DNA of 64,000 bases from a virus. Of the stretch, positions 1 through 64,000 are shown in pieces; the stretch's first letter is position 1, and the number at the start of each line of letters is the position of its first letter. Location of the stretch: the IMG/VR virus record IMGVR_UViG_3300012005_000004, positions 1 to 64,000 of that record, one strand, 5' to 3'. The translations under genes were made by a program, and so were the position numbers. The notes below the pieces were generated by a model. That model saw only the letters and a list, made by a program, of their open reading frames with translations. It made no database searches and was not told the origin of the DNA.

Positions 1-1
1 G

Positions 2-97
2 ATCAAGAGTGCGGACACTGCGATGTACCATGCCAAGGAAAGTGGACGCAACAATTACAAGTACTTCGATCAAAAATTTCATGAGGGACTACAATGA
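2..97 (+). CDS. 3' end of a GGDEF (diguanylate cyclase) domain protein, truncated by window edge
   Basis: Frame 2 reads IKSADTAMYHAKESGRNNYKYFDQKFHEGLQ*; AD.AMY.AK..GRN is the C-terminal GGDEF signature; no EAL domain follows. Confidence 0.85.
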   Translation: MKSADTAMYHAKESGRNNYKYFDQKFHEGLQ

Positions 98-116
98 GAC
101 TCATCATCTTAAACTT

Positions 117-146
117 GTGTACTTCTTGCGATAGCTGAGATATAAT
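117..146 (+). promoter_or_regulatory. Early-type promoter
   Basis: GTGTAC-N18-TATAAT; same geometry recurs about 15 times in window. Confidence 0.75.
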
Positions 147-185
147 AACTCTATCGACTGACTACATTAAATTATGGAGTAAGAC

Positions 186-383
186 ATGGAAATGGAACTC
201 AACGGCAACAAGCAAAATCTTCACCTTTCAGTTGAAGAAGCTCTTGACTTGATACAAAAGCTCACTAAATCCGTTTCTGGATCTCTCAAACATAACTCTT
301 CATCTTTCTCCGCAGCGGCTCCGATGTCTGTAGTTCCAGGGAAATACTTCCCTGGTGTACTCAACGTTACTGTAACTGTGTGA
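186..383 (+). CDS. Hypothetical protein
   Basis: GGAG SD upstream, first ORF after promoter. Confidence 0.7.
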   Translation: MEMELNGNKQNLHLSVEEALDLIQKLTKSVSGSLKHNSSSFSAAAPMSVVPGKYFPGVLNVTVTV

Positions 384-386
384 CAT

Positions 387-569
387 ATGCTTCTGAACAT
401 CATCAAAAATCTCTCTTGGCTTGACGGCCACACTCTCGATGAAGTGATCGCTGAGCTCCTGAAAGCTAAAGAGCAGTTTGGTGGAGCTGTTATCTTCGAC
501 ACCTCAGTTCGCATGGCAGAGTTCGGTGATGACAATGAAGCTTATATCACGTTGAGGAGAAACAAATGA
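387..569 (+). CDS. Hypothetical protein
   Basis: Tightly packed ORF, ATGA overlap with next gene. Confidence 0.65.
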   Translation: MLLNIIKNLSWLDGHTLDEVIAELLKAKEQFGGAVIFDTSVRMAEFGDDNEAYITLRRNK

Positions 570-982
570 GCACCATCAAAACTATCTTTTGGACTTACTT
601 CGGATTCTTCGCGACGGTTATCTTTCTGTCCTTTTTGCAAGGTGTAGTTTTCAAGCATGAAAAGGCTCCGACCGTCGTATCATCTCAATCATCTCCAGCT
701 GTCACGCACGCTAATCGTGACATTAAGTTAATTGGATTGGATTATGATCTTGCTCGGCAGAACCTCATCTCAGATGATTGGAAGCCAAATCCAGCAAAAG
801 ACTTGAGCATCGTAACCATCCGTGCCAAAGATATGATTCATGATGGGTATACCGAAACTCAAGACTGTGGATTAGCCGCAAACGCAGAATGCAGTTTTAG
901 CTTCAAGAAGGATAACATGACGATAGTTGTGTGGACTACTGGAAATGATCAGCTTCGAGTAACTTCGGTTGACGCAAAATGA
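566..982 (+). CDS. Membrane-anchored hypothetical protein
   Basis: N-terminal hydrophobic helix, Cys pair in C-terminal domain, GAGGAG SD. Confidence 0.7.
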   Translation: MSTIKTIFWTYFGFFATVIFLSFLQGVVFKHEKAPTVVSSQSSPAVTHANRDIKLIGLDYDLARQNLISDDWKPNPAKDLSIVTIRAKDMIHDGYTETQDCGLAANAECSFSFKKDNMTIVVWTTGNDQLRVTSVDAK

Positions 983-995
983 TAGGATAACGAAC

Positions 996-1463
996 ATGAA
1001 GACTTGGAATGACGTGCTCGACCGCTCTCGTTGGGGTAGCGGAGAATGGGATGGAGAGCCAGACAAGGCTCACTGGGTCTACAAGGGTCTAGATTGCCTT
1101 ATCGTACGCAATGACATGGGTAACCTATGCGGTTACGTTGGTGTGCCAGAGGGCCATCCAGATTTTGGAAAAGATACAGCTAAGGTCTGGGTTCACGGTG
1201 GTATTACGTTCGCTAGCAAGTGTTCTCCAAGCGGAGAGGCTGAAGAGTCGCGTCATGTTTGTCATCCTCAAGAAGGAGCTGCTAACGAAGTAGTGTGGTG
1301 GCTTGGGTTTGATTGTGCTCACCTCGGAGATAAGATTCCTGCAAGCAAGATGTTCGAGTTTGATGGTTGCATTTTTAATGATAGCGACAATTACAAGACA
1401 TTCTCCTTCGTTCAAAAAGAAGTTCAAAAGCTCGCTGATCAGCTAATAGAGGATAAGCCATGA
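996..1463 (+). CDS. Conserved phage hypothetical protein
   Basis: GNLCGYV..P..HP, VHGGITF, WWLGFDCAH motifs typical of a widespread phage family; ATG at 996 preferred. Confidence 0.75.
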   Translation: MKTWNDVLDRSRWGSGEWDGEPDKAHWVYKGLDCLIVRNDMGNLCGYVGVPEGHPDFGKDTAKVWVHGGITFASKCSPSGEAEESRHVCHPQEGAANEVVWWLGFDCAHLGDKIPASKMFEFDGCIFNDSDNYKTFSFVQKEVQKLADQLIEDKP

Positions 1464-1633
1464 AACTTTTATGTGTAATGTTCGGACATAAGTGTTTAGA
1501 AGATGCGACTGGCGGCTCCAAGTACATGGATATTCGACGAGGTCCTACTGATGGTATCGACCGAGTTCACTGTAAGCTTTATGCTCAGTGCCCGCGTTGT
1601 CAAGAAATGTATTTAGCGGTTTGGTACACTTGA
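1460..1633 (+). CDS. Small DUF1660-like Cys/His protein (57 aa, not in ORF track)
   Basis: MKLLCVMFGHK...CPRC; ATGA overlap with previous gene. Confidence 0.6.
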   Translation: MKLLCVMFGHKCLEDATGGSKYMDIRRGPTDGIDRVHCKLYAQCPRCQEMYLAVWYT

Positions 1634-1670
1634 CTAAAGATGCCGCCGCAATCCAATTCAAGGATCGCAA

Positions 1671-1874
1671 ATGAAAGCCCGCATTACCATTAGGATGCCC
1701 AATCATTGTCTTGAGAAAATCACGCTCGCCGCTTCGATGCTTGGAGTAACCGTCAATGAATTCATTCTCGAAGCCGCCTTAGCTAAGGCGGAAGAGGTTT
1801 TGGCACATGAAGAAATAACCATGAAGCTATTTGGTATGTGTAAGCTTCTTGATGGAGTTCCAGATGAAATTTGA
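1671..1874 (+). CDS. DUF1778 / TacA-like ribbon-helix-helix antitoxin-like protein (orphan)
   Basis: RITIR...KITLAASMLGVTVNEFILEAALAKAEEVL matches DUF1778 pattern. Confidence 0.7.
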   Translation: MKARITIRMPNHCLEKITLAASMLGVTVNEFILEAALAKAEEVLAHEEITMKLFGMCKLLDGVPDEI

Positions 1875-1886
1875 GATAGGAAAATA

Positions 1887-2330
1887 ATGAAAGCTGATGT
1901 TAAACAACTCTGGCTAGAAGCCCTCCCTAGGTACAAGCAAGCTAAGAAAGCTCTACGAGACAACGAAGATGGTTTTTGTTGTCTAGGTGTAGCTTGCGAT
2001 ATCTATAAAGAGTTCCATCAAGGTTCTAGATGGAGTGAACCTGATAATAATTTTCGAGATAATCATGGTGGCCTAGGAGTTGGGACACCGACGATTGATG
2101 TTATCAGATGGATGTTCGATGAAGAAGATATGCCTGGATTTCACCGCGGCCAGTTGATAAATCGAGAAATTGAGCTTCCATTTCATCCGAGAAAGTTTAG
2201 CAGGCTCGATGTTAATAGGGAAGATTTTTCTAATGACAAATCATTTGAGCAGTACGTGACTCTAGCTAGCGCCAACGATCACGGTTGTACGTTTGACCAG
2301 ATCGCCGACCTGATCAAACATTTCCTTTAA
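1887..2330 (+). CDS. Phage hypothetical protein
   Basis: FCCLGVACD and LASAND.G.TFDQIAD.I motifs common in phage ORFs. Confidence 0.7.
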   Translation: MKADVKQLWLEALPRYKQAKKALRDNEDGFCCLGVACDIYKEFHQGSRWSEPDNNFRDNHGGLGVGTPTIDVIRWMFDEEDMPGFHRGQLINREIELPFHPRKFSRLDVNREDFSNDKSFEQYVTLASANDHGCTFDQIADLIKHFL

Positions 2331-2692
2331 GCATCATCTGCATGACGGGTGAGGAAGTTAACTCTGATCTTTCTAGGATCAAAGTACTTCTTCACCACAT
2401 CTATTACGGTTTGATTGTCATACACCTTGCATGAAAACACATCAAAGTAAGCGGTTCCGTCTAGCTCCATGAAGTGTCCACAGATGTTTGACGTGGTGAT
2501 CAGCTGCATTAAGCTGTAACCTTGCTTAGGATCTCCTGGGAGCAAGTACTCGATGATCGGCTCGCCGTGAGCTGTCATGTCGATCTCTTTCACAAGCTCT
2601 TTGATGAAATTATAAAGCGTGTCGCGGCTAGCGATTCCATCGTTGCAACCTGAGCAATCAAGCATCAGGTGGTACCCCCAGTATCCAGACAT
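2327..2692 (-). CDS. speD: S-adenosylmethionine decarboxylase proenzyme (phage type)
   Basis: GYHLMLDC, GYS..QLITTSNICGHF (pyruvoyl-forming Ser), YFDVFSCK. Confidence 0.85.
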   Translation of the reverse strand: MSGYWGYHLMLDCSGCNDGIASRDTLYNFIKELVKEIDMTAHGEPIIEYLLPGDPKQGYSLMQLITTSNICGHFMELDGTAYFDVFSCKVYDNQTVIDVVKKYFDPRKIRVNFLTRHADDA

Positions 2693-2715
2693 AGCGTTTC
2701 CTTAAAGGTGAATAT

Positions 2716-3777
2716 TTAATCGTCTTGGTCGCCGAGGATGTAATTTACCCAGGTTGTTCGAGTGTTGATCCCGAACATCAACAAGTTTTGACGATTCCAA
2801 GCGCAGTAATATCCACGATTTTCCCAGAGCTGATTCAACTTTGAGAGGATATCAGCGCTAGAGGTAGGATCTGCGTAGATGGGATATGTCCAATTGATCT
2901 CGCTCGAGGTGAGAACCGGACAACCCACCGCGACCGCATCTGCAGCAACGATATTAAACGTTTCAGTAAATGAAACTTGCATGCAGACATCCATGCTACG
3001 AATGATGTCTAAAAATTCGTCATGTCCTGTCCAATTATGTTCGACAAGCTCATGCTTGGTGTGGGCGAACAACGCGCGCAAATTGTTCAACATACTTTGT
3101 CCGCTCAGCTCAACCCTACCTGCATTGATGTGAAAACGTAGAATCTTATGATGTTCTTTGGCCCAAGCGATCGCGGCCATAGCTTGCACCATGTGATTCT
3201 TCATCGGTCGAATAGCTCCGAAGCAACCAACATCATAGTAGCGATCGCTATTATTGGGACGGTGAGTAGCGACCTCTGGGACCGGATAGAAATTTGGCAA
3301 CAACGGAACCATCTCTTCGATGTCTTCTTCCTCGAAATCAGCGAGAGATTCACGAGCCATCATCCTTAACTCTTCGTTGATCCTCGGAGAGTTACCTGAA
3401 ACGATCACTCCCTTCGTAAGATACTTGAAGGTCCAATCGATCGCGATTCCCTCTTGGGCTAAGAATGGCATCTCACTATGACAGCGAACGATCCACTCGA
3501 CCTTCGGGTGTAGCGGCATCAGCTCATCAAATTTCTCAGGAATTACCCAGTATCCTTCAATGAAGACGTGAGTGGGTTTATACGCCGTGACTTCTCGGTC
3601 AATGTCATTGTTATCAACAACTACCACGACGTGTGAGTGAATGCCTTTGGTCTTCAGCATGTTAGCTACAAAAGTAGCTGAGTTGAACATACCTGTAGCG
3701 ACCTGCTTGTGATCAGCGTTTGGAATATCGGACGAGTAGTCCTGACGTTGCTTCAAGATAAAAAGTGCTCGTGCCAT
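2716..3777 (-). CDS. Glycosyltransferase, GT-B fold (GT4-like)
   Basis: FGAIRPMKN and QVSFTETFNIVAADAVAVGCPV motifs; start MARAL with AAGGA SD. Confidence 0.8.
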   Translation of the reverse strand: MARALFILKQRQDYSSDIPNADHKQVATGMFNSATFVANMLKTKGIHSHVVVVVDNNDIDREVTAYKPTHVFIEGYWVIPEKFDELMPLHPKVEWIVRCHSEMPFLAQEGIAIDWTFKYLTKGVIVSGNSPRINEELRMMARESLADFEEEDIEEMVPLLPNFYPVPEVATHRPNNSDRYYDVGCFGAIRPMKNHMVQAMAAIAWAKEHHKILRFHINAGRVELSGQSMLNNLRALFAHTKHELVEHNWTGHDEFLDIIRSMDVCMQVSFTETFNIVAADAVAVGCPVLTSSEINWTYPIYADPTSSADILSKLNQLWENRGYYCAWNRQNLLMFGINTRTTWVNYILGDQDD

Positions 3778-3787
3778 ATTGTTTCCT

Positions 3788-4222
3788 TTAGTTAGTGTCT
3801 TCTTTTTTCTTGAAGACGATATCATTAGTTTCTGGTGTAAAATTAACCTTCCTACGCTTGATCTTCGGCTTTGCGTTGATCGGGTAGGTGAACAGCTTTC
3901 CTATCACCCTTGATGTAGAGTTAAGGTTGAAGGTCTTCAAGATCTTACGGGCTACGTCGCTTTGTCCCAGCTTTGCGAATTCAAACGAAAGCGGATAACG
4001 ATCAGAGGCTCCGTAGAACCAGATCGTAGCAACAGAGAGGAACCAATCTTGGTTTACCCCCTCGGCGGCAAGTTGATCTAATACGTAAGCTTGGATATCA
4101 TCCTCAACTACGTTCTCGATCACCGTCAAGTATTTAACTCTTTTGTACTCGATCAGCGTAAGAAACTGGAGGTTTTGCGGTTCTTCCAAGCTTTCGAATA
4201 TCAATGGTGGTGCTTTGGCCAT
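3788..4222 (-). CDS. Hypothetical protein
   Basis: First gene of minus-strand operon behind ATAAATA box. Confidence 0.7.
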   Translation of the reverse strand: MAKAPPLIFESLEEPQNLQFLTLIEYKRVKYLTVIENVVEDDIQAYVLDQLAAEGVNQDWFLSVATIWFYGASDRYPLSFEFAKLGQSDVARKILKTFNLNSTSRVIGKLFTYPINAKPKIKRRKVNFTPETNDIVFKKKEDTN

Positions 4223-4252
4223 GTTTGTTCTCAATGTTATTGATTATGCTAC

Positions 4253-4259
4253 TATTTAT
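4253..4259 (-). promoter_or_regulatory. T4-type late promoter box
   Basis: ATAAATA on minus strand upstream of hyp-GT-speD operon. Confidence 0.55.
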
Positions 4260-4272
4260 CTCACCTTCTTTT

Positions 4273-4302
4273 GTTTACAATTGGAGCATCTTAGTTTAGA
4301 AT
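4273..4302 (+). promoter_or_regulatory. Early-type promoter
   Basis: GTTTAC-N18-TAGAAT. Confidence 0.7.
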
Positions 4303-4342
4303 TACATCTTCAAATCAAACATTCTTTGAGGATTCCAACCAA

Positions 4343-4669
4343 ATGGCAACTACCGCGCAAGTCATCGACTTTCTCAAATCTAAAGGATCCCAAGGAGCCG
4401 CTTACAGCGAGATCCAACGTTTCGTGGTTGAAGCTAATGGCCGCGATTATGATGTGCGCGACAGCGAAGGACGGCGCCTGTATCGTGGTTACTGGAGTAA
4501 TAGTCTATCTGGAAGCTCTACTTATGGAAAAACAGGACTGCTCGCCGAATATTGTGTCAAGGTTGGAAAGAACTATGTCCTCAAGAATGCTCCAGCCCAA
4601 GCTCTAGCTGCGGTCGCAAGCTTGGTTTCCACACCAACCCAAAAGCTGATGACGATTAAGGTTTCATAA
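4343..4669 (+). CDS. Hypothetical protein
   Basis: GAGGA SD, follows promoter. Confidence 0.7.
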   Translation: MATTAQVIDFLKSKGSQGAAYSEIQRFVVEANGRDYDVRDSEGRRLYRGYWSNSLSGSSTYGKTGLLAEYCVKVGKNYVLKNAPAQALAAVASLVSTPTQKLMTIKVS

Positions 4670-4903
4670 ATGACACCAAACACTAAGCTAGAAGTTGGAA
4701 CGTTAGTCCAGCTTAATTCAGAAACTTGCCGCAACCGTATGTTTGCCGCATGCATCATGACCGTCACCGAGCCGAAGCCATTTGGCGCCCAGGGTTACGT
4801 GCAATCTCTTGGAAGCAACGGTGAACCTGGTGGCCAAGCATACTACCGCGCCGAGTGGGTAGAGATGGAAGTTGTAGGTAAGGCCGAGTGGGTGGTAGAA
4901 TGA
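4670..4903 (+). CDS. Hypothetical protein
   Basis: Abuts upstream stop codon, ATGA overlap downstream. Confidence 0.7.
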   Translation: MTPNTKLEVGTLVQLNSETCRNRMFAACIMTVTEPKPFGAQGYVQSLGSNGEPGGQAYYRAEWVEMEVVGKAEWVVE

Positions 4904-5985
4904 AGAAGCTATTCACTGGGTTGTACGGCTCGAGCTTATACGGCACCAACGGTCCGGAGTCAGACCGTGACGTTCGGCACATCGTCTTACCTGACATCGA
5001 TGACCTATTGCTAGGTCGTAAGATCGTCACCGTCGAAAAGAAGACCAACCAGCAGAAGAACACCAAGAACACCAAGGATGACGTAGATGAAAAGTTCATT
5101 CCGCTTCAGGTTTTTGCTAATGAGTTTCTCAACGGACAAACTGAAGCGCTTGAGCTTGCCTTCTCGATAGAAGGAGATCACACCGAACAAACCTTCTACG
5201 GAGCCTTTGAGCTCCAGACTAAACTGGAGACGATGAAGTACTATCGTGATCGCGGAGACGATGCTCACCGCACCGCGTGGATGTTTCATCAGTTTGTTCT
5301 TGAGCTCCGCGAGAAGTTCTTAACGTCGAACATGAGATCGCTGGTCAGCTACGTCGTCAATCAATCCAAGCTCTATTCGCTCAAGGGAACTAGGCTGAAC
5401 GCCTGCCGTTCGCTTAGAGAGGTGCTAGAAGATATCGAAGAAGTTACCCCCGAAGCGACGCTCGGATCTTGCATGGAAACTCACAGTAGGCTTCTGTTCA
5501 TGGGGATCGAAGCTACATACCCATCTTGCTTTTCAATCGGAGATTATGATGCCTCCAACGAAAACAGAGCTCCATGTTTCAGGATCTTAGGGAAAGTTTT
5601 ACCGCACACCAACACGGTCCGTCACACGCTAGGAACCGTTGATACGTTGATCACCGGATATGGGGATCGCGTTAAAGAAGCCTCAAAGACCGAGGTAGAT
5701 TGGAAGGCGACGATGCACGCCATGAGAATCGTCGATGAAGGGATCGAGCTTCTGACCTACAAAAGGCTTCAATTCCCGCTACCACAAGCTCAAGTTGAAC
5801 GGCTCCTAAAAATTCGCCGTGGTGAAGAAGATATCGTCGACATCAAGGAAGAGTTCAATCGGAAGGTGGACCTCATCGCTGAGCTTGAGAAGGTATCTGA
5901 CATACACAAGTATTCAGAAGAGCTAAAATCAGAGTTCAACGTTTGGTTGACTCAGTGGTTGCATAAATTTTATGGAGTATCATGA
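4900..5985 (+). CDS. Pol-beta superfamily nucleotidyltransferase (RlaP/Nuc-transf-like)
   Basis: GSSLYGT..PESDRD (GS...DxD) and C-terminal DWKA.MHA.R helical domain. Confidence 0.8.
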   Translation: MKKLFTGLYGSSLYGTNGPESDRDVRHIVLPDIDDLLLGRKIVTVEKKTNQQKNTKNTKDDVDEKFIPLQVFANEFLNGQTEALELAFSIEGDHTEQTFYGAFELQTKLETMKYYRDRGDDAHRTAWMFHQFVLELREKFLTSNMRSLVSYVVNQSKLYSLKGTRLNACRSLREVLEDIEEVTPEATLGSCMETHSRLLFMGIEATYPSCFSIGDYDASNENRAPCFRILGKVLPHTNTVRHTLGTVDTLITGYGDRVKEASKTEVDWKATMHAMRIVDEGIELLTYKRLQFPLPQAQVERLLKIRRGEEDIVDIKEEFNRKVDLIAELEKVSDIHKYSEELKSEFNVWLTQWLHKFYGVS

Positions 5986-6191
5986 ACGTTGATATCAATG
6001 AGCTTAGAGAGCTAATGGCTCGCATCGATGAGATCAATAAGGTAGACATTGATCAGATAACCTGGATTGAAGATGGTAAAGTAGTCGAGATTAATCCCAT
6101 TACTAGGAAAAATTGGGAGTATTGTGGCTTATCAAACACGTGGTTTATCAAGACTGGAGCATACAAGGAACAAGATGAAAAACTTTTTTAA
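5982..6191 (+). CDS. Hypothetical protein
   Basis: GGAG SD, ATGA overlap. Confidence 0.65.
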   Translation: MNVDINELRELMARIDEINKVDIDQITWIEDGKVVEINPITRKNWEYCGLSNTWFIKTGAYKEQDEKLF

Positions 6192-6705
6192 ACGAGTTAA
6201 ACGTTTGTTTAGTAAAGAAATCATTCTGTTTGGCGATAAGCCGGTGAGCACCGAGAAAAATCAATTTATTCTTGGTAACCTTGATCGGGCTATCAGGTTG
6301 ATTGAATCTATCCCACAAGAGAAGATTAGCCTCTATGCTTTCAAGCAAGAAACATCTGATTGTGGAACCTTATTTTGTGCGGCTGGACACCTAGCCCAAG
6401 ATCCATATTTTATAGGTCTCGGCATGAAATTACAACTATTTGGAAAAACTTGGATAGTAATATCAACTAATGATAATTCATCTGATGATAATCTAAGTAA
6501 CTTATTTGGGCCTTGGGCTTTTGATACTTTATTTGCTCGCTACGGTGAAGGGCGTAGAGATAAGAGTTCCACCGATCTCTACCGGCTGTCGTTGGGTTCC
6601 GACTACCATCGGACATTTAAGAAACATATGTCTGACAAAGCTCTTTCATTAGCCAGGTTACGATTACAGCGCGATGAAATTGTTTCTCAACTTAATGGAG
6701 AATAA
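6175..6705 (+). CDS. Hypothetical protein
   Basis: CGTLFCAAG motif; AAGGA SD before ATG 6175. Confidence 0.65.
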   Translation: MKNFFKRVKRLFSKEIILFGDKPVSTEKNQFILGNLDRAIRLIESIPQEKISLYAFKQETSDCGTLFCAAGHLAQDPYFIGLGMKLQLFGKTWIVISTNDNSSDDNLSNLFGPWAFDTLFARYGEGRRDKSSTDLYRLSLGSDYHRTFKKHMSDKALSLARLRLQRDEIVSQLNGE

Positions 6706-6707
6706 TT

Positions 6708-6947
6708 ATGTTCAACGATGGAAAAGCTTACGTCACCGTCACCAGCGGTATGTCTGGTTTCTTTGCGGTTCACGTATGGTTAAATAAAACCGAAAAGAGC
6801 TTTGACAAAAAAGAAATACTTCCTCCATTCTGGGAGCCGTATGACACCGGTCTCGGACGATACCCTAATATAGAAGATGCTATCATCGAAGCTAAGGAGT
6901 GGGCTGCAGATCTAGGATTAAATTTTTATCTTCCTAACGATAAATGA
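6708..6947 (+). CDS. Hypothetical protein
   Basis: GGAG SD, operon packing. Confidence 0.65.
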   Translation: MFNDGKAYVTVTSGMSGFFAVHVWLNKTEKSFDKKEILPPFWEPYDTGLGRYPNIEDAIIEAKEWAADLGLNFYLPNDK

Positions 6948-7519
6948 AAATGGTTATAAGAGAGGTAGAGAGCATTCTCTACCTTTGTGGATTCTTTGGA
7001 CGTAGCGAGAGAGTAAACCTCGTTTCAGTAGCGATGATCATGCCCATGAACGAGAAAGAGATGAAAAAGATAGAATATATCTATGATAAGGTGCGAACGC
7101 TTCAGCTCCCCTGGTTTAGAGATCTAAGAGATCGAATGATCATCACTGGATCTTGGATAGATCGTTTCAATAAGAGACAATTCTACAAGATAGATGAAAA
7201 GCTTAATGATGTAATTGAATCATCTAGTTGGTTCAAGAAGATCTTCATGGACAAGCGTATTCCCAGAGATGTCCTTCGCGAAACGATGATCGATAAGACA
7301 GAGCTAGAAGCGATGATGCGCGAGGTTGAAAGGTTTATCGACTTCCTAGCCGATGTCGACCTTCGCTTCCCTATCTCTGAAGCTCAGTTTAACTTTATCT
7401 CTAGAAAGAATCCGAAGATAGAGCGTGATTTGCTTGAGATGAGGTTTAAAGATTACTTAAACCTCATTCATGAAACATCTTATCTCTGCGAACGTCGCTT
7501 AGAAGAAGTATCTTTTTAG
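6944..7519 (+). CDS. Hypothetical protein
   Basis: ATGA overlap, 191 aa ORF. Confidence 0.65.
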   Translation: MKMVIREVESILYLCGFFGRSERVNLVSVAMIMPMNEKEMKKIEYIYDKVRTLQLPWFRDLRDRMIITGSWIDRFNKRQFYKIDEKLNDVIESSSWFKKIFMDKRIPRDVLRETMIDKTELEAMMREVERFIDFLADVDLRFPISEAQFNFISRKNPKIERDLLEMRFKDYLNLIHETSYLCERRLEEVSF

Positions 7520-7582
7520 AGATAAGAGTGATATAATGAGCTCTAATAACTTATCAATGTTTTTCTATATCGGTGGGCTTGT

Positions 7583-7843
7583 ATGGATCTTGTGGATGTT
7601 TGCACCTTCTTCTCCGCGGTCTTTTATATCATCGCGCTTGTCTCTATGGTTCAATCATTTCATGAAAAAGCCTGCCAAGCCTCTATGAGGTCAGCGTGGA
7701 AGAAGATGACCGAACGAATGAGAGAAGCTAAGACTCACGAAGATCGGATGGAGGTCATCCAGTCTTGGAACATGTTCTTCACGTCGAGACCAGACGCGTT
7801 TAGAGAGCTTCACGGGGGAGATTATGCTGGCTTTTATGGTTAG
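7583..7843 (+). CDS. Hypothetical membrane protein
   Basis: N-terminal hydrophobic segment. Confidence 0.55.
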   Translation: MDLVDVCTFFSAVFYIIALVSMVQSFHEKACQASMRSAWKKMTERMREAKTHEDRMEVIQSWNMFFTSRPDAFRELHGGDYAGFYG

Positions 7844-8078
7844 AAGCATCCTAGCTCACTTTAGAAAGCCAGGTACTTATCTCGAGAATAAGCTTGCCAA
7901 GTATTCATGGTACCGACGGTTGGTCGGCGGCGAGTGGGCTTATGTTGATGGACATTGGCTAGAGTTCCACACTGATGGATACGTTATCGATGCTTGTGGT
8001 CGCAACTACTTTGGACATAAATTTAGAAGACACCAAGGTGTCATAGAGAAATACTCATTAACTAGGAGAAAGCTATGA
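7824..8078 (+). CDS. Hypothetical protein
   Basis: GGGGAG SD. Confidence 0.6.
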   Translation: MLAFMVRSILAHFRKPGTYLENKLAKYSWYRRLVGGEWAYVDGHWLEFHTDGYVIDACGRNYFGHKFRRHQGVIEKYSLTRRKL

Positions 8079-8371
8079 GTGAAGTACAATTGACAATCGC
8101 CAACTTTTCATATGAGAAGAATCCAGGTGAAATTTCTGATCGCAAGCTGCTTGTGCTCTCAAAGCCAGATGATTCGCTCTTTGGTCTTGAGATCAAGGAC
8201 AATGACCTGACGTCGATCAAGCCTATGATCGACTACCTGGTTGAGCGTACGGAGATGGACGCCAAGCTACAAGAGAAGTATGGAATCAAAAAGTCAGTCC
8301 TTCCATACAAGCGTTTCAAGCAAGAAAAGATCGGCAACTTGATCGAAAGTAACATCACCGTCAAGTCATGA
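8075..8371 (+). CDS. Hypothetical protein
   Basis: AGGAG SD, ATGA overlaps on both sides. Confidence 0.7.
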   Translation: MSEVQLTIANFSYEKNPGEISDRKLLVLSKPDDSLFGLEIKDNDLTSIKPMIDYLVERTEMDAKLQEKYGIKKSVLPYKRFKQEKIGNLIESNITVKS

Positions 8372-8577
8372 GAGTTACAACTACGAAGCTATCACAGCTC
8401 TCGAGTACTTGCAATCAAGTTACTCGAGTAGCTTCAATCGCTGAGCATCAAGACGTGGTGGCCCTGTCTAGAGTCGTCAACGAGCTTGTCAGCATCATTA
8501 CAGCCCATGAAGTAACTATTCAAACGATGCTCAAGAAAAATCTTGACATGGCAAAGCTTATCGACGACAAGAAGTGA
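8368..8577 (+). CDS. Hypothetical coiled-coil protein
   Basis: ATGA overlap. Confidence 0.6.
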   Translation: MRVTTTKLSQLSSTCNQVTRVASIAEHQDVVALSRVVNELVSIITAHEVTIQTMLKKNLDMAKLIDDKK

Positions 8578-8613
8578 CTTTGTATCTCCGCTGACACATT
8601 TTCACAAGTAACT

Positions 8614-8643
8614 GTTTACACACGTTAATGACTGTGTTAGTAT
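8614..8643 (+). promoter_or_regulatory. Early-type promoter
   Basis: GTTTAC-N18-TAGTAT. Confidence 0.65.
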
Positions 8644-8708
8644 GAATGTACTGTTTGGACTACAGCAGTACATTTTTCTTATCAATCTCACTTAATAACA
8701 AGGCAACA

Positions 8709-9452
8709 ATGAAATTGAAAATAGCTTCCGCACTGATTCTCGCCGCTATCGGTACTTCAGCATATGCGACGTGTCAATATACTCCGCAAGGATGCACTGC
8801 AGCTCCATCAACCTCTTCATCAACATCTTCGGCCACGGGTGGGAATTCTTCGTCAAACGCAGCTGGTGGAAATGGAGGTTCTGTACGCAACTCAGGAAAT
8901 TCAACCAACACCAATTCGCAAGATCAAGGCCAGAGCCAATATCAGAAACAGAAACAAACAGCTAATGGTGGAACCGCAAGCTCAAACGCCATTGGCGGGC
9001 AAGGCGGCCTCGGCGGCAGCGGAACTGGTGTTGGAAGTCAAGGACAATCTGTCAACGTCGAAGCTCAAAAGAGAGCAGCCGCCTCTGCGTTTGCAGCTCC
9101 GCTAACTAGCTCCAACGATACGTGTATGGGATCATCTACCGGGGCATTGCAGATGCCAGGCGTCGGTGTTTCTATCGGCTCAACCTGGACCGACAAAAAT
9201 TGCATGATGTTGAAAAATTCTCGTGAGATGTGGAACATGGGCCTTAAGGAGGCAGCTTTAGCTCGCATGTGTATGGATGCTGATAATAAAGAAGCGATCG
9301 AGCTCTCTGGGGTCCAGTGTCCAGCTCGCAAGAAAGATACATCTTCAGGATCGTCTGGTCCGTCAATGACTAACTCGGCTTCTTCGTCTGGGAATGGATA
9401 CACAGGGAATGATCCCATCGTTCAACGGCGGCTCGGTTTGAGGACTAATTAA
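8709..9452 (+). CDS. Secreted G/S/N/Q-rich protein with Cys-containing C-terminal domain
   Basis: Signal peptide MKLKIASALILAAIGTSAYA; low-complexity linker; DTCMGS...D.NC...MC.D domain. Confidence 0.75.
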   Translation: MKLKIASALILAAIGTSAYATCQYTPQGCTAAPSTSSSTSSATGGNSSSNAAGGNGGSVRNSGNSTNTNSQDQGQSQYQKQKQTANGGTASSNAIGGQGGLGGSGTGVGSQGQSVNVEAQKRAAASAFAAPLTSSNDTCMGSSTGALQMPGVGVSIGSTWTDKNCMMLKNSREMWNMGLKEAALARMCMDADNKEAIELSGVQCPARKKDTSSGSSGPSMTNSASSSGNGYTGNDPIVQRRLGLRTN

Positions 9453-9453
9453 G

Positions 9454-9963
9454 ATGAAGTTTATCTTAGCTATCCTTGCGTTCCCATTGATTGCGTCAGC
9501 TGCTGATGTATCTCCTAAGAACGAATGGACTCCGTCTTGGCAAAATCCTAAGTATGGATTTGCGATCAAGAAGCAAGAACTTGGCTCTGGAGAACCATCC
9601 AAAGGATTTACTGAAGGGTTGGATGTTGCGGCGCCGGTTGCAGATGGGTTTTTTCACGTTCCTGGATCTATGCCTGGATTTCCAACGGCCGCTACGTTGT
9701 GGCCACGAGTACAGCCAGTTGATTGCGATCAAGTTGGAGAAAAGATCATCTGTGATGGGTACAATGTTAACCTTGCTCAAGGTCGTGGTGAGTATATCTA
9801 CATTCAACCAAACGTTCGCCAGCAACTGATCGAACGTGAGCCGCACGTAGAACATCCACCGATCATTTTGCCTCCGATGCCAACTTACACGCCGCCGAAG
9901 ATCTTCAAGAAGAAACCTCGACGTAGGCTAGTAGTAAAGAAGCCAGTTGAGATGTGTAAGTAA
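9454..9963 (+). CDS. Secreted hypothetical protein
   Basis: Signal peptide MKFILAILAFPLIASA; Pro/Lys-rich tail. Confidence 0.7.
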   Translation: MKFILAILAFPLIASAADVSPKNEWTPSWQNPKYGFAIKKQELGSGEPSKGFTEGLDVAAPVADGFFHVPGSMPGFPTAATLWPRVQPVDCDQVGEKIICDGYNVNLAQGRGEYIYIQPNVRQQLIEREPHVEHPPIILPPMPTYTPPKIFKKKPRRRLVVKKPVEMCK

Positions 9964-9966
9964 ATT

Positions 9967-9993
9967 AATAAGCGCCAAATTTGGCGCTTATTT
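9967..9993 (+). terminator. Rho-independent terminator-like hairpin
   Basis: AATAAGCGCCA-aatt-TGGCGCTTATT then T-rich. Confidence 0.7.
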
Positions 9994-9996
9994 CTT

Positions 9997-10026
9997 GTTT
10001 ACTTCACGGTGAATAAGTGATACAAT
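9997..10026 (+). promoter_or_regulatory. Early-type promoter
   Basis: GTTTAC-N18-TACAAT. Confidence 0.7.
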
Positions 10027-10057
10027 GCTTCTATTGAATACCTAACGGAATATAAAA

Positions 10058-11464
10058 ATGACCAAATCCTTTGCCGACGCGATCTCCACAACTGAAAAGA
10101 CAGGTAAGAAGGTTGAAAAGTTTGCGGCTCTGAGCGGTTTTGGTCCAGACGAAAAACGCCTCATCGAAGAGACGTTCAATCCATTCAGGGTATTTGGAGT
10201 TAAGCAATTTGACAAGCCTGAAGTTTACGCTCCATATGATGCTCACTACGATCCATTTTTCTACTTGCTCGATCAATTAAATGATCGTAAGATTACAGGT
10301 GGAGAAGCTAAGCGTTCTGTTACAGCGGTGCTTTCACTCTACACTCAAAATACCGCTAACTATCTTGAGCGGGTTCTCAGGAAAGATTTGAAGTGTGGCG
10401 CTGATGTAGATACCTTTCGTAAGATCTACCCAGACCTCAATATCCCAAGCTTTGACTTGATGCTGTGCGGAAAGATTGAATATTCAAAGGGTCCAAAAGG
10501 CGAGCTGATCTACAATCCCAAGAAATACGTTTGGGAATTTCCTTGCCTCGGTGAGGTCAAATATGACGGGAATCGACTAGTTGCATTAGTGAAGAACGGA
10601 GTGGTTGAGTACCTCTCGCGATCTGGTCTTCCTTCTGATTACTGTACCAGTCTTTTCGATGATGAGCTTGCTCTATTAGAGAAGCACGTAGGACAACCAA
10701 TCATGGTTGACGGCGAAGCACTGGGCGAAGGTTTCCAAGCTACCGCGAAGTCTAAAGGTTCAAAGAGCGACAAGTCTGGTCTTCGATTCTTTGTATTTGA
10801 CATGCTCACTGTAGCTGAGTGGGAAGCTCAAGCTTCTAACAAAGATCAAATTGCGCGTACTGGAGCTCTCTCTGTCTCGATCAAAACGCTTGGCTTGACC
10901 AAGATCATTAAGTCAAAGCATAAGATCCTTCATAACATGGAGGAGGCTAATGAGTTCTACACAGAGGTGATCGAGCTTGGGCTTCCTGGACAAGATGAAG
11001 GTTTGATCATCAAGAAGCTAACAGGTAAGTACGAGTGGAACTCCAAGAAGCGCACCACCACATGGGCTAAGTGGAAGCCTGTTCTAGACGTTGACGTAAA
11101 GATCACCGGCGTTTTGTTTGGAAACCCTGGAACAAAGAACGAAAAGCGTTGCGGAGCCTTCATCGTAGAAGGTGAAGACGAAAATGGAAATAAGATCAAG
11201 TCGAAGTGCGGGGGTTTCAAGGTCAATGACAAGAAGTTTCGCGCTTGGTTTGCTGAATTTTGCGTTGACAATAAGATTGACCTTGAGGCAGAGCTGGTAG
11301 GTCGCTCGTATGATGAAGTTTTCCGTACCTTGGCGGTTCAACGTCCGGAGCTGTTTGTTGGATATACAGCAATGATCGAGTGCCAAAATCTTTCTCAAGC
11401 TGAGAACTCTGAAACCTTTGCGCTGCGCTTCCCGCAGTTTATCCAACTAAGGAGTGATAAATGA
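10058..11464 (+). CDS. ATP-dependent DNA ligase (T4 gp30-like)
   Basis: Motif I EVKYDG, VDGE, FFVFD, EGLIIK, WAKWK, LRFPQF. Confidence 0.95.
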   Translation: MTKSFADAISTTEKTGKKVEKFAALSGFGPDEKRLIEETFNPFRVFGVKQFDKPEVYAPYDAHYDPFFYLLDQLNDRKITGGEAKRSVTAVLSLYTQNTANYLERVLRKDLKCGADVDTFRKIYPDLNIPSFDLMLCGKIEYSKGPKGELIYNPKKYVWEFPCLGEVKYDGNRLVALVKNGVVEYLSRSGLPSDYCTSLFDDELALLEKHVGQPIMVDGEALGEGFQATAKSKGSKSDKSGLRFFVFDMLTVAEWEAQASNKDQIARTGALSVSIKTLGLTKIIKSKHKILHNMEEANEFYTEVIELGLPGQDEGLIIKKLTGKYEWNSKKRTTTWAKWKPVLDVDVKITGVLFGNPGTKNEKRCGAFIVEGEDENGNKIKSKCGGFKVNDKKFRAWFAEFCVDNKIDLEAELVGRSYDEVFRTLAVQRPELFVGYTAMIECQNLSQAENSETFALRFPQFIQLRSDK

Positions 11465-11883
11465 AAAAACAACGGATCACGCTCGACATGTCAATACAAG
11501 ATATCGCCATAGAGATCTCCAGGGAAGAAGATGGAGGTTATAACCCTGGAGCTCTCCGAGTTTCGGTGGACCTCTTGCACCAAGCTGGCGCCATAGATCC
11601 AGACAACGCGCTTGGTGGGCTTGGAGTTATCTTGAGCCTGGATACATTTCAAATCTATGGTCACAAGATCTGGATACTCTACAAGGACATTTGCGGAGAG
11701 AGCATTCCATTGATGGTTTCGGTTCTTCGAGCCGTACAACAAGGAATGTTTCCAGTTATAAGCCTCAAGAATGCAATTGATGAGCATGAGCTTGGACGCC
11801 CAAAAAATCCGATCTTAACTAGTGAAAAGGTTGAAGCCCTTCGTGCTGAATTACGAAAACAGCTTCCGAACTTCAAGGGATGA
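11461..11883 (+). CDS. Hypothetical protein
   Basis: GYNPGAL...LD...IYG..IWILYKDIC motif; AGGAG SD. Confidence 0.7.
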   Translation: MKKQRITLDMSIQDIAIEISREEDGGYNPGALRVSVDLLHQAGAIDPDNALGGLGVILSLDTFQIYGHKIWILYKDICGESIPLMVSVLRAVQQGMFPVISLKNAIDEHELGRPKNPILTSEKVEALRAELRKQLPNFKG

Positions 11884-11884
11884 A

Positions 11885-12205
11885 ATGAATCCACTACTTG
11901 ATATTCGATGGATAACTCGACACGGTGAACCCATCAAGATCCGAGACATGACAGAAGCTCACGCTAAGAATTCACTTGCGTTCATCATGGACAAGATCGC
12001 GGCCGGACATCCGGTGTGGTGCGATCCTATCACCGGTCAATTTAAGTATGATCCAACTAAAACTAATGCGCCATTTGTCGCCAGGTCTCTTGAGCGCGGC
12101 TTGATCATCTCGCAGATGAATGATCTTCTTGATAAGATCAAAGATCCGATGAATGACATGTTAGCGGAAAAGATCAAGGATCCGAGAAACTCAAACAATA
12201 TCTAA
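11885..12205 (+). CDS. Hypothetical protein
   Basis: W.T..G..I.I.DMT..H..N motif common in phages. Confidence 0.65.
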   Translation: MNPLLDIRWITRHGEPIKIRDMTEAHAKNSLAFIMDKIAAGHPVWCDPITGQFKYDPTKTNAPFVARSLERGLIISQMNDLLDKIKDPMNDMLAEKIKDPRNSNNI

Positions 12206-13234
12206 ATGGACATCTACTCTCTAACGGCGAAGAAGCTTCTGGCGATCTCAGTTCCTGAGAAGCTGTTTACCCGTGATGGGTTAAAGAAGGAATGGCAAAA
12301 GCTATCCTCTAAGTGGCACCCAGACAAGAATGAAGCGGTTGATCATGGTGTGTTATCTCACATTAACATGCTTTATAATCAAGCCTTAGATAAGGTGGCG
12401 AAGGACCTTTGGGTAATTCCTGGACAGCTAGACCTTAGCTCTAAAGATGGAAGAAAGTTTCAGATTCACTATAAGAAGCACCGTGAGCTCGAGCTCGGTG
12501 ATATGTACATAAGCGACACGGTCGTCGCTTACATCATTAAACCTGGTAACTCAGACCTGGTAGCTTCAGCCAAGAAGATCACGTCTTCATTTTCATACGA
12601 TGGTGACGACATGAAGAAGGAGTACGCTAAGTATCTCCCGGAAACTATAGTCTCAACCCAGCTTATAGACGGTTCAGAGCTGATCGTTTACAAGAAAACG
12701 GCAGATGTGTTTTGTCTTCGAGATGTTCTTGAGCATTATGGAACGATCGACCCGAAGCACGTTGCTTGGATCATGAGCCGGTTGTATAACCTAAGCTGCT
12801 ACCTCAAGTGGGCGGGCGTAGCTCACAATCACATCTCTCCAGACACGATCTTTATCTCCGCTAAGTTTCACTCAGCGTTGTTGCTCGGTGGGTGGTGGTA
12901 CTCAACGATAATTGGAGAGAAGATGGTAGCCTTACCAAAGAGAACGATCGAGAACATAAGCCCTGCCTTGATCAAGGCTAAGGTAGGAACCGTTAAGGTT
13001 GACTCTGAGCTGATCAAAGCAACAGGACGAGAGCTGCTTGGAGACATTCATGGAATGAAGCTCTTGACAGATAAGAGCATCCCTAAAGCTTTCTTGATGT
13101 GGTTGCGTACTCCAGCTAACGGAAAACCGGTCGCTGATTACAAATTGTGGTACAATAAGATCTTACCAGACAGCTTTGGTCCTCGAAAATTTGTGAAGAT
13201 GGAGCTGTCGTCGAAAGAGGTATATGATGCTTAA
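12206..13234 (+). CDS. J-domain (HPD) fused to protein-kinase-like domain
   Basis: KWHPDK J-domain; kinase-like HVAWI..RL...HNHISPDTIFI...LLGGWWY (degenerate catalytic loop). Confidence 0.75.
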   Translation: MDIYSLTAKKLLAISVPEKLFTRDGLKKEWQKLSSKWHPDKNEAVDHGVLSHINMLYNQALDKVAKDLWVIPGQLDLSSKDGRKFQIHYKKHRELELGDMYISDTVVAYIIKPGNSDLVASAKKITSSFSYDGDDMKKEYAKYLPETIVSTQLIDGSELIVYKKTADVFCLRDVLEHYGTIDPKHVAWIMSRLYNLSCYLKWAGVAHNHISPDTIFISAKFHSALLLGGWWYSTIIGEKMVALPKRTIENISPALIKAKVGTVKVDSELIKATGRELLGDIHGMKLLTDKSIPKAFLMWLRTPANGKPVADYKLWYNKILPDSFGPRKFVKMELSSKEVYDA

Positions 13235-13403
13235 AGAGCTAACGTATGGATTGCTGCTGATTATAATGTTAGTTGGTGGATTTTTCTTGGGGGTTCAAGC
13301 AGTAACGTTGAGCGTAGATAATGCTTGTTCTCAGTCAGGAACGTGGCAACATGCAGGTCATTTTGGTGCACTGGGCGGAAAGATTACATGCAAGGTAGTT
13401 TAA
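13224..13403 (+). CDS. Small membrane protein (59 aa, not in ORF track)
   Basis: GAGG SD; hydrophobic helix then Cys pair. Confidence 0.55.
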   Translation: MMLKELTYGLLLIIMLVGGFFLGVQAVTLSVDNACSQSGTWQHAGHFGALGGKITCKVV

Positions 13404-13435
13404 CGAGTCAATCGACTCACATTTAGGAGAATGAC

Positions 13436-14377
13436 ATGGGTGGTGGTACATGGGATCCAGGTAAGTGGGATGACACTTCGCGAGCAACAAAAGCGAAAAC
13501 TATTGACAAGGTTTTTACAACTTCAGCCGCATCGGTTGCGGCGAACGGGATCGACAAAGACCTCGACCCGATGAACGTCGCATTTCGAGAATCATGCGAC
13601 TCTGTTGATCATCCAAATTCGACAGCGCTGATCGCAGCACTTGATGTTACTGGTTCAATGGGGCACATTGCGCATCAGATGGCATCTGAAAGTCTCGGCG
13701 TTCTGTTCAAGGAGATCCTTGATCGTAAACCGATCTCTGATCCTCACCTGATGTTCATGGCCGTTGGTGATGCAGCAGCTGGTGATCGTGCTCCGTTGCA
13801 AGTGTCTCAGTTCGAGTCAGACAACCGCATCATTGATCAACTGACCAAGATCTACCTTGAAGGGAATGGCGGTGGTAACAGCTCCGAGTCGTACACTTTG
13901 CCTTGGTACTTCGCCGCCATGCACACGTCAATCGATTGCTTTAAGAAGCGCGGCAAGAAGGGTTACCTCTTCACGATGGGCGATGAGATGTGTCCGCGGA
14001 CTCTAACTGCTGGAGAGATCAAATCTGTTCTCGGAGATGATGTTCAAACCAACTACACCACCGAGCAGCTTCTTGAGATGGTCTCTAAGTCATACCACGT
14101 TTTCCACATCGTGATCGAACAAGGAAGCCACTTTAGGCATTCTCCAGGAGAAGTTACAGCTTCGTGGAAAGGAGTTCTCGGTCAGCACGCTCTGTTCTTG
14201 TCCGATCACACCAAGCTGTCCGAGGTCATCGTTTCGACGATCCAGGTCATCGAAGGCGAAGACAAGGACAAGGTCGCCGCATCGTGGGGTGGAGATACCT
14301 CGATCGTGGTCGGTAAAGCTATCGGTGGTCTCAGCACTGACGTTGATAGCATTACGTCGAGTGTGGTTAGGCTTTAA
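13436..14377 (+). CDS. von Willebrand A domain protein
   Basis: MIDAS-like LDVTGSMG, GNGGGN..ESY, FTMGDE. Confidence 0.85.
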   Translation: MGGGTWDPGKWDDTSRATKAKTIDKVFTTSAASVAANGIDKDLDPMNVAFRESCDSVDHPNSTALIAALDVTGSMGHIAHQMASESLGVLFKEILDRKPISDPHLMFMAVGDAAAGDRAPLQVSQFESDNRIIDQLTKIYLEGNGGGNSSESYTLPWYFAAMHTSIDCFKKRGKKGYLFTMGDEMCPRTLTAGEIKSVLGDDVQTNYTTEQLLEMVSKSYHVFHIVIEQGSHFRHSPGEVTASWKGVLGQHALFLSDHTKLSEVIVSTIQVIEGEDKDKVAASWGGDTSIVVGKAIGGLSTDVDSITSSVVRL

Positions 14378-14399
14378 CATTTTTTGAAGTTGTTTGATT

Positions 14400-14427
14400 A
14401 AAAGCCCGGAAATTTTCCGGGCTTTTT
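14400..14427. terminator. Bidirectional terminator hairpin (identical copy at 56553)
   Basis: AAAAGCCCGGAA-att-TTCCGGGCTTTT. Confidence 0.8.
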
Positions 14428-14435
14428 CTTATTTC

Positions 14436-14465
14436 ATATACAAGAGCTTGAAGCTATGTTATAAT
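14436..14465 (+). promoter_or_regulatory. Early-type promoter (likely leaderless transcript)
   Basis: ATATAC-N18-TATAAT; ATG 6 nt after -10. Confidence 0.65.
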
Positions 14466-14471
14466 TATTTG

Positions 14472-14654
14472 ATGGAAATTCTAAACAAATTAATCAAGTT
14501 GATAACTCCTAAGCCAAGAGTTATTGTCCCAGAATCTGGAATGGTAGCTTACGAGGATGGATTTAGGCTAGCTCAAAATCCATTTCGCGAGCATACACCA
14601 GACCATTCGATCTGGCGCGATGATTGGCTTTTTTCTGCAGGGAGATTTCGTTGA
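14472..14654 (+). CDS. Hypothetical protein
   Basis: AYEDG....NPF......W...W motif; start 14472 preferred. Confidence 0.55.
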   Translation: MEILNKLIKLITPKPRVIVPESGMVAYEDGFRLAQNPFREHTPDHSIWRDDWLFSAGRFR

Positions 14655-14806
14655 GCACACTGAGAGACCCAAGCCCACGGTTGAAAGCGGTACTACGCCA
14701 AATGGAGCTGATGAGCCAATTTCCTGCACAACCTTATAAAGTCAAAGTAGAAGGCGGAAAGATGACGGTCACGAAGCCGAAAAGGATCATAAATGAAAAC
14801 ACCTAA
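14651..14806 (+). CDS. Hypothetical protein
   Basis: TTG start with GGGAG SD, overlaps neighbours. Confidence 0.45.
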   Translation: MSTLRDPSPRLKAVLRQMELMSQFPAQPYKVKVEGGKMTVTKPKRIINENT

Positions 14807-16046
14807 GGTTGTTATCGGAGCTGGGTACGGTGATGAAGGCAAAGGTTTAATCACAGATTACTTGTGTGCGAAGCACGGAGCTGATGTCGTAATTAGATTC
14901 AATGGTGGAGCTCAAGCAGGCCACACCGTTCAAACCCCAGCTGGTGAGCGTCACGTCTTTAGCCATTTCGGCTCTGGGATGTACGCCGGCGCAGCTACGT
15001 TCCTCAGTAAGTTCTTCATCGTTAACCCGATCGCCTTCTTCAAGGAGGTAGAGCTTCTCTATTCTCCGTTGAGGGCCACCGTTCCAGATTTGTTCATCGA
15101 TCCCTACGCGATGGTTAGCACTCCGTATGACATGATCATCAATCAAATGCTTGAGCAAGAGCGCGGCAACGGACGAGTCGGCGCCAAGAAGCATGGAAGT
15201 TGTGGATTGGGTATCGGTGAAACTGTTGAGCGTTGCGAGAACTTAGCTCATGATGCTGGGATATTGTGGCATGAAGTCGAAGACTTCCCTATGTTTGAAG
15301 CAAAAATGAAGTACGTTCGAGATGTGTGGTATCCAACCCGTTGTGCTCAGCTAGGACTGGACCCAGATCTCGGTGCGCACGTCGCCAAGAATGATAACAT
15401 CTTCAACAACTTCATCGAAGATACCAAGCTGATGGCCACTTACGTCAAGGTAATGGATTCAGATTACCTTGACGGCGCTAATCAGATAGTGTTTGAAGGT
15501 GCTCAAGGATTGATGCTTGACCAGGATTATGGGATCGCTCCACACATTACTCGGTCAAACACCGGCATCTTAAACGTGTTGGACATTTGCGGTGATGTTG
15601 GAATTCAAGAGTTAGATGTTACTTATGTGACGAGGTGTTACACCACGAGACACGGAGCTGGTCCGTTAGACCATGAGCTGATTGTTCCACCATATCGATC
15701 AATCGTTGACCAGACAAACGTTCCTAATTCATTTCAGGGTTCGCTGAGGTTCGCTAACTTAGATCTCAATGTAATTAAAAATGCGATCGACAATGACCTT
15801 TATCGTGGTAGCATATACTTGCCACCGCCATACATGAAGGTGAACGCTGGACTAGCCGTAACGTGCTTAGATCAACTCAACGGAGAAGACGCTAAGTTTT
15901 ATTCTGGTGGATCTCTCGTTAAGGTAAAATCAGATGCATATGGAGATGCGGCCGACTATATCAATAACTTTGTAGGGTTGAAATCTCCAGTTATCAAGAG
16001 CTACGGACCAACTAGAGCAGATGTTATCCAAAAGGAAATTGTATGA
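14793..16046 (+). CDS. purA: Adenylosuccinate-synthetase-like protein (divergent PurA clade)
   Basis: GAGYGDEGKG, RFNGGAQAGHT, HGSCG.GIG, FEGAQG.MLD, YTTRHGAGP; canonical TTGRxRR loop absent. Confidence 0.85.
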   Translation: MKTPKVVIGAGYGDEGKGLITDYLCAKHGADVVIRFNGGAQAGHTVQTPAGERHVFSHFGSGMYAGAATFLSKFFIVNPIAFFKEVELLYSPLRATVPDLFIDPYAMVSTPYDMIINQMLEQERGNGRVGAKKHGSCGLGIGETVERCENLAHDAGILWHEVEDFPMFEAKMKYVRDVWYPTRCAQLGLDPDLGAHVAKNDNIFNNFIEDTKLMATYVKVMDSDYLDGANQIVFEGAQGLMLDQDYGIAPHITRSNTGILNVLDICGDVGIQELDVTYVTRCYTTRHGAGPLDHELIVPPYRSIVDQTNVPNSFQGSLRFANLDLNVIKNAIDNDLYRGSIYLPPPYMKVNAGLAVTCLDQLNGEDAKFYSGGSLVKVKSDAYGDAADYINNFVGLKSPVIKSYGPTRADVIQKEIV

Positions 16047-16525
16047 AACCTTATGACCTGGGCTCAGCTGAACTTCGCACAATGCAAGCTGAAATGAATG
16101 GAGCTAGCAAAGCTCCTTCTATTGATAGGTGCGTTGAAGACCGACGATCAATGTCATTATCTGATCTTGATCTTGCTCTTTCGGTCGCTCGTAAACAATT
16201 CGAAGACGTAAAAGCTGAAGTCCAAGAAGCAAATCGAATCCAAGCTGAGCGAGAACAAAAAGCTTATCAATCCGTCGAGAAAATTCAACGACAAATCATC
16301 GACACCAAGAAAGCTGAAGTCGAACCGGTAGTCTCCGAGCATGCGCTGCTCAGATGGTTAGAGCGGGTGATGCGTATCGACATGAATGAAGTTACAAAGC
16401 GAATCCTTGATGAAAGTACCAAGTCAAAGATCATGTTCGCCGGTAGCGGTAAGATATACAAAGATGGAGTTTGCATCGTCTTTAAGAATAAGACGGTGGT
16501 AACAGTATCAGTTAAGGACAAATGA
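16043..16525 (+). CDS. Hypothetical coiled-coil protein
   Basis: Coiled coil then VSEHALLRWLERV motif. Confidence 0.7.
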   Translation: MKPYDLGSAELRTMQAEMNGASKAPSIDRCVEDRRSMSLSDLDLALSVARKQFEDVKAEVQEANRIQAEREQKAYQSVEKIQRQIIDTKKAEVEPVVSEHALLRWLERVMRIDMNEVTKRILDESTKSKIMFAGSGKIYKDGVCIVFKNKTVVTVSVKDK

Positions 16526-17379
16526 AACATATTCGATTCGCCAGTGACATTCACCTGGACTTTGACATCGCAGCCTGGCACAAGGGGTTGCGAAGAAGTC
16601 ACGGAGTGATGTGTGACATGGACATGCTCTGGTATCCAGAGCCGATGGAAGGCGATGACGAAACGACGCTAGTGATTCCTGGAGACCTCTGGGTAGAGCG
16701 CAGGTTCTTGAGCCAAAAGCATCCCGCCACAAAGAAAAGCTGGATGCAAGAGCTGTCAGGACGCTTTAAGTACGTTGTGTTTGTGCTTGGTAATCATGAT
16801 TATTGGGGTCAAAACCTAAGCAAAGAACCAGGACGAATCAAATCGGTCATCAATGATGACAAGCTGACGAATGTGTTCTTTCTAGAAAATCTGTCGATCG
16901 TTCTCGACCAGGTTAAGTTTCTCGGTGGAACGCTCTGGACAGACTTTGCTAGGCAAGATCCTCTATTGATGTTCAATGCACCAAACGTAATGAATGACTA
17001 CAAGTACATTCGAAATGGCGCAAGCTTTGGGAGGTTGCACCCAAGAGACTTGCTTGCCGCTCACCTGAAGACACGATCATTCATCAGTAACAATTGCGTC
17101 AAGGATGATCCAGCACAGCGTATCATGGTGGTAACTCACATGGCTCCATCATACATGTCTTATGCTAAAGCTCCATTTAGCTCTAAGTACCAACCGTACT
17201 ACGCTTCGGACCTATCGGACATGATCTTAGATGATTGCCAAGACGCCGAGTGGTGGCTTCATGGTCATATTCATGATCCTGCCGATTACATGATCGGAAA
17301 CACCAGAGTAATGTGTAATCCACGAGGTTACTCCAGACAACAAATTAAGTGGGACCCTTTGATGAGGATAGATCTATGA
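16522..17379 (+). CDS. Calcineurin-like metallophosphoesterase
   Basis: SDIH, PGD, GNHD, VTHMAP, HGHIH, NPRGY. Confidence 0.9.
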   Translation: MKHIRFASDIHLDFDIAAWHKGLRRSHGVMCDMDMLWYPEPMEGDDETTLVIPGDLWVERRFLSQKHPATKKSWMQELSGRFKYVVFVLGNHDYWGQNLSKEPGRIKSVINDDKLTNVFFLENLSIVLDQVKFLGGTLWTDFARQDPLLMFNAPNVMNDYKYIRNGASFGRLHPRDLLAAHLKTRSFISNNCVKDDPAQRIMVVTHMAPSYMSYAKAPFSSKYQPYYASDLSDMILDDCQDAEWWLHGHIHDPADYMIGNTRVMCNPRGYSRQQIKWDPLMRIDL

Positions 17380-17759
17380 GCACTACATTCGATAAGTTTA
17401 TGGTTAAAGACCAATATGGTTCACCGCAGTATCGCTTGAATGAAAGACTGGCAACGGCTCAAGGAGTCACCGATGAACAGCTGACGAAGCTTCGTGACTT
17501 GCACCAGCAAAAGCTTATGCTGTTTGAGCAGATGGAGCTTCTTGATCCAACTACTGAACCTGGACGGCTTAAGTCACTAGCTTTCGCGGTGGAACAGATT
17601 GAATTCGACCTGCAAGCAAATTGGAACTTTCCTCAAGATCCAAACTTTCACGAATGGTATCTGGTTCCTCATTGTAAGTGTCCGACTCTAGACAACCGCG
17701 ATCGAAAGGGGACACAGTTCAAGGTCATTTCAACATTCTGTCCGATTCACGGAAAATAA
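17376..17759 (+). CDS. Conserved phage hypothetical protein
   Basis: LQ..WNF..D.NFH.W...P.C.CP..DN...CPIHG. Confidence 0.7.
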   Translation: MSTTFDKFMVKDQYGSPQYRLNERLATAQGVTDEQLTKLRDLHQQKLMLFEQMELLDPTTEPGRLKSLAFAVEQIEFDLQANWNFPQDPNFHEWYLVPHCKCPTLDNRDRKGTQFKVISTFCPIHGK

Positions 17760-17760
17760 G

Positions 17761-18021
17761 ATGAAAATAAGATTTAGCACAATTGTGGTGTTTGTGCTTG
17801 CTGGTGTTGTTATTTTCTTAGCATGTTCTCTCTTAGCGATTTCAATCTCTATGGCATTCCATACGATCTTCACGAAGAGATCATCACCTGAGTGTAGGAA
17901 TGAAATTGTTGTGTCGATCGTCAAGGCTGAGTATCGAACAGTGACGGTCAAAACGGAGTCAGGTAAGTTATTGCGGTTAGACCAACCAACCGTTAAACCA
18001 GGAGATAAGATCTGCGTATGA
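17761..18021 (+). CDS. Membrane-anchored hypothetical protein
   Basis: N-terminal TM helix. Confidence 0.6.
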   Translation: MKIRFSTIVVFVLAGVVIFLACSLLAISISMAFHTIFTKRSSPECRNEIVVSIVKAEYRTVTVKTESGKLLRLDQPTVKPGDKICV

Positions 18022-18248
18022 TAGTTTATGGTTTCTTCTACAATAGCTGCATCTTTGAGAGCGCCCCAGGGCTCCAGTCCTTGCACTTAACGAAGGCTGG
18101 AGCGTATAAGGCTATGAGAGCTGATATGATCAAGGTGGCGATGGAAGACCGTGAAAATTCTCCGTATAAGTCTAAAGGTTGGACTAAAGAAAAACCAATC
18201 GATTGGCGTTCTTGGTCCATAAAGAAACTAGAGGTTCAAGATGAGTGA
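18018..18248 (+). CDS. Hypothetical protein
   Basis: ATGA overlap. Confidence 0.6.
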   Translation: MIVYGFFYNSCIFESAPGLQSLHLTKAGAYKAMRADMIKVAMEDRENSPYKSKGWTKEKPIDWRSWSIKKLEVQDE

Positions 18249-18492
18249 TATTCATAGACGTTCAGATGAGACTATAAGAAAAGATTCATTTTGGAACATA
18301 GCTGAACAAAACAATCGGTGTGAATATGCAGTTTGTGTCAACATCCCAGGTTTTCCAGATGCAGAAATTTTAGATGCTTATGAAGCTTGGCTAAATGAAC
18401 AAAGCATAAAATACTATTTCTATTACTTCTTTATCTTTTTTAAGAATGAAGAAGACGCTATAGCATTTAATTTACGTTGGGTATTAAGATGA
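18241..18492 (+). CDS. Hypothetical protein
   Basis: C-terminal F.NEEDAIAF.LRW motif common in phages. Confidence 0.6.
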   Translation: MSDIHRRSDETIRKDSFWNIAEQNNRCEYAVCVNIPGFPDAEILDAYEAWLNEQSIKYYFYYFFIFFKNEEDAIAFNLRWVLR

Positions 18493-18797
18493 AAATGAAA
18501 AGATCTAATTTTGATGTAGTTATGCGTGCGCTATCAGAATATGTTCCAGTCACACTAGGTGGTAGAGTTTATCGGCTTATCAAGGCAGGTGACCCAATAG
18601 TCGCAGTGTCTGGTGTTTTTGAATCAGATCACGACGTACTCTGCCACGTTCTTCAAATGTTCAAAAATGAAAGCAAGGCTTATGCAGAAATAACTCTTCC
18701 GGCAGATCTCACCGTTAATAACTTGATCGAGCTCGCAGATTCTTTAACCGAAGAAGATATAATTAATTGTATCTTCAGCCATGCTGGTCGAATCTAA
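18489..18797 (+). CDS. Hypothetical protein
   Basis: Operon packing. Confidence 0.6.
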   Translation: MKMKRSNFDVVMRALSEYVPVTLGGRVYRLIKAGDPIVAVSGVFESDHDVLCHVLQMFKNESKAYAEITLPADLTVNNLIELADSLTEEDIINCIFSHAGRI

Positions 18798-19066
18798 TGA
18801 CAGCGTACCAAGACAACTGGGAAAAGATCTTTGGAAAGAAGAAGGTAAAGCCGAAGATCATTCAACCGTTGCGATCTACCGTCGCATACTGGGATCCTGA
18901 TAAGCCAGACATTGTCTCGGCTCTAAGCTCAAATGTTGACTCTTTAGATAAAGAATCTTTGATCTCCTTAGTTCGAGAGCTTGATCGACGATTCATCCAG
19001 CTTTGGGATAAGGTCTCATTTGAGCAAGAACATGGTCTTCTTGACTATGAAAAGCTGGTGAAATAA
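18797..19066 (+). CDS. Hypothetical protein
   Basis: TAATG overlap; AYQDNWEKIFGKK motif. Confidence 0.6.
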   Translation: MTAYQDNWEKIFGKKKVKPKIIQPLRSTVAYWDPDKPDIVSALSSNVDSLDKESLISLVRELDRRFIQLWDKVSFEQEHGLLDYEKLVK

Positions 19067-19068
19067 TT

Positions 19069-19098
19069 GTGTACTTGTTGAGTTCATTGAGTTATAAT
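19069..19098 (+). promoter_or_regulatory. Early-type promoter
   Basis: GTGTAC-N18-TATAAT. Confidence 0.75.
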
Positions 19099-19134
19099 GC
19101 TTTGTGTTAGTCCATCTAAACGGAGCGTAATAAA

Positions 19135-20163
19135 ATGAAATCAACAATGTCGTACTTTTCGACCAGCTTCATCTTCACATTGGTCGCCCTAGTATTTTGT
19201 TACTTTGTCGCGGGCATCGAAGGAGCCTTCTTGGCTGGAGTTCTAGGGATCTTAGAGACCAGCCTATCGATGGACAACGCCGTCGTAAATTCCACGGTCC
19301 TTCGCGACATGGACCAAGTATGGAGGAAGCGTTTCCTGACTTGGGGTATGGTTATCGCCGTGTTTGGAATGCGACTCGTGTTCCCAGTCTTGATCGTCTG
19401 GGCTACCAGCACGCTAGGCCTTGTAGAATCTGCTGTACTTCCCTTTAAAAACCCACACCTCTATGAAACTACGCTGACGGCCGCTCATGTAAGCATCGCG
19501 GGCTTCGGTGGAACGTTCTTGCTGATGGTCTTCCTGAAGTTCTTCATCGATGATTCAAAGGAGGAACACTGGGTACCATTCGTAGAAAGCGTCATGGTCA
19601 AGGCTGGACGTATCGAAGCAGTACAGATCATCTTGGCTCTTGCGGTGGCTGCTGTAGTTACGCTGCTGCTGCCTGCCATCGATAAGATGCAGTTTATTCA
19701 ATCGGCCGTGTGGGGCATCATCGCTTACCTAGTAGTTGACGGCATCGGCGCGATCTTTGAGTCCGATGAAACTGAAGGATCAGTCGCCGCATCTGTCGCT
19801 AAGGCTGGGATCGCCTCATTCCTTTACCTCGAGATGGTTGACGCATCCTTCAGCTTTGACGGCGTAATCGGAGCGTTTGCGGTTACCAACAATGTTATCT
19901 TGATCGCGCTTGGCCTCGGGATCGGCGCCATGTTTGTCCGGTCGTTGACCTTGTTGATGGTAGACAAGAATACTCTCGGAACCTTCCGTTACCTGGAACA
20001 TGGAGCCTTCTGGTCGATCGGAGTTCTTGCCATCTGTATGTTCCTCGGCATCGTCGTTGACATCCCAGAGGTTGTCACGGGATTGTCGGCCGCGGTTATC
20101 TTGGGACTTGCTCTCGGACACTCCGTATATGCAAACCGTAAAGAGCTGGCGTTGGCCTCTTAG
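19135..20163 (+). CDS. DUF475 / TerC-like integral membrane protein
   Basis: LETSLSMDNAVVN, FLYLEMVDASFSFDGVIGAFA, YLEHGA. Confidence 0.9.
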   Translation: MKSTMSYFSTSFIFTLVALVFCYFVAGIEGAFLAGVLGILETSLSMDNAVVNSTVLRDMDQVWRKRFLTWGMVIAVFGMRLVFPVLIVWATSTLGLVESAVLPFKNPHLYETTLTAAHVSIAGFGGTFLLMVFLKFFIDDSKEEHWVPFVESVMVKAGRIEAVQIILALAVAAVVTLLLPAIDKMQFIQSAVWGIIAYLVVDGIGAIFESDETEGSVAASVAKAGIASFLYLEMVDASFSFDGVIGAFAVTNNVILIALGLGIGAMFVRSLTLLMVDKNTLGTFRYLEHGAFWSIGVLAICMFLGIVVDIPEVVTGLSAAVILGLALGHSVYANRKELALAS

Positions 20164-20171
20164 AGATAAAA

Positions 20172-20432
20172 ATGATACTACCTAAAGATCTTCTTGATCA
20201 AATATCGTATTATGAGTATAACACTCAACGGGTGAATCGATTCGCGACGAACACACTCACACAATCAAAATTTATATTACATTTTAAGCAATGGTGGAAA
20301 CCAAGTAAAACTATCTTCATCAATTGGTTACAGCGAACAACTCAAGACGGTGATTTATTGATTTTCGAAGAACCAGATGAAAGTAGAGAACTTAGAGATC
20401 AACTACACTTATACATTCAAGATAGAAACTAG
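20172..20432 (+). CDS. Hypothetical protein
   Basis: AT-rich ORF inserted in Ter cluster. Confidence 0.5.
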   Translation: MILPKDLLDQISYYEYNTQRVNRFATNTLTQSKFILHFKQWWKPSKTIFINWLQRTTQDGDLLIFEEPDESRELRDQLHLYIQDRN

Positions 20433-20457
20433 TTTCATAACTGTTAAGGAATAGATC

Positions 20458-21723
20458 ATGCAACCAACCCGTCTAGGTGGAGCTCCAAACCTTCAAGCTC
20501 AACCAGCATCACCGCCTGCTGCTGTAGTTGAATCGATGATGCCAGACTTTTTGACGCCAAAGACAGAACAATCGGTTATGGTAGCACCAACGATGAGCAC
20601 ATCGATCACATTACCACCAAACTTCCCGGTCACCTTCCCTGAGCAAAAGATGCGGCAGATAGAAGGAGATGTCAAGAAGTTTGACTTTGACAAGATCTCG
20701 ATGCGAGACATTGCCATGATCGGAACCGAGGTCGAGCAGGAGCTTCACAAGACACTTGGTGTCTTCCTAGCGAAGATCAACCAGGGTGACCAACCAAAGC
20801 TGTTCAAGCTTGTTGAAAAGCTCAAGGATGAGGTCGACAAGGAGAACCTTGGTGAGCTTGCTGATAAGATTCTCAACGCCCAGCCTGGCATGATCGATAA
20901 GCTCAAGGGGATGTTCAGCGCAAAGTCGCTATCAAAGGCGTCCAACAATGCGTTCGAGAACGTTCGGCTGCTGGCCGCAGGCAAGACCAAGACGCTGACC
21001 GAGGTTATCGCCAAGATGGAGCAGGAACTCGCGGTTGAGATGAACCGGCTCGAAGGAGAGGTTAAGAACATGGAGGCGCTTAAGAACGCGTACGTCGATC
21101 GCTTCATGGACTATGCCTACTTGACGGTTTACATGATCGGCATCCATGAAAAAGCTCAACAGTACGTTGCTGCAGTTGAAGCGCAAGGCCAAGTCGATCC
21201 TACTTTCCTCAATGACCTTCGGGCTAAGTTTCAAGCTCTGGAAAGCCGTGCATTGACCGTTGAAGGCATGATGACGAAGCTGCCTAGTGACCAGCTCGCG
21301 ATACGTCAGATCCAGAACGCCGGTGTCCAAACGCTCATGGAAACTGCGACGACATCATCGACCAGGTTTGCTTCGATCAAGATGACGCTGATTAAGATCA
21401 ACGGTGCGTTGATCGTTCAAGGTGTTCAACGGTTGAGCGCTCAAGGAAAAGCTCTTGATGAAACGCTGCAAACCGTCGATCGCAAGCTGATGAATGAAGT
21501 TGTCACCGTCGCCGCAAACGCTCCTGGAGATAATCGATTGGCTCAAGCCCAACAGCTCCAACAGGTCATCGCTGACACCAAAGCGCTCCAGGTGATCGTC
21601 GAGCAAGCACGGGTGAAGAACTCCGCACAGTTCCAGCAGGCCCGCGAGATCTTCTCTCAAGCCCGAGCTGATATGCAGCAGCTTGGAACTACCATCCGCC
21701 CAGACCAACCGCTTGGATATTAA
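20458..21723 (+). CDS. telA: Toxic anion resistance protein TelA/KlaA-like
   Basis: Long coiled coil with IG.E.EQ, IRQIQ pattern; Ter-cluster context. Confidence 0.7.
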   Translation: MQPTRLGGAPNLQAQPASPPAAVVESMMPDFLTPKTEQSVMVAPTMSTSITLPPNFPVTFPEQKMRQIEGDVKKFDFDKISMRDIAMIGTEVEQELHKTLGVFLAKINQGDQPKLFKLVEKLKDEVDKENLGELADKILNAQPGMIDKLKGMFSAKSLSKASNNAFENVRLLAAGKTKTLTEVIAKMEQELAVEMNRLEGEVKNMEALKNAYVDRFMDYAYLTVYMIGIHEKAQQYVAAVEAQGQVDPTFLNDLRAKFQALESRALTVEGMMTKLPSDQLAIRQIQNAGVQTLMETATTSSTRFASIKMTLIKINGALIVQGVQRLSAQGKALDETLQTVDRKLMNEVVTVAANAPGDNRLAQAQQLQQVIADTKALQVIVEQARVKNSAQFQQAREIFSQARADMQQLGTTIRPDQPLGY

Positions 21724-21725
21724 AG

Positions 21726-21911
21726 ATGACGAAGGAAGAAGTTAAAAAACATCTTGAGAATAATGAAACATTGGGTGGCGGTTCATGGGTATTTTCTAAA
21801 AACTGTATGAACTGCGGAGATGGCTGCTGTTATCAAGAATTTAGCGGCGTAGAAGAAGCTCTTGAAAACATAGGATGGTACGTTGATCTTGATGAATTAG
21901 AAGTTGTTTGA
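21726..21911 (+). CDS. Small Cys-rich hypothetical protein
   Basis: CMNCGDGCC. Confidence 0.55.
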   Translation: MTKEEVKKHLENNETLGGGSWVFSKNCMNCGDGCCYQEFSGVEEALENIGWYVDLDELEVV

Positions 21912-21932
21912 TCACATAATTTAGGAAAAACT

Positions 21933-22202
21933 ATGACTTCAGAAGATATCTATCGAGCAGCTCTTATCGAGCTCGCAGATGAAGGAAATGAGAAAGCGAA
22001 ATTTGCTCTCGGTATGGGATCTAGAGTTAGCGAAAACTCTAGAGAGATTCGTCCAAATGTTTCTACTGCTCTACAAAAAGCATCTGGTGAATTGACCAGA
22101 GCGCTAAGGTTGAATGGAGATGAGTGGACTAAAGAAACCGACAGAGCTGTTTCTGCTGCCCACGCCTACTTAATGGAAGCGATGTCTCAATTAGCTAGAT
22201 AG
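21933..22202 (+). CDS. Hypothetical protein
   Basis: AGGA SD. Confidence 0.6.
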   Translation: MTSEDIYRAALIELADEGNEKAKFALGMGSRVSENSREIRPNVSTALQKASGELTRALRLNGDEWTKETDRAVSAAHAYLMEAMSQLAR

Positions 22203-22208
22203 AGAAAC

Positions 22209-23162
22209 ATGAACGAACTCGCGGTCATCACGACTTACTACAACCCAGTTCGCTATCAAACGCGTCGCAAGAACTATGACGTTTTTATGGCGGGTATGAA
22301 GAAAGCTGGAGTGACTTGCATCACAGTCGAATGTGCGTTCGGAGATGAACCGTTTGAGCTAGAAGAATCTCCAGCTGTTATCCAGCTTCGATCTAAAACC
22401 TTGGTTTGGCAAAAAGAGAGGTTGATTAACATCGCCGCGTCCTACGTTCCAGATCATTTTAAGTATATCGCTTGGATCGATTGTGACGTCGTATTCATGA
22501 ATAACAGCTGGGTAAAAGATACAATAAAGGTTCTCAAGAAGCACCAGGTGGCCCAGCTCTTCAAAACTTGTATGAGGTTGGATAAGCATGGCGACCGCAC
22601 AAATGACATCTCTGAGTCCTTCGCCTCGGTGATGAGCGATCATCCAGAATATCTCAACTATGAACGGTATGACAAGCATGGTCACACCGGTTACGCTTGG
22701 GCGATGCGCCGGGAGATCTTTGATAAGGTTGGATTATATGAAGCTGCGATCTCAGGCAGCGCAGATCACTTCATGGCTCATGCCATCTATGATGATTACA
22801 ACTTTTGCATTCAAAATGCTCTCAAGCATGATGAATTTCAGATCTCACATTTAAAGGAGTGGGGAAAGAGATTCTATGAGATAGTTAAAGGATCGCTAGG
22901 ATGTGTACAAGGAGAGATCGAGCACCTTTGGCATGGAGATGCGGTTGATCGGCGGTACTTCCTCCGTATGCATGAGATTACAGAGCTTGGATTTAATCCG
23001 TGGACAGACATAGTTTCACTTCCAGGAAAGCCTCTTGATTGGAGTCCTGGAATGAATAAACTGGGGCTAGTAAAGTACTTCGATAATTACTTTAGGGGCC
23101 GTCGAGAAGATGGAGCTAAAGAACCAGTGAGTCACCATTGTGGAGAAACTTGTGTCGTATAA
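22209..23162 (+). CDS. Putative glycosyltransferase, GT-A fold
   Basis: WQKERLINIA, WIDCD (DxD), GYAWA.RR, HLWHG. Confidence 0.7.
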   Translation: MNELAVITTYYNPVRYQTRRKNYDVFMAGMKKAGVTCITVECAFGDEPFELEESPAVIQLRSKTLVWQKERLINIAASYVPDHFKYIAWIDCDVVFMNNSWVKDTIKVLKKHQVAQLFKTCMRLDKHGDRTNDISESFASVMSDHPEYLNYERYDKHGHTGYAWAMRREIFDKVGLYEAAISGSADHFMAHAIYDDYNFCIQNALKHDEFQISHLKEWGKRFYEIVKGSLGCVQGEIEHLWHGDAVDRRYFLRMHEITELGFNPWTDIVSLPGKPLDWSPGMNKLGLVKYFDNYFRGRREDGAKEPVSHHCGETCVV

Positions 23163-23964
23163 TATTCCAGAAGCACGGGCTAGCCTAGATAAGAAGTTAG
23201 ATGATGTTAACGCTAACTTATCAACATTAAACTATAAGCAACGAGATAATTTCAACTCTCGCATAGCTTACATCAGCGAAGAAGCTAAAAGGATGCTTCC
23301 TGACTTTTCGAAGAACACAGAGAGCTATCTTGCTGAAGTAGCTCCAGATTTTGTGACTGAGAAAGTACATAAAATCTTCAAGTCGAATAGAAAGTTGCTT
23401 GGTGTTTTCAAGCGACGAAATTCTGATAACGCTCTATGGGGGCTTCACATCTCATTGAAGAGTTACCTTAATAGCTGTAAGTGGAGAGAGTTGCGTCACA
23501 TGGATGACTCTATAGAGATTGTCCAGAATGAAATCAATTCTCTCAACCAGGAGCGTGTAACTCTGATCAAGACTATCAATTCACTCAGAGATTTATCAGC
23601 GTCTGGTAAAAAACCCAGCCCACGTTTGAGGCTTGCTTTAACTAAATCCTCACAAAATAATATTACTCCATCATCAAAAGCTAGGTTGAAGAGAATCCAA
23701 GAAGAACCATCTTACCAACCTGATTATCAAGAGAATGATGATTTAGATCTGTTAAAGCTGCTCATCATTGAACAACAGATGTTCGGCCAGACAGGCACCA
23801 TCGATTCGGTACACGGCGGTGGCGGAACGTTTGATGGAGGTGGAGCGTCTGGCAACTGGGACAGCGGACCGATGACCAATCCAGGATGTAACATTGACCT
23901 CATCAGCGCGGTGGTTGGAGCTGGTGTGATCGCAACAGATGATTCATTGGGGACGTTCTCTTAG
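23140..23964 (+). CDS. Hypothetical protein with Gly-rich GGGTFDGGGASGNW tail
   Basis: Coiled coil plus Gly-rich motif; start uncertain. Confidence 0.6.
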   Translation: MEKLVSYNIPEARASLDKKLDDVNANLSTLNYKQRDNFNSRIAYISEEAKRMLPDFSKNTESYLAEVAPDFVTEKVHKIFKSNRKLLGVFKRRNSDNALWGLHISLKSYLNSCKWRELRHMDDSIEIVQNEINSLNQERVTLIKTINSLRDLSASGKKPSPRLRLALTKSSQNNITPSSKARLKRIQEEPSYQPDYQENDDLDLLKLLIIEQQMFGQTGTIDSVHGGGGTFDGGGASGNWDSGPMTNPGCNIDLISAVVGAGVIATDDSLGTFS

Positions 23965-23966
23965 TT

Positions 23967-23996
23967 GTTTACACAAGGTGTGAAATGGTATAAGAT
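23967..23996 (+). promoter_or_regulatory. Early-type promoter
   Basis: GTTTAC-N18-TAAGAT. Confidence 0.6.
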
Positions 23997-24022
23997 GCAT
24001 CTACTCACTAAGGAGAACTTGC

Positions 24023-24379
24023 ATGGATCCATTTGAAGCCACTTTGAACGAGCTACGTAATTACTTGAAATCGCTTATGATCTCAAGTGAGCCGGTAACT
24101 AAGTTTGAGTACGGTGGTGACACCCCAGGATTTGAATTGATAACTCACTTCAAAGCGCTCTTACTTGGTGAAGATTCAGATTCTGCAGAAGTAATCTTTA
24201 AGATTCAAAAATTCTTTTCGGCACCAGATGTCTCTGTGAAATCAAATCCATCAGGTGAATTCATGATCGATTTGCGGTGGTCAACTCAGCCACCAAACAT
24301 GGATGCATTGTTAAACTTCGGCGTGGTAAATGATGGGCCATTTGCTGGTAATTTGTATTTCTCAATGTCACGTGGTTAA
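24023..24379 (+). CDS. Hypothetical protein
   Basis: AAGGAG SD. Confidence 0.65.
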   Translation: MDPFEATLNELRNYLKSLMISSEPVTKFEYGGDTPGFELITHFKALLLGEDSDSAEVIFKIQKFFSAPDVSVKSNPSGEFMIDLRWSTQPPNMDALLNFGVVNDGPFAGNLYFSMSRG

Positions 24380-24403
24380 CGTAGTTCAACTTAGGAGTTA
24401 ATT

Positions 24404-25042
24404 ATGAGTGCTCTCACTCTCAATCTGTCAAAACCTGGCGACGTCGCCCAAAAGCTGCAACTGAACCTCAAGAAGTCTGAAGCCTTCAAGGTCAAGCTTG
24501 CTTGGGAAGGCAACACCGACCTGGACCTGCACGCCCTGTTCTGCATCAATGACGGCTCCGGCGGAAAGATCAGCCAGCTCGAAGATATCCTTTCCACATA
24601 CAACGTCAAGCGGCGCCTCGGCGGCCAAGAAGCCGGCACACTGACCAAAAATCCCGATGGCACCTTCGCAATTCACGGTGGAGCCCTCATTCACAGCGCC
24701 GACGTAGACAATGGCGACTCATCCGAAGATGAAGATGAATGGATCCGTGTCGATCCTTCCAAGATGACGATCCCGCCCGGATCAGCCATCGAGATTCCAA
24801 TCATCGCGATGATTCATCCTCAGTCTTCCGGCCGGAACTTCAGCGGCGTTCAGAATGCCAAGGTGTCCGTGGAAGATGCCAACGGGACCGTCCTCATGTC
24901 GGCGAACCTCTCAGCCCAGTTCGGTCAGTTCGTCGGTGTGCAGATGGGTTCGATCATGATTGAAGACACCGGAACGAGCTTCGCTCAGGTTGGCGTCGGC
25001 TTCAACGAGGACTTCAACGGCGTCCTGGGCCACTTCTCCTGA
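24404..25042 (+). CDS. terD: TerD-family stress protein
   Basis: LNLKK, L.W...DLDLHAL, HSAD...G...DEWI.VD. Confidence 0.8.
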   Translation: MSALTLNLSKPGDVAQKLQLNLKKSEAFKVKLAWEGNTDLDLHALFCINDGSGGKISQLEDILSTYNVKRRLGGQEAGTLTKNPDGTFAIHGGALIHSADVDNGDSSEDEDEWIRVDPSKMTIPPGSAIEIPIIAMIHPQSSGRNFSGVQNAKVSVEDANGTVLMSANLSAQFGQFVGVQMGSIMIEDTGTSFAQVGVGFNEDFNGVLGHFS

Positions 25043-25043
25043 G

Positions 25044-26066
25044 ATGAAACCGACCATCATCGGCGAGAAGAAAGTAGAGGTCACCAAGGTGTTTAAGCCA
25101 ACTGTGATCTCTACTCAAAGCTCGCCGGTGGAGACTCCTCCCATGAAACCGACATCATTTAAGCCGACTACCATTCCTCAATCGGAGACAAAGCCGAATG
25201 ATCCAGAGGAACCAAAGGCTTCATTTAAGCCGACCTCGTGGGAATCAAAGGTTCCTCCTCCAGAGGTAAAGCCAGTTCATCAGCCGATCGGACCTTCAAA
25301 GCTTCCTGGACAAGAGCGCCACACGTTGGATGTTTCATTTGATGAGGTCAAGAAGAAATTCATAGCCTACGATGATGATATCATCCAAGCAACACGAGAT
25401 ACGCTTTGTGGTGTTATCATCGAGTCAATGGATACACAAGCCACCATGATGTTCGGCGTCAAGGTTCAACAAAGCTACAGCATCATCGTTGACAAGTGGC
25501 TCAAGGTCCTTGAAGGCGATCAGGTTAGAACCACAGGTCGGCACGTTCAGCGATTGAAGGAAGTTCTTCAAACCGTCGCTGATTCTTTGACCGCAGGACA
25601 ACCATGGTTTCGTCGTGAAACTATCCAGGGACGCTTTGATAAGGTAAAACCAGAGATAGAACAGCTTAGACAGCTCCTTCGTACTGGTGAACAACAGCTC
25701 TCAGTGGCAAATCGAGAGCTGACCGAGTTGAAGCTGTCTACTCAGCGCTTGATTAAGGAAGCGACAGGTTACATGCTCGCGTGCGAGTACATCATACCTA
25801 AGCTTCCAGAAGACAAGGGACGTCTCTTGAATGATCGTGGTATGTCTTTGACTAAGACGATCAGCTTGCTTCAAACTCAAGCGATGAAGCTAGATCAAGA
25901 TGAACAGAACATAACAGCGCTATTAACTAATATCCAGGATGGTGTGCTTATTGCCCTTCCTGCACTTTTATCAACCGTAGCAACGGCCGTTCAAGATGAG
26001 AAGAATGACACACAGCGGTTCGTCGTTCGTGATCAATTGATGGACGTCATCCGTAAGTTAACTTAA
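25044..26066 (+). CDS. Second TelA-like coiled-coil protein with Pro-rich (F/M)KPT repeat N-terminus
   Basis: FKPT/MKPT repeats; FG..VQ motif and coiled coil; Ter context. Confidence 0.6.
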   Translation: MKPTIIGEKKVEVTKVFKPTVISTQSSPVETPPMKPTSFKPTTIPQSETKPNDPEEPKASFKPTSWESKVPPPEVKPVHQPIGPSKLPGQERHTLDVSFDEVKKKFIAYDDDIIQATRDTLCGVIIESMDTQATMMFGVKVQQSYSIIVDKWLKVLEGDQVRTTGRHVQRLKEVLQTVADSLTAGQPWFRRETIQGRFDKVKPEIEQLRQLLRTGEQQLSVANRELTELKLSTQRLIKEATGYMLACEYIIPKLPEDKGRLLNDRGMSLTKTISLLQTQAMKLDQDEQNITALLTNIQDGVLIALPALLSTVATAVQDEKNDTQRFVVRDQLMDVIRKLT

Positions 26067-26075
26067 GGAAATCAA

Positions 26076-26843
26076 ATGGCAATTACACTGAATCTTCAGA
26101 AATCCCAAGCAGCTCTGCAATTGAACTTGCAAAAGGCCGGTATCATCACACCTCCTTCCGTTGAGATGATGTTCATCCTTGACGTCAGTGGTTCTTTTGA
26201 AACTGAGCATATCAATGGCACCACGAATGACCTGATCACACGGCTCGTTCCGTGGGGTATGACCTTTGACCCGGACAAGAAGCTTGACTTGCTGACCTTC
26301 TCCAATGGTCCAAACTCTGTACAAAATGTAGGTCCTGTAACCGACGCCAACTATAAGGACTTTGTCAAGAAGAACATCATCAACAAGGTTGAAGGTTGGA
26401 ACGGCGGAACTGACTATAGCTACGCTCTCGAAGAATCGCTGAAGGAATTTGGTTGGATCGGTGAAGGTATCGGTGGAGCGGCGCCAGCCGAAAAACCTGG
26501 GTTCTTCGGTAAGCTCTTCAGTAAGAAGGAAACTCCAGCCATCACCGCTCCAACTTCACAGAAACGAAAGTCTCTTGTCATCTTCGTTACTGACGGTGAA
26601 AACAGCGATCGTGACCGGACCACGAAGATCCTCCAGGAATCTGAAAACCGCCATGACGGCTGCTACTTCCTCTTCATCGGCGTTGGCCATGGCAACTTCT
26701 CCTACCTCAAGCAAGCTGGAGATAAGTTTGCCAACACTGCCTTCTACGAGATCAAGGACCTGAAGAAGTTCATCAGCATGTCCGACGAGGACCTGTACGG
26801 TGAGCTGATGCAGGAAGAGCTGATGTCCTGGATGAAATCCTAA
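26076..26843 (+). CDS. vWA domain protein (TerF-associated type)
   Basis: LDVSGS, GGTDY, FVTDGEN, FLFIGVG. Confidence 0.85.
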   Translation: MAITLNLQKSQAALQLNLQKAGIITPPSVEMMFILDVSGSFETEHINGTTNDLITRLVPWGMTFDPDKKLDLLTFSNGPNSVQNVGPVTDANYKDFVKKNIINKVEGWNGGTDYSYALEESLKEFGWIGEGIGGAAPAEKPGFFGKLFSKKETPAITAPTSQKRKSLVIFVTDGENSDRDRTTKILQESENRHDGCYFLFIGVGHGNFSYLKQAGDKFANTAFYEIKDLKKFISMSDEDLYGELMQEELMSWMKS

Positions 26844-27028
26844 GTATGCCAGTCTCACTGATTATCCTTCACATCGTTGATGATTTTGGAAATCAGATAC
26901 CGCCGTGCGATCTACCTTTTGATGTATATTGCCGGCGGTATGCTTATTTTATGGATGAGTGGTACTGGCACGGGATGGTATTTAGATGCACACCTACTCC
27001 GTTCTAGATAGTTTCGTGGAGGATAAAC

Positions 27029-27035
27029 ATAAATA
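27029..27035 (+). promoter_or_regulatory. T4-type late promoter box
   Basis: ATAAATA 8 nt before ATG, no SD in between. Confidence 0.6.
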
Positions 27036-27043
27036 GTCCTATT

Positions 27044-27553
27044 ATGGAACTATTAAAAGAACTCATCAAAATCCGCGAAGCGAATGACGAGGTGCTGTGT
27101 GAATCAGTCACTGAGTATCTCGCCACGGTTATCGCCTACCTCAAGTCTAAGAAGCATGAGGACCTATTCAACACCGAGAAGCCGCTGATCAAGGTTGACC
27201 ATCTTGCTTCGATCGTGGCCGGTCTAAGAGTTTTGTCTGACATAGAGCACCGCTCGATCCTGACCAAGGATGACATCCACATCAACCCGAACAACTCCCA
27301 CAACCTTTATGACTTCATGGACTCCTTCCCGAAGAACGGTAAGGGAACCCCAGCTTTGACTCTCAAGGTCCTCAAGGCCCTCAAGGAAGTTTCTCCTAAG
27401 ACCTTCGCGTCAGAGCTTCAAAAGTTTAAGGGATTGAAGACTAAGAATGATGCCGAGCGCGGAAAGCTGACGACCGAGCTAGAAAAGTTTGCAGCCAACG
27501 TAGGAACTATGTTCAACAAGGTTCGCTCTATCCATAATGGAGATGAGGACTAA
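27044..27553 (+). CDS. Hypothetical late protein, possible virion internal protein
   Basis: N-terminus MELLKELIKIRE resembles T4 capsid-targeting leader. Confidence 0.65.
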   Translation: MELLKELIKIREANDEVLCESVTEYLATVIAYLKSKKHEDLFNTEKPLIKVDHLASIVAGLRVLSDIEHRSILTKDDIHINPNNSHNLYDFMDSFPKNGKGTPALTLKVLKALKEVSPKTFASELQKFKGLKTKNDAERGKLTTELEKFAANVGTMFNKVRSIHNGDED

Positions 27554-27592
27554 GGCTGATAACTAGAACTATAATATATTTTGGAGGTCCTG

Positions 27593-27928
27593 ATGGACAT
27601 TAATATAGTAGGCTTTAACGGTGAACCACTCACCGTTGCTGTAGATTACATTTCACGCCCATCTTATGGTAACTTAACACGAGTTTATAATAAAGATGGT
27701 AATAAAATGTTAGTGGGTGATTTGACCGCACATCCTCTAACGATTCGCGCCAGTGAAGAAGTATTTTCAAAATTACGATCGATGTCGCCATTTAATATTG
27801 TTTTTATCAAGGATAACCTGACGTTCCAAGTTAATAATGTATGGGAACTTGTTCAACACGAAGATGTTAAAGGATCTCGCGACTACTATTTTGAAACCTC
27901 ACACGTGACAGAAGTGTTCAAAGGATGA
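27593..27928 (+). CDS. Hypothetical protein
   Basis: GGAGG SD before ATG 27593. Confidence 0.65.
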   Translation: MDINIVGFNGEPLTVAVDYISRPSYGNLTRVYNKDGNKMLVGDLTAHPLTIRASEEVFSKLRSMSPFNIVFIKDNLTFQVNNVWELVQHEDVKGSRDYYFETSHVTEVFKG

Positions 27929-28010
27929 CTTAAGCAAAATCTGCAATGTCACGAGCTAGCTGCTCTTGTAACAACGACTAATTTTCACCTCACCCCTTAA
28001 AGAGAATCAC

Positions 28011-28187
28011 ATGAATAGCTACGTCAAAAATTGTCATATTATTACACGCGCTGGTGCGGTCGGGCCTTTGTTCCGACAAGAAGGCGATAAAGTTATAGCT
28101 GCTTTAGATGGCTACGCAATTATGCCAGTGGAGCAACTCCGTGAGCTGCAAGCTAAAGCTGGTGTGCCTTTAGCAGATGCAGACTAA
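28011..28187 (+). CDS. Small hypothetical protein (58 aa)
   Basis: ORF read by hand; AGAG SD. Confidence 0.5.
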   Translation: MNSYVKNCHIITRAGAVGPLFRQEGDKVIAALDGYAIMPVEQLRELQAKAGVPLADAD

Positions 28188-28265
28188 TGAGCAAAAACAA
28201 TATGACCCGAATCACACTAAACGGTAGGAGAGATTCTCGGTAGTATATGTTTATGTTTTCAGAGT

Positions 28266-28300
28266 GATAAAGGAGCTATTTTAGCTCCTTTTATCATTTT
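28266..28300 (+). terminator. Terminator hairpin
   Basis: AAAGGAGCTA-ttt-TAGCTCCTTT then T-run. Confidence 0.65.
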
Positions 28301-28322
28301 TACTCAATATTTTCATAGCTGA

Positions 28323-28352
28323 ATGTACTTTATGCTAGTGATGTGATACTAT
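28323..28352 (+). promoter_or_regulatory. Early-type promoter
   Basis: ATGTAC-N18-TACTAT. Confidence 0.6.
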
Positions 28353-28385
28353 ATCCTTCTAGAACCTTTCACCGGAATTCATAAA

Positions 28386-28802
28386 ATGAATACACAGATC
28401 GAAGACGTAGAAGCTATTACTCCTGAATCAACAACCACGGAATCAACAACCACCAATTTTTATCAAACGGTTGATGCTCCTCCACAATCCGCCGATGGCT
28501 CTTTGGATTTGATCATGACACACCTTGGATCAAAGTTTGATGATATCGGTCGCCGCGTTACAATGATTCAATACTTGCTGGAGAACGACACATTTAAGCT
28601 GGCGTCGAAGCAAACACGCAATAACCTTCTTCATGGCTTGCTCGAAGATATTGGCGTCTTTGAGGAGATCTCAAAGGTAGCGGTTCGCTCGTTGAAAAAG
28701 ATCAAGCGTGAGCGGGCCTCTGAAGATCGTTTGGATCAGCTTTTATTAATCGATCCAGATTACATCACTAGCGCCAAAGAAGATATCTCCAATGATGCTT
28801 AA
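28386..28802 (+). CDS. Hypothetical protein
   Basis: ESTTT duplication near N-terminus. Confidence 0.65.
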   Translation: MNTQIEDVEAITPESTTTESTTTNFYQTVDAPPQSADGSLDLIMTHLGSKFDDIGRRVTMIQYLLENDTFKLASKQTRNNLLHGLLEDIGVFEEISKVAVRSLKKIKRERASEDRLDQLLLIDPDYITSAKEDISNDA

Positions 28803-29223
28803 AGATCTAACATACGTTAATTCACGATACCTTGCGTTCGTCTTAGATGACGCATGCAAGGCTCACCTCTTGAAAGTTTGTCCGCCGAACTTCGAGAAGG
28901 TTTATTGTGACCACGTGACGATCGCATTGAGCCCATCAGAAGAGACCTTTGAGAAAATCAAGCGCCGGTGGAATACAGAGCCTGATGTTGAAGCTTTGTT
29001 AATCGTCATCGGCGATGATATCGAAGCGTTGGTATGTACCGTTGATAAGGATAGTCAAAGATTATTCGCTCATGATAAGGGAACTTACCACGTGACGATG
29101 TCTCTGAATCCACCGCGAAAACCAGCTAACTCCAAAGAGCTAATCTCCAAGTCTGTTGGTGTCAAGCGTATTCCATTCAAAGATCCAATAAAGTTGACCG
29201 GAAAGTTCAAATTCGTGGTATAA
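28792..29223 (+). CDS. 2H phosphoesterase (cyclic phosphodiesterase-like)
   Basis: Two HxT motifs (DHVTI, YHVTM) about 58 aa apart. Confidence 0.75.
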   Translation: MMLKDLTYVNSRYLAFVLDDACKAHLLKVCPPNFEKVYCDHVTIALSPSEETFEKIKRRWNTEPDVEALLIVIGDDIEALVCTVDKDSQRLFAHDKGTYHVTMSLNPPRKPANSKELISKSVGVKRIPFKDPIKLTGKFKFVV

Positions 29224-29230
29224 TAGTAGA

Positions 29231-29734
29231 ATGATAATCATACCAACATTTACGCAATACGTGCCGATCGAGCTCTTCTTAGACCTCGATGGAGTATTTG
29301 CACACTTCGACCTCGGTCACTATGAGCTGTCTGGGAAGTGGCCTCACGAGGTTACCGACAGAGAGATGTGGAAGACCATTCACAAGGCTAAAGATTTTTT
29401 CCTTTCGCTTAAGTTCATGCCTGACGCTGAGATCCTTTGGGAATACACAAAGCAATACAACCCTAAGTTCCTGACAGGTGCTCCATCTTCAGAGCTTTCT
29501 AGGCTTCACAAGAAGCAGTGGGTAGCTGAGAAATTTGGACCTCAGTGGGAAACGATCGTGCTGCCGTCTAAGGACAAGCAAAAGTATGCAGGTCCTCACA
29601 AGGTCATCGTAGATGATCATAAGGATAACATCCAGCGTTGGACTGATGCTGGAGGCATAGGCATCTTGCACACCGACGTTCACGTAACAATTCAACAGCT
29701 TGAAGCTCTTCGATTAACTTATCACCCGGAGTAA
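29231..29734 (+). CDS. HAD-family 5'(3')-deoxyribonucleotidase
   Basis: FLDLDGV, LTG, K..W, IVDD...NI..W..AGG.GI. Confidence 0.85.
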   Translation: MIIIPTFTQYVPIELFLDLDGVFAHFDLGHYELSGKWPHEVTDREMWKTIHKAKDFFLSLKFMPDAEILWEYTKQYNPKFLTGAPSSELSRLHKKQWVAEKFGPQWETIVLPSKDKQKYAGPHKVIVDDHKDNIQRWTDAGGIGILHTDVHVTIQQLEALRLTYHPE

Positions 29735-29736
29735 AG

Positions 29737-30894
29737 ATGAAGATTGTAGTCGTTGGAGGGATCGGTGCTGGTAAGTCGACCGTTATAGAGAAGCTTCAAA
29801 CAGAGATGCTAAAGATGAATACTAGCATCGAGCCTATAAAGCCATCGGTGACTTTTTGCAGCGTTGATAAATTCGTTAGTTGGCTTTATGAAAACAGCAT
29901 AGAGGTTAAGGAGTTCTTGAAGTCCTTAGGAATAAAAGATAAAGCTCAGATGTCGGACGTTGTGTTTGAAAATCCGTTTATCAAGGAAAAGCTTGAGAGC
30001 ATCTGCGCCCCTTTGATCTCAAAGGAAATTAACTATTGGGTCGATCGAGAAGATTGGAAAAAGAACCACTTGATCGTCGAATTTCCATTGCTATTTCAAT
30101 ATCCGGAGTACCTCGATAAGTTTGATGTGATCGTTTCAGTTACCGCTCCAATTGACGTAAGGATCGGTCGTATTAAAAATCGCAATGGGTTCTCTACTGA
30201 CAAGATACTTTCAATCATAAACTCTCAACCTTTACAGCAAGACGTAGATGAGAGGGCTGACGTTGTGATTTACAACGGATCAGATAAGCTCGATAGTGAT
30301 GACATTAATATCTTGTTGAATGACATCGGAGAAGCTTATTTTAAGAAACAAGCTAGTTTAGAACATACTGATAAAGATGAATCAGATCTAAAGATCGGTA
30401 TCGTTTCTGGTTCATTTGATCCCATCACCAAGGGTCACATGTGGCTGATTGATCGTGCTCTGGACATGGTGGACAAGGTCTATATCGTGATCGGAACCAA
30501 CCCAGGAAAGAATAGCCTCTTCACGCAAGATGAAAAGAAGAATATGATCTGCGATTCTCTAGATAGTTTACCTAAACATAAGCTAGAAAGAGTTCACATT
30601 AAGGTCCTTCCAGAGTCTGAGCTATTGGTGTATTACGCAAAAGAGCTTGGTGCGGCCTTCATCTTCCGTGGTCTCAGGTCTGGCATTGACTTTGAGTATG
30701 AATCTCAAATCAACATGACACAGCGAAAGCTTAATCCAGACATCGAGATAGTTTACTTGATGCCTCCACGTGACAAGATCGAGATCAGCTCATCCTTTGT
30801 AAAAGGGCTATACAAGCTTAACGGTACCGATGAGCTGATTCAATCTTACGTTCCATATCCAGTTTATGAAGCTCTCAAGAAAAAGTTAAAATGA
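29737..30894 (+). CDS. coaE-coaD: Dephospho-CoA kinase (CoaE) fused to phosphopantetheine adenylyltransferase (CoaD)
   Basis: N-half GGIGAGKST, EFPLLF, R..RI..R.G, ADVVIYN; C-half GSFDPITKGH, NPGK, RGLR...DFEYE, ISSSFVK. Confidence 0.9.
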   Translation: MKIVVVGGIGAGKSTVIEKLQTEMLKMNTSIEPIKPSVTFCSVDKFVSWLYENSIEVKEFLKSLGIKDKAQMSDVVFENPFIKEKLESICAPLISKEINYWVDREDWKKNHLIVEFPLLFQYPEYLDKFDVIVSVTAPIDVRIGRIKNRNGFSTDKILSIINSQPLQQDVDERADVVIYNGSDKLDSDDINILLNDIGEAYFKKQASLEHTDKDESDLKIGIVSGSFDPITKGHMWLIDRALDMVDKVYIVIGTNPGKNSLFTQDEKKNMICDSLDSLPKHKLERVHIKVLPESELLVYYAKELGAAFIFRGLRSGIDFEYESQINMTQRKLNPDIEIVYLMPPRDKIEISSSFVKGLYKLNGTDELIQSYVPYPVYEALKKKLK

Positions 30895-31361
30895 TCAAAT
30901 ATCACATCGGATTATTGTTTGACATCGCCCAGCTTGCTGACCACTTTTATCCCATCGTTAAGGGTCTCACCGGTAGAGATGCGATCTACCAGAACCCAGG
31001 TGCTTCATTACGTAGCTTTGCTGTCTTCAACTGTCGTAACAGGATCGTTGAGCTACCAGAGGAAATAACGTTAGCCTATGAAGAGTGTGTGTCTTTCATC
31101 AACGATGAGACGGTTTGGGAAACTATCGAAAAATACGCTCGCACATATCCTTATGAGCTGGTAGACAAGCTGTTCGCCATCACCGGGCCGTCTGAAGATA
31201 TTAACCAAGCGATGCGAGATTTTAATGATCTTAATTGTATTCTCGACCAAGGTAGGCTTGGCAATGATGATCAGTTCGTGCAAGCGTTGATTGACATCAA
31301 GACAAAGGCAGAAGAGTTCGCTTCTGATATTGAATCAACCTCTTCCGACTCGGTGGCTTAA
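30891..31361 (+). CDS. Hypothetical protein
   Basis: ATGA overlap. Confidence 0.65.
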   Translation: MIKYHIGLLFDIAQLADHFYPIVKGLTGRDAIYQNPGASLRSFAVFNCRNRIVELPEEITLAYEECVSFINDETVWETIEKYARTYPYELVDKLFAITGPSEDINQAMRDFNDLNCILDQGRLGNDDQFVQALIDIKTKAEEFASDIESTSSDSVA

Positions 31362-32008
31362 TGAACGTAGAAGCGATACTAGCGCACAGCAAGAACTTCG
31401 TCATCGGTAAAGGCAATGGTATGCCGTGGCATCACAGCGCCGACTTCAAGAGGTTTGCAGCAATCACGAAGGGTCATGCGCTGCTGATGGGAGCTAAGAC
31501 CTTCCTCGGCATCGTTGATTACTTTAAGTCAACAAAAACACAGATCTTACCAGAGAGAAAGATCTTCATCTTAGCCGATCACAAGGGTGATCACATTCCT
31601 TTGGGACATCATGTTCACCGCCGAGGATATGGTCCAGAGTGGACACAGCTCAATAACCAGCTAATAGGATATTGCAAGGACCTCGCACTAGACACGTCTA
31701 ACCTTAACGTGGTGCTAAATGATGACGGTCCCACAAACATCATCCGTAGAATTAGCCCGATGATATGCAAGGATCAAACGCTCTTCATTGCTGGTGGGGC
31801 TAAGGTTTACCGAGAGTACCTTCCTCTAGCTTCGACGATACACGTTACCGTAATCGACACCGAAGTTCCAGAAGGTGAAGACATCGTATCGCTTCATGAA
31901 GATTCGATCGCTCTATTGAAAGATCGATCAACGTATCGAACAGAGCTAGAGAGTTATGCAGATCACAAGGGGTTGACTGCTTTCTTTCACCGATTGGAGA
32001 AAAAGTGA
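31361..32008 (+). CDS. folA: Dihydrofolate reductase (with internal insertion)
   Basis: VIG.GNGMPWH..AD..RF...T.GH..LMGAKTF, LPER, IAGGAKVY. Confidence 0.88.
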   Translation: MNVEAILAHSKNFVIGKGNGMPWHHSADFKRFAAITKGHALLMGAKTFLGIVDYFKSTKTQILPERKIFILADHKGDHIPLGHHVHRRGYGPEWTQLNNQLIGYCKDLALDTSNLNVVLNDDGPTNIIRRISPMICKDQTLFIAGGAKVYREYLPLASTIHVTVIDTEVPEGEDIVSLHEDSIALLKDRSTYRTELESYADHKGLTAFFHRLEKK

Positions 32009-32421
32009 TGCCACCAGAAGAATTGATTGCCATATGGATCGTTAACTTAGCTAAAGAGCTAGAAGCTTCTAAAGATGAACAAGAGAGCACATTAATTAAA
32101 AATTATTATGCTCCTCATATTACTCGGCTTCTTCAAGAAGGAAGTAAAGATTCCAAAGAATTAATATTGACTTTAATAAAAGCGCTAGATATATGCGTTA
32201 AAAGTAATGGTATTCGAGACGGTGATTTTCTAACTCATTGCACCATAAACAGGTTGGCGTATCCTAGATCTATTAAAACCATAGACATGACGTTGAAGCT
32301 TAATAATAATCTTAAGTATTTAAGATTATTTAACGCAGGATGTACAACGGAGAAAATGAAGTTAAATTTTGTACCATCTTTAAGCCTAGAAGAGATTGCT
32401 CGATCGATCTTGATGAATTAG
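32005..32421 (+). CDS. Paralog array member 1
   Basis: YYAPHITRLL ... EEIARSILM. Confidence 0.65.
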   Translation: MMPPEELIAIWIVNLAKELEASKDEQESTLIKNYYAPHITRLLQEGSKDSKELILTLIKALDICVKSNGIRDGDFLTHCTINRLAYPRSIKTIDMTLKLNNNLKYLRLFNAGCTTEKMKLNFVPSLSLEEIARSILMN

Positions 32422-32429
32422 GAGATGAA

Positions 32430-32840
32430 ATGTCACTTGAAATCAAGCTCACTAATGTATTAACTGATTTTATCATAGATTTACAAAAATCATACAATGA
32501 TGCTGAAAGCTCTCTTTGGAAAGCATATTACGTTCCAATTCTTACAAGAATGCTTCTACAAAATCTTTCAGTTTATTCGTCTGAAGATGCATGCGAGGAA
32601 GTGAGATTTAGGCTGAGAACGATCTTGCATAATTGTAGGAAAAATGGTGCTATCTCATTCTATGTCATTGGAGACGTTAATTTCTCCCAAGATGCATTTT
32701 TAATTGAATTAGAACTTTCGAAATCAAAATATAATCGAAATGGAATTACTACTGGATCTTGGGAAATATTTAAGATCACGGTTGTAGCTCATTCATTGAG
32801 TCAAGAAGAGAAGGCTCGTTCAATATTGTTAGGAGATTGA
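32430..32840 (+). CDS. Paralog array member 2
   Basis: YYVPILTRML ... EEKARSILLGD. Confidence 0.7.
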   Translation: MSLEIKLTNVLTDFIIDLQKSYNDAESSLWKAYYVPILTRMLLQNLSVYSSEDACEEVRFRLRTILHNCRKNGAISFYVIGDVNFSQDAFLIELELSKSKYNRNGITTGSWEIFKITVVAHSLSQEEKARSILLGD

Positions 32841-32841
32841 A

Positions 32842-33267
32842 ATGATTATATCAGAACAAATATCAAAATTGATCGGTCCGTTATCTTACTTTTTAGGATA
32901 TTCCATCAATGATTTAGAGCGTGATTCGTATAAGACATTCTACGTCCCTAAGATATCTAAGCTAATTCACAGCCTGGTGGCAGTCAAAAATTCCATGCCG
33001 AATATATTATTTTTTGAAGATTTAGCCTTAACAACTATTAAAAAAGCTCTTTTTGAGACATTAAATAAAAGAAATATTCGTAGTTATAAGGTAGAACATC
33101 AACGTGGAAATGGGTACAGCTTTATCGAAGTAACTTTTGAAATGATGAATTTTCAATATTCGAGAGGTGTTCCGGGAAGAGACAGCTTTGAATCATTTTG
33201 TATCGACCTTCTCTATGAACCAACAAGCATCGATGATACGACTCGATCAATCTTGCTAGGAGACTAA
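32842..33267 (+). CDS. Paralog array member 3
   Basis: FYVPKISKLI ... DDTTRSILLGD. Confidence 0.7.
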   Translation: MIISEQISKLIGPLSYFLGYSINDLERDSYKTFYVPKISKLIHSLVAVKNSMPNILFFEDLALTTIKKALFETLNKRNIRSYKVEHQRGNGYSFIEVTFEMMNFQYSRGVPGRDSFESFCIDLLYEPTSIDDTTRSILLGD

Positions 33268-33268
33268 A

Positions 33269-33667
33269 TTGAATTTACTGCATTTATTTTACTTTTTTGT
33301 CAATGACTTGAGGGCAACTGCAGGACCAGTTATAGGACATGCTACAGATATAGCTGCAAGAGATAAGGTTTGTGAAGCTTACTTACCTGGGATCTCCACC
33401 GCGCTTTTTAAGAACCTTGAAGGTTTTGAGCGTCGGAATCAGTTACAATTTATCTATGATAGGTTAAAAGATGTAATCGTTGACTTGATAAAAGTTGGTG
33501 ACATTATAAGTGGTACCGTAATCTATAAAATGATACCGGATGAATTTGTTGTCATGTTGGAGCTAATTGCTCAGAATAACAACATTTTTGACCAGAACTT
33601 GACAATTTCAATGAAGAATGGAAACTTCGACTTCAATGAAACGGTAAAGTCGATCTTGCTAGGATAA
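33269..33667 (+). CDS. Paralog array member 4
   Basis: TTG start; AYLPGISTAL ... NETVKSILLG. Confidence 0.65.
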   Translation: MNLLHLFYFFVNDLRATAGPVIGHATDIAARDKVCEAYLPGISTALFKNLEGFERRNQLQFIYDRLKDVIVDLIKVGDIISGTVIYKMIPDEFVVMLELIAQNNNIFDQNLTISMKNGNFDFNETVKSILLG

Positions 33668-34318
33668 TCAAAGTTTAGCGAACCGTTCAAGGTCCATCCC
33701 ATCTTTGTCATAGGCGAGCATCTCAGCTTGAGCAGCTACAACTCCAGCTTTTCCATGACCAAGATGTTTGTTAACGATATTGACAGCGGCCTGTAGCTCG
33801 GCTAGATTTTTGCCTAGGTGATTGACCTTAACTTCTTTGAGATGTTTAACTAAGATTAACGATAGAATTCCATCATCAACGTTCCTGATGACTAAGTATG
33901 TGCCAATATAATCTACGTGCTTTTCAATCCCTTTCAACGATGTGAATTCATTACACACGTACTTCCCATTAACTTTTCTAGGAGAGTACTCAAATGTTAT
34001 ATCTCCGCTGATGTAGAAATCTCCTTTGACGGTTTTAGGGCACCCTCTCATGGTGGTAGGAGCAACCCCAGATTTGCTCTTATTAAGAGCAAAGGTAGCG
34101 TTAGCTTCTGAAAAAGTAAAAGGAAGAGCTCCATCTTCAGAAGATACCGCTATGGTCGCAAGGCACCGAATCTCACCATCGGTAGTAAGTAAAATATCGG
34201 CAGGATTAAACTTACTTATGTCGTTATAGCTCCAGTTGGCCGACATCCACTCGACGACCTTGCGATACTTGTCCATCCAGGCCTTATCTTCTTTATCGGT
34301 GATCTCGTGTAGCTTCAT
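33668..34318 (-). CDS. LRR-like repeat protein (paralog A), possible virion internal protein
   Basis: GCPKTVKGDF / TSLKGI repeats; ends FAKL; paralog of 34315 and 59642. Confidence 0.75.
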   Translation of the reverse strand: MKLHEITDKEDKAWMDKYRKVVEWMSANWSYNDISKFNPADILLTTDGEIRCLATIAVSSEDGALPFTFSEANATFALNKSKSGVAPTTMRGCPKTVKGDFYISGDITFEYSPRKVNGKYVCNEFTSLKGIEKHVDYIGTYLVIRNVDDGILSLILVKHLKEVKVNHLGKNLAELQAAVNIVNKHLGHGKAGVVAAQAEMLAYDKDGMDLERFAKL

Positions 34319-34959
34319 AGTTTAGCGAACTTCGATAGGTCAAGGTCTTCATAATCTTCTAGCTCTTTCTGAGCATCTAGAACTCCAGCCCTACCTTTAC
34401 CTAAATACTTGTTGACGATCTTGCACGCGGTGTCAAGCTCTTCATCTTCAGGATCATCAGCTTCGATAGATCCTAGGCTCTTAACTAAGATAACGCTGAG
34501 AAGCCCTCCCTTAACTCGCCTGATAACTAAGGCTTCTCCGATCTTATCTACGTGCTTTTCGATACCTTTAAGCGAGGTAAATTCTAGACAGTAATAGCTT
34601 CCACCTACGCTCTTAGGAGAACCTTCAAACGAAGGTAGGTCTCCCTCGATGGTAAAGTTATCGGTGACTATATTTGGACATCCCTTCATCGTCTTGGGTG
34701 CCATCTTAGACGTATTGACTAGCAATGAAAAATTACCACCAGCTCTCGTGAACTTGAACGGAATCTCTCCGTCATCGGTATCTATACCCAGTGACCCTTC
34801 TACGAATACCCCTGTCGGGAAGACTTTAATCTTCTGCCATATATTATCATTTGTTACTTGACCATCAGATTCACTATCATAGGCGTGGTCAATTACCCAC
34901 TTGTAGATCTCACTTCCGTTAGTGAGCTTCTTGTCTTCGGTAAGTTCTAAGAGTTTCAT
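34315..34959 (-). CDS. LRR-like repeat protein (paralog B)
   Basis: Shares EFTSLKGIEKHVD.IG with paralog A; starts MKLLELTE. Confidence 0.75.
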   Translation of the reverse strand: MKLLELTEDKKLTNGSEIYKWVIDHAYDSESDGQVTNDNIWQKIKVFPTGVFVEGSLGIDTDDGEIPFKFTRAGGNFSLLVNTSKMAPKTMKGCPNIVTDNFTIEGDLPSFEGSPKSVGGSYYCLEFTSLKGIEKHVDKIGEALVIRRVKGGLLSVILVKSLGSIEADDPEDEELDTACKIVNKYLGKGRAGVLDAQKELEDYEDLDLSKFAKL

Positions 34960-34964
34960 GATGG

Positions 34965-34971
34965 TATTTAT
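34965..34971 (-). promoter_or_regulatory. T4-type late promoter box
   Basis: ATAAATA 5 nt before ATG. Confidence 0.65.
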
Positions 34972-35026
34972 CCTCTAAAGTTTTCCGGAGGAAACATGTG
35001 ATATAATCTTCTCTCATGGAGACTAT

Positions 35027-36724
35027 ATGCAACAGCATCCTATCACATTTTTCCACAATCATTCTATAGTTCCTAGGGAACAACAAACCAGAGTGCTAGA
35101 TGCGGTCCACGCGAACTGGGACAAGTACAAATATTTTGCCCTGTCTTGTCCGACCGGCGTAGGTAAAACTTATATCGCCACAGCGATCGCTGATTCTCTC
35201 AAGAACGCTTACATCCTTACCTCGACGTTACAGCTCCAAGAGCAATATGAATCATCTTGGAAACAGCTAGTCAACCTCAAAGGACGCAGCAACTATCAAT
35301 GTAACGTCAACACGAACTTTACCGTGGATGCAGCGCCGTGCGCGGCTAACATGGACCTCTATTCTGATTGCATGCAAGCTAGCCGGTGCGCTTACTATAA
35401 TCAAAAGAACCTCGCCCTTAAGTCAAAAGCGATGATCACAAACCCGGTGTACATGCTATATTCTACACATTGTGGCTTCGCTAAGGATGAGGAGTCGCCG
35501 TGGGTGAAGCGATCTGTTCTGATCATCGATGAAGCGCACAATACCGAGAATCACCTAGTCAGCTTTGCCGAATCAGACGTAGATCCACAAGCGTATCACG
35601 ATGAGTTTGGTTGTGAAACAGATCACTTTAAGTTTACCGGAGATCAACTTACTGACTATATGATGGTAGTCGAGATCAAGGAGATCTTGCTCGAAAAGCA
35701 AGAGGAGATGAAGGCCGAGATCGACAACCAATTTCCTGCAGCCAAGATGCTTGGTATTGACGTTAAGACGTGGGCTAGGGGGTTTTCGGTTAAGGCTGCG
35801 GAGAAGGTACAAAAGCTTCAGGCTAGAGCAAATAAGCTTGACAAGGCCATCCAACCTCTCAAGATCTTCTTCAACACTCATTCTACTCCGGAGGAGCTGT
35901 CGCGCCGGTGGTTAGTTGAGAAGGTTGCTGACAAGAACGTATTGAAGCTCGCTCCTGTTTATGGGGACTTTCTCTTCCAAGAGTACTACGGTACCTTGGC
36001 AGACAAGTTTGTGTTCCTCTCAGCTACTCTTGGAACTAAGAAAGAATTTGCTAAGGAGATTGGGATCAAGGAATCTGAGCTCTTCTTCATCGAGACGGAT
36101 TCTCCATTCCCTCCTCAAAATAGTCCGATCATCATCTCTCCGATGATAAAGCTCTCGAAGGAAGTTTATGAGTCTAACGTTAAGAAGGTTGGACCGTTGA
36201 TCGATGAGATCTTGAATTTCCATAACGGAGAACGAGGGATCATCCACTCCGTCACATATGATCTTCAAAAACACATCTTTAATGGTGTCACACCTCTAAA
36301 TAGAAAGAGGCTCTTATGCCGCGACATGGATACATTAAATGGAGTGGTTAGTAAGAGTGTGTATCCGAAGAAATACTCTAACCAAGAGCTTCTTAGCTTA
36401 CACGAGGCAAAACCAGATAATGTGCTGCTGTCTCCGTCGATGATGGAAGGTGTTGACTTACATGATGATCTTTCGGCTTTTCAGGTTATCATCAAGCTAC
36501 CCTGGGCTAACCTGGGAGACATAAGGATCCGCACCAAGTCTAACCTCGACGGAGACTGGTACGCAAATAAGATGTGGCTGAGCATCCTTCAAGCTTCAGG
36601 GCGAAGCACGCGTCATGAGACTGATCGGTCGATGACGTATATCTTGGACGCTAATTTTAAGTACTTCTATAACCAGTGGAAATCGAAGCTACCAGATTGG
36701 TTCAAGCAAAGGATAGTATTTTAA
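35027..36724 (+). CDS. DinG/XPD-family SF2 helicase
   Basis: CPTGVGKT, KGRSNYQC..(Fe-S Cys), DEAH, SATL, EGVD, QASGRSTR. Confidence 0.9.
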   Translation: MQQHPITFFHNHSIVPREQQTRVLDAVHANWDKYKYFALSCPTGVGKTYIATAIADSLKNAYILTSTLQLQEQYESSWKQLVNLKGRSNYQCNVNTNFTVDAAPCAANMDLYSDCMQASRCAYYNQKNLALKSKAMITNPVYMLYSTHCGFAKDEESPWVKRSVLIIDEAHNTENHLVSFAESDVDPQAYHDEFGCETDHFKFTGDQLTDYMMVVEIKEILLEKQEEMKAEIDNQFPAAKMLGIDVKTWARGFSVKAAEKVQKLQARANKLDKAIQPLKIFFNTHSTPEELSRRWLVEKVADKNVLKLAPVYGDFLFQEYYGTLADKFVFLSATLGTKKEFAKEIGIKESELFFIETDSPFPPQNSPIIISPMIKLSKEVYESNVKKVGPLIDEILNFHNGERGIIHSVTYDLQKHIFNGVTPLNRKRLLCRDMDTLNGVVSKSVYPKKYSNQELLSLHEAKPDNVLLSPSMMEGVDLHDDLSAFQVIIKLPWANLGDIRIRTKSNLDGDWYANKMWLSILQASGRSTRHETDRSMTYILDANFKYFYNQWKSKLPDWFKQRIVF

Positions 36725-36733
36725 GGTAACATC

Positions 36734-37216
36734 ATGGATAGCATGCAGTTCGTCGACAGCCTGAGGAAGATCCCGGAGGTTGTGACCGTCGCTAACGTGA
36801 TGAACATCCCGATCTCCACCAAGCTGTTTGTTTTTATTAACACCCAGAAGAACCTAATCTTAGTCGAAGGAACGGTTATTGCGTTAAATCACCATACGGC
36901 AGATGGTCTTCCAGACATCTTGATCACGATGGAGTTTACGATCAATGGGTTACCACACGCATCAACCTTGGTTCTTGGTCAAACATATAACGGTTGGACC
37001 GACAAGATCGGAGATGAGGGAGACAACCTTAATAGAGTATTCTTAACTAAGGCGGCTGCGTTGAGATACTTTGAGGACATCTCCTTCGTAAATGATATAA
37101 AAACACTAGAACGATCTAGAAGCATTCATGGATTGATAAGCCGATTGCTCCACCAAGCCAATCATCCAAGAGGTGCTGGGGGATCTCCTAGTGATAGGGA
37201 TCAAAAGAAAGATTGA
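36734..37216 (+). CDS. Hypothetical protein
   Basis: AAGG SD. Confidence 0.6.
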   Translation: MDSMQFVDSLRKIPEVVTVANVMNIPISTKLFVFINTQKNLILVEGTVIALNHHTADGLPDILITMEFTINGLPHASTLVLGQTYNGWTDKIGDEGDNLNRVFLTKAAALRYFEDISFVNDIKTLERSRSIHGLISRLLHQANHPRGAGGSPSDRDQKKD

Positions 37217-37251
37217 TAATTTGAAATATCAAATTGTTACTAAAAATAATT

Positions 37252-37281
37252 GTTTACATGAGGTACTGGAATGATTATAAT
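37252..37281 (+). promoter_or_regulatory. Early-type promoter
   Basis: GTTTAC-N18-TATAAT. Confidence 0.75.
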
Positions 37282-37414
37282 GAGTTCCTTGGTAAAGCAC
37301 TTCCGATACACAAGTTACACTTCCAATAAGGAACTTCTCATAATCAAAGATCTTGCTAAAGATCTAGGATGCTCAGTCCCAAAAATAAAGAAACACAATG
37401 AGACCTAGTACAAA

Positions 37415-37861
37415 ATGAGATTTTATTCGACCGAGTATGTACTGACAAGTAATAATAAAGAGCAAAAGTTCAACGGAAATATTTGGGCTCCAAGCTTTGA
37501 GGCGGCCACCGAGTTGGCAATCCTTCGTAACATCAATGAACGGGTCCTTGGAGTAGTATCTGGTTATCCAGGCTTCGATCCTTGTCCACTCCCTTCTACT
37601 TTTTACAAAAACCGTGATTTGATCGAATGCACCCACGTCCTCGTGTTTTACGGTTGGCTAGCATCAAAAGCCAAGGCAGCAGACTGCGATTCACTTCTAA
37701 ATGATCACGGTGCTATCCACGAGATCCTCCACGAAATGCACCATCCTAATTTCTACTCTTTTAGACAAGAAGTTATGGACATGCTGATCAAGCTTGAAGA
37801 GTCTATTCCTGGGTTAAAAACATACATAGGTGTTAAAAATCACAATAAAGTTACTGAGTAG
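37415..37861 (+). CDS. Hypothetical protein
   Basis: 148 aa ORF followed by terminator. Confidence 0.65.
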   Translation: MRFYSTEYVLTSNNKEQKFNGNIWAPSFEAATELAILRNINERVLGVVSGYPGFDPCPLPSTFYKNRDLIECTHVLVFYGWLASKAKAADCDSLLNDHGAIHEILHEMHHPNFYSFRQEVMDMLIKLEESIPGLKTYIGVKNHNKVTE

Positions 37862-37873
37862 TAATTTAAGATA

Positions 37874-37910
37874 GCAAGAATGTGTTTATTTTACACATTC
37901 TTGCATTTTT
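37874..37910 (+). terminator. Terminator hairpin
   Basis: GCAAGAATGTGT/ACACATTCTTGC then ATTTTT. Confidence 0.7.
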
Positions 37911-37922
37911 ATGTGATAGTCG

Positions 37923-37952
37923 GTTTACTTTTGATACCGTGTGATATACTAT
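37923..37952 (+). promoter_or_regulatory. Early-type promoter
   Basis: GTTTAC-N18-TACTAT. Confidence 0.7.
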
Positions 37953-38037
37953 TACTCCATAGAAGTTGAACACGAGAGAGGAGAGCTCACAAGGTGATCC
38001 TAATTTTATAACCAATGAATAATCAGGAGTAACATTC

Positions 38038-38571
38038 ATGGACAAGCAACATCAAGATGGTCGCAATGATTTCAAGTTTGGAACATCAAAACCAAATAAG
38101 CGTGATTTCTACAATGTGGTCGTGATCGCTCCAAATGGAACCGTGATCGATGAACATCAATGGAAAAAGGTCGCCGGTAACAAAGAAGGCGGAGATCTCC
38201 GCAAAGCGCTGAAGGTTGAAGGTTGGACCCCAGTTCGGGTCTTTGACGAAACCGCGTATGAAGCGTCGCGTTCAGAATTCCGCGATCAAAACAAGAGGTC
38301 TACCCAGGAATCTCGTCAATCGGTTATTCAGCAAGCTTTCATTGACGCTGAAGTTGAATATCATCCGCGGATTGAAAGCGCCCTCCGCATCGTTCTTCAG
38401 CTGATGGATCCATCACAAGAAAAGCGGACAGTTACTACTCTTCGTAATGTAGTTCGTTCCATCGATGCCGGTATGTCTGAAGATGCTCGGGCCAAGGGTA
38501 AGACTAAGGTCTCCAAGGGAACCACCAAGACGGTTGAAAGCGCCGCGCAGGTCGAAACTACGCAATCGTAA
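38038..38571 (+). CDS. Hypothetical protein
   Basis: AGGAG SD; own promoter and terminator. Confidence 0.7.
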   Translation: MDKQHQDGRNDFKFGTSKPNKRDFYNVVVIAPNGTVIDEHQWKKVAGNKEGGDLRKALKVEGWTPVRVFDETAYEASRSEFRDQNKRSTQESRQSVIQQAFIDAEVEYHPRIESALRIVLQLMDPSQEKRTVTTLRNVVRSIDAGMSEDARAKGKTKVSKGTTKTVESAAQVETTQS

Positions 38572-38586
38572 ATACCAGCAGGCTGT

Positions 38587-38620
38587 AAAATGGCGTACCA
38601 AAAATTGGTACGCCATTTTT
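38587..38620. terminator. Bidirectional terminator between convergent genes
   Basis: AAAATGGCGTACCAA-aaa-TTGGTACGCCATTTT. Confidence 0.8.
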
Positions 38621-38633
38621 ATATGCGAAATTA

Positions 38634-41003
38634 TTACAAGAGAGTCCAGACTCTAACCCAGTCTAGCTCAAATGAATTTCCCTGGCCCTGCGGGGTGTTG
38701 TTGGTGTCTGGTATACCAGACGTGCTTAACGGACCATTCCCAAACCACAGCTGGAACAAAAGGTACATCGGGTTATTATAGTTGCAAGAAGTCCGATGAT
38801 ACTCTCTTCCATCCATGTAGAAGATCAGCGTGTTAGAATCCCAGTGCATACCCCAGATGTGGAACGCATCTCCCCAGCGCTGCAACCCAAGGTTGGTGTC
38901 CTTACCCTTAACGTAATCCAGCCGATTTGTGGGTCCACCGCCACCTGGTTGCCAGACGGTAGTCGTGAAGTCGGTGACGTTGTAGCTAGAGTCCGTGTAC
39001 AACCCATCTCCGTTACCGTAGGCCTCCATCATGTCAATCTCGTCATTCGGGTAATTCGGTCCGTCATTAAACAGCCAGAATGCTGGGAAGATTCCTTTTC
39101 CCTTCAATAGCTTACCATTCCACTCTACATAACCATGGAGCATGTTAAATGATCCTGGAGTGCTCATCTCACGACGGAAGAATTGATTCGGGGTGATGTT
39201 TGTATTTGGAAGTGATGAATCAACCAGCGGCCACAGTCGCGCAACGGTCCGCACTACAGGAGGGCTAACTGATGTATCGGTGTATGAGGTTGTGTCATAG
39301 TTAACCATCGTGTAGTTATTCATGTGATTGAGGTCCCACACGCTAGTGTTCAACACCGAATCAAATTCATCTCTAAACGCAATGTTTCCATATAGCGAAG
39401 TAGTGTTAACTAAATTACCACCAGAGTCGAGCAAGAACGGCCGCGCTGCTCCAGATGGAGCTGGGGCTGGTGTAGGTGCTGTTGGAGTCGGGACTGGAGA
39501 TGTTGTAGGAGATGGCACCGGTGAAGACGAAGCTATTCCCCATACCCTGACGTACATGATCTCAAAAGAATTACCTTTGCCAGTTAAAACCGGAGCCGCT
39601 GTTGGATCCCCAGACGCCGAACCAAGCCAAACATCAAGCAAGACATACATAGGCTTCGAGAAGTATCCATCATTCAGGTAGGTCGGTCCGATTTGCGCAC
39701 CGTCAAAGTAGAACCTAATTTCATTAGCATCCCAGTGTACCGCGTACTTGTGGAACCCAGCCGAGAGGTCAACCGCTGGTAAGAAATCTGTAAGCTTGTA
39801 CGCGTAGGGAACCTCATGGTAGCTGTAATCAGCGTTGGCCTTGTGAAGCGTGATTCCATAATTATTAGGATGGAGGCTTCCATCTGACCAACCGCTCGAC
39901 GGCCCTCCTCCAGAATAAGCTTCCATGATGTCAATCTCTGGGCGATCATTTGTCGGATGAGCATAAAGCCAGAAAGCTGGCCAAACGGCGTTACCGATAT
40001 TTAACTTCGCTTCACACTCAAAGTAACCATAAAGCTGTTCAAACTTTCCATCGGTGTTGATCGTCCGATTTTCCTTTTCGTAAGGTTGCTCAGCCCAGAT
40101 CTTCAAAGATCCACCTTCAACGGTGTAGTTATTCTTTGTATTGACAGGCATGTACCAGTCTTGCAAGATCCACTTAGCAGGATCGACGATTCCAGCTTCA
40201 AATTCATCCTGGAAAGTCATCGCTGTATACCTAGACGCTGACTGACCGTAAGGACCAATTCCTACAGGCGAAGGTGTAGGTGCTGGGGTTGGTGTCGGTC
40301 CTGGGCTCGGTGTCGGAGTAGGTGACGGAGTAGGTGCTGGGGTTGGTGTCGTCGGAGTAGGCGCTGGCGTCGGTCCTGGTCCTGGGGTTGGTGTCGTCGG
40401 AGTAGGCGCTGGCGTCGGTCCTGGTCCTGGGGTTGGTGACGGAGTAGGCGCTGGCGTTGGTGTCGCCGACACGGGTGGAACAGACGGAGAAAAGATAGGG
40501 CTGGGAACAGGGACGGAGACAGGAGCTACGATCGGCGGTGGCAGCGCCAACGCGTTAAATTTTAACGGCGACGGTTTTTCAACGTTATTCTTCTGAGTAT
40601 ACATGACCGTGATCATTGAGTACCCGACCGTGTTTGCACCTCCAACTTGAGTATAGATCGTTCCGCTAAGGCCACCAGGCGCATCAGGTGGAACCGAAGA
40701 CATATTATACAGGTTGGTTGGAGTGAACGGTATGTCAACCCGTCCGATGAATGAGCTCGGGATCGGTTGCGTGTATTCATTTCCTCCTGGTGTGACTCCA
40801 ATAGAGATGAAACCACCTCCATCAAACGGAATGGGAACGTCACAAAGGAGATGAAGGATTTGGGATCCTACAGGAACCATAATGTTTACTGCTGGCGCTT
40901 GCGGCGTCAGAGATGCCACTTGAGATAAAACAACTAACCCAGTATTATCTTGGGGTAAATTGTCAGCGCGAATTGTTCCTACCCGTACCGGATCTTGTTT
41001 CAT
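38634..41003 (-). CDS. Protein with N-terminal beta domain, Pro/Thr linkers and two GH16 (laminarinase-like) domains
   Basis: Two F.DEF...YG.FE/VE..K...G..PAFWL...EID(I/M)ME...FH...W...F..DG modules; PT-rich linkers. Confidence 0.88.
40337..40438. repeat. Perfect 45-nt tandem duplication in Pro/Thr linker
   Basis: CTGGGGTTGGTGTCGTCGGAGTAGGCGCTGGCGTCGGTCCTGGTC x2 plus partial third copy. Confidence 0.85.
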
Positions 41004-41018
41004 ATCTTATATAATTTG

Positions 41019-41678
41019 TTAGTTAACTACACTAAACAGAAAGATGTAGTTTACATCGATTAGATCATCTGGATCATTGTCTAAAACCGATAGAGTTACC
41101 TTCAGCTTAATTTGACGACCCTGATAAATTATCTCAACGGCCATAGGATGTTCTATCCCACCGTCGAAGCAGAATGGAAGTTCATCCTTCAGACATTCAT
41201 TGCAAACTAGATACTTTTCTGTTGAATCCTTGACTCTATCGAGTAGACGTTGGCTAAGATCGCTGAAGAAATTTTCCCGTAAGATAGGCTTCGCCACGAT
41301 GTTACCGTTCGCATCATGTAGGTTATTTCCGCACTCGATTACCTCAACCAAAGTTTTTCCGATAACGTCTTTTTCTTGGAGACCAAAAATTTTAAGTCCC
41401 GTTCTATTTAAGTGAGTGATTTTTCCAGAAGAGTCCATGATGATTAGACCTTCCCTCAACTTAGCTGAGATCGATGTCAGACTTTTACGAGCTGTCTTAC
41501 ATTCCTTAGAGATCTTTTCACTTAGCTTACTAGACATCTCTTGAGTTTGACGCACAGCTTCTTCTAAATCTCTACCGATCTTCTCAACTTCAGCTAATTT
41601 ATCTTTGATTTCATTGCGGTGAGCCTCTAGCTTCTCGGCCGGCAAAGCCGCCGCAGGTGACTTTGAGTTAAAGAACAT
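41019..41678 (-). CDS. Coiled-coil + PAS domain protein
   Basis: LREGLIIMD..GKI..LN......FG....VIGK PAS signature. Confidence 0.75.
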   Translation of the reverse strand: MFFNSKSPAAALPAEKLEAHRNEIKDKLAEVEKIGRDLEEAVRQTQEMSSKLSEKISKECKTARKSLTSISAKLREGLIIMDSSGKITHLNRTGLKIFGLQEKDVIGKTLVEVIECGNNLHDANGNIVAKPILRENFFSDLSQRLLDRVKDSTEKYLVCNECLKDELPFCFDGGIEHPMAVEIIYQGRQIKLKVTLSVLDNDPDDLIDVNYIFLFSVVN

Positions 41679-41698
41679 AGGAGTTTCCTCTTTTGATA

Positions 41699-41989
41699 TT
41701 ACAGTTTGGCGCCGATTGTTGCGATCAATACTCGTAGCTCTGTTAGAGCTTGAACTACGCTAATTTGACCTTCCTGATACTTGTCTATGACAGTTAGTAG
41801 GTCTTTACGATCTTCTTCGATCTGCTTCTGAAACATCTCAACAAGTTGCTTTTGTTCTTTCTTGAGCTCTATTTCCCTACGAATATATACGTATACACTA
41901 CCACCAGCGAGAAATAGCAAGATGGCCATGATGGCTGGATTGCCAGCAGCCAAGATCGGCGCGAGCAGCTCGTGGATGAAGCTTTCCAT
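41699..41989 (-). CDS. Small single-TM coiled-coil protein (holin-like)
   Basis: One TM helix then coiled coil; AAGGA SD; GTAAATA box upstream. Confidence 0.65.
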   Translation of the reverse strand: MESFIHELLAPILAAGNPAIMAILLFLAGGSVYVYIRREIELKKEQKQLVEMFQKQIEEDRKDLLTVIDKYQEGQISVVQALTELRVLIATIGAKL

Positions 41990-42219
41990 TTGTTATCCTT
42001 CGTTTATTGGTACAGATAAGCTATTTACAAAAAATTTCATAACTCTTTTGAATTTTTCATTTCTTTTATAGGAAAGATAGATTACAATAGACTCGTACAC
42101 TCGAATTTGGTGAAGTAGTTCACCCACACACCTCGGCTCTAACGAGCTTGCCAATGGCACGGTGGTAGTTACACTGCTGCTCGTAGTAAAGTTCTACAAA
42201 CAAACCTAAAGGAAATTAG

Positions 42220-44208
42220 ATGGGCAAACTTCTTGAACGTTTCATGACGGACCTAGGCGGACGATCAACAGATGATCTAATCCCACTCGAAGATTATCTC
42301 GAGCTCTGTAAGACAACCCCAGCAGTTTACGCATCTCCAGCTCAGCGTATGCTTAAGGCTATCGGTGATCCAATCACGATCGACACGCGCAACGACACCC
42401 GGCTGGCCAAGGTGTTCGGCAACAAGATCATCCGTCAGTATCCAGCATTCAAGGATTTCTACGGCATGGAAGACGCGATCGAAAACATCGTGTCGTACTT
42501 CAAACACTCCGCTCAGGGTCTTGAAGAATCTAAGCAGATCCTGTACTTGCTTGGACCGGTCGGCGGCGGTAAATCGTCTTTGGCTGAAAAGCTAAAAGCT
42601 TTGATGGAAGATGTTCCGGTCTACATTCTCTGCACCCATGAAAAGGAAAAGAAGAACGAACACAGCACCGTCGAGAAATTTACCACTGAAGTATCTCCGG
42701 TCTTTGAAAATCCGCTCGGGTTGTTCCACGGAAAAGAATCGTACGTTACGATGCTCGCCGAAGAATATGACATCCCAAAAACCGCGATTCGTACCATCCC
42801 ATCGCCGTGGGCTGTTAAGAAGCTCGAAAGCTACGGCTATGATTTCTCAAAGTTCTATGTCAAGAAGATCTATCCAAGCCGTCTTCGTCAAGAATGTATC
42901 GCTCGGGTTGAACCAGGCGATGAAAACAACCAGGATGTTTCTTCAATGGTCGGCGAGCTTAACATCCGCATGCTCGAAAAGTTTGACCAGGATCACCCCT
43001 ACGCTTACACCTTCTCGGGTGGATTGAACAAGGGTAATAATGGCTTGGTCGAAATGGTTGAAATGTTCAAGACCCCGATCAAGATGTTGAATCCTCTGCT
43101 GACGGCCACGCAAGATCGTAACTACACCGGTACGAAGCCGATTGGTTCGATTCCGTTTGACGGCATCATCATGGCTCACTCGAACGAATCTGAATGGTCG
43201 CAGTTTAAGAATAACAAGACAAACGAAGCGTTCCTCGATCGCGTCTACGTTGTTCACGTTCCATATTGCACACGGGTCAATGAAGAAATTTCGATTTACA
43301 AAAAGCTATTAGCTCACTCTGAACTGTTCAAGGCGCCTTGTGCTCCTGGAACTCTCGAGTTCCTCGCGCAATTCTGCGTTATGTCTCGTCTTGAAGAGCC
43401 TGGCAACTCAACTCTGTACTCAAAGATGCGAGTCTACAACGGCGAAAACGTCAAGAACGATGATCCGAAGGCTAAGCCTATCCAAGAATACAAGGATGCG
43501 GCCGGAGTCAACGAAGGCATGAAGGGTTTGTCAACTCGTTTTGCCTTCAAGATCCTCTCGAAGACGTTCAACTTTGACACCGAAGAAGTTGCGGCAAATC
43601 CGATCCACCTGATGTATGTCCTCAAGACGTCCATCGCCCACGAGCAATTTGACAGCGAAAAGAATGATGCGCTGTTGGAAAATCTCGACGGTGTGCTGTC
43701 GGACAAGTACATGGAGTTCCTCGAGAAGGATATCCGCGCATCGTTCCTGGATTCATTCCAGGACCTCTGCCAAAATGTCTTCGAGAACTACTTTTACTAC
43801 GCCGATGCGTGGGTTCAGGACCAGGAGTTCCGCGATGCAGATACAGGCGTCATGCTTGATCGGCCGGCCATCAACGCCGAGCTGGAGAAGATCGAGAAGC
43901 CTGCCGGCATCTCTAACCCGAAGGACTTCCGTAATGACATCACGAACTTTGTGATCCGTTATAAGTCTGATCATGGTGGTCAGCTGCCGAAGTGGGATTC
44001 TTTCGCTAAGATGCGGGACGTGATCGAGAAGAAAGTTTTGGCTTCGACGGATGAGATCCTTCCGGTCATCTCATTTGCACCGAAGCGCTCGGAGCAAGAC
44101 CAGAAGAAACATGAGCAGTTTGTTGGAAAGATGGCGGCGCGCGGTTACACCGAACGCCAAACTCGATTCCTTTGCGAATGGTTCATGCGTTCCAGGAAAG
44201 CGTCGTAA
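42220..44208 (+). CDS. prkA: PrkA/YeaG family AAA+ serine kinase
   Basis: LLGPVGGGKSSLAE, EPGDENNQD, EMFK, AHSNESEW, EAFLDR. Confidence 0.95.
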   Translation: MGKLLERFMTDLGGRSTDDLIPLEDYLELCKTTPAVYASPAQRMLKAIGDPITIDTRNDTRLAKVFGNKIIRQYPAFKDFYGMEDAIENIVSYFKHSAQGLEESKQILYLLGPVGGGKSSLAEKLKALMEDVPVYILCTHEKEKKNEHSTVEKFTTEVSPVFENPLGLFHGKESYVTMLAEEYDIPKTAIRTIPSPWAVKKLESYGYDFSKFYVKKIYPSRLRQECIARVEPGDENNQDVSSMVGELNIRMLEKFDQDHPYAYTFSGGLNKGNNGLVEMVEMFKTPIKMLNPLLTATQDRNYTGTKPIGSIPFDGIIMAHSNESEWSQFKNNKTNEAFLDRVYVVHVPYCTRVNEEISIYKKLLAHSELFKAPCAPGTLEFLAQFCVMSRLEEPGNSTLYSKMRVYNGENVKNDDPKAKPIQEYKDAAGVNEGMKGLSTRFAFKILSKTFNFDTEEVAANPIHLMYVLKTSIAHEQFDSEKNDALLENLDGVLSDKYMEFLEKDIRASFLDSFQDLCQNVFENYFYYADAWVQDQEFRDADTGVMLDRPAINAELEKIEKPAGISNPKDFRNDITNFVIRYKSDHGGQLPKWDSFAKMRDVIEKKVLASTDEILPVISFAPKRSEQDQKKHEQFVGKMAARGYTERQTRFLCEWFMRSRKAS

Positions 44209-44375
44209 TGAATAGCCGAGAGATGTTTGAGCAGTCATTCAAGCGTCCCTCGGACTATTTTAGGTTGACAGCCGAGCATCAATGGGAAATTGATGCTCGG
44301 CTTGGAATCCTAGATTGGGACGGGAAGAACTTGACAGAAGAAGATCATCTTAGATTTAGAAAACATTATGAATGA
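44208..44375 (+). CDS. Small hypothetical protein
   Basis: TAATG overlap; QWEID..LGILDW motif. Confidence 0.6.
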   Translation: MNSREMFEQSFKRPSDYFRLTAEHQWEIDARLGILDWDGKNLTEEDHLRFRKHYE

Positions 44376-45016
44376 GCAAATGGAGAGTATTTTACTCTCC
44401 ATTATTTTTAGAGAACATGAAAAATATAAAGATCATATCAGGGGGTCAAACAGGGGCCGACCTAGCTGGGTTGTGGGTAGCAAAGTTATTTGGATTACAG
44501 ACAGGAGGGATGGCTCCTAAGGGATGGAAGACGCTGATAGGTTCAATGCCTCAGCTTGAAACCCTATTTCAAATGGGAGAGTCCGCAAGCGGATATCATG
44601 GCAGAACATTAGAAAATTGCGAGATGTCTGACATAACGCTGATCTTTGCATCTAATATTAAGTCGCCAGGTACCAAGCTAACTCTTCACCATTGTGTCAA
44701 GAACAAGATTCACTATCAAATCTTTGCGTTCGGAGACGATGCGGTTACTGCATCAGATCAAGCACTAGGAAGATTAGTAACAGTTTTGCAAAATCAACTT
44801 GCGGTGAATGAAGATTCGATCATTAACATCGCGGGTAATTCAACCTCGACATCCTCACAGACCTTCAAGTTTACATTTCTCTTGTTGTGTAAAGCTTTTG
44901 AGCAAGTTCTCAGATTTAAACCAGAGCAGCTGAAGAATCATGGTATAGATAAGGTAGAGGCGATGGCACGAGACCGCTATGATCAATCAACTTTTGATTT
45001 TCTTACAAAAGTGTGA
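44372..45016 (+). CDS. SLOG-superfamily protein (putative MoCo-carrier / cpYpsA type)
   Basis: KIISGGQTGAD.AGL..A...G..TGG.AP.GW, RT..N...SD.TL, S.GT.LT, INIAGN. Confidence 0.8.
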   Translation: MSKWRVFYSPLFLENMKNIKIISGGQTGADLAGLWVAKLFGLQTGGMAPKGWKTLIGSMPQLETLFQMGESASGYHGRTLENCEMSDITLIFASNIKSPGTKLTLHHCVKNKIHYQIFAFGDDAVTASDQALGRLVTVLQNQLAVNEDSIINIAGNSTSTSSQTFKFTFLLLCKAFEQVLRFKPEQLKNHGIDKVEAMARDRYDQSTFDFLTKV

Positions 45017-45097
45017 GCGGTGAGATCAAAATTTCTTTTAGTATCTTTTTGAGAAGATCTATATTAGAATAGATCTAATCATGGAGAATTCAAGGAA

Positions 45098-45859
45098 ATG
45101 AAGGATAATAACTCAAAGCTTCTCGGATTCAATGTTGCACAAGCTGCCTCTCAGTTTCGCTTGATGCAGCATCACGAATTGGTTAGCTACATCTTTCGCT
45201 CGAATGGTGTTGAGGATTACCTTGATTATTTCAATGCCCACAATCCATCTAGCGATATCCCATATCACAATAAGTACCACACTTATTGTATGGCATTGAA
45301 TGTCTATGAGGCTTCTCTCTATTACAATCTTTCTATAGAAGCTCGACGAGCTCTTCTAGTTGCCGCATTATTTCACGATTATGATCATTCTGGTGGACGC
45401 AAAACTGACGACATAAACGTCGCCATAGCCGCAAATAACCTGGTTGATGCTCATAAACAGCTTGTAGAAATATACCGAACTCAACCGGTCTCCGACGTCG
45501 GAGACCACTTCGCTCACTTAACTCCAAAAGAGCTCATTGATGCGATTGAGACGTTGCTTATTACTAAATACCCCTATGATGGACCTCCAGTCACGATGCT
45601 TCAAAAGATCATTCGTGATGCGGACTTGATGCAAGTATACGAAGAAGATGCTGATCGTCTGCGACAGCAATTTCTCGGTCTAAAGGCTGAGATGGAGCTT
45701 ACGCGCGGACCCTTTACACCAGAACAATGGGGCGATGGATGTCGTGATTTTAACGATGCTACCGTCTGGCATACCCAGTGGGCCCAGGACAAGGCGGTCG
45801 CCTTGGACCAAAAGGCTTGCACGGAACATCTTAGAAATTTATTGATAGGAAACAAATGA
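45098..45859 (+). CDS. HD-domain phosphohydrolase resembling class I cyclic-nucleotide PDE core
   Basis: PYHN..H, AALFHD.DH.G, IIRDADL. Confidence 0.8.
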   Translation: MKDNNSKLLGFNVAQAASQFRLMQHHELVSYIFRSNGVEDYLDYFNAHNPSSDIPYHNKYHTYCMALNVYEASLYYNLSIEARRALLVAALFHDYDHSGGRKTDDINVAIAANNLVDAHKQLVEIYRTQPVSDVGDHFAHLTPKELIDAIETLLITKYPYDGPPVTMLQKIIRDADLMQVYEEDADRLRQQFLGLKAEMELTRGPFTPEQWGDGCRDFNDATVWHTQWAQDKAVALDQKACTEHLRNLLIGNK

Positions 45860-47241
45860 GCATCGTCATCAATGATAAGCGTAAAGTAACAAGGGATCGC
45901 ACGTCTGAAAATCGGGCTCGTTTCCTTCGACGCATCAAGGGAACCATCAAGGAACAGATGAATGATATCATCGGTGGAAAATCTCTCAAGGAGATGGACA
46001 AGACCGGTGGTAACATAAAGGTTAATCGAAAAACGATAACCGAGCCTCAGATCTGGCACACCGACGGAGGTAACGTCGATCGCGTCTTGCCTGGAAATGA
46101 TCAATATGTTCCAGGAGATACCATCCAGAAACCACGCCAAGGCGGAGGTCAAGGACGCGGCAAGAATGCAAGCGATGGTCCAAACTCTGAAGATGATTTT
46201 GTGATTGAGCTGTCTCCTAAGGAATTCATGGATTATTTCTTTGAAGACCTAGAGCTGCCAGACATGATGAAAACCCAGCTGACGAAGATCAAGGAATATA
46301 AGCGTGAAAATGCTGGATTCCAAACAGATGGATCTCCGAATCGGCTGTCGGTCATTCGATCTTACAAACAATCTTTCGCGCGCCGAATGATGATGAATGG
46401 AGTCTTCAAAGATCGCATCGCTATTCTCAACGAGCTACTTTACGTATTGACAAACTCGGAGATGCTAGCGGTGAAAATGATATCACTTCCACTTACGATT
46501 GATATCAAAGAAGCTGTGATCGAGACCGATAAGCTGCCTGAACGTGGAACATTTGAGCATGATCTTTTAGTCGCTACTGTCCAAGCTGAGATAGATCATT
46601 TGCACTTCAAGTGCGAGAACATGGCGATGTTCGAAGAGATGGACATGCGCTATAGAACTGTTATTAAGCGTGAGATTCCGATCGCACACGCTACCATGAT
46701 GATGATCATGGATAACTCAGGATCGATGGGTGAGAAGGAAAAGACGATCGCTAGGAAGTTCTTCTGGTTGCTATACTCCTTCCTGGTCCGCGCATACGAG
46801 AAAGTTGACATGGTATTCATCTCACACACCACCGAAGCATCTGAGATGACCGAAGAAGAATTCTTTAACACTCGCGAGAACGGTGGAACTATCGTATCTT
46901 CAGCTTTGGATCTCACTAACGAGATCATCCAGAAGCGTCTGTTAAATAAGACTAACATCTATGTTGCTCAAGTTTCTGATGGTGACAATGTAGATTCTGA
47001 CAATGACACTTGCATTGACATTCTTACCGATCAAATCCTCCCAAACATTCGCTACATGGCTTATGTTCAGGTAGATGATTATCATGGAGATGAAAATGCA
47101 AATGTCTATGGGAAAGGTTTATGGAGAGCTTATAAGTCGATCTCAGATACTAACTCGCGGTTGCAGATAAAACGCGTGCAAGATGAAAATAACATCTACC
47201 CTGTCTTCAGGGATTTGTTCAAAAAGAAAGAAACATCATAA
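45856..47241 (+). CDS. yeaH: YeaH/YhbH (DUF444) vWA-like protein
   Basis: NR.RFLRR, PGN..Y..GD.I.KP, FEDLELP, MDNSGSM, GGTIVSSAL, SDGDN. Confidence 0.93.
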   Translation: MSIVINDKRKVTRDRTSENRARFLRRIKGTIKEQMNDIIGGKSLKEMDKTGGNIKVNRKTITEPQIWHTDGGNVDRVLPGNDQYVPGDTIQKPRQGGGQGRGKNASDGPNSEDDFVIELSPKEFMDYFFEDLELPDMMKTQLTKIKEYKRENAGFQTDGSPNRLSVIRSYKQSFARRMMMNGVFKDRIAILNELLYVLTNSEMLAVKMISLPLTIDIKEAVIETDKLPERGTFEHDLLVATVQAEIDHLHFKCENMAMFEEMDMRYRTVIKREIPIAHATMMMIMDNSGSMGEKEKTIARKFFWLLYSFLVRAYEKVDMVFISHTTEASEMTEEEFFNTRENGGTIVSSALDLTNEIIQKRLLNKTNIYVAQVSDGDNVDSDNDTCIDILTDQILPNIRYMAYVQVDDYHGDENANVYGKGLWRAYKSISDTNSRLQIKRVQDENNIYPVFRDLFKKKETS

Positions 47242-47450
47242 TGAAAGTCAAAGTAGAGATTAAGTACCCACGGTTCGCGGTTCAGTTTGGAAGACAGATC
47301 GCCTTTGGACAGATCTACAAAGATGGTGCATTGTTCTTTGACGGATCAATCGCTCAAATTTTAGAGGTTGTTAAAGTGCAAGACTTTGAGATCGAGAACG
47401 CGCAGGAGATTCTTGACCTTATAGTTCGACTCCACGGGTTTGCTTGCTAA
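47241..47450 (+). CDS. Hypothetical protein
   Basis: TAATG overlap. Confidence 0.6.
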   Translation: MKVKVEIKYPRFAVQFGRQIAFGQIYKDGALFFDGSIAQILEVVKVQDFEIENAQEILDLIVRLHGFAC

Positions 47451-47459
47451 AAGGCAGAG

Positions 47460-47975
47460 ATGAAACTCTCAACGATTTGGCATCTTCTCGCCTTAGCGAC
47501 GGCTGCTGGTTTAGTAGCAATTTGCTATCCAGAACCTACTAAGAAACCAGAGCTTAAGCAAGTGGTTTCTACCACCTTAACTAAGGTCCCTGGAGTCTCT
47601 GAAGGTATAGAGCTGTACATAGACACCAAGACCATCGAAGATTTTGTTGATTCAAAGTCCTCAGTTCGACACGCTGTAGTGGTGTACTATTTTACAACAC
47701 CACTTGTCATTAGAGGTAAGGATGTTTATTACATGCAAAAAGATGCTTTTTATGCATGTGATGATAATCTCTTCTTAAACGGTGATATAATCTTCTATGA
47801 CAAGGCCGCCAGCCAGCTTTTCAAAGGACCAACTGGTGTCGGTGTTGAAAAACCAGAGAAGGATACAAACTCAGAGGTTGAGATGAAATTTATCTGTGGC
47901 TCCAATGTTACAAAGAAGTCAGCTCCAAAGAGCTCAATCGGCCCAATAAAGCCACTTAATCACATTTACATTTAA
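47460..47975 (+). CDS. Exported hypothetical protein
   Basis: N-terminal hydrophobic signal; two Cys in C-terminal domain. Confidence 0.65.
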   Translation: MKLSTIWHLLALATAAGLVAICYPEPTKKPELKQVVSTTLTKVPGVSEGIELYIDTKTIEDFVDSKSSVRHAVVVYYFTTPLVIRGKDVYYMQKDAFYACDDNLFLNGDIIFYDKAASQLFKGPTGVGVEKPEKDTNSEVEMKFICGSNVTKKSAPKSSIGPIKPLNHIYI

Positions 47976-47986
47976 GGAGCATTAAC

Positions 47987-49531
47987 TTGTCCGAAGATAA
48001 ACTATTATTCAAGGCCGGTGATGATTGGACGTTTGAGATGCTCGATAAGATCTGGACCGAGATCGAGATCATCGCTAAGGAAGAGCTGCGAATTCCTTAT
48101 TACAAACCACAGATTGAAGTTATCACAGCACGACAGATGCTTGATGCTTATACCTCTGTCGGTATGCCAACATACTACAAACACTGGTCATACGGTAAGG
48201 AATTTGTCCAAAGCGAGAAGCAGTATCTCAATGGACAGATGGGTCTCGCTTACGAGATTGTCATTAACTCTGACCCATGCATCGCTTACCTGATGGAAGA
48301 AAACAATGCCCTGATGCAAACCTTGGTCATGGCTCACGCTTCAGTCGGCCACGCGGCGGTTTTCACGAACAACTACCTATTCCGCCAGAACACAGACGCG
48401 TCGGCGATCGTAGATTATCTCAACTTTGCTAGGGATTACCTGAAAAAGTGCGAGGAAAAGTATGGCTTTGATGAGGTAGAAGGTGTACTAGATGCATGCC
48501 ATGCGTTATCGAACTACGGTGTCGATAAGTACAAGCGTCCACCAAAGATTTCGGCTGACAAAGAAGCTAAGAAAGCGATGGAGCGCTTTGAGCGCGAATT
48601 TGCTGACTACGATCCGATCTGGGCTAAGATCGGAAAACGGAAGGCTGATGCTAAGGATGTAAATCCTGTCACTGATACTAAGCTTGCTGAATCACAGGAA
48701 AACATCCTCTATTTTATCGAGAAAAATGCTCCACACCTTCCAGGTTGGAAACGTGAGGTCATCCGCATCGTACGGAAGATCAGTCATTATTTCTCACCGC
48801 AGCGTGCCACCAAGGTTCTGAATGAAGGGTACGCATCATTCACCCACTTCTACATTATGAATCGACTTCATGAGAAGGGTTTCATCGACGGTGGTTCGAT
48901 GATTGAATTCTTCGCTAGCCACAGCGGAGTTCTAACTCAACATAAATTTTCACAGTTCAACCCGTACAAGCTTGGTTTTTCGATCTTCATGGACATCAAG
49001 AGGATGGGTGAGGATCCAACCGATGAAGATCGATTATACTTTCCTGACCTTGCTGGAAAAGACTGGGTCACCGAGATTAACTATGCGATGAAGAACTTCA
49101 AGGATGAAACATTTATCCTTCAGTACCTATCTCCAAAGGTCGCTCGAGACATGCAGTTGTTCGTAATTAACTCAGAGTCGACAGGAGCTACACAATACGG
49201 CGTAACCGAGATCAGTAACCTTGAGGGTTTTGAAACTTTGCGTAAGAAATTGGCCGCACAGTTCGCGATGGAAAATATCATCCCCGACATCCAAATTTCA
49301 AACGTTGATTACAAGCGCTCACGAAAGCTTACTCTTGAGCACCTGGTTAAGAACGGGAAGCCAATCAATATTGATGATACTCGTCGCGTTGTCCAACACG
49401 TCGCCGATCTGTGGGAATACTCAGTCACGCTAGATACCTTCGAATATGACAAGGAAGATGATGCAACCAAGCTTCACATCACAGCCCTTGGAAAATACTC
49501 AATGAAATCATATGAAGAAACCCACAGTTAA
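47987..49531 (+). CDS. spoVR: SpoVR/YcgB family protein
   Basis: GMP..Y.HWS.GK, GLAYEIVINSDPCIAYL, TKVLNEG.A, NPY.LG. Confidence 0.95.
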   Translation: MSEDKLLFKAGDDWTFEMLDKIWTEIEIIAKEELRIPYYKPQIEVITARQMLDAYTSVGMPTYYKHWSYGKEFVQSEKQYLNGQMGLAYEIVINSDPCIAYLMEENNALMQTLVMAHASVGHAAVFTNNYLFRQNTDASAIVDYLNFARDYLKKCEEKYGFDEVEGVLDACHALSNYGVDKYKRPPKISADKEAKKAMERFEREFADYDPIWAKIGKRKADAKDVNPVTDTKLAESQENILYFIEKNAPHLPGWKREVIRIVRKISHYFSPQRATKVLNEGYASFTHFYIMNRLHEKGFIDGGSMIEFFASHSGVLTQHKFSQFNPYKLGFSIFMDIKRMGEDPTDEDRLYFPDLAGKDWVTEINYAMKNFKDETFILQYLSPKVARDMQLFVINSESTGATQYGVTEISNLEGFETLRKKLAAQFAMENIIPDIQISNVDYKRSRKLTLEHLVKNGKPINIDDTRRVVQHVADLWEYSVTLDTFEYDKEDDATKLHITALGKYSMKSYEETHS

Positions 49532-50003
49532 CTTTCTACGTCAATTACTGTGCGGACTTTTACATAATGAGTGGAAGTTCATTCGCAATATCTACGGTGA
49601 TGAAATTATAGCTGCTGGATGGCGGCGCAGCATTTGGCGGTGCCAACGCTGCGGGAAGCATAAGTATGAGAAGGAGCTTCATACCACCGGAGAGATCTCT
49701 GGATATATAAGGTACCGATATCCAGAAGATAATGAGTTTGAAGTCTTGTTTCCAGAGCAAGCACACGAAGGAGTTGATGAAGATGTCTTCGCCACATTTA
49801 AGGTAGATGATCTTCCAAAAGAAGATCTTGAAGAATGGTATAGGGAAGGAGCTTATGTCATCTTTAACGTCGACGATGGAACGCTTAGCTTCTTGAAAAG
49901 ATATTGGACACAAGAAGAGATCGATGAGATAAATCGTCGAGGTGATGAGCTTTATAAAAAGATGCAAACTGTATTCAAAACCCACCCAGAGTGCGAGGAT
50001 TGA
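49512..50003 (+). CDS. Hypothetical protein
   Basis: N-terminal LC..H.W...NIYGD.I...C.RCG. Confidence 0.6.
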   Translation: MKKPTVNFLRQLLCGLLHNEWKFIRNIYGDEIIAAGWRRSIWRCQRCGKHKYEKELHTTGEISGYIRYRYPEDNEFEVLFPEQAHEGVDEDVFATFKVDDLPKEDLEEWYREGAYVIFNVDDGTLSFLKRYWTQEEIDEINRRGDELYKKMQTVFKTHPECED

Positions 50004-50135
50004 AAATACTCGTGACTGCTATGATTGAGAAAATACTCATTAAGATGTTAACAATAACATTCTTTACGTTAGTAACATGTCTCATCATCGGGGATTCGTT
50101 CCTAATATATTCAATGATACTGTACGGAGTAAAAA

Positions 50136-50351
50136 ATGGCATGTAAACGTTGCACGGACCTTGCTGTGCAAACCAACGGAGATGCTGGAGATTTTTGCTC
50201 TTGTGTGAAATCTATCTCCAGGCTGGTTGAAATACCGAAGTCTAAGATCTACCTTCAATTGGTCCAATCATTCATCGAAAACGCCGTCACGCTAGATGAA
50301 AACGACATTAAATCGCTGAAACAGCTTTGTAAGGACGGACTCAGTGACTGA
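50136..50351 (+). CDS. Hypothetical protein
   Basis: GGAG SD; CxxC...CxC. Confidence 0.55.
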   Translation: MACKRCTDLAVQTNGDAGDFCSCVKSISRLVEIPKSKIYLQLVQSFIENAVTLDENDIKSLKQLCKDGLSD

Positions 50352-51159
50352 ACGTTTCTTAATGTGTAAGCCCAAGTGGTTTTCAGTAAACTACGTCATC
50401 AACCCGTGGATGGATGGTAACATTTCTAGCGTGGTCTCTGCTGATGCCATGTCTCAATGGACCACGCTGCAAAAAGCTATAGCTAAGCTGGCTGAAGTGG
50501 TAGGCATCAACCAAGCTAAGAGTTTGCCTGACATGGTCTTCACTGCCAACGCAGCTTTAGTTCGAGATGGCAAGGCTATATTATCTCGATTCAAACACCC
50601 AGAACGTCAAGGAGAAGAAAAGCTATTCAGTGACCTGCTTCTCAACCAGGGATTTCAAGTTCTATGGTTACCTAATGGCGTTCCATTTGAGGGGGCCGGT
50701 GACGCGCTATTTTGCACTCGACACCCAAGCTTGTTGTGGATGGGGTATGGACACCGAACTGATGCGATGGCCTCATTTTACATCGGTGATTATTTAAAGT
50801 GCGCGGTCGTACCGCTTAAGCTGATAGACGATCGCTTCTATCACCTTGACACATGCTTCTGTCCTCTCAAAAATGGAGAGCTGCTCTATTATCCACCAGC
50901 CTTTGACGAAGAGTCACTCCAGAAGATCAGGGCAATGATCCCAATGGATCAGCGGATCATCGTGTCTGAAGAAGATGCGCTAAACTTCGCTTGTAATGCA
51001 GTTAACATAGATACAAATATTTTTCTCAACAAAGCGTCAGATGAACTAGTTGAGAACTTGACTAGTCGAGGTTATGTTGTCAAACAACTTCCGCTGACAG
51101 AGTTCATCAAGGCTGGTGGATCTGCTAAGTGCTTAACGCTTCGTCTCACAGAAAACTAA
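50344..51159 (+). CDS. Amidinotransferase/pentein family enzyme (ArgZ N-domain / citrullinase / DDAH-like)
   Basis: MC.P..F.V.YVINPWM, LPDMVFTANA, FEGAGD, FYHLDTCF, GGSAKCLTL. Confidence 0.88.
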   Translation: MTERFLMCKPKWFSVNYVINPWMDGNISSVVSADAMSQWTTLQKAIAKLAEVVGINQAKSLPDMVFTANAALVRDGKAILSRFKHPERQGEEKLFSDLLLNQGFQVLWLPNGVPFEGAGDALFCTRHPSLLWMGYGHRTDAMASFYIGDYLKCAVVPLKLIDDRFYHLDTCFCPLKNGELLYYPPAFDEESLQKIRAMIPMDQRIIVSEEDALNFACNAVNIDTNIFLNKASDELVENLTSRGYVVKQLPLTEFIKAGGSAKCLTLRLTEN

Positions 51160-51211
51160 AACTGCATTCTTTCTCTTTTTCACAGCTCTAATGAAAGAGC
51201 AGTGAAAACTT

Positions 51212-51241
51212 GTTCACAATCTAGGAGAACAATGATATAAT
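51212..51241 (+). promoter_or_regulatory. Early-type promoter
   Basis: GTTCAC-N18-TATAAT. Confidence 0.65.
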
Positions 51242-51277
51242 TTCTCCATCGATAGAGAAACTTTGGAGAATTCCGCA

Positions 51278-53896
51278 ATGAGGCTACATCAGAATGATCA
51301 CGGTTTTGAATCTCAGCTGCCGACCGATGAATATGAAGCTGGCATTGAATTTTCACAAAAGATGGTCACGATCTTGTCCGACCATATCTACAAGGACAAG
51401 ATCCTCGCGGTGATCCGTGAGCTCAGCTGCAACGCCTATGACTCCATGGTTGAAGCTGGCAAGAAGGATTGCCCATTTAAGATGCACCTTCCGACTCGCA
51501 TGGATCCAACCTTCTATGTAGAAGATAATGGTGTTGGGCTGGACCCATTGGTCCTCCCACGCGTCTACTTGACGTACGGGCACTCAACCAAAACCGATAA
51601 TGATGAAGCGATCGGAGCTCTCGGCCTCGGGTCTAAGTCTCCATTTGCTTACACAAAATCTTCCTTCATCGTCCGTAATCGCTGGAACGGCGTAGAGTAT
51701 TCCTACTTGGTTTACTACAACGCGCAAGGTAAGCCTGCGATGTCAAAGGTCGGAGAAGAAGTTACCGATCGAGGCAACGGACTGCGCGCCGAGTTTGCGG
51801 TCAAGCCTCAAGACATCTCCGCATTCTTTGATCGTACCGATCGTTTTTTCAAGTATTGGAAGAACACTCTTCCAGATTTCGTTGGTCAGGACACTAAGCG
51901 AGTCTTACATTCTAAGATCGATAAGGTCATCGACGGTGGTAGCTGGTACTTAGAAAACCGCGGAGCTGATAGCGATTTCAAGGGGGCAATCGCTATCATG
52001 GGAAACATCCAATATCCCATCGAAGCTGATTCGATCCCAAATTTACCCGAAGAGCTGAAAGTAGTCGCTCAAAACTCCTTCGTGATTGAATTTCCGCTTG
52101 GATCTCTAGCTTTCCAGCCCTCGCGCGAAGCCTTATCATTTGATGATTTTACAAACAAGAGCTTGATCGCTCGCCTCGAAGAGGTTCGCCTATCAATGGG
52201 AGATACATTCAAGGCACAGATCTTTAAGAAGGGTCAAACGCAGCTGCAATTCCGTAAGAATTTCACTTTCAAGCTCAATGAGTTTGCTCGGATTATCAGG
52301 AGGGAAACTATTTCTTCTGCTCGATATGACAACCAAATTTATTGGGCCGTAAAGTTTCTGCTTAACCGTACCCACGTCGATTCGGTAACCTATGATAAGT
52401 ATGAATACAGCATCGACGGATTGCTGAATAATGTTCACTACGTAGTACGAGATGGTCACCAACAGTTCGCGATTATCTCTGAAACCACACGAGGTAAGAA
52501 TGCTAGGATCTGGCTATCTAATGCTACATCATTGACGTTCTCTGCAAAACAAGATGTTCCATATGATGAGATTTATCCTGGTCCAAATATTGCTAGCCGA
52601 AAGATCAAACAAAACGAAAAGGTAACATTTGATTGGATCCCATCGTTAGTTCCAAACCGCAAGAACGCAGCTGAGTATAGCAATGTCCAACGGGTAGTTA
52701 TGTCCGGTAAGTTTGACGTGGTAACTAACAATCGACTGATGCTTGACTCTCCAGAAGCAACCTTTGTCATCAATGATGAAGGTGGCCCTGGTGAGAGCAA
52801 GTATAAAGCTTATATCAAGTCCCATCATCGTGGTCCACAACAGTATTTCTTCGTTAAGCACATCACGAAGGACATCTCTATCGTTGAGCTTACTCAGAAA
52901 GTTGCTTCGTTCATCGAAGACAATGGGATGAAAGGCGCATCTATCGAGTTTACTAGCAACCTTGAAGATTATCGTCCGGTGCTTGATAAGGTTAAGAAGA
53001 ATCGCGGCACCATCAAGCTTTACGTGCGAGAGTTCAAATTTTACCCAACTATCAAGAAGCCATTTCAGCTTAGCGTTGGCCGTAAGACGGAGGTTGGCCG
53101 CGGGGATATGCCTCGGCATCAAGATGAACACACTCAAACCATCTTTGAGTGGGATGTTCTGAAGAATGCAAAGTTGCCATGGCTTTACTTGCGTAAAACT
53201 CGGTCTAAGGTTGAAGCTAATGAAGACACCAAGGCTAATCAACGTTCATTTATAACGCACAATAAAGATGCGGTAATTCTTGCCTTGACCAAAGGTTTAT
53301 TGGAAGATGTCGAGCATGAGGTGTTGCAAGATCCTCATCATAAGACGGTAGATAACCTTCCAGTTACATTCAACAAATATACCGTTCTAGTTCTCACCGA
53401 CGGTCACATCAAAGAGCTGCAGAAGAAGGGTATCAAGATGGTAGGACTTTATGACCATGTTAATGCTAAGGTCGCTGAGATGTTTAAAGCTCATGATTTT
53501 CGTAAGGACCTAGAGCATGACGCGATGATGGATAATCAAACGGTTATCAATGGCTTATATAACAGGATGGCGCCAGCTACTCGGCGGGGACTGTTAACTC
53601 GAGTTGAACCTGAAGTCCCTAGCGCTGAATCACTGATGTTGTCAATGCTCAAGAACTACGATGACTACTTAAACGCTCCTAAGAATAATACTGAGAGCTA
53701 CGAGATGGTTGCCCTGTATCAATATTTCGTTGATATGTACAGTGCTGGAGTTAGCAACAGCAAGTCAGCACGAACCATTGATGAAAAAGTTAAAGACAGG
53801 TATCCGATCTTAAAGTATATGTCTATCAACAATTTAGATAAAAATGGAGTAGATATCCTTCTAGATTACGCATCTATGGTTGAAAATAACTGTTGA
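51278..53896 (+). CDS. rIIA: rIIA-like protein (GHKL ATPase N-terminus)
   Basis: LSD.IY.DK..AVIREL.CNA.D, D.G.GL, STK, IG.LGLGSKSPFAY; paired with rIIB. Confidence 0.9.
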   Translation: MRLHQNDHGFESQLPTDEYEAGIEFSQKMVTILSDHIYKDKILAVIRELSCNAYDSMVEAGKKDCPFKMHLPTRMDPTFYVEDNGVGLDPLVLPRVYLTYGHSTKTDNDEAIGALGLGSKSPFAYTKSSFIVRNRWNGVEYSYLVYYNAQGKPAMSKVGEEVTDRGNGLRAEFAVKPQDISAFFDRTDRFFKYWKNTLPDFVGQDTKRVLHSKIDKVIDGGSWYLENRGADSDFKGAIAIMGNIQYPIEADSIPNLPEELKVVAQNSFVIEFPLGSLAFQPSREALSFDDFTNKSLIARLEEVRLSMGDTFKAQIFKKGQTQLQFRKNFTFKLNEFARIIRRETISSARYDNQIYWAVKFLLNRTHVDSVTYDKYEYSIDGLLNNVHYVVRDGHQQFAIISETTRGKNARIWLSNATSLTFSAKQDVPYDEIYPGPNIASRKIKQNEKVTFDWIPSLVPNRKNAAEYSNVQRVVMSGKFDVVTNNRLMLDSPEATFVINDEGGPGESKYKAYIKSHHRGPQQYFFVKHITKDISIVELTQKVASFIEDNGMKGASIEFTSNLEDYRPVLDKVKKNRGTIKLYVREFKFYPTIKKPFQLSVGRKTEVGRGDMPRHQDEHTQTIFEWDVLKNAKLPWLYLRKTRSKVEANEDTKANQRSFITHNKDAVILALTKGLLEDVEHEVLQDPHHKTVDNLPVTFNKYTVLVLTDGHIKELQKKGIKMVGLYDHVNAKVAEMFKAHDFRKDLEHDAMMDNQTVINGLYNRMAPATRRGLLTRVEPEVPSAESLMLSMLKNYDDYLNAPKNNTESYEMVALYQYFVDMYSAGVSNSKSARTIDEKVKDRYPILKYMSINNLDKNGVDILLDYASMVENNC

Positions 53897-53900
53897 TATC

Positions 53901-53930
53901 ATATACATTTCTCCTAGATCTGGTTATAAT
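53901..53930 (+). promoter_or_regulatory. Early-type promoter
   Basis: ATATAC-N18-TATAAT. Confidence 0.7.
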
Positions 53931-53956
53931 AAGAATCATACCACATAGGAGGTTCA

Positions 53957-54325
53957 ATGATTGCTTATCAACCTAAAACCATATTGGTAGTAGATGATAA
54001 TATAGATTTAATTGCTTCAGCTGTTAATTTACTTAAAAATCATGGTTACGAGACCATCACAGCAGAGAACGCCGCTGAAGCATTGAATATCATAGAATCT
54101 GGTAAACACGTTGATCTCATCTTCACTGATGTGGTAATGCCAGGGAATGTCTGTAGCGTCGAGATGGCTGCTCGGGCCAGATACATCTATCCGCATATCA
54201 AGGTTATCTTTACGAGCGGGTATAGAGATACTTTAAAGATGCTGCTTGAAGATGAGGTGTTTCTGTTGAAACCCTATGAGTTTAACTCAATGCTCAAAAC
54301 TATAGAAGATGTTCTCAACAGCTAA
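53957..54325 (+). CDS. Single-domain response regulator receiver (CheY-like)
   Basis: ILVVDDN, DLIFTDVVMPG, FTSGY, KPY. Confidence 0.9.
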   Translation: MIAYQPKTILVVDDNIDLIASAVNLLKNHGYETITAENAAEALNIIESGKHVDLIFTDVVMPGNVCSVEMAARARYIYPHIKVIFTSGYRDTLKMLLEDEVFLLKPYEFNSMLKTIEDVLNS

Positions 54326-54337
54326 CTTCACTTTTTT

Positions 54338-54367
54338 GTTTACACTTCGTGGATGTTGAGATATAAT
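54338..54367 (+). promoter_or_regulatory. Early-type promoter
   Basis: GTTTAC-N18-TATAAT. Confidence 0.75.
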
Positions 54368-54408
54368 GTCTATATTAAATTTTTCAACAACCTCGGAGGC
54401 GAACCGAA

Positions 54409-55794
54409 ATGAGTAACGAGATCTACTACACCAGCCATGATGGTGGTGCTACGCTCTTTATGGACGGAAAGCTGAAGTCAATCTCCAGCGATCACCCAAA
54501 TTTCATGAAGATCATGAGCGCTCTCAAGGCAAAGTCATATGACTTGGCCATCAAGCTCATGGACATGGTAGGAACCATCAATGATATTGGATCAAATGTT
54601 TCCAAGAAGTTTGTTGGTCGTAGAGTTTTTGTCGAAGGTGAAACGGTTTACTTCACGGATGAAAATGGCAAACATCATGTCTTGCACGGTACTCTTGTTG
54701 ATCGCATCATCGATGATATCGGTAAGCCATCTGGACAAAAATATGCAGATGCTCTCTTGGCTCTTCAAGATAACATCATGCGCAACACTCGCAAGGATAT
54801 TCGCGAAGAGCTGTATGAGTTCTTAATGTCTGGAAAGACGCCGATCACGATGGATGGTTGCTTCCTGGCTTACAAGAAGGTAAAGGCTGCAAACAAGCAA
54901 GGTCAATACCTTGACATCTACTCTGGAACTATGGATAACGCGCCTGGTAAGATTCCGCGTATGGATCCAAAAGATGTCGACGCAGATCGGTACCGAGAAT
55001 GCTCTCGAGGACTGCATTTCTGTTCTCGTGGTTATTTGAGTCACTATGGAAATGGAGATGGAGATGATTCATCTGTAGTTATGGTGGTGAAGGTCAATCC
55101 AAAGGATGTGTTTGCAATTCCTACGGATTATTCATTCCAAAAAGGTCGGGCATCTGAATATTATGTGGTAGGTATGGTTAATAAGGGACACGATCTTTCC
55201 AAAAGTGACGTGTTCAAGGATTCTTTTATCGATGAAGATAGCAAGGAAGCTTCGGCACCGAATGTTACATTCAAGGCGCCTCTCAAGGCTGGCTTGCAAA
55301 CTGTTGGCGAAAGCTATGGTTTGATCAACGATGGAAAATGCTTGGTCATCGAACAGAACGGAAAATATGTTCCAGTTAGATCAGCTTCATTCACCGGTAA
55401 GGTAGATGCTCCTGGTGCCGATCAAGTGAAGCATCGGTTGGGTAAGGTTATCATGGAGATGTTTGAATTGGCTTCATTTGAAGTTACGAGTGACCTTACT
55501 CTTGAACAAGTTGGTGGCGATTCGCTAGATGCGGTAGAGCTAGTTATGGCGATCGAAGATGAGTTTGAGATTGAGATCTCCGATGATGATGCTGAAAAAT
55601 TCCACACGTCAATGGATATTCTTAACTATCTGCTCAAGGTGAATAAGATCTTTCCACCGAATAAGTATTCTTATGTTGATGTTCTTGGAACTCCAGTTAC
55701 CGGAGAACCGAAACTCATGTCATTTGAAACGAAGTCGGTTCGTCAGTCAGTAAAAGAAGCAGTACAAAAAGCTCAAGGATCTGTTAAGAGTTAA
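54409..55794 (+). CDS. rIIB: rIIB-like protein with embedded acyl carrier protein domain
   Basis: HPNF, IT.DG.FLAYK.V, CS.GLH, V.VNP.DV..IP.DY; ACP at about aa 338-410 with GGDSLD. Confidence 0.9.
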   Translation: MSNEIYYTSHDGGATLFMDGKLKSISSDHPNFMKIMSALKAKSYDLAIKLMDMVGTINDIGSNVSKKFVGRRVFVEGETVYFTDENGKHHVLHGTLVDRIIDDIGKPSGQKYADALLALQDNIMRNTRKDIREELYEFLMSGKTPITMDGCFLAYKKVKAANKQGQYLDIYSGTMDNAPGKIPRMDPKDVDADRYRECSRGLHFCSRGYLSHYGNGDGDDSSVVMVVKVNPKDVFAIPTDYSFQKGRASEYYVVGMVNKGHDLSKSDVFKDSFIDEDSKEASAPNVTFKAPLKAGLQTVGESYGLINDGKCLVIEQNGKYVPVRSASFTGKVDAPGADQVKHRLGKVIMEMFELASFEVTSDLTLEQVGGDSLDAVELVMAIEDEFEIEISDDDAEKFHTSMDILNYLLKVNKIFPPNKYSYVDVLGTPVTGEPKLMSFETKSVRQSVKEAVQKAQGSVKS

Positions 55795-55824
55795 GTCGAA
55801 GAATGCCTCCCTTCGGTTTTACTC

Positions 55825-55858
55825 AGAGAGATCGAAGAAATTCGATCTCTCTTCTTTT
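55825..55858 (+). terminator. Terminator hairpin
   Basis: AGAGAGATCGAA-gaaa-TTCGATCTCTCT then TCTTTT. Confidence 0.7.
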
Positions 55859-55900
55859 GAGCTAAGGTAAATAAATAGATAAACCAGAAAGGCGGACAAT

Positions 55901-56581
<681 letters not shown>

Positions 56582-56601
56582 GTAACTTGGTGGATATATG
56601 T

Positions 56602-56631
56602 GTATACATGTTCATAGATGTTTGTTATAAT
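56602..56631 (+). promoter_or_regulatory. Early-type promoter
   Basis: GTATAC-N18-TATAAT. Confidence 0.7.
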
Positions 56632-56746
56632 GATCTTAGTACTTAAGTAATTAAAAAGAGGTTTAAAATGTATTCTTTACAATTTTCTTAGTGTAAATCC
56701 AACGTGTATTTAGCGTTAAAAACTTTCAAATGAAAGGTTACACCTC

Positions 56747-58867
56747 ATGCAACGGATTTATAAGGATAATGCCGTGTTGCGAGGCATTATCGAAAACACC
56801 ATGGATGCGATCATCGTCATTAACGATGATAATAAAGTAGTAGAATGGAACAAGTATGCCACTGATTTATTTGGATATACCCAAGATGAAGCTATCGGTA
56901 GATCATTATCTTCTCTGATTATACCAGATACGTTCATTCCTCACCATGAGGCATGCGTTAATCGAGCTGTCCAAAATCAAAAAGATCATTGTTATCTTAG
57001 AACTGAGATGGATGCACGCAGAAAAGATGGTTGTAAGCTCAAAATTGAGCTTACAGTTTCTCAGATAACTCTAAAAGATCAAAGCGGAATAAAGAATAGT
57101 TTGTTTAGCGTAGCAATACGTGATATCACAGTTCAAAAGAATAGTCAAGACCGTGTGATTCGCCAAGCTTCTCTTTTAGATCTTTCGCGTGATGGTATCT
57201 ATGTTATTGATAAAGATCAGAGGTTGACTTGGTGGAATAAGGGGGCTGAGCTGCTCTACGGATATTCCACTGATGAAGCTATCGGTCATATAGCTTATGA
57301 ATTGTTACAAACAGATTACCCACTAAGTGGTAGGAATGCCTTTGAAGAGATCTTTCAAACACTTCTACATTCTGGTTCTTGGGAAGGGGAGTTGACGCAA
57401 CTCACAAAAGACGGTAATCGCGTTACAGTTCTCAGCCGTTGGGTACTTGATATCGAATATGATGAAGTGTTAATAACTAATACCAATATCACAGAGCTAA
57501 AACGAAATCAAGAAAAAATCGAATATCTCGCTACGCATGATGATCTCACTGGTTTGCCAAACCGTCGGTTGCTAGAAGATAGAATAAACCATGCGATAAT
57601 CCAATGTGAACGAAATGGTGGTCACGTTGGTGTTCTATTCTTAGACCTTGATCGTTTCAAGATCATAAATGATTCGCTTGGTCATGACATGGGAGATAAA
57701 CTACTCAATGAGGTTAGTCAAAGATTAGTCAAATCAGTGAGACGTGAAGATACCGTAGCTCGTCTAGGTGGAGATGAATTTGTAGTAGTTCTTGAGAATG
57801 TATCAAATATTGAAGATATAGCTGAGATCTCTTCCAAGATACTGAATTCTATTCAACAACCTATTTCATTGGGAGAAGGTGCTGGGAAGAGCATCTCAAT
57901 CAACACTAGCATTGGTGGTTCCGTCTACCCAAAAGATGGCCTAGACGTTATCACATTGATGAGGAACGCTGATTTAGCTATGTATAAGTCTAAAGAATAT
58001 GAAATGGGGGCATTTCGTTTCTACAGCCCAGAGATGAATGAGTTAGTTCTTCAACGACTGACAAATGAAAATAATTTAAGAAAAGCATTGAATAATGAAG
58101 AATTCATTCTCCATTTTCAACCGAAGATCTGTAGCGCAGAAGGGCGTACCACCGGTGTTGAAGCATTGATTCGATGGAACCACCCAGAAAAGGGTTTAAT
58201 CATGCCATCTGAATTTATTGGATTAGCTGAAGAGATCGGGTTAATCAATAAAATTGGTGAGTGGGCTCTATACGCAGCGTGCGAGCAAAATAAAGCATGG
58301 CAAAATATGGGATTGCCTCTCATACAGATGTCAGTAAACTTGTCAGTGCACCAGCTCACGCCAAATTTAGTTAACATCGTATCAAAAGCGTTGAAAATGT
58401 CTGGCTTAGATCCAAAGTGGTTAGACCTAGAAGTTACCGAATCTGCTGCGATGAAAGATGTAGACATGACGATTGAAACCTTAGGTAAACTTCGAAAGCT
58501 TGGTGTGTCAATCTCTATCGATGATTTTGGAACTGGATATTCATCTCTAGAATATCTTAAAAAGATGCCGTTAGATAACTTGAAGATTGATCAATCATTT
58601 GTTAGTGGCATTCCAACAGATTCTAATGACCTTTGTATCGTGGCTGCAATCATTGGTCTGGCTCATAACATGAAGCTACGAGTGATCGCTGAAGGAGTGA
58701 CATCTAAAGAACAAGTTGCGTTCTTAGACACACACAAATGTGATGAGATGCAGGGTTACCTATTCAGCCGTCCAGTGACAGCTGAGGACGTAGAGCAAAG
58801 GTTGATCGGTCAAGTTTGGAGCTACCCATACCAAGGAAATCATGAACTACGAACGTGCGATGATTGA
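56747..58867 (+). CDS. PAS-PAS-GGDEF-EAL diguanylate cyclase / phosphodiesterase
   Basis: Two PAS domains; D.LTGLPNR, DLDRFK.IND..GH..GD, RxxD I-site, GGDEF; EALIRW, DDFGTGYSS, KID, AEGV, QGYLFSRP. Confidence 0.95.
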   Translation: MQRIYKDNAVLRGIIENTMDAIIVINDDNKVVEWNKYATDLFGYTQDEAIGRSLSSLIIPDTFIPHHEACVNRAVQNQKDHCYLRTEMDARRKDGCKLKIELTVSQITLKDQSGIKNSLFSVAIRDITVQKNSQDRVIRQASLLDLSRDGIYVIDKDQRLTWWNKGAELLYGYSTDEAIGHIAYELLQTDYPLSGRNAFEEIFQTLLHSGSWEGELTQLTKDGNRVTVLSRWVLDIEYDEVLITNTNITELKRNQEKIEYLATHDDLTGLPNRRLLEDRINHAIIQCERNGGHVGVLFLDLDRFKIINDSLGHDMGDKLLNEVSQRLVKSVRREDTVARLGGDEFVVVLENVSNIEDIAEISSKILNSIQQPISLGEGAGKSISINTSIGGSVYPKDGLDVITLMRNADLAMYKSKEYEMGAFRFYSPEMNELVLQRLTNENNLRKALNNEEFILHFQPKICSAEGRTTGVEALIRWNHPEKGLIMPSEFIGLAEEIGLINKIGEWALYAACEQNKAWQNMGLPLIQMSVNLSVHQLTPNLVNIVSKALKMSGLDPKWLDLEVTESAAMKDVDMTIETLGKLRKLGVSISIDDFGTGYSSLEYLKKMPLDNLKIDQSFVSGIPTDSNDLCIVAAIIGLAHNMKLRVIAEGVTSKEQVAFLDTHKCDEMQGYLFSRPVTAEDVEQRLIGQVWSYPYQGNHELRTCDD

Positions 58868-58922
58868 TAATCTTTTAACATTACTTCGAGATAGTCAACG
58901 AAGGGCTGGAGATGTAGAGTGG

Positions 58923-58953
58923 GCTCGGCGACGAGATAAGTTAATCGCCGAGC
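58923..58953. terminator. Hairpin between convergent genes
   Basis: GCTCGGCGA/TCGCCGAGC inverted repeat; weak U-tract. Confidence 0.45.
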
Positions 58954-58971
58954 TGCTTGAAACTAAACGAT

Positions 58972-59640
58972 CTATTTCTTGCTCTTCAACGAAGCTTGAG
59001 GAGAAGTAAGTTTCTTTGGCTTCAGTGAAGCAGCTCCTTTAGGCGGGTGTTGCTTCGCTAATGCGTCTTCCTCCTTCTGATGCTGTGGCTTTGGTGGAAT
59101 GAATCTTCCTTCTGCATCAATGTGAGGTGATGAATATTTAAAACGTTCGCCACCTAATGCAGTTGCAACAACCAAATTTACCTTAGCGTATTTTCTACCT
59201 GCCATCTTATAAACGGTCAATCTGTGGTGACCATCTAGTATGCAAAGGTCTCCACCGTTTCCACCCTTAGGTAGGTCTATCGAATAAACAACTTCGGGTA
59301 AATCTTCATCTTTAACGTTCTTATTCTTGTCAACCAAGCTAAGAAGACGATTTTTTTGGACTGATGATTGGGCTCGCCCTAGCTCCTTGAGAGGAACAAG
59401 AACAACTCTTCTCTTGGTATGTCCTCCTGAGATGATTGACTTAGGGCGCTTAAAGAATGCGCTAAGGTCGATCTCTTCACCATCTACGCCATCAAACCAT
59501 TGACGGTGCTCATCAGCTGCAGGGTGGCTCTTGATGGCGATCTTAACTTGCTCGATCTCATCTGATGTCAGCTTAACGGCGTGCTGTTTGATCGCTTCCT
59601 CGGCTCTCCAGCCCTCTGATAGATAGTTCTTGAATGACAT
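58972..59640 (-). CDS. ParB/Srx-like domain protein, possible virion internal protein
   Basis: ILDGHHRL motif; N-terminus MSFKNYLSE. Confidence 0.7.
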   Translation of the reverse strand: MSFKNYLSEGWRAEEAIKQHAVKLTSDEIEQVKIAIKSHPAADEHRQWFDGVDGEEIDLSAFFKRPKSIISGGHTKRRVVLVPLKELGRAQSSVQKNRLLSLVDKNKNVKDEDLPEVVYSIDLPKGGNGGDLCILDGHHRLTVYKMAGRKYAKVNLVVATALGGERFKYSSPHIDAEGRFIPPKPQHQKEEDALAKQHPPKGAASLKPKKLTSPQASLKSKK

Positions 59641-59641
59641 G

Positions 59642-60433
59642 TTATGGCTCCGCGAAGTCTTCTAGTCCAGCTTCGATCAGCTCATTTTGAGCTTCTAAAA
59701 CTGAGATCTTACCCTTGTTATTTTTAGGACCGACATATTTGTTAATGATCGCCACCGCATCAATTAAATCTTGAGAGTTATGATACTTAACCTCATCTTT
59801 TTTTAGCAAGGGTGTGTTATAGCGGCCTTTGACCCATGAATCATCTATAGCGACGCTAGTTAATCCTTCGATCAATAATAGACCTAAGATGTTTGACTTA
59901 ATCGGATTTCCACCGATCCAAATAGAGCTGTTAATTCGATGGATGTGCTTGTGAATATCCTTGAGAGAAGTAAACTTATTACCAGAGATCCTGAGCTCTT
60001 TACCAAATTCTTTGGGGGCTCCTACAAAATCTGTTAGTAGATTGTTTGAGATGTTCATGCCACCATTTGGTAGCTTATCTGGAGCACCCTTCCAAGAGCT
60101 GATCTTATTGTTTCGAACGTTATAATAGTTTCCTGTAAATTTTGCAGGACCACCCGTCAGATCTTTGAGCTCTTGATCCATACAGATCAGGTAGCTGTTG
60201 AAGCTAAACATCCTCGGAAAATTCTTAAGACTAGTCACATTACCTTCTGCTGAAAATACTCCGTGACACAGCGCAAATGGAACCTCGACATGTCCGTCTA
60301 CTGATAAAGTTACATTAGCGTTTGCGATGATCTCTCCGTCTTGCACCATGCACTTGATCAAGTGATTATCGCTGATAAATTTGGTGGCGCCGCGGTCCGC
60401 GGCTGATTCGACTAAGATTTGAGAGATTTTCAT
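59642..60433 (-). CDS. LRR-like repeat protein (paralog C)
   Basis: N.LT...GAP repeats; C-terminal IINKY...LEAQ.EL...GL..FA; start MKISQILVE 5 nt after ATAAATA. Confidence 0.75.
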   Translation of the reverse strand: MKISQILVESAADRGATKFISDNHLIKCMVQDGEIIANANVTLSVDGHVEVPFALCHGVFSAEGNVTSLKNFPRMFSFNSYLICMDQELKDLTGGPAKFTGNYYNVRNNKISSWKGAPDKLPNGGMNISNNLLTDFVGAPKEFGKELRISGNKFTSLKDIHKHIHRINSSIWIGGNPIKSNILGLLLIEGLTSVAIDDSWVKGRYNTPLLKKDEVKYHNSQDLIDAVAIINKYVGPKNNKGKISVLEAQNELIEAGLEDFAEP

Positions 60434-60438
60434 AGCTG

Positions 60439-60445
60439 TATTTAT
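60439..60445 (-). promoter_or_regulatory. T4-type late promoter box
   Basis: ATAAATA-cagct-ATG. Confidence 0.65.
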
Positions 60446-60472
60446 TTTATCATTAGTTGTCACCAACTAATG

Positions 60473-60502
60473 ATGTACTTTTCTAGAGATTTAAGTTATA
60501 AT
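60473..60502 (+). promoter_or_regulatory. Early-type promoter
   Basis: ATGTAC-N18-TATAAT. Confidence 0.7.
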
Positions 60503-60528
60503 TAAATTATGTTTAATTGGAGGACTAG

Positions 60529-60756
60529 ATGCTGAGAGTTATAGGAGACAAGGCTGAGGCTGTTAGCGAGGCCAGATTGTTGTCAAAAACCATCCCGGGG
60601 ATCCGCTTGTACGTAACGTCGAGCGGAAGTCTTCTCCTCACAGAGGAAGATCGACCTGAGCTCCGTGAAATACCATTTAATGATGTTAGCATTCGTGCGA
60701 TCCGAGAATATGATGTTGAATACATGGAAGAAGTCCCAGAATCAGAAAGAGTTTAA
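60529..60756 (+). CDS. Hypothetical protein
   Basis: GGAGG SD. Confidence 0.65.
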   Translation: MLRVIGDKAEAVSEARLLSKTIPGIRLYVTSSGSLLLTEEDRPELREIPFNDVSIRAIREYDVEYMEEVPESERV

Positions 60757-60759
60757 ATT

Positions 60760-60951
60760 ATGAATATTATAAAGTATCCGTACCCACGTGAAAAGATGAT
60801 AGCTCCATTGATCATCGAGCAACCCAAGACGATCGATGAGATGATCACCGATGCTAAAAAGCTAGTTGCAGCTCACGGCATGCCTGTTTCCTTTGAGTAC
60901 CGAGGAGCTACCATTATGGTAAGTAAAGGTCAAGCTTCTCAAAATGAATAA
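60760..60951 (+). CDS. Hypothetical protein
   Basis: Operon packing. Confidence 0.55.
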   Translation: MNIIKYPYPREKMIAPLIIEQPKTIDEMITDAKKLVAAHGMPVSFEYRGATIMVSKGQASQNE

Positions 60952-60964
60952 ATTTTTGAATTTA

Positions 60965-60994
60965 ATTTACAAACTCAAAAAGTTAGTTTATAAT
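60965..60994 (+). promoter_or_regulatory. Early-type promoter for the Ro60 gene
   Basis: ATTTAC-N18-TATAAT. Confidence 0.7.
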
Positions 60995-61018
60995 TCTCCT
61001 TCACGCTTAAGCTAGTGT

Positions 61019-61061
61019 GTTGAATAGTGGCGCTGATCCATTGAAGGATCACAATTCCCTA
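61019..61061 (+). promoter_or_regulatory. Structured leader with Y-stem-like motif just upstream of the ro SD
   Basis: TAG-TGGCGC-TGATCC-attgaa-GGATCA-CAATTCC-CTA, resembling TGGCGTAG/TAGTTCC of the 63345 RNA. Confidence 0.45.
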
Positions 61062-61080
61062 ACTGAAAGGTAATAAAAAC

Positions 61081-62517
61081 ATGAAGACCAACGCAAAGGC
61101 AGTAAACAACCGTCGCACCGAAGGTGGTGCACGTGCATCGGCGATCACGCCGGAACAAGAGCTGCGCCGTCAAGTAATGGCACTGATGCTGTGGGAAAAT
61201 GGCGGACAGACAGAAAAGAATGTCGCATCGCTGATCCCGAAGTGTCGGCCAGAGTTCGTGGCCGCGTGCGCGTTCGAAGCTCGCACGAAGATGAAGCTGC
61301 GCCACGTTCCGCTGTTCATCGCGCGCGAGATGGCTCGGCACCCAGAGCACAAGTCCCTGGTGGGTAAGTTGCTGCCTGACCTGATCAACCGTGCCGATGA
61401 GATCAATGAGTTCATGGCGATCTACTGGAAGAACGGTAAGACCCCGATCTCGGCGCAAGTCAAGAAGGGTTTGGCCGCAGCTTTCAAGAAGTTCGGTCCG
61501 TATGCGCTGGCGAAGTACAATAAGACCGACATGGCCATCAAGATGCGTGATGTGATGTTCTTGACTCACGCTAAGCCTGCCGATGCTCCTGGTGACAAGT
61601 ACACCAAGGAAGTTCGTAAGGCTGAACGTGCTGGACAAAAGGCTCGTCAGCTGACCAAGGGCGAAAAGCTGTTCTCGGACTTGATCAATGACAAGCTGGA
61701 AACTCCTGACACATGGGAAACCAACCTGTCGGCTGGTGCAGACAAGAAGGAAACGTTTGAACGATTGATGTCTGAAAACAAGCTGGGTGCATTGGCATTC
61801 ATTCGTAACCTGCGGAACATGGTTCAGGCTGGTGTGAGCCGGCAGGCTATGAAGGAGTACGGAGCCAAGGTAAACTTGGAATACGTGCTGCCGTTCCGGT
61901 TCTTGTCAGCAGCTCGTCAAGTTCCAGGAATGGAAGACCTGTTGGAGCCGATGATGTTGCGTTGCCTGGAAGGTCAACCGAAGCTGCCGGGTAAGACCGT
62001 GCTGATTCTCGACACTTCTGGTTCGATGCACGCCGGAATCTCGGGCAAGTCTGACCTGACTCGTTTGGACACGGCCGCAGCGCTGGCGATCTTGGTTCGT
62101 GAAATTTGCGAAGATGTCGTCATCTACTGTACCGCAGGTTCGGATGGAGCACGTCGTCACGCTACCATGCAGATCCCAGCACGTCGTGGATTTGCGCTGG
62201 CGGATTACATCCGTAGCAATGAAGTTCAAGGCAAGATCGGTGGTGGCGGTATCTTCTTGAAGCAGTGCCTGGACTTCGTGGAAATGAACGAAAAGACGGC
62301 AGACCGCGTGATCACGTTGACCGACGAGATCGACTGCGATGACAAGGCGTCTCCGGAGGGAGCTTCGACTTTCGGTGAGAACAACTACATCATCAACGTC
62401 GCTACGCAGGCTAACGGTATCGCGTACTCGAAGTTCACGCACATCAACGGTTGGAGCGAAGCTGTAATCGACTTCATCCGCGTGCTTGAAGAAGACCAAG
62501 CGGCTGAATTGCAGTAA
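61081..62517 (+). CDS. rsr: Ro60/Rsr TROVE-domain RNA-binding protein with vWA domain
   Basis: T.EGG.A, R...KLRHVP, RADE, F..Y.LAKY, PDTWET.LS, AFIRNLRN, LPFRF, DTSGSM, GWSE. Confidence 0.93.
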   Translation: MKTNAKAVNNRRTEGGARASAITPEQELRRQVMALMLWENGGQTEKNVASLIPKCRPEFVAACAFEARTKMKLRHVPLFIAREMARHPEHKSLVGKLLPDLINRADEINEFMAIYWKNGKTPISAQVKKGLAAAFKKFGPYALAKYNKTDMAIKMRDVMFLTHAKPADAPGDKYTKEVRKAERAGQKARQLTKGEKLFSDLINDKLETPDTWETNLSAGADKKETFERLMSENKLGALAFIRNLRNMVQAGVSRQAMKEYGAKVNLEYVLPFRFLSAARQVPGMEDLLEPMMLRCLEGQPKLPGKTVLILDTSGSMHAGISGKSDLTRLDTAAALAILVREICEDVVIYCTAGSDGARRHATMQIPARRGFALADYIRSNEVQGKIGGGGIFLKQCLDFVEMNEKTADRVITLTDEIDCDDKASPEGASTFGENNYIINVATQANGIAYSKFTHINGWSEAVIDFIRVLEEDQAAELQ

Positions 62518-62601
62518 TGTTTTACGCATGGCACATGCGTACAAGTCCCCTGGATAAGAGATGGAATGTGCTAACAGAGGTCGGTTTACCATTCACCTCT
62601 T

Positions 62602-62735
62602 GGATGTGTAGCTCAGGTTGGTAGAGCGTCTAGTAGGAAAGCCCGGACGTTGATCCCATGTGGAAGCGCATGGAGTAGTCGCGGTGTAGCAAGTACAAAT
62701 GAAGGTCGCAGGTTCGACGCCTGCCACATCCGCCA
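62602..62735 (+). ncRNA. tRNA-scaffold RNA with Y-RNA-like stem replacing the anticodon arm (134 nt)
   Basis: Acceptor GGATGTG/CACATCC+G+CCA, D arm GCTC/GAGC, T arm GCAGG-TTCGACG-CCTGC; 74-nt folded insert at 62629-62702. Confidence 0.8.
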
Positions 62736-62737
62736 AA

Positions 62738-62977
62738 ATGAAACGAATTAGCACTTTATTGTTGAATCGAGTAATTGATAGCGTTCACCATCGAGCTTTT
62801 CGAGGGTATCCTACCTATTATGAAGAAATAAAGATCTTAGAGCTCCTAAAGGATGCACGTGAACTTATGAACAAGCATGATAAAGATAGAAGTAAAGTTG
62901 ATTTAATCGCTCACGTTGTTCTAATCGGTGTTCTAGCTTTATCCGGTGTTATTGTAACCTACTCACTATTTCGCTAA
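62738..62977 (+). CDS. Hypothetical membrane protein
   Basis: C-terminal TM; start moved to 62738 because 62699 lies inside the RNA. Confidence 0.55.
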   Translation: MKRISTLLLNRVIDSVHHRAFRGYPTYYEEIKILELLKDARELMNKHDKDRSKVDLIAHVVLIGVLALSGVIVTYSLFR

Positions 62978-63213
62978 TGATGACCGATAAAGATATTCAA
63001 TTCTTGAAAGAGCAGGTAAAGAATGGTGAGAACGTGTGTTATATCGATGATGACGGTAAGCGTCTTTTAGTATCCTCTGTGAATCTAAACTGGGTAGAAT
63101 TCCCAGATGAACCAGATCTAAAAGAACCAGCCGCCATGCTAGTTGGTAGCGTTCCTGTAGCTTTATTGAACGTTGAGCTGAGTTCTTTCATGAAATTGGT
63201 ACCTCTAAAATAA
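62977..63213 (+). CDS. Hypothetical protein
   Basis: TAATG overlap. Confidence 0.6.
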   Translation: MMTDKDIQFLKEQVKNGENVCYIDDDGKRLLVSSVNLNWVEFPDEPDLKEPAAMLVGSVPVALLNVELSSFMKLVPLK

Positions 63214-63225
63214 TTTCATAAAGTA

Positions 63226-63255
63226 GTTTACTTTTCTAGAAAGACAAGATATAAT
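63226..63255 (+). promoter_or_regulatory. Early-type promoter for an RNA-only unit
   Basis: GTTTAC-N18-TATAAT. Confidence 0.75.
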
Positions 63256-63269
63256 ACTTCCATAGCATA

Positions 63270-63344
63270 AATTCTTAAGTAAGAGCGATCTTAGTAGAGA
63301 TACACTGTTAACATTAGCAGTACTAAGGCTCTTACTTAAGAATT
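63270..63344 (+). repeat. Long leader hairpin
   Basis: Perfect 17-bp AATTCTTAAGTAAGAGC/GCTCTTACTTAAGAATT plus inner CTTAGTA/TACTAAG and CTGTTAA/TTAGCAG. Confidence 0.8.
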
Positions 63345-63409
63345 CAGGTGGCGTAGATAACGGTTACTTCACTTCCAAAGAAACCAACCGTTCTCGCTTA
63401 GTTCCCCTG
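63345..63409 (+). ncRNA. Minimal Y-RNA-like RNA lacking tRNA module
   Basis: CAGG/CCTG end stem, TGGCGTAG...TTAGTTCC internal region, AACGGTT/AACCGTT stem, pyrimidine-rich loop; near Ro60 gene. Confidence 0.6.
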
Positions 63410-63415
63410 TAATAT

Positions 63416-63495
63416 GGTTCCGTAGCTCAATGTTAGAGCGCCTGGTCCCTTTGCGGACAGGAGATAGTGGAGTTCAAATCTCTCTCGGATCCACC
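63416..63495 (+). tRNA. Atypical tRNA-like element (anticodon undefined)
   Basis: GGTTCCG/CGGATCC acceptor (one mismatch), GCTC/GAGC D stem, 21-nt anticodon arm, TTCAAAT T loop, ends ACCT. Confidence 0.55.
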
Positions 63496-63520
63496 TAAAT
63501 TTGTAATTTTTGTGAAGTCT

Positions 63521-63690
63521 TATAAATAAACCTGTTATGAAAAACTTTGTTTCCTTACTGTCGCTTAGTTATTGGTCATTGTCCTACCTTGGACAAGGCC
63601 TTGATGTACCGACTGAAGGATGGGATTTGTAGGAACCCACAAAGATTCAGCAGGTTTATCAAGGCTCCGCAAGGGGCCTTAATTGTTTCT
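63521..63690 (+). promoter_or_regulatory. Late promoter + leader peptide + attenuator-like alternative helices
   Basis: TATAAATA; uORF 63537-63632; antiterminator 63597-63610/63653-63666; terminator AAGGCTCC-gcaa-GGGGCCTT. Confidence 0.6.
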
Positions 63691-63791
63691 GGAGATAGAA
63701 AATGGATTGTGATCATGGATATCTTCTGGGCAATGGTTTGGGTGTTGTGGATAGCGATGATAGCTTCGCTGATCAGCACTGATTAAAATAT

Positions 63792-63874
63792 CTTCGACTG
63801 GCTAATACAAACTGGCACAGTTAGCGTCCTCAAAAGTCGCGCCTCTATCGGTTCGAATCCGATGTCGAAGACCA
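63792..63874 (+). tRNA. tRNA-Leu(CAA), atypical
   Basis: CTTCGAC/GTCGAAG+A+CCA; GCGTC-CTCAAAA-GTCGC; ATCGG-TTCGAAT-CCGAT; enlarged D region, short variable loop. Confidence 0.75.
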
Positions 63875-63885
63875 AAGTAGTATAT

Positions 63886-63976
63886 GGATCTCGCAAGTAA
63901 GGATGGGTGGTCCCGTCAGCCGGCTGTAACCCGGTTCCTATTAGGCAAGGCGTTCAACTCGACCCGAGATCCACCA
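63886..63976 (+). tRNA. tRNA-Tyr(GTA), atypical Sec-like fold
   Basis: 8-bp GGATCTCG/CGAGATCC+A+CCA; 6-bp D stem with TGGT loop; GCCGG-CTGTAAC-CCGGT. Confidence 0.75.
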
Positions 63977-64000
63977 AAATGTATCAGTAGACCCTTAAGG

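Follow-up and report, generated by a model that had tools for sequence, protein, structure and literature searches.

Conservation and layout of the gene module

The vWA-domain protein and the PurA-like protein encoded at 13436-16046 form the core of a widely conserved yet uncharacterised gene module, in which the vWA protein is the obligate partner and a J-domain pseudokinase is optional. Our preferred reading, a tentative one, is that the PurA-like protein is a GTP-driven ligase that aminates a nucleotide with a 6-oxopurine base, using some amine other than aspartate; that the vWA protein works with it as an obligate partner; and that the set is tied to NAD and adenylate recovery. An account of what this gene set does was not found in the literature.

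The vWA gene is directly followed by the PurA-like gene in 64 of 65 viral loci and 79 of 80 bacterial loci. Of 145 loci fetched independently, 143 show this adjacency, which is far above chance; the linkage whose conservation the first-pass annotation had proposed to survey is indeed conserved. Relatives of the vWA and PurA-like proteins occur in 218 and 239 phage records, respectively. Some 200 mycobacteriophages of cluster C show the pairing, as do phages of Vibrio and Rhizobium. Adjacency was inspected directly in Vibrio phage phiKT1024, Rhizobium phage TM30 and the Mycobacterium phages Catera and Pinkcreek. All three genes stand together in 61 of the 80 bacterial loci, in agreement with the similar bacterial trios mentioned at first pass. 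As a unit, however, the trio holds only for its vWA/PurA-like pair: about 40% of the viral loci and 76% of the bacterial ones include the J-domain pseudokinase, which marks it as an accessory part, and some other phages carry a methionine-rich protein, or nothing, in its place.

The window, that is, the whole stretch of 64,000 nucleotides analysed here, belongs to an 80-kb phage contig of IMG/VR, estimated to be 22% complete. The contig is a jumbo-phage fragment, not a piece of a bacterial chromosome. The three clustered genes described at first pass were all found, on the plus strand, with the following features.

12206-13234, plus strand: J domain and degenerate protein-kinase fold (pseudokinase), 342 aa; accessory module member
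13227-13403, plus strand: possible small ORF of about 58 aa with one hydrophobic helix; direct sequence reading, uncertain
13436-14377, plus strand: vWA-domain protein with intact MIDAS, 313 aa
14400-14426, plus strand: hairpin resembling a terminator, just 3' of the vWA stop codon, with a 12-bp stem and then a T run
14437-14465, plus strand: sigma-70-like promoter match (TATACA, 17-nt spacer, TGnTATAAT; 10/12), by consensus only
14473-14654, plus strand: small ORF, 60 aa from ATG; doubtful gene, not conserved
14793-16046, plus strand: predicted PurA-like GTP-dependent ligase with remodelled aspartate pocket, 417 aa

The clustering thus stands, whereas a single tight operon does not, since the hairpin and the promoter-like site split the vWA gene from the PurA-like gene. 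The promoter match precedes the latter; the region shows no enrichment of such sites. The vWA gene has an AGGAG ribosome-binding site 7 nt upstream. The ORF at 13227-13403, below the threshold of the ORF list, lies in the interval separating the pseudokinase gene from the vWA gene and is not conserved, unrelated small ORFs occupying the same place in related loci. That at 14473-14654 is listed as 86 aa from a TTG at 14394, a version overlapping both terminator and promoter; it shows no similarity to Catera gp251, located at the same place, and no match in family searches. In the window, the module has as neighbours a DNA ligase, a metallophosphoesterase and, 3 kb downstream, a Ter cluster.

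The PurA-like protein and its remodelled aspartate site

The protein was compared with the adenylosuccinate synthetase PurA (EC 6.3.4.4; E. coli structures 1ADE, 1KJX and 1CG0). It contains the GDEGKG P-loop and AGHT, and in the alignment NVPNSFQGSLR stands opposite the NEFGATTGRRR of E. coli PurA, so both the retained motifs and the altered aspartate loop were correctly described at first pass. Asp13, Lys16, His41 and Gln224 occur in every one of 58 clade members, Thr239 in 56 and the guanine-specifying Asp333 in 53. At the aspartate site, Arg131 is replaced by Leu or Val, Thr300 by Trp, Tyr or Phe, Thr301 by Gln (58/58), Arg303 by Ser, Thr or Lys, and Arg304 by Leu, Phe or Ile. The remodelled loop follows the motif TNxxNx[WYF]QGx[LIF]R[FY], with a conserved Arg at its end. 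Two further invariant residues are new, Gln38 and His273 (Val273 in PurA), and the 5'-phosphate site is changed at Asn38 (to Gln) and Thr129 (to Cys). The protein lacks every residue implicated in aspartate binding, and those of phosphotransfer and base binding are invariant. The residues common to the two proteins, which belong to the same PF00709 fold family, suggest that GTP-driven phosphorylation of the purine O6 is probably shared. Since Arg303 of PurA also contacts the ribose, its loss, together with the changes at Asn38 and Thr129, means that the nucleotide could be other than IMP.

The PF00709 match (E 2e-45) covers residues 6-296 only, and the C-terminal 120 residues, about a third of the protein, are not recognised by PurA models; a search with this clade-specific part yielded 311 clusters at 50% identity. 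The protein failed the curated PurA equivalog model (132 bits, cut-off 402) and the PurZ model (54 bits, cut-off 300). In the tree, its clade is separate from canonical PurA and PurZ, the PurZ of PhiVC8 falling far outside, and solved PurZ chains match residues 1-65 only. PHROG and RefSeq give the family a PurZ-type name, and databases call its relatives PurA-like. Unlike PurA, the protein is vWA-paired and a second copy: a canonical, full-scoring purA is also present in all of the five tested isolate bacteria with the trio. The scores, the loss of the aspartate site and this separate purA uphold the proposal that it does not serve housekeeping AMP synthesis, and its distinctness from the housekeeping enzyme is, at the sequence level, supported.

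The vWA protein and the J-domain pseudokinase

The vWA protein has no match in Pfam but matches phrog_2971 (E 1e-51), and Foldseek retrieved only vWA domains with its AF2 model. The MIDAS residues DVTGS...GDE (D70-x-T72-x-S74, D183) are invariant in 130 homologues, and two lineages carry inteins precisely at the beta-strand of the MIDAS, which indicates a conserved critical site. The protein has at least 5992 relatives, and none of the 120 listed carries a Pfam domain or functional name. Its N-terminal tail is disordered (residues 1-54 in the model) yet conserved, beginning with Met-Gly in 98% of the 130 homologues, within an MGxxx[WFY] motif; the C-terminal tail, G-V-V-R-L/F, is conserved as well. 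Since an upstream start codon is impossible in 100 of the 130, the Gly would be the mature N-terminus.

The pseudokinase sequence holds WHPDKNE, VAHNHISPDTIFI and LLLGGWWY. Alone, it gives a weak DnaJ match in Pfam (E 9e-4, under the gathering score). HPD is invariant among 21 homologues, whose profile matches J domains (E 3e-6) and protein kinases (E 6e-5) in the PDB. For the AF2 model (pLDDT 92), the best Foldseek match is a DnaJ-PKA (J-PKAc) chimera, followed by ordinary protein kinases, and the protein is homologous to Catera gp249 (hhalign 99.5%). The HRD Asp, the DFG and the beta3 Lys are unconserved across the 21 homologues. All three are absent here, which extends the earlier remark on missing HRD and DFG motifs, and the kinase-fold domain is predicted to be catalytically degenerate, a pseudokinase.

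The TerY-P triad of Ter systems unites the vWA protein TerY, a PP2C phosphatase and a Ser/Thr kinase. The module resembles it in coupling a vWA to a kinase-fold protein, as well as in the nearby Ter cluster of the window. In contrast to the triad, its kinase is degenerate and bears a J domain, PP2C is absent, the vWA protein is unmatched by TerY and TerF models, and the PurA-like partner has no counterpart there.

NAD-related neighbourhood, proposed reaction and alternatives

A tie to NAD metabolism, through NrtR, NAMPT and NMNAT-Nudix, is an addition to the first-pass annotation. NrtR (Nudix and winged helix), a repressor of NAD genes that responds to ADP-ribose (PMC2330246), lies within 8 kb of the set in 48 of the 80 bacterial loci, usually adjacent and divergent. 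Neighbours in viral loci include NAMPT, NMNAT-Nudix, an RNA ligase, RlaP and a PNK-like kinase-HD protein (AAA_33 and HD), and Clostridium also shows NAMPT and NMNAT-Nudix. The association with NAD and RNA-repair genes in phages is modest, at 9-13 of 65 loci. Phage gene neighbourhoods are loose in general.

The observations behind our preferred reading are the linkage of the genes, the pattern of residues, the protein folds, the paralogy and the proximity of NrtR and NAMPT; from them we infer the reaction, the roles of the partners and the physiological role. The PurA-like enzyme would bind GTP and a 6-oxopurine nucleotide (IMP-like), as PurA does, and move the gamma-phosphate onto O6, a step proposed because the P-loop and the equivalents of Asp13, His41 and Gln224 are all invariant. 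By extension of PurA chemistry, an amine would then displace the O6 phosphate. The rebuilding of the pocket as a conserved aromatic-Gln-Gly-x-hydrophobic-Arg loop points to an amine other than L-aspartate, the candidates being ammonia (which would turn IMP directly into AMP), some small amine and an amine on a protein; nucleotide and amine are both guesses. The vWA protein would be needed for activity, whether it regulates or targets the enzyme as a subunit or serves as its substrate, and the optional J-domain pseudokinase may draw DnaK, the Hsp70 of the host, into the complex. Such recruitment is proposed by analogy with MoxR AAA+ ATPases, which act via vWA adaptors (CbbQ-CbbO, NorQ-NorD, RavA-ViaA): there too a MIDAS vWA is coupled genetically to a chaperone-type ATPase and a target enzyme, and tethers the remodelling machine to its client. 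Unlike these systems, the module has no AAA+ ATPase, and the ATPase would be the host Hsp70, reached through the optional J-protein. Since the bacterial unit adjoins NrtR, it would switch on during NAD breakdown, and the phage unit travels with genes of NAD salvage (NAMPT, NMNAT-Nudix) and RNA repair. Its role would probably be to recover or re-route the pool of adenine nucleotides and NAD in infection or NAD-depleting stress. Against this reading stand the lack of a covariation signal for a specific contact between the proteins and the absence of NrtR and NAMPT from the fragment to which the window belongs.

Some of the same evidence could be read as a protein-directed ligation, joining the activated purine C6 to the alpha-amine of the vWA N-terminal Gly, or to an amine carried by some protein that the vWA protein and pseudokinase recruit, to give an N6-linked nucleotide-protein conjugate. 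The nearly universal Met-Gly start, the probable exposure of Gly and the conserved motifs of the disordered tail, reminiscent of partner-binding tails, are consistent with it. So are the obligate vWA pairing beside an optional chaperone part and the loss of residues that hold the aspartate carboxylates, absent from a glycyl-peptide, in favour of aromatic and hydrophobic ones. We nevertheless consider it doubtful: inter-protein covariation, searched for specific contacts including those between the vWA tail and the enzyme pocket, gave no signal, mycobacteriophage annotations put 12 residues ahead of Met-Gly, and we know of no precedent for N6 nucleotide-ligation chemistry on proteins. The MGGGRW start is also retained in one vWA homologue fused to U-box domains, which may weigh against it. 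Database names, the strong PF00709 match, the retained phosphotransfer residues and GTP-specificity Asp, and the Arg at the loop end would suit an ordinary adenylosuccinate synthetase, a divergent auxiliary copy boosting AMP in infection or stress, perhaps evading feedback inhibition of host PurA, with neighbours unrelated or merely regulatory. This is unlikely, since the replacement of Arg131, Thr301, Arg303 and Arg304 is itself a conserved pattern, the score is a third of the equivalog cut-off, the C-terminal part escapes PurA models and a canonical purA coexists; moreover, strict vWA pairing across phyla would be left unexplained.

Loss of catalysis has already occurred within the module, in the pseudokinase, and vWA adaptors typically act in remodelling complexes, as in MoxR-vWA systems. 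The PurA-like protein might accordingly be a GTP-binding sensor or switch of a vWA/pseudokinase/Hsp70 complex, without ligation, but the invariance of catalytic base, acid, P-loop Lys and base-binding Gln across a deep clade, unexpected for a dead enzyme, makes this quite improbable. More remote still is a single-enzyme re-synthesis of NAD, or some other reaction directed at ADP-ribose, in which phosphotransfer of the PurA type would activate a hydroxyl of ADP-ribose and a nitrogen nucleophile, e.g. nicotinamide, would displace the phosphate. ADP-ribose is the effector of NrtR, which accompanies 48 of the 80 bacterial loci, NAMPT and NMNAT-Nudix are neighbours in phages and Clostridium, the new aromatic, Gln and His residues could hold a nicotinamide ring, and the GTP-driven overall reaction is thermodynamically feasible by our own estimate. 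However, this proposal is pure inference from gene context, and the invariant Asp13 and Gln224, which act on the purine lactam in PurA, argue for a 6-oxopurine. As for a modified purine deoxynucleotide for the phage genome, PurZ makes the 2-aminoadenine precursor in phages such as PhiVC8 and S-2L. Like the present protein, it is a phage-borne PurA relative of changed (here, inferred) substrate specificity, and the PurZ-type family name would agree with such a pathway. Yet PurZ is shorter, is reported to use dGMP and aspartate and sits with DatZ and MazZ, whereas no dATPase or MazG-type partner is found among the conserved neighbours of the module, which is common in bacterial chromosomes beside NrtR. 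With the low PurZ score, the distance in the tree and the short span of the PurZ matches, this role is largely refuted and barely conceivable.

Whereas NrtR and NAMPT are absent from the 80-kb fragment carrying the phage copy, the bacterial module, divergent from or adjoining NrtR, recalls in its layout alone the unexplained nrtR<#>nrtX-nrtY operons of Streptomyces, Frankia, Proteus and Hahella (Rodionov et al. 2008, PMC2330246).

Organization and linkage of the module

The window comes from an 80-kb IMG/VR viral contig estimated at 22% of its genome, which points to a jumbo phage as the source. The + strand carries nearly all genes of the window, including the three of interest:

12206-13234, +, ORF with a J domain and a kinase fold (J-pseudokinase), 342 aa
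13436-14377, +, vWA ORF, 313 aa
14793-16046, +, PurA-like ORF, 417 aa

The module is flanked by a DNA ligase gene upstream and a metallophosphoesterase gene downstream, a synteny common to four related viral loci, and a Ter cluster begins at 19135, 3 kb downstream. A megablast search of the region against phages gave no match, a scan of 11500-18500 with Rfam returned sub-threshold chance matches only, and none of the three proteins matched a known defence system in PADLOC. Several elements delimit possible transcription units:

9967-9992, bidirectional terminator-like hairpin with an 11-bp stem, ahead of the DNA ligase gene
9998-10026, promoter-like site following this hairpin
10058-11464, ATP-dependent DNA ligase gene
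14400-14426, terminator-like hairpin with a 12-bp stem and a T run, just 3' of the vWA stop
14437-14465, promoter-like site (consensus match only, 10/12 positions, extended -10 TG)
gap between the vWA and PurA-like genes, 86-aa ORF starting from TTG, overlapping the hairpin and promoter-like site of this gap

The hairpin at 9967-9992 and the adjoining promoter-like site probably mark the start of a transcription unit that, judging from sequence, probably ends with the pseudokinase and vWA genes, the next unit starting with the PurA-like gene. Since the second hairpin and promoter-like site occupy the same gap as the 86-aa ORF, this ORF is doubtful. In Mycobacterium phage Catera, the gene order is gp249 ('serine/threonine kinase'), gp250 (vWA), gp251 (88 aa) and gp252 (PurA-like). 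The small ORF of the window has no similarity to gp251 and, given also its overlap with the terminator-like and promoter-like elements, was rejected as a conserved gene of the module.

The vWA protein was detected in 218 phage records (about 201 Mycobacterium cluster-C, 10 Rhizobium, 6 Vibrio and 1 other) and the PurA-like protein in the same groups (201 Mycobacterium, 10 Rhizobium, 6 Vibrio), the few extra PurA-like records being short and matching the canonical N-terminal part only. For instance, a vWA homologue is encoded just upstream of the PurA-like gene in Vibrio phage phiKT1024 (49% identity) and Rhizobium phage TM30 (41%). Used as sole query against viral contigs, the PurA-like protein found no related loci; these were retrieved with the vWA alignment (A1), which gave 65 metagenomic viral loci. 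The PurA-like gene lies directly downstream of the vWA gene in 64 of them, and the J-pseudokinase gene directly upstream in 26-27. Searching bacterial and archaeal species genomes with the vWA alignment gave 244 places, of which 80 were kept for counts; here, the PurA-like gene is downstream in 79 and all three genes are present in 61, with the pseudokinase upstream. The similar bacterial trios mentioned in the first-pass annotation are thus real. From these frequencies, the vWA/PurA-like pair constitutes the core of the module and the pseudokinase a frequent accessory.

Isolate carriers include Clostridium beijerinckii, Dyella mobilis, Massilia brevitalea, Plasticicumulans acidivorans, Geomonas, Roseomonas and Teichococcus, and many genomes of Competibacteraceae, Obscuribacterales and Pyrinomonadaceae carry the module, on contigs of up to 2.2 Mb. 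One contig binned in a gammaproteobacterial MAG (L151) agrees with an IMG/VR viral contig (L022/L023) in length and range, and the PurA-like proteins are identical; the 'bacterial' loci from MAGs thus include some phage contigs, which makes the bacterial counts slightly too high. The mycobacteriophage version of the module is closest to that of Saccharibacteria. A search with only the last 121, clade-specific residues of the PurA-like protein gave 311 clusters at 50% identity; almost all of them are about 400 aa long and match at the C-terminus. The module is widespread, with several hundred sequence clusters, some 200 sequenced mycobacteriophages, Vibrio, Rhizobium and jumbo phages, and bacterial phyla that include Saccharibacteria, Competibacteraceae, Clostridium, Obscuribacterales and Acidobacteria.

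Residue pattern of the PurA-like enzyme

The PurA-like ORF contains the motifs GDEGKG and AGHT, as previously noted. Its match to PF00709 (E 2e-45) covers the first 296 residues only, corresponding to model positions 1-276 of 416, and remnants of TxLD and SxGP are found in the C-terminal part of the alignment. In the HMMER alignment, NVPNSFQGSLR stands against NEFGATTGRRR of E. coli PurA, which bears out the claim that the aspartate-binding TTGRxRR loop is replaced. The Atlas model of the protein has a pTM of 0.92, and its nearest neighbours belong to the same family.

The pocket was compared in an alignment of 58 clade members and E. coli PurA (L070), in mature E. coli numbering. The P-loop, Asp13, Lys16, His41 and Gln224 are invariant (58/58), and Thr239 and Asp333 are kept in 56 and 53 members, respectively. 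We take Asp13, His41 and Gln224 to be the residues of E. coli PurA that transfer the phosphoryl group to O6 of IMP. On the other hand, the residues which we take, from mutagenesis and crystal structures, to form the aspartate site of E. coli PurA are all replaced: Arg131 by Leu/Val, Thr301 by Gln (58/58), Arg303 by Ser/Thr/Lys and Arg304 by Leu/Phe/Ile. Further changes concern Asn38 (Gln in 57/58), Thr128/Thr129 (Ser/Cys), Val273 (His in 58/58) and Thr300 (Trp/Tyr/Phe), while the loop lacks one residue relative to PurA and carries the signature TNxxNx[WYF]QGx[LIF]R[FY]. By this pattern of kept and replaced residues, the machinery of phosphotransfer for a 6-phosphoryl purine is retained and the aspartate site has been lost. 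With its substrate pocket systematically rebuilt, this member of a classic, well-understood family very probably catalyses a purine-nucleotide reaction that has not been described.

In a quick maximum-likelihood tree, all vWA-linked sequences form one clade (SH-aLRT 95), with viral and bacterial members intermixed, and canonical PurA stands apart (98). In each of five module-carrying isolate bacteria examined, the genome holds a second PF00709 gene, scoring 595-639 bits over the full model versus 127-155 for the module copy; the copy of the purine pathway is this canonical purA, not the PurA-like gene. The window protein also falls below both curated PurA cut-offs (131.7 bits versus 402 for the equivalog NF002223, 126 versus 395.6 for TIGR00184). 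Together with the coexisting purA, these scores indicate that the PurA-like copy is not a housekeeping one.

The vWA and J-pseudokinase proteins

Searches of Pfam, NCBIfam and PADLOC with the vWA protein gave no match, and its only family assignment is phrog_2971, without known function. Its AF2 core is modelled with a pLDDT of 70-93, and the top Foldseek matches are all vWA domains (probability 1.0), including TFIIH Ssl1/p44, integrin I domains, Rpn10 and Ku80. Among 130 homologues, the MIDAS residues D70-x-T72-x-S74 and D183 show 99-100% conservation, predicting a metal site. Residues 1-54 are modelled as disordered, yet carry conserved motifs. Indeed, 98% of the 130 homologues start with Met-Gly, within MGxxx[WFY]; for 100 of the 130, no alternative start is available, and in the window an AGGAG site lies 7 nt ahead of the ATG.

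Bixzunavirus 'alice'-type phages carry a 255-aa in-frame insertion in the vWA gene, between GRKGY and IFIGDE, whose first residue is Cys and whose Hint and intein matches are weak. In Mycobacterium phage Pinkcreek, gp241 (L163:3165-4988) contains an intein at KKGY / xFxGDE, which is the MIDAS β-strand, and the metagenomic homologue P0122 has one at the same site. About a quarter of the cluster-C phage matches are split, with coverage of residues 1-180 only. Inteins favour conserved, functionally critical sites, and their insertion at the MIDAS β-strand in two lineages supports an active MIDAS. Among unusual architectures, a 557-aa metagenomic homologue (P0126) combines an MGGGRW N-terminus with C-terminal U-box domains of the E3 ligase type. 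Two apparent vWA-PurA fusions (P0121, P0123) were rejected, as their junctions resemble read-through after a frameshift in high-GC DNA, and other long 'fused' ORFs in high-GC loci were set aside as ORF-calling artefacts.

The first ORF contains WHPDKNE, VAHNHISPDTIFI and LLLGGWWY, as reported earlier. Taken singly, the window protein matches the Pfam DnaJ family below threshold (E 9e-4, score 19.7 versus a cut-off of 27.8); a profile of 21 homologues matches solved J domains in the PDB at E 3e-6 and protein kinases (STK33, CDPKs, CaMK1G, VRK3) from E 6e-5. In these homologues, H38-P39 of the HPD tripeptide is invariant and D40 is present in at least 90%. The AF2 model (pLDDT 92) has helices at 26-37 and 47-65, so that HPD lies between helices II and III, as in a J domain, and the remainder is predicted to adopt a bilobal kinase fold. 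The best Foldseek match is the DnaJB1-PKA fusion, followed by PLK1, MST3, PAK1 and Aurora, with E of about 1e-7 to 1e-6 and TM of about 0.5 for the kinases. None of the β3 Lys, HRD Asp, catalytic-loop Asn and DFG Asp is conserved in the 21 homologues, and the window protein has HNH at the HRD position and GGW at the DFG position. The absence of canonical HRD/DFG motifs, noticed from the window sequence, therefore extends to the family, and the loss of these four residues designates the product as a pseudokinase, or at least an unconventional kinase. Catera gp249 is a homologue (hhalign probability 99.5%) in which HPD is present.

The Vibrio and Rhizobium phages, as well as 10 viral loci, encode an unrelated protein in place of the J-pseudokinase. 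This protein has about 228 aa, with a small β domain at its N-terminus and a long tail rich in methionine, containing runs such as MLMPMMMMGG and MQMMMMQKMMGG. Examples directly upstream of the vWA gene are:

L001:7054-7767, methionine-rich protein of a fetched locus
L002:6753-7544, methionine-rich protein of a second locus
L049:7219-7926, methionine-rich protein of viral neighbour cluster c4

A Pfam search with this family gave no match, and the idea that it is a diverged pseudokinase was rejected (hhalign probability 0.3%).

Genomic neighbourhood and possible reactions

The commonest bacterial neighbour of the module is a protein of 220-300 aa with a Nudix domain and an NrtR winged helix (PF21906 at E 5e-20). 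An NrtR gene lies no more than 8 kb away in 48 of the 80 bacterial loci, usually as the divergent gene next upstream, whereas the 80-kb fragment of the window phage lacks both NrtR and NAMPT. In Clostridium loci, a NAMPT gene stands between NrtR and the trio. Recurrent viral neighbours include NAMPT (9 loci) and NMNAT-Nudix, as well as an RNA ligase with a PHA02142 OB domain, RlaP nucleotidyltransferase, a PNK-type kinase-HD protein and TROVE/DUF2828-vWA proteins; in Catera and Pinkcreek, a PNK phosphatase is encoded two genes upstream. Two families recurrent near the module in other viral loci are present in the window:

4888-5985, RlaP-type nucleotidyltransferase
61081-62517, TROVE-domain (Ro60-like) protein

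NrtR is described as an ADP-ribose-responsive repressor of genes of NAD synthesis and salvage; the operons that it regulates include nrtX-nrtY, without known function, which are arranged as nrtR<#>nrtX-nrtY and occur in Streptomyces, Kineococcus, Frankia, Proteus and Hahella (Rodionov et al. 2008, PMC2330246). Two-gene vWA and PurA-like operons account for 19 of the 80 bacterial loci, several being directly divergent from nrtR; the module may explain the nrtX-nrtY genes left without assignment in 2008. The contest over NAD and nucleotide pools is central to anti-phage defence and phage counter-defence. With NrtR adjoining it in bacteria and NAD-salvage and RNA-repair genes in phages, the module could be placed in this contest.

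Collectively, these data describe a real, deeply conserved and uncharacterised module around a retooled PurA-family enzyme, for which we found no functional study in the literature. The best-supported reading, which we hold tentatively, is that the PurA-like protein could be a GTP-dependent ligase: it would use GTP to make a 6-phosphoryl purine nucleotide, and an amine other than aspartate would then receive this nucleotide. The vWA protein would be required for the reaction, the J-pseudokinase, where present, would recruit Hsp70, and the module would serve adenine-nucleotide or NAD recovery during NAD breakdown and be used by phages during infection. Linkage, residue pattern, folds, paralogy and gene neighbourhood come from direct observation, the reaction and the protein roles from inference. 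The first-pass annotation had proposed ligation of a non-aspartate amine by an enzyme distinct from housekeeping PurA; the latter point stands on the cut-offs, residues and coexisting purA. What that annotation observed is confirmed, and its interpretation as a whole is partly supported.

A rival reading specifies the amine as the N-terminal glycine of the vWA protein. Exactly the carboxylate-binding residues are lost and the glycine is almost invariant, as such a ligation would suggest, but mutual information between vWA and PurA-like columns was uninformative in a small set (114 pairs, Neff 85), with no enrichment at the N-terminal tail or the pocket, and we regard this reading as unlikely. 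Its fuller form is a protein-modifying ligase, in which GTP would activate the purine O6, C6 would be joined to the α-amine of this glycine, and the J-pseudokinase and Hsp70 would handle the conjugate; bacteria would couple the system to NAD/ADP-ribose stress, and phages would employ it when they infect. This scheme is rather improbable; if true, it would represent a novel type of covalent bond between nucleotide and protein ('N6-purinylation').

An ordinary but divergent AdSS would share the phosphotransfer residues of PurA, but the replaced aspartate site differs from PurA, making this quite unlikely. Invariant catalytic residues count against a non-catalytic GTP sensor, and we consider such a role very unlikely. 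The NrtR and NAMPT neighbours would suit an ADP-ribose-directed reaction such as NAD re-synthesis, a reading that appears highly improbable. A PurZ-like DNA-base pathway is the least probable reading: the PurA-like protein scores 54.1 bits against the PurZ model NF038379 (cut-off 300), and PhiVC8 PurZ falls far outside the clade on a very long branch. No DatZ/MazZ-type genes appear in the clusters of conserved neighbours drawn from 145 loci, the window contig itself covering 22% of its genome.

The module also differs from known vWA systems. No AAA+ gene is found among the conserved neighbours of the 145 loci, unlike MoxR-vWA systems with their MoxR-type AAA+ ATPase. Compared with the TerY-P triad, the vWA protein has no vWA-TerF-like or TerY Pfam match, the kinase is degenerate, no PP2C lies beside the module, and the metallophosphoesterase is downstream in only 5 loci.

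Separate from the module, the window carries a Ter-type cluster at 19135-26843, comprising a DUF475/TerC-like membrane protein, two TelA-like coiled proteins (24960-26066, with a weak TelA Pfam match; 20458-21723, with none and TelA-like by eye), a GT2 glycosyltransferase, a TerD-domain protein and a vWA-TerF-like protein. The region 42220-49531 encodes PrkA (AAA and kinase C-terminal domain, 662 aa), a 253-aa ORF, DUF444/YeaH (461 aa) and SpoVR (514 aa), a set that is the bacterial YeaG-YeaH-YcgB stress-response trio, which is kinase-like and vWA-containing. Other auxiliary genes of the fragment are:

56747-58867, PAS-GGDEF-EAL protein
54409-55794, protein with a phosphopantetheine-attachment site
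29737-30894, CoaE (dephospho-CoA kinase) fused to a cytidylyltransferase-like domain
31361-32008, DHFR
38634-41003, -, GH16 glycoside hydrolase, 789 aa

What the first reader, a model, noticed from the sequence alone, without database searches (positions are those of the whole stretch)
60965..63976. Phage Ro60 ribonucleoprotein locus with multiple Y-like RNAs and odd tRNAs
Seen: within 3 kb there are a promoter, a structured leader, an intact TROVE+vWA gene, trailer hairpins, a tRNA/Y chimera, a second promoter, a long hairpin, a minimal Y-like RNA, a tRNA-like element, an attenuator-like leader and atypical tRNAs. No rtcB/rtcA is in the window, but a 2H phosphoesterase and an RlaP-like nucleotidyltransferase occur elsewhere in it. 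Established: bacterial rsr-yrl-rtcBA operons respond to tRNA damage. Inference: an integrated phage module for sensing, decoying and replacing damaged tRNA.
Basis: partly seen in the sequence, partly recalled or inferred. Interest (0 to 1): 0.8.

Follow-up and report, generated by a model that had tools for sequence, protein, structure and literature searches.

The report
Phage Ro60 gene with Y RNAs
A giant soil phage carries a Ro60 ring-protein gene with one clear partner "Y RNA" and a second, tRNA-shaped candidate, at the head of its own tRNA gene island; phage Ro60 with Y RNAs is already known, and only the tRNA-shaped layout appears undescribed in the papers I could search.

Summary
The core observation holds. 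The window is part of an 80-kb fragment of a jumbo soil phage.

- **Ro60 gene:** ORF 61081-62517 is a full-length Ro60/Rsr homologue. Its nearest solved relative is the Ro60 of Thermus phage phiLo.
- **Short Y RNA (secure):** 63343-63410 scores 68.7 bits with a model built from other phages. That family gave 177 matches beside Ro genes, all on the Ro strand, with strong covariation.
- **tRNA-shaped RNA (probable, about 0.65):** 62602-62735 has a perfect acceptor stem, D and T arms and an encoded CCA. About 75 nt replace the anticodon arm. It reads as a YrlA-type Y RNA with its ends moved to the acceptor stem. Clear examples of this layout lie beside Ro genes in other phages. This copy is divergent, and my tests of it are suggestive, not decisive.
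- **Other elements:** both promoters, the long hairpin (z = -6.6) and three sub-threshold tRNA-like elements are real. The "structured leader" and "trailer hairpins" are not supported as Y-like.
- **Repair enzymes:** no RtcB, RtcA, Rnl2-type RNA ligase (Rnl1 not searched), CCA-adding enzyme, 2H esterase or PNPase was found in the 80 kb.

The sensing/decoy/repair reading remains conjecture. This scan had already noted tRNA-shaped Y RNAs beside Ro60 on other DNA.

The parts
60966..60994 (+). Promoter-like site P1 (TTTACA-17-TATAAT) in front of the Ro gene
   Evidence: 11 of 12 consensus matches, the best in the region. Function not shown.
60995..61080 (+). 5' leader of the Ro mRNA. Not a supported structured or Y-like element.
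   Evidence: z = -1.44. Y-core model gives 4.7 bits, E 4.5 (noise). It shares only UGGCG and AAUUCC with the Y core, by eye.
61081..62517 (+). Ro60/Rsr homologue, 478 aa (TROVE ring plus vWA with MIDAS motif DTSGS)
   Evidence: Pfam TROVE 46.2 bits (cut-off 23); phrog_850, 117 bits over residues 5-467. PDB 9KOP/9L5Y, E 6.5e-22 over residues 13-471. DTSGS at residue 311.
62523..62541 (+). Perfect 8-bp hairpin (UACGCAUG-GCA-CAUGCGUA) 6 nt after the Ro stop codon, with no U tract
   Evidence: Read from the sequence. The whole 84-nt trailer is not unusually stable (z = -0.79).
62602..62735 (+). tRNA-shaped RNA with encoded GCCA end whose anticodon arm is replaced by about 75 nt; probably a YrlA-type Y RNA in tRNA topology
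   Evidence: Rfam tRNA 38.6 bits, with 70 nt in place of the 13-position loop; model R2, trained on other phages, aligns it end to end at 52.6 bits; motif-plus-stem test; same layout in L023 and L029.
62643..62684 (+). Proposed Ro-docking hairpin inside the chimera: stem 2 (CCGGAC / GUC[G]CGG), 3' motif GUUGAUCC (62649-62656), stem 1 with GAAG loop, 5' motif UGGAGUAG (62671-62678)
   Evidence: all listed pairs are standard pairs; the R2 alignment puts these blocks under the family's AuuGUUCC and UGGUGUAg; this is the only site in 160 kb that meets all five component thresholds (set after the fact).
62738..63213 (+). Two small ORFs (79 and 78 aa) of unknown function between the two RNA genes
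   Evidence: no Pfam or PHROG match. Coding status not tested.
63227..63255 (+). Promoter-like site P2 (TTTACT-17-TATAAT) in front of the hairpin, Y RNA and tRNA-like unit
   Evidence: 10 of 12 consensus matches.
63270..63344 (+). Long near-perfect hairpin at the start of the P2 transcript, abutting the Y RNA; possible RNase III-type processing site (inference)
   Evidence: -32.6 kcal/mol, z = -6.61, 0 of 200 shuffles as stable.
63343..63410 (+). Short (YrlB-like) Y RNA: terminal stem CAGG/CCUG, UGGCGUAG motif, 8-bp stem 2, UUACUUC, CGCUUAGUUCC
   Evidence: 68.7 bits, E about 1e-16, the only match in the 80-kb contig; covariation in the family; blastn matches to Ro loci of phages whose Ro is only about 40% identical.
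63416..63495 (+). tRNA-like element 6 nt after the Y RNA: cloverleaf with a U-U mismatch in the acceptor stem, a 7-bp anticodon stem, loop CCUUUGC (C at position 33), and an ACC end
   Evidence: Rfam tRNA 28.4 bits (gathering score 29). ARAGORN calls it Lys(UUU) only at a lowered threshold; the minimum-energy fold is a cloverleaf.
63537..63680 (+). 31-codon ORF rich in Ser/Leu/Tyr/Trp, followed by a terminator-like hairpin; attenuator idea not tested
   Evidence: sequence read by eye; one search's translation of this ORF was one base out of frame; hairpin 63661-63680 plus a T-rich tail; z = -2.67 for 63560-63700.
63792..63874 (+). Atypical tRNA-like element: perfect 7-bp acceptor stem, good T arm, ACCA end, aberrant D and anticodon region
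   Evidence: sequence; found by ARAGORN only at a lowered threshold. R2 gives 14.8 bits; partial cloverleaf.
63886..63976 (+). Atypical tRNA-like element: 8-bp acceptor stem, 6-bp D stem with 4-nt loop, 6-bp anticodon stem with loop CUGUAAC (GUA), weak T stem, ACCA end
   Evidence: tRNA-Sec model 18.3 bits, not significant; the minimum-energy fold gives this cloverleaf. ARAGORN does not call it.

Best explanation
This is a phage Ro60/Rsr-Y RNA ribonucleoprotein module sitting at the 5' edge of the phage's own RNA-gene island.

**Shown**
- A full-length Ro60 homologue.
- One Y RNA of the short, YrlB-like kind. It carries the published Ro-docking motif (GNCGAAN0-1G, here GGCGUAG) in a covarying stem-bulge-stem.

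**Probable**
- The tRNA-shaped RNA 84 nt after the Ro stop codon is a second Y RNA of the YrlA kind. Its chain ends sit at the acceptor stem (7 bp plus GCCA), and the Ro-docking helix is closed by a loop where the anticodon arm would be.

**Inferred working**
- P1 drives the Ro mRNA together with the tRNA-shaped RNA. RNase P (host, or the phage's own RNase P RNA-like gene 3.4 kb downstream) would cut at G62602 and release it.
- P2 drives a long hairpin, the short Y RNA and a tRNA-like element, which are cut apart by RNase III- and RNase P-type processing.
- The Ro ring binds the docking helix of each Y RNA. The other end of the Y RNA (the tRNA-like body in the chimera) recruits a host partner, most likely PNPase, as in Deinococcus, Salmonella and Thermus phage phiLo.
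- The particle then either directs or restrains 3'-5' decay of structured RNAs during infection. Given its position, these could include the phage's many unusual tRNA precursors.
For: **Ro identity**
-.

**Short Y RNA and its family**
- The short Y RNA scores 68.7 bits with model R1, built from 16 other phage loci plus the window's own copy. With its row left out of the later PSSM tests, the family motifs still fit.
- R1 gives 177 matches at E <= 0.01 in 98 sources (the window plus 97 other loci), all on the Ro strand.
- Covariation on 137 distinct rows: stem 2 is 93.9% paired, 8 of 8 pairs show double changes, and the score is 0.545 against 0.18 for shuffles and at most 0.27 for slid controls.
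- The motif equals the published GNCGAAN0-1G (PMC4201824).

**tRNA-topology YrlA class**
- Unambiguous copies occur in L023, L144 (two), the L128/L147/L152/L175/L190/L204 family, and L164 (88 bits, not in the training set).
- Where flanks exist, each lies about 100-1400 nt from a Ro gene, on its strand.
- Re-permuting L023 in silico raises its score against a canonical YrlA HMM from 34 to 58 bits.

**The window's chimera**
- R2, trained without the window, aligns it end to end at 52.6 bits, with GUUGAUCC and UGGAGUAG under the family motifs.
- 0 of 400 shuffles reach its motif-plus-stem score.
- It is the only site in 160 kb that meets all five component thresholds.

**Context and mechanism**
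- phiLo Ro60 binds two upstream Y-like RNAs and host PNPase (PMC12135203).
- 22 of 82 Y-bearing loci have 5 or more tRNAs in their flanks.
Against: - **No expression or binding data.** No RNA run holding this DNA was listed.
- **The chimera is a divergent member.** It has A where the family has C or U in the docking motif (GGAGUAG). It lacks the near-invariant UUACUUC. Sequence-only HMMs see only its tRNA parts.
- **Model R2 does not discriminate.** Consensus-like ordinary tRNAs in other loci reach 51.5 bits.
- **The motif tests have weaknesses.** By total score, many other places in the real contig score as high or higher. The clean result uses thresholds set after seeing the site.
- **The proposed fold is not the most stable.** It is -36.9 kcal/mol against an unconstrained minimum of -45.2.
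- **The partner enzyme is unknown.** The fragment encodes no PNPase, and the host is unknown.
Confidence: 0.8

Rival explanations
1. The tRNA-shaped RNA at 62602-62735 is not a Ro ligand. It would be a decayed or insertion-disrupted tRNA gene, or simply a tRNA-like 'punctuation' signal that lets RNase P define the 3' end of the Ro mRNA. The locus would then have one Y RNA.
For: - A sits at the otherwise C/U position of the docking motif, and UUACUUC is missing.
- nhmmer profiles of the docking module give no match.
- R2's 52.6 bits lies within the range of good ordinary tRNAs.
- The unconstrained fold is 8 kcal/mol more stable than the proposed one.
Against: - Inserts of 70-95 nt in the anticodon arm were seen only in Ro-adjacent, Y-motif-bearing RNAs in about 230 loci scanned.
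- Its position and strand match that class.
- The motifs sit exactly at the junctions of two nested helices.
- D arm, T arm and the AGGUC before the T arm match the YrlA consensus.
Confidence: 0.3
2. One reading: the locus is a combined system that senses tRNA damage (as the Salmonella rsr-yrlBA-rtcBA operon does), decoys anticodon nucleases with tRNA mimics, and replaces cut tRNAs from the adjacent array.
For: - Ro and the Y RNAs sit at the head of an array of tRNAs, with an RNase P RNA-like gene and a tmRNA further along.
- A HAD_SAK_2 'RNA repair' domain protein lies at L002 11586-12137.
- A nucleotidyltransferase lies just under the RlaP cut-off.
- A tRNA mimic without an anticodon loop would be immune to anticodon nucleases (inference).
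Against: - No RtcB, RtcA, Rnl2-type ligase, CCA-adding enzyme or LigT/2H esterase in the 80 kb.
- No RtcR-type regulator is implied, since both promoters are sigma-70-like.
- Nothing tested here bears on sensing or decoying.
- Only 22% of the genome is in hand, so absence of these genes is weak evidence.
Confidence: 0.15
3. The particle is an anti-host device rather than a quality-control one. Ro60 and the Y RNAs would trap host PNPase and dampen it. That would protect phage transcripts and tRNA precursors, or blunt PNPase-dependent crRNA maturation, as proposed for Thermus phage phiLo.
For: - phiLo Ro60 plus its Y-like RNAs form ternary complexes with host PNPase and attenuate its activity in vitro (PMC12135203).
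- That protein is the closest solved relative of this one.
- No PNPase gene in the fragment.
Against: - About 22% sequence relatedness at best, inferred from one in-vitro study.
- No infection data anywhere.
- The recurrent placement inside tRNA arrays is not explained by PNPase capture alone.
Confidence: 0.3

Closest known systems
Thermus phage phiLo Ro60 with Yrl1/Yrl2 (Nucleic Acids Res 2025, PMC12135203; PDB 9KOP, 9L5Y)
   Same: Phage-encoded Ro60 ring with vWA domain. It is the best PDB match (E 6.5e-22 over residues 13-471). Y-like RNAs with a CGAA-type motif lie next to the gene on the same strand. No phage PNPase.
   Different: - In phiLo both Y-like RNAs lie upstream of Ro. Here none is upstream and both are downstream.
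- One is tRNA-shaped with a CCA end.
- The locus heads a tRNA, RNase P RNA and tmRNA island.
- Binding and PNPase capture are untested here.
Bacterial Rsr with YrlA/YrlB (Rfam RF02553; Chen et al. 2014, PMC4201824; Wang et al. 2018, bioRxiv 10.1101/312249)
   Same: - GNCGAAN0-1G docking motif in a 5'/3' stem.
- A short hairpin-type Y RNA alongside a tRNA-mimicking one.
- Location within 4 kb of Ro on its strand.
- D and T arms close to the tRNA consensus.
   Different: - Published YrlA has a closed acceptor hairpin, and its ends sit at the Ro-docking stem. The window's candidate has the opposite topology: open 7-bp acceptor stem plus GCCA, docking stem closed.
- Neither RNA reaches the Rfam gathering score (20.7 bits against 69, and no match for the short one).
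[quoted passage not shown] 2014)
   Same: It ends up with a tRNA-like acceptor stem carrying free ends and CCA, showing that a Y RNA can be handled by RNase P and the CCA-adding enzyme.
   Different: There the open acceptor stem arises by cutting a canonical YrlA into two pieces. Here the open acceptor stem and the CCA are encoded in a single continuous gene.
Salmonella rsr-yrlBA-rtcBA RNA repair operon (Hughes et al. 2020, PMC7790460)
   Same: Ro60 and Y RNAs are linked to tRNA biology.
   Different: No RtcB, RtcA or sigma-54/RtcR control was found. The promoters are sigma-70-like. Not a member.

Membership tests
Ro60/Rsr (TROVE plus vWA) | TROVE (HEAT-repeat ring) domain | tested here: met
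   Pfam PF05731 46.2 bits against cut-off 23. phrog_850 117 bits over residues 5-467. PDB 9KOP/9L5Y E 6.5e-22 over residues 13-471.
Ro60/Rsr (TROVE plus vWA) | C-terminal vWA domain with MIDAS DxSxS | tested here: met
   DTSGS at residues 311-315. The full-length alignment to the phiLo Ro60 chains covers this part. There is no separate Pfam vWA match.
Ro60/Rsr (TROVE plus vWA) | Binds a Y RNA | not testable with these tools
   Needs EMSA or pull-down.
Bacterial/phage Y RNA (YrlA/YrlB type) | GNCGAAN0-1G motif near the 5' end, in a stem formed with the 3' end | tested here: met
   The short RNA has GGCGUAG, a U-for-A variant carried by 65 of 136 family rows. The terminal stem covaries (CAGG/CCUG here; UAGG/CCUA, GGAG/CUCC and GGGCG/CGCCC elsewhere).
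Bacterial/phage Y RNA (YrlA/YrlB type) | Encoded within about 4 kb of Ro on the same strand | tested here: met
   826 nt after the Ro stop codon, + strand. All 177 family matches are on the Ro strand.
Bacterial/phage Y RNA (YrlA/YrlB type) | Reaches the Rfam YrlA gathering score (69 bits) | tested here: not met
   No YrlA match at 63343-63410 even at E <= 10. 62559-62659 scores 20.7 bits. Relatives in other phages score 27-47 bits.
YrlA proper (tRNA-mimicking Y RNA) | Internal tRNA-like module with closed acceptor hairpin (order: T arm, acceptor hairpin, D arm) | tested here: not met
   The short RNA has only a small hairpin. The chimera has the order D arm, docking hairpin, T arm, with an open acceptor stem.
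tRNA-topology YrlA class (seen in L023, L144, L128 family, L164; not found in print) | 7-bp acceptor stem with free ends, discriminator plus CCA or similar, and D and T arms near the tRNA consensus | tested here: met
   GGAUGUG/CACAUCC, G, CCA. Rfam tRNA 38.6 bits.
tRNA-topology YrlA class (seen in L023, L144, L128 family, L164; not found in print) | Anticodon arm replaced by: stem 2, 3' motif (xUUGUUCC), stem 1 with loop, 5' motif (UGGYGWAG), stem 2 | tested here: inconclusive
   - The architecture and all stems are present, and R2 aligns them.
- Motifs are GUUGAUCC (4.8 bits) and UGGAGUAG (5.7 bits, with A at the C/U position).
- 0 of 400 shuffles reach the score, and it is the only site in 160 kb passing all thresholds. 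However, the thresholds were set after the fact, and the total-score background is high.
- The R2 score overlaps that of good ordinary tRNAs.
tRNA-topology YrlA class (seen in L023, L144, L128 family, L164; not found in print) | UUACUUC (or AUACUUC) directly 3' of stem 2 | tested here: not met
   The window has UGUAGCAAGUAC there.
rsr-yrlBA-rtcBA RNA repair operon | RtcB ligase and RtcA cyclase in the operon | tested here: not met
   No PF01139 or PF01137 match in the 80-kb record. The record is about 22% of the genome.
Canonical tRNA genes (for the 'odd tRNAs') | Standard cloverleaf with a 7-nt anticodon loop, called by ARAGORN or Rfam at default thresholds | tested here: not met
   ARAGORN finds 0 in the window. 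Rfam in gathering mode finds 0. The elements appear only with relaxed settings.

The most novel reading that the evidence does not exclude
The phage makes a Y RNA that is a true tRNA-shaped molecule: a single chain with an open acceptor stem and encoded CCA, cut out by RNase P. Its 'anticodon' end is the Ro60 docking helix.

Ro60 would thus be plugged directly into the tRNA-handling machinery, namely RNase P (perhaps the phage's own variant), CCA-adding and modification enzymes, and possibly synthetases or EF-Tu. The particle would act as the quality-control or protection hub for the phage's unusual tRNA set.

This tRNA-topology form would be an undescribed, recurrent class of Y RNA.
Probability: 0.2. 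Interest if true: 0.75.

Novelty: new variant of a known kind. Interest (0 to 1): 0.5.

Why it matters
Ro60 and Y RNAs are conserved from bacteria to humans, where Ro60 is a lupus and Sjogren's autoantigen. What the tRNA-like half of bacterial Y RNAs is for remains open.

- **A handle on function.** Phage loci like this one place Ro60 and its RNAs inside self-contained tRNA islands. That gives a compact setting in which to ask which RNAs Ro60 surveys and which enzyme the Y RNA recruits.
- **What the tRNA-shaped form would show.** If it is confirmed as a Ro ligand, the tRNA mimicry is meant to be read by tRNA enzymes, since it has a free acceptor end with CCA.
- **A link to an existing proposal.** It would also fit the idea that YrlA arose from tRNA genes.

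The Ro60-Y RNA module itself is not new. It is documented in mycobacteriophages, jumbo phages and Thermus phage phiLo.

Tried and rejected
- **Ro leader as a truncated Y RNA.** By eye it shares UGGCG...AAUUCC, but the Y model gives 4.7 bits (noise) and the fold is z = -1.4. Rejected.
- **Trailer hairpins as a structured element.** z = -0.8. Rejected, apart from noting one 8-bp hairpin.
- **ARAGORN 'intron' reading of the chimera** (tRNA-Ser with a 35-nt intron). A forced fit with an unpaired long arm. A bacterial group I intron would be far longer (from my own knowledge). Rejected.
- **Rfam YrlA hit at 62559-62659** (20.7 bits). It rests on the D arm only and has many broken pairs. Not used.
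- **nhmmer tests.** The re-permuted chimera aligns to canonical YrlA only over the tRNA parts, which any tRNA would do. A profile of the permuted docking module finds nothing in the window's insert and only 8.5 bits in L023. Uninformative.
- **Total-score PSSM-plus-stem scan.** Many other sites in the real contig score as high or higher, so only the conjunction test (thresholds set afterwards) separates the site.
- **A third covariance model of the docking hairpin alone.** MAFFT misregistered L023 and L164 (A7), so it was not built.
- **Closer relatives.** The best Ro relative is 68% identical (L003) and has a different layout. Megablast against phage records found nothing. An exact 22-mer scan of viral contigs found nothing.
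- **Expression.** No RNA holder listed.
- **L221's R2 hit** (51.8 bits). The acceptor strands do not pair. It is two canonical copies in tandem, not a permuted one.

Full report
**What the window is.** The window is bases 1-64000 of an 80,369-base IMG/VR virus record. CheckV rates the record about 22% complete, which implies a jumbo phage. Public runs holding it are soil metagenomes from one study. Genes are densely packed on the + strand. They include PrkA/DUF444/SpoVR, Ter-like proteins, a PAS-GGDEF-EAL protein and a DNA ligase.

**The protein.** ORF 61081-62517 (478 aa) is a Ro60/Rsr homologue.
- It passes Pfam TROVE at 46.2 bits against a cut-off of 23.
- It matches phrog_850 over its whole length at 117 bits.
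- It matches the chains of PDB 9KOP/9L5Y over residues 13-471 with E 6.5e-22. Those entries are the Ro60 of Thermus phage phiLo (PMC12135203).
- It has the MIDAS motif DTSGS at residue 311.
- Its G+C is 54% (65% at third codon positions), against 44% for the window.

**The secure Y RNA.** A blastn of the Ro-downstream DNA against 33 viral loci encoding Ro relatives (34-68% identity) matched only 63338-63408, and did so in many loci. Inspection showed a shared design:
- a covarying 4-6-bp terminal stem;
- UGGCGWAG;
- an 8-bp stem 2 (G-NNNN-CGG / CCG-NNNN-C);
- UUACUUC;
- a variable interior;
- then CGCUUGUUCC.

A covariance model built from 17 short copies (R1) scores the window's copy at 68.7 bits. 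It finds no other copy in the 80-kb contig. Across 98 sources (the window plus 97 other loci) it gives 177 matches at E <= 0.01, every one on the Ro strand.

On the 137 distinct aligned rows, stem 2 is 93.9% paired and all 8 of its pairs show double changes. The covariation score is 0.545, against 0.18 for shuffles and at most 0.27 for slid controls. UGGCGWAG is the published Ro-docking motif GNCGAAN0-1G (Chen et al. 2014).

Long copies carry the permuted tRNA-like module of YrlA. They score 27-47 bits with Rfam's YrlA model, under its gathering score of 69. The window's copy is the short, YrlB-like kind.

**The tRNA-shaped RNA.** Rfam's tRNA model matches 62602-62732 at 38.6 bits, with 70 nt where the anticodon loop region belongs. 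It has these features:
- acceptor stem GGAUGUG/CACAUCC;
- D arm UAGCUCAGGUUGGUAGAGC;
- T arm GCAGG-UUCGACG-CCUGC;
- discriminator G and an encoded CCA.

A strict scan for tRNAs with long inserts found the same layout in L023 and in L029/L030. After a pattern scan of viral contigs, it also appeared twice in L144 and in a seven-contig family: L128, L147, L152, L175, L183, L190 and L204. In these the insert reads: 3' motif, short stem and loop, 5' motif, stem 2, UUACUUC. An example from L144 is CGAUUGUUCC-CC-GUCA-GG-UGGCGUAG-GCAAGAG-UUACUUC. That is YrlA with its ends moved to the acceptor stem.

The tandem-canonical alternative fails for L144 and L023, because their acceptor strands pair with each other across the unit. 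These loci were fetched by an RNA pattern alone. Even so, 7 of the 9 with a strict motif-bearing permuted copy have a Ro gene within a few hundred bases on the same strand, and L164, found later with model R2, has one about 1.4 kb away. Re-permuting L023 in silico raises its score against a canonical YrlA profile from 34 to 58 bits.

**Is the window's copy one of them?** Mapping by eye gives:
- stem 2: CCGGAC / GUC[G]CGG;
- 3' motif: GUUGAUCC;
- stem 1: CCAUGUG-GAAG-CGCAUGG;
- 5' motif: UGGAGUAG.

All of these pairs are standard pairs. Model R2, built only from other phages' copies, aligns the window's RNA end to end at 52.6 bits, E 5e-12, in exactly this register. The best ordinary tRNA of the same contig gets 32.5 bits.

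Several points count against it:
- Consensus-like tRNAs in other loci reach 51.5 bits, so R2 does not discriminate.
- The copy has A where all 135 family rows with a base at that position have C or U.
- It lacks UUACUUC.
- Sequence-only profiles do not see its docking module.

I then ran a motif-plus-stem score whose parameters come from the canonical family with the window's row left out. It picks the same register. No shuffle out of 400 reaches its total. In real sequence, however, many other places score as high or higher. Requiring each of five components to be at least as good as observed leaves this as the only site in 160 kb, but those thresholds were set after seeing the site. I put the chance that it is a Ro ligand at about 0.65.

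**The other listed elements.**
- **Promoters.** P1 and P2 are the two best sigma-70-like sites on the + strand and sit in the right places.
- **Long hairpin.** 63270-63344 is exceptionally stable (z = -6.6) and abuts the Y RNA.
- **tRNA-like elements.** 63416-63495 folds as a cloverleaf but has a 7-bp anticodon stem and C33. 63792-63874 and 63886-63976 have good acceptor stems and CCA ends but aberrant cores.
- **Leader and trailer.** The Ro leader and the trailer are not unusual.
- **Possible attenuator.** A 31-codon ORF rich in Ser, Leu, Tyr and Trp precedes a terminator-like hairpin, followed by an array of Tyr, Ser, Trp and Leu tRNAs. I did not test the attenuator idea.

**Context beyond the window.** The rest of the contig holds six canonical tRNAs and several weak ones. 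It also holds an RNase P RNA class A-like gene (72.9 bits, E 1e-20, below the gathering score of 100) and a permuted beta-type tmRNA. A HAD_SAK_2 'RNA repair' domain protein is there too. Searches of the whole record found no RtcB, RtcA, Rnl2-type ligase, CCA-adding enzyme, LigT/2H esterase or PNPase. The nucleotidyltransferase at 4888-5985 scores 21.8 bits against RlaP's cut-off of 23.

**Comparison with what is known.**
- Phage Ro60 genes with YrlA-like RNAs were reported in 22 phages (PMC4201824).
- TROVE proteins with a tRNA-like partner were noted in jumbo phages (PMC7824862).
- phiLo Ro60 was shown to bind two upstream Y-like RNAs and host PNPase (PMC12135203).

So the module is a new member of a known kind. 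Published YrlA is described as a circularly permuted tRNA mimic with a closed acceptor stem. [quoted passage not shown] I found no paper describing genes that encode the open-acceptor, tRNA-topology form. Other reports of this scan had noted that form beside Ro60 on other DNA, and I re-derived it here independently.

**Verdict.** The interest is moderate and rests on the tRNA-topology Y RNA, of which this window holds a divergent and only probable example.

Noticed in passing
L002:5738-6130 (contig 66107-66499, outside the window): RNase P RNA class A-like gene inside the phage tRNA array: 72.9 bits, E 1e-20, below Rfam's gathering score of 100.
   Followed up: no
L002:14038-14367 (contig 74407-74736): Permuted, betaproteobacterial-type tmRNA gene with tag ANEAFFGKFALVA (ARAGORN; Rfam 116-123 bits). 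It hints at a betaproteobacterial host.
   Followed up: no
L002:11586-12137: 183-aa protein with the HAD domain of 'Swiss Army Knife' RNA repair proteins (PF18143, 58.5 bits), between the tRNA array and the tmRNA. It is the only clear RNA-repair-type domain found in the record.
   Followed up: no
window 63537-63680: 31-codon ORF MKNFVSLLSLSYWSLSYLGQGLDVPTEGWDL (7 Leu, 5 Ser, 2 Tyr, 2 Trp), then a terminator-like hairpin, upstream of an array made of Tyr, Ser, Trp and Leu tRNAs. The amino-acid match is striking.
   Followed up: partly
L002:3862-4542: GIY-YIG/SegE-like homing endonuclease (phrog_314, 115 bits) sitting between the atypical tRNA-like elements and the canonical tRNA cluster.
   Followed up: no
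L003-L115 (many loci): In most phage Ro loci the Y RNAs lie upstream of Ro. The last one ends only 10-40 nt before the Ro start codon, inside the Ro 5' UTR, which suggests co-transcription and possibly feedback. The window is unusual in having none upstream.
   Followed up: partly
L010:5300-5552: Same order as in the window: Ro stop codon, consensus promoter, short Y RNA, then an atypical tRNA with CCA that ARAGORN misses at default settings.
   Followed up: no
L147:2076-2217(-) and L190:7546-7687(-): A second tRNA-topology Y RNA downstream of the first, in which the D arm is replaced by an unrelated short segment while the docking hairpin and T arm are kept.
   Followed up: no
window 61081-62517: The Ro gene is 54% G+C (65% at third codon positions), against 44% for the window and 40% for the neighbouring GGDEF-EAL gene. 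This is compatible with recent acquisition or with selection on codon use.
   Followed up: no
window 19135-26843 and 42220-49531: The phage carries a Ter-like set (DUF475/TerC, TerD, a TelA-like protein, vWA-TerF-like) and a complete PrkA-DUF444-SpoVR triad, both usually chromosomal stress modules.
   Followed up: no

What the first reader, a model, noticed from the sequence alone, without database searches (positions are those of the whole stretch)
62602..62735. tRNA-Y RNA chimera: apparent circular permutation of YrlA that retains a real acceptor stem and CCA
Seen: 84 nt after the Ro60 stop codon lies an RNA with textbook tRNA parts: a 7-bp GGATGTG/CACATCC acceptor stem, G discriminator, encoded CCA, and canonical D and T arms. 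The 17-nt anticodon arm is replaced by 74 nt folding into a long interrupted stem: CCG-GAC...GTTGATCCC-ATGTG-gaag-CGCAT-GGAGTAG-TC-G-CGG. Its GGAGTAG / GTTGATCCC region mirrors GGCGTAG / TTAGTTCC in the Y-like RNA at 63345, but with strand order reversed and the end capped by a loop. Established: bacterial YrlA RNAs lie next to rsr and consist of an Rsr-binding stem carrying the 5' and 3' ends plus a tRNA-like module with a closed acceptor stem. Inference: this is the opposite permutation, a CCA-bearing (RNase P-processable, possibly aminoacylatable) tRNA body with a Ro-binding handle. It could tether Ro60 to tRNA-processing or repair enzymes or act as a decoy for anti-phage tRNases.
Basis: partly seen in the sequence, partly recalled or inferred. 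Interest (0 to 1): 0.92.

Follow-up and report, generated by a model that had tools for sequence, protein, structure and literature searches.

The report
tRNA-shaped RNA beside phage Ro60
Just after the Ro60 gene of a giant soil phage lies a gene for a small RNA with a complete tRNA upper body and CCA tail but, in place of the anticodon arm, a long irregular hairpin; it is probably a partner RNA (Y RNA) of Ro60 wired in tRNA order, but binding is untested and the match to known Y RNAs is only partial.

Summary
At 62602-62735 there is a 7-bp acceptor stem, G73, an encoded CCA, and canonical D and T arms. Rfam's tRNA model scores it 38.6 bits (cut-off 29). A 74-nt hairpin arm stands where the anticodon arm should be, and no anticodon loop or intron solution exists.

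The RNA lies 84 nt after a full-length phage Ro60 gene. My scan found no promoter or terminator between them.

Two homologues in unrelated genomes keep the fold through compensatory changes in the acceptor, T and arm helices.

- The wiring is that of a circularly permuted YrlA.
- I found many other phage tRNA bodies with an extra arm. One arm type aligns end to end with YrlA halves and travels with TROVE genes. Another (ACAGCAA) travels with DUF2828.
- This window's arm matches neither type by profile. Rfam YrlA gives 20.7 bits (cut-off 69).
- A better conserved Y-like motif, GCGGUGUAG, sits at the arm's base.

Conserved aminoacylation looks unlikely. I put Ro60 binding at about 0.5. Earlier notes of this scan report the same class on other DNA. 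I found no paper describing it.

The parts
60966..60994 (+). Promoter-like site (TTTACA-17-TATAAT) upstream of Ro60. It is the probable start of the transcript that also carries the tRNA-shaped RNA.
   Evidence: 11 of 12 consensus matches. The next promoter-like site on this strand is at 63227-63255. No terminator-like site lies on the + strand between 61081 and 63227.
61081..62517 (+). Phage Ro60 (TROVE plus vWA) gene, 478 aa.
   Evidence: Pfam TROVE, E 5e-12. Full-length match to Thermus phage phiLo Ro60 (PDB 9KOP and 9L5Y), residues 13-471, E 6.5e-22. 113 relatives were found in viral and metagenome contigs.
62523..62541 (+). Trailer hairpin 1 (UACGCAUG-GCA-CAUGCGUA) after the Ro60 stop codon, with no U tract.
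   Evidence: Read from the sequence. The terminator scan does not call it.
62576..62600 (+). Leader hairpin (AGAGGU...ACCUCU) that ends 1 nt before the acceptor stem.
   Evidence: Read from the sequence. L236 also has a hairpin a few nt upstream of its element.
62602..62735 (+). The tRNA-shaped RNA gene: acceptor 62602-08 / 62725-31, D arm 62611-27, arm 62629-62702, variable loop 62703-07, T arm 62708-24, G73 62732, CCA 62733-35.
   Evidence: Rfam tRNA 38.6 bits. Homologues are L245:1673-1808(-) and L236:4930-5051(+), with compensatory changes.
62633..62696 (+). Conserved base of the arm. P1 is GUA (62633-35) paired with UAC (62694-96). Internal loop 1 is GGAAA (62636-40) opposite AGCAAG (62688-93). 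P2 is 62641-48 paired with 62678-87, with bulged G 62681 and U 62685.
   Evidence: Sequence is conserved in all three homologues (alignments A1 and A3). P2 has two compensatory pairs between the window and L245. P1 is 7 bp in L245. The same fold is predicted for all three arms.
62681..62689 (+). GCGGUGUAG, a Y-RNA 5'-strand-like motif (phage form of GNCGAAN0-1G) at the base of the arm. It has the polarity expected of a permuted YrlA.
   Evidence: It is one mismatch from GUGGUGUAG, which occurs in 12 distinct Y RNAs beside phage TROVE genes. L245 has GCCGUGUAG and L236 has GCGGUG-AG.
62649..62678 (+). Distal part of the arm. Internal loop 2 is GUUGAUC (62649-55) opposite AGUA (62674-77). P3 is 62656-62 paired with 62667-73, with loop GAAG at 62663-66.
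   Evidence: L245 keeps a similar loop (GCUUGAAC opposite AUGUA) between different helices. L236 lacks it.
62738..63213 (+). Two small ORFs (62738-62977 and 62977-63213) that start 3 nt after the CCA. Function unknown. Probably on the same transcript.
   Evidence: One search lists the ORFs. The listed start is 62699; the ATG at 62738 is my reading. No Pfam match.
63345..63409 (+). The phage's canonical Y-RNA hairpin: CAGG-U-GG-CGUAGAU...UUACUUC...CGCUUAGUU-CCCCUG.
   Evidence: Best match in the contig to the HMM of the YrlA 5' half (E 5e-08). The motifs fit the consensus of 113 TROVE loci.
63416..63492 (+). tRNA-like element directly after the Y hairpin. It has one acceptor mismatch, a 7-bp anticodon-type stem, C33 and no CCA.
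   Evidence: Rfam tRNA 28.4 bits, just under the cut-off of 29. ARAGORN finds it only in permissive mode.

Best explanation
The stretch encodes a stable, tRNA-shaped non-coding RNA that has lost decoding. It serves as a partner RNA of the phage's own Ro60, that is, a Y RNA wired in tRNA order.

Inferred steps, none shown at the bench:
1. It is transcribed with Ro60 from the promoter at about 60966-60994.
2. RNase P, from the host or from the phage's own RNase P RNA about 3.5 kb downstream, cuts at G62602.
3. 3' trimming stops at the encoded CCA.
4. The closed tRNA elbow protects the RNA from exonucleases.
5. The long arm offers an irregular helix as the Ro60 docking site. The conserved bulges and loops at its base, with the GG-UGUAG motif, are the most likely site. 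The Y-like distal loop specific to this phage is a second candidate.
6. The exposed tRNA body, with a free acceptor end, is then available to tether Ro60 to an enzyme that recognises tRNA shape or single-stranded RNA. Known Y RNAs tether PNPase in this way.

Shown here by computation: the tRNA body, the absence of an anticodon, conservation with covariation in three genomes, the linkage to Ro60, and the existence of a TROVE-associated class of such chimeras.
For: The tRNA body
- Rfam tRNA scores 38.6 bits, and all tertiary-core nucleotides are present.
- No canonical anticodon stem-loop is found under any split. 20 of 57 other chimeras do have one.

Conservation
- L245 has a 7-bp acceptor stem in which six of the seven pairs differ from the window's and all seven are Watson-Crick.
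- L236 changes two T-stem pairs on both sides.
- P2 has two compensatory pairs, and the bulged G is kept in all three homologues.

Linkage to Ro60
- The RNA starts 84 nt after a full-length Ro60 gene. No promoter or terminator lies between them.
- Y RNAs flank the TROVE gene in most of the 113 related loci.

The wider class
- In Y-like ('B-type') chimeras, the 3' half aligns end to end with the 5' half of standard YrlA. L024 scores 42 bits over HMM positions 7-62, and L125, L120, L160, L185, L030 and L229 behave the same way.
- The contigs of B-type chimeras carry TROVE in 5 of 8 cases, and in 3 of 3 near-complete ones. They carry DUF2828 in 0 of 3.
- ACAGCAA-type chimeras show the reverse pattern: TROVE in 0 of 7 and DUF2828 in 4 of 5.

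This window's own type
- TROVE is present in 2 of 3 carriers: the window itself and the L245 bin, where B-type chimeras occur on both the TROVE contig and L245's contig. DUF2828 is present in 0 of 3.

Motifs
- There are two Y 5'-strand-like words and one 3'-strand-like word in the 74 nt, in permuted order.
- In Salmonella and M. smegmatis YrlA only the 5'-strand motif is recognisable too (PMC4201824).
Against: - No profile detects the arm as a Y stem. Rfam YrlA gives 20.7 bits against a cut-off of 69. The half-HMMs match only the D and T arms.
- The arm lacks the UUACUUC motif that follows the Ro-binding motif in nearly all phage Y RNAs of this set.
- The strand opposite GG-UGUAG (GGAAAG) is unlike the Y 3' motif UUGUUCCC.
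- The distal Y-like pair deviates at otherwise invariant positions and is missing in L236.
- L236's contig (53% complete) shows no TROVE.
- The Ro60 gene sits at the head of a tRNA island, so adjacency could be incidental.
- There is no RNA-seq evidence and no binding data.
Confidence: 0.5

Rival explanations
1. It is a tRNA-shaped RNA whose arm is a handle for a partner other than Ro60, either another RNA-binding protein or an RNA. It lies next to Ro60 only because Ro60 sits at the start of the phage's tRNA and small-RNA island.
For: - The conserved base of the arm (A-rich strand, helix, then AGCAAG) recalls the 'helix + ACAGCAA' arms that travel with DUF2828 and not with TROVE.
- Homologue L236 lies in a contig without TROVE.
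- Profile tests do not see a Y stem.
Against: - The covariance model of the ACAGCAA arm does not hit this arm or L236's.
- DUF2828 is absent from all three carriers, though two are incomplete.
- TROVE is present in two of the three carriers.
- The RNA appears to be co-transcribed with Ro60.
Confidence: 0.27
2. It is mainly a processing signal. A tRNA-like RNase P site cuts the Ro60 message away from the two small downstream ORFs (tRNA punctuation), and the released RNA has no function of its own.
For: - The element lies between Ro60 and ORFs that start 3 nt after the CCA.
- Hairpins lie upstream, and it has no promoter of its own.
- The phage encodes an RNase P RNA.
Against: - A processing site needs only the acceptor and T arms. 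Here the base of the arm is conserved in sequence, and its helices covary across three otherwise unrelated genomes with different neighbouring genes.
- This role can also coexist with the best explanation.
Confidence: 0.1
3. It is a decaying tRNA gene, or a decayed tRNA-plus-arm chimera, that no longer does anything.
For: - There is no anticodon loop.
- L236 looks eroded, with two acceptor mismatches, no CCA and the distal loop deleted.
- The single-sequence fold is no better than shuffles.
Against: - The acceptor stems of the window and L245 are perfect 7-bp helices with different sequences.
- CCA is kept in both, and the D and T loops are identical.
- Compensatory changes are seen in P2 and in the T stem. 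Decay would not preserve pairing.
Confidence: 0.08
4. It is a tRNA gene with an intron that is spliced out to give a normal tRNA.
For: ARAGORN in intron mode can force a tRNA-Ser(GGA) with a 35-nt intron. Some other phage tRNA bodies in my set do look intron-bearing (Tyr-like CUGUAG loops in L152, L209 and L233).
Against: - The forced model has mismatched stems and an invented long variable arm.
- No split of the 74 nt leaves a 5-bp stem with a 7-nt loop that has U33.
- At 74 nt the insert is far below the size of bacterial group I introns, which to my knowledge run to 200 nt or more.
- No exon junction is conserved in the homologues.
Confidence: 0.02

Closest known systems
YrlA (Y RNA-like A; Rfam RF02553) of bacteria and actinophages (Chen et al. 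2014, PMC4201824; Wang et al. 2018, bioRxiv 10.1101/312249)
   Same: It is encoded next to Ro60 on the same strand. It has a tRNA-like domain with canonical D and T arms and elbow nucleotides. An irregular stem emerges where the anticodon stem would be. A GNCGAAG-type word lies on the strand that leads into the T-arm side.
   Different: - The strand order is the circular permutation. Here the RNA ends are at a 7-bp acceptor stem with encoded CCA, and the stem is closed by a loop. YrlA has its ends in the Ro-binding stem, a closed acceptor loop, and 'lacks a free CCA end'.
- Rfam scores 20.7 bits against a cut-off of 69.
- The stem itself is not detectably homologous.
- The UUACUUC motif of phage Y RNAs is missing.
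M. smegmatis YrlA after processing (Chen et al. 2014)
   Same: The end product has an open 7-bp acceptor stem with CCA, made by RNase P cleavage, plus a Ro60-binding stem.
   Different: The mycobacterial RNA then consists of two pieces (82 and 65 nt) with CA added after transcription. Here the same shape would be one chain with CCA encoded in the gene.
Phage tRNA bodies carrying a Y-like side arm ('B-type' here: L024, L120, L125, L160, L185). I found them in no paper; they appear in earlier notes of this scan.
   Same: They have a tRNA body with an open acceptor end. The extra arm is in permuted Y order. They sit in tRNA arrays of large phages that encode TROVE. One lies right beside the L245 homologue.
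   Different: In those, the arm is a side branch in the 5' strand of the anticodon stem, mostly after nt 28. It ends in GUUACUUC, and many keep a working-looking anticodon loop. Here both strands of the anticodon stem are replaced, there is no anticodon, and the arm sequence is of another type.
Thermus phage phiLo Ro60 with Yrl1 and Yrl2 (PMC12135203; PDB 9KOP, 9L5Y)
   Same: The protein partner is the closest solved relative of this phage's Ro60 (E 6.5e-22, full length). In phiLo, phage-encoded Y-like RNAs next to the gene bind it and recruit host PNPase.
   Different: As the paper describes them, phiLo's Yrls are stem-bulge-stem RNAs upstream of the gene with a CGAA motif. No tRNA body is mentioned.
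tmRNA, including the permuted two-piece form that this phage also encodes
   Same: It has a tRNA-like acceptor and T domain with CCA, the lower half is replaced by other RNA, and gene permutation is a known evolutionary route.
   Different: tmRNA has G3:U70 alanine identity, an mRNA-like tag frame and an SmpB partner. This RNA has A3-U70, a full D arm and no coding part.

Membership tests
YrlA (Rfam RF02553) | Encoded adjacent to a Ro60/Rsr (TROVE) gene. | tested here: met
   It lies 84 nt downstream on the same strand. No promoter or terminator lies between them.
YrlA (Rfam RF02553) | A tRNA-like domain with D and T arms and tRNA tertiary-interaction nucleotides. | tested here: met
   Rfam tRNA scores 38.6 bits. 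U8, A14, G15-C48, G18G19, G53-C61, U54U55C56 and A58 are all present.
YrlA (Rfam RF02553) | The 5' and 3' ends pair to form the Ro60-binding stem, and the acceptor-like stem is closed by a loop. | tested here: not met
   The order is the opposite permutation. The ends are at the acceptor stem with CCA, and the arm is closed by the GAAG loop.
YrlA (Rfam RF02553) | A conserved GNCGAAN0-1G motif on the strand that leads from the Ro stem towards the T arm. | tested here: inconclusive
   GCGGUGUAG (62681-89) and AUGGAGUAG (62670-78) are each one mismatch from variants seen in natural phage Y RNAs. The HMM of the YrlA 5' half does not extend over them.
YrlA (Rfam RF02553) | A score at or above the family's gathering cut-off (69 bits). 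| tested here: not met
   It scores 20.7 bits at 62559-62659 with many non-canonical pairs. A permuted copy could not be given to the tool.
YrlA (Rfam RF02553) | Binds Ro60. | not testable with these tools
   This needs a gel-shift assay or immunoprecipitation.
Canonical tRNA | An anticodon stem-loop (5 bp, 7-nt loop, U33) that allows decoding. | tested here: not met
   No split or intron solution exists in the window, L245 or L236.
Canonical tRNA | An acceptor stem, discriminator and CCA, with D and T arms. | tested here: met
   CCA is also encoded in L245 but not in L236.
Phage 'helix + ACAGCAA' arm RNAs (associated with DUF2828) | A 6-7-bp hairpin followed by the invariant word ACAGCAA. | tested here: not met
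   Covariance model R1, built from 17 arms, gives no hit at E up to 10 on the window, L003 or L236. Only the word AGCAA and an A-rich opposite strand are shared.
Phage 'helix + ACAGCAA' arm RNAs (associated with DUF2828) | A DUF2828 (PF11443) gene in the same genome. | tested here: inconclusive
   DUF2828 is absent from the 80-kb contig, the L236 contig and the L245 bin. The records are 22% and 53% complete, and the bin is of unknown completeness.
Phage tRNA/Y chimeras with a Y-like side arm (B-type) | The 3' half is collinear with the 5' half of standard YrlA (Ro motif, UUACUUC, T arm). | tested here: not met
   B-type members align over HMM positions 6-65 at 25-42 bits. This element aligns only over positions 41-64, at 11.9 bits.

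The most novel reading that the evidence does not exclude
The RNA is a true single-chain Ro60 partner in tRNA order. Its free, RNase P-made and CCA-ended acceptor arm is used to bring Ro60 to machines that grip tRNA ends, such as the CCA-adding enzyme, EF-Tu or the ribosome, RNA ligases, or toxins that attack tRNA 3' ends. Its hybrid handle (UGUAG + AGCAA) would then be an evolutionary link between the TROVE-type and the DUF2828-type (ACAGCAA) handles, so that two Ro-like particle families of phages share one origin in a tRNA gene.
Probability: 0.12. Interest if true: 0.85.

Novelty: new variant of a known kind. Interest (0 to 1): 0.62.

Why it matters
Y RNAs are the obligatory partners of Ro60, from bacteria to humans. 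Bacterial YrlA is already read as a circularly permuted tRNA that 'lacks a free CCA end'.

A tRNA-order form, with an open acceptor stem, an encoded CCA and the docking stem closed by a loop, would matter in three ways.
- It would show that the tRNA module can be wired either way.
- It would give a natural one-piece version of the processed mycobacterial YrlA.
- It would support the idea that Y RNAs arose from tRNA genes.

It also yields small, well-defined constructs for asking what the tRNA half of a Y RNA is for.

More broadly, my survey shows that large phages carry many tRNA bodies with extra arms. The arm type splits cleanly by which Ro-like protein the phage encodes, TROVE or DUF2828. 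That split is comparative evidence that the arms are protein handles.

This particular element is a divergent, anticodon-less member. It is a weaker exemplar than the B-type chimeras, but it is the one placed directly behind a Ro60 gene.

Tried and rejected
- Intron reading. ARAGORN's intron mode gives only a forced, mismatched tRNA-Ser. A systematic search for split stems finds no anticodon arm.
- Rfam. Nothing in the window reaches a gathering threshold. YrlA scores 20.7 bits on an unpermuted, poorly paired alignment.
I used HMMs of the two halves of 15 standard phage YrlAs as a proxy.
- ACAGCAA arm model. Covariance model R1 gives no hit on this arm.
- nhmmer of the 134 nt against the 33 viral TROVE loci then held: no homologue.
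- blastn against GenBank phages: nothing over the element.
- Pattern scans. The conserved arm words found only L236 in IMG/VR and L245 in the genome collection. The other matches were chance matches or ordinary tRNAs.
- Metagenome scan with Ro60: no relative above 56% identity, so no close sister phage.
- Sequencing runs: no RNA holder is listed. The only four holders are soil DNA runs from one study, two of which may be the source sample.
- Fold stability of the single sequence is not better than shuffles, so it was not used as evidence.
- Known loop motifs. I looked by eye for K-turn and loop E readings of internal loop 1 and found no consistent fit.
Full report
**Where the window lies.** The window is the first 64 kb of an 80,369-bp IMG/VR virus record. 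CheckV estimates the record at 22% complete, which implies a phage of several hundred kb. Public runs place it in soil. Downstream of the finding lie tRNA genes (Trp, Ser, three Leu, a second Trp), a sub-threshold RNase P RNA (72.9 bits, cut-off 100) and a permuted tmRNA.

**Check of the observation.**
- The ORF at 61081-62517 is a real Ro60. Pfam TROVE gives E 5e-12. It also matches the solved Ro60 of Thermus phage phiLo over its full length, residues 13-471, E 6.5e-22.
- Its stop codon ends at 62517 and the RNA begins at 62602, a gap of 84 nt.
- The 7-bp acceptor stem (GGAUGUG paired with CACAUCC), G73, CCA, the D arm, the AGGUC variable loop and the T arm are all there, and so is every nucleotide of the tRNA tertiary core.
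- Rfam's tRNA model scores 38.6 bits (cut-off 29) with a 70-nt insertion where the anticodon arm should be. Default ARAGORN does not call it.
- The 74 nt at 62629-62702 fold into a short P1, an internal loop (GGAAA opposite AGCAAG), P2 with a bulged G, a second internal loop (GUUGAUC opposite AGUA) and P3 capped by GAAG.
- As a single sequence the fold is not unusually stable (z -1.6, -0.8 for the arm). Energy alone proves nothing.

**It is neither a tRNA nor an intron-bearing tRNA.** ARAGORN's intron mode yields only a forced tRNA-Ser with mismatched stems. I searched for every way of splitting a 5-bp anticodon stem around an insert, requiring U33, a purine at position 37 and a 4-5-nt variable loop. 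That search finds nothing here. It does find a canonical anticodon arm in 20 of 57 other insert-bearing phage tRNA bodies.

**What Y RNAs look like beside phage Ro60 genes.** I collected 113 relatives of the protein with flanking DNA.
- Their flanks carry Y RNAs with a very regular signature. The 5' strand reads GUGG(C/U)G(U/A)AG, then about four nt, CGG and UUACUUC. The 3' strand reads CGNUUGUUCCC.
- The common layout is Ro motif, UUACUUC, T arm, closed acceptor hairpin, D arm, 3' motif. That is standard YrlA. It is usually just upstream of the gene and sometimes downstream.
- The window's own hairpin at 63345-63409 fits this signature. It is the best match in the contig to an HMM of the YrlA 5' half (E 5e-08).
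YrlA has its ends in the Ro-binding stem, has a closed acceptor loop and 'lacks a free CCA end'. M. smegmatis YrlA is cut by RNase P and receives CCA (PMC4201824; bioRxiv 10.1101/312249).

- After dropping duplicate copies, 54 of them have a paired acceptor stem; with the three already held (the window's own element, L024 and L030) they make the 57 studied here.
- In the 16 loci scanned, they sit in phage tRNA arrays and score 43-54 bits with the tRNA model.
- The set is mixed, but two arm types recur.
- 'B-type' arms have a capped helix and a Ro-motif-like word and end in GUUACUUC. 'A-type' arms have an A-rich strand and a 6-7-bp hairpin with clear covariation (6 of 7 pairs), followed by the invariant word ACAGCAA.
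- In both types the arm is usually a side branch inserted after nt 28 of an otherwise intact anticodon stem. Examples are Asn GUU, Lys UUU, Cys GCA and Thr UGU.

**B-type chimeras are permuted YrlAs.** I built HMMs of the two halves of 15 standard phage YrlAs. The 5'-half HMM aligns end to end with the 3' half of B-type chimeras. L024 scores 42 bits over HMM positions 7-62, and L125, L120, L160, L185, L030 and L229 behave likewise.

**Arm type tracks the Ro-like protein the phage encodes.**
- B-type contigs carry Pfam TROVE in 5 of 8 cases, and in 3 of 3 near-complete ones. They carry DUF2828 in 0 of 3.
- A-type contigs carry TROVE in 0 of 7 and DUF2828 in 4 of 5. All 3 complete ones have it, though one match is below the Pfam cut-off.
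- The numbers are small but the split is clean. It argues that the arms are protein handles.
- The DUF2828 lead came from earlier notes of this scan. I tested it on my own loci.

**Where this window's element stands.** It is neither type by profile.
- The YrlA half-HMMs match only its T arm (11.9 bits) and its D arm (16.8 bits).
- The A-type covariance model does not hit it.
- Rfam YrlA gives 20.7 bits on a badly paired, unpermuted alignment.
These proxies are negative for the stem.

**Homologues.** Pattern scans with the element's own conserved words found two.
- L236 comes from a 185-kb viral contig that shares no protein-level similarity with this one.
- L245 comes from a bacterial-MAG bin, on a contig with 34% GC.

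**What the three-way comparison shows.**
- The D loop, the T loop, the strand AGUA-GAAAG-CC(C/G)GG and the strand UCGC(G/C)GUG(U)AGCAAGUA are nearly identical in all three.
- Helices change by compensation. L245's 7-bp acceptor differs from the window's at six of seven pairs and stays fully Watson-Crick. L236 changes two T-stem pairs on both sides. P2 has two compensatory pairs between the window and L245. The bulged G is kept in all three.
- L245 folds by free energy alone into a clean cloverleaf with a 7-bp P1.
- L245 encodes U73-CCA.
- L236 has two acceptor mismatches, no CCA, and no second internal loop.

I conclude that this is a genuine, selected RNA fold and not a decayed tRNA.

The pair GUUGAUCCC and GGAGUAG lies in the distal, variable part of the arm.
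- It is absent from L236.
- In L245 it is reduced to UUGA opposite GUA, between different helices.
- In the window itself the pair is unlikely to be chance. Both words are within one mismatch of natural variants, for example AUGGCGUAG, which occurs in 9 distinct Y RNAs. About 6e-4 such reversed pairs are expected per 74 nt, judged from 2.2 Mb of phage DNA. The estimate is post hoc.
- A second Y-like word, GCGGUGUAG (62681-89), sits in the conserved base of the arm. It directly follows P2 and leads towards the T arm, which is the polarity a permuted YrlA requires. L245 has GCCGUGUAG and L236 has GCGGUG-AG.
- In Salmonella and mycobacterial YrlA only this strand's motif is recognisable (PMC4201824). 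The lack of a matching opposite strand is therefore not disqualifying.
- The arm lacks UUACUUC.

**Linkage to Ro60.**
- The only promoter-like sites on the + strand are at 60966-94, before Ro60, and at 63227-55, before the Y hairpin.
- No terminator-like site lies between Ro60 and 63227.
- The RNA is therefore probably co-transcribed with Ro60 and released by RNase P and 3' trimming.
- Of the three carriers of this arm type, the window has TROVE adjacent.
- The L245 bin has TROVE on another contig. That contig, like L245's own, carries B-type chimeras with UUACUUCG, so both contigs plausibly belong to one large phage.
- L236's half-complete contig shows neither TROVE nor DUF2828.
- The one carrier without a visible Ro60 is also the one with the eroded acceptor stem and the deleted loop. 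This is a correlation across only three cases.

**Function.** My best reading, at confidence 0.5, is a Y RNA in tRNA order.
- The arm docks Ro60.
- The tRNA body, with a free acceptor end, stabilises the RNA and serves as the effector-binding module, as in known Ro60/Y RNA/PNPase particles (PMC4201824, PMC12135203).
- Conserved aminoacylation is unlikely. The acceptor sequence and the discriminator vary freely among homologues. G3:U70 is absent (the pair here is A3-U70), there is no long variable arm and no anticodon. I draw this from the known tRNA identity rules.
- A decoy for anticodon nucleases is not plausible without an anticodon loop. A decoy for enzymes that attack tRNA 3' ends is not excluded.
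- The main rival, at 0.27, is a handle RNA for some other partner, placed next to Ro60 only because Ro60 heads the small-RNA island.

**Novelty.**
- My full-text searches found no description of a tRNA-order Y RNA or of tRNA/Y chimeras.
- The closest statement in print is that YrlAs 'resemble circularly permuted tRNAs' and may derive from dimeric pre-tRNAs (10.1101/312249).
- Earlier notes of this scan report the same class on other phage genomes, so within the scan this is a repeat discovery.
- Here it is a divergent, anticodon-less member in the most telling position, directly behind Ro60.
- I class it as a new variant of a known kind.

Noticed in passing
window 63345-63492: A canonical Y-RNA hairpin (63345-63409) is followed after 6 nt by a tRNA-like element (63416-63492; Rfam tRNA 28.4 bits, one acceptor mismatch, 7-bp anticodon-type stem, C33, no CCA). 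Cleavage by RNase P at the tRNA-like 5' end would define the 3' end of the Y RNA. In L014, L102 and L107, Y hairpins likewise sit between tRNA genes.
   Followed up: partly
window 63270-63344: A long near-perfect hairpin (AAAUUCUUAAGUAAGAGC...GCUCUUACUUAAGAAUU) lies right after the promoter-like site at 63227-55 and directly before the Y hairpin. The genome search picked it up as an inverted self-match (78% over 75 nt).
   Followed up: no
window 63790-63990: There are two more tRNA-like elements with CCA that ARAGORN does not call by default. One has acceptor UCUUCGAC / GUCGAAGA-CCA, with the T arm at about 63848-63864. The other has GGAUCUCG / CGAGAUCC-A-CCA at about 63888-63988, with a weak tRNA-Sec-model hit of 18.3 bits.
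   Followed up: no
L003 4108-4500 and 12408-12702 (contig 66107-66499 and 74407-74701): The phage encodes an RNase P RNA-like gene (class A model, 72.9 bits, below the cut-off of 100) and a permuted tmRNA (123 bits; tag ANEAFFGKFALVA). So the phage itself carries a second permuted tRNA-derived RNA and possibly the enzyme that matures the chimera.
   Followed up: partly
L029 2655-2800: This is a standard-order phage YrlA with a 7-bp acceptor stem whose loop begins with ACCA (CUACUCC-ACCA-CUAUAUG-GGGGGUAG). It looks pre-set for RNase P cleavage and a CCA end, as shown for M. smegmatis YrlA. It is a plausible intermediate between the two wirings.
   Followed up: no
L120, L125, L137, L140, L141, L147, L160, L178, L180, L185, L227, L232 and others: Many phage tRNA genes keep an intact anticodon loop (Asn, Lys, Cys, Thr, Arg, Ile, Ser) and carry a 42-65-nt side arm, mostly after nt 28 of the anticodon stem. 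The arm type (ending in UUACUUC, or ACAGCAA) splits by whether the contig encodes TROVE or DUF2828.
   Followed up: partly
L245:1673-1808(-) and L236:4930-5051: In both homologues the tip of the arm is a 5-bp stem with a 7-nt loop (AUAACGA and AUAAACA). That is the size and U33 pattern of an anticodon arm set on a long stalk. The window has a 7-bp stem with a GAAG loop instead.
   Followed up: no
L152, L209, L233, L129: Some insert-bearing tRNA bodies have a normal anticodon stem with a CUGUAG or UUGUAG loop start (Tyr GUA), followed by a 40-60-nt insert 3' of the anticodon. This looks like a different, intron-like class.
   Followed up: no
window 56747-58867: A complete PAS-PAS-GGDEF-EAL gene lies in the phage contig (EAL E 3e-70, GGDEF E 5e-46).
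   Followed up: no
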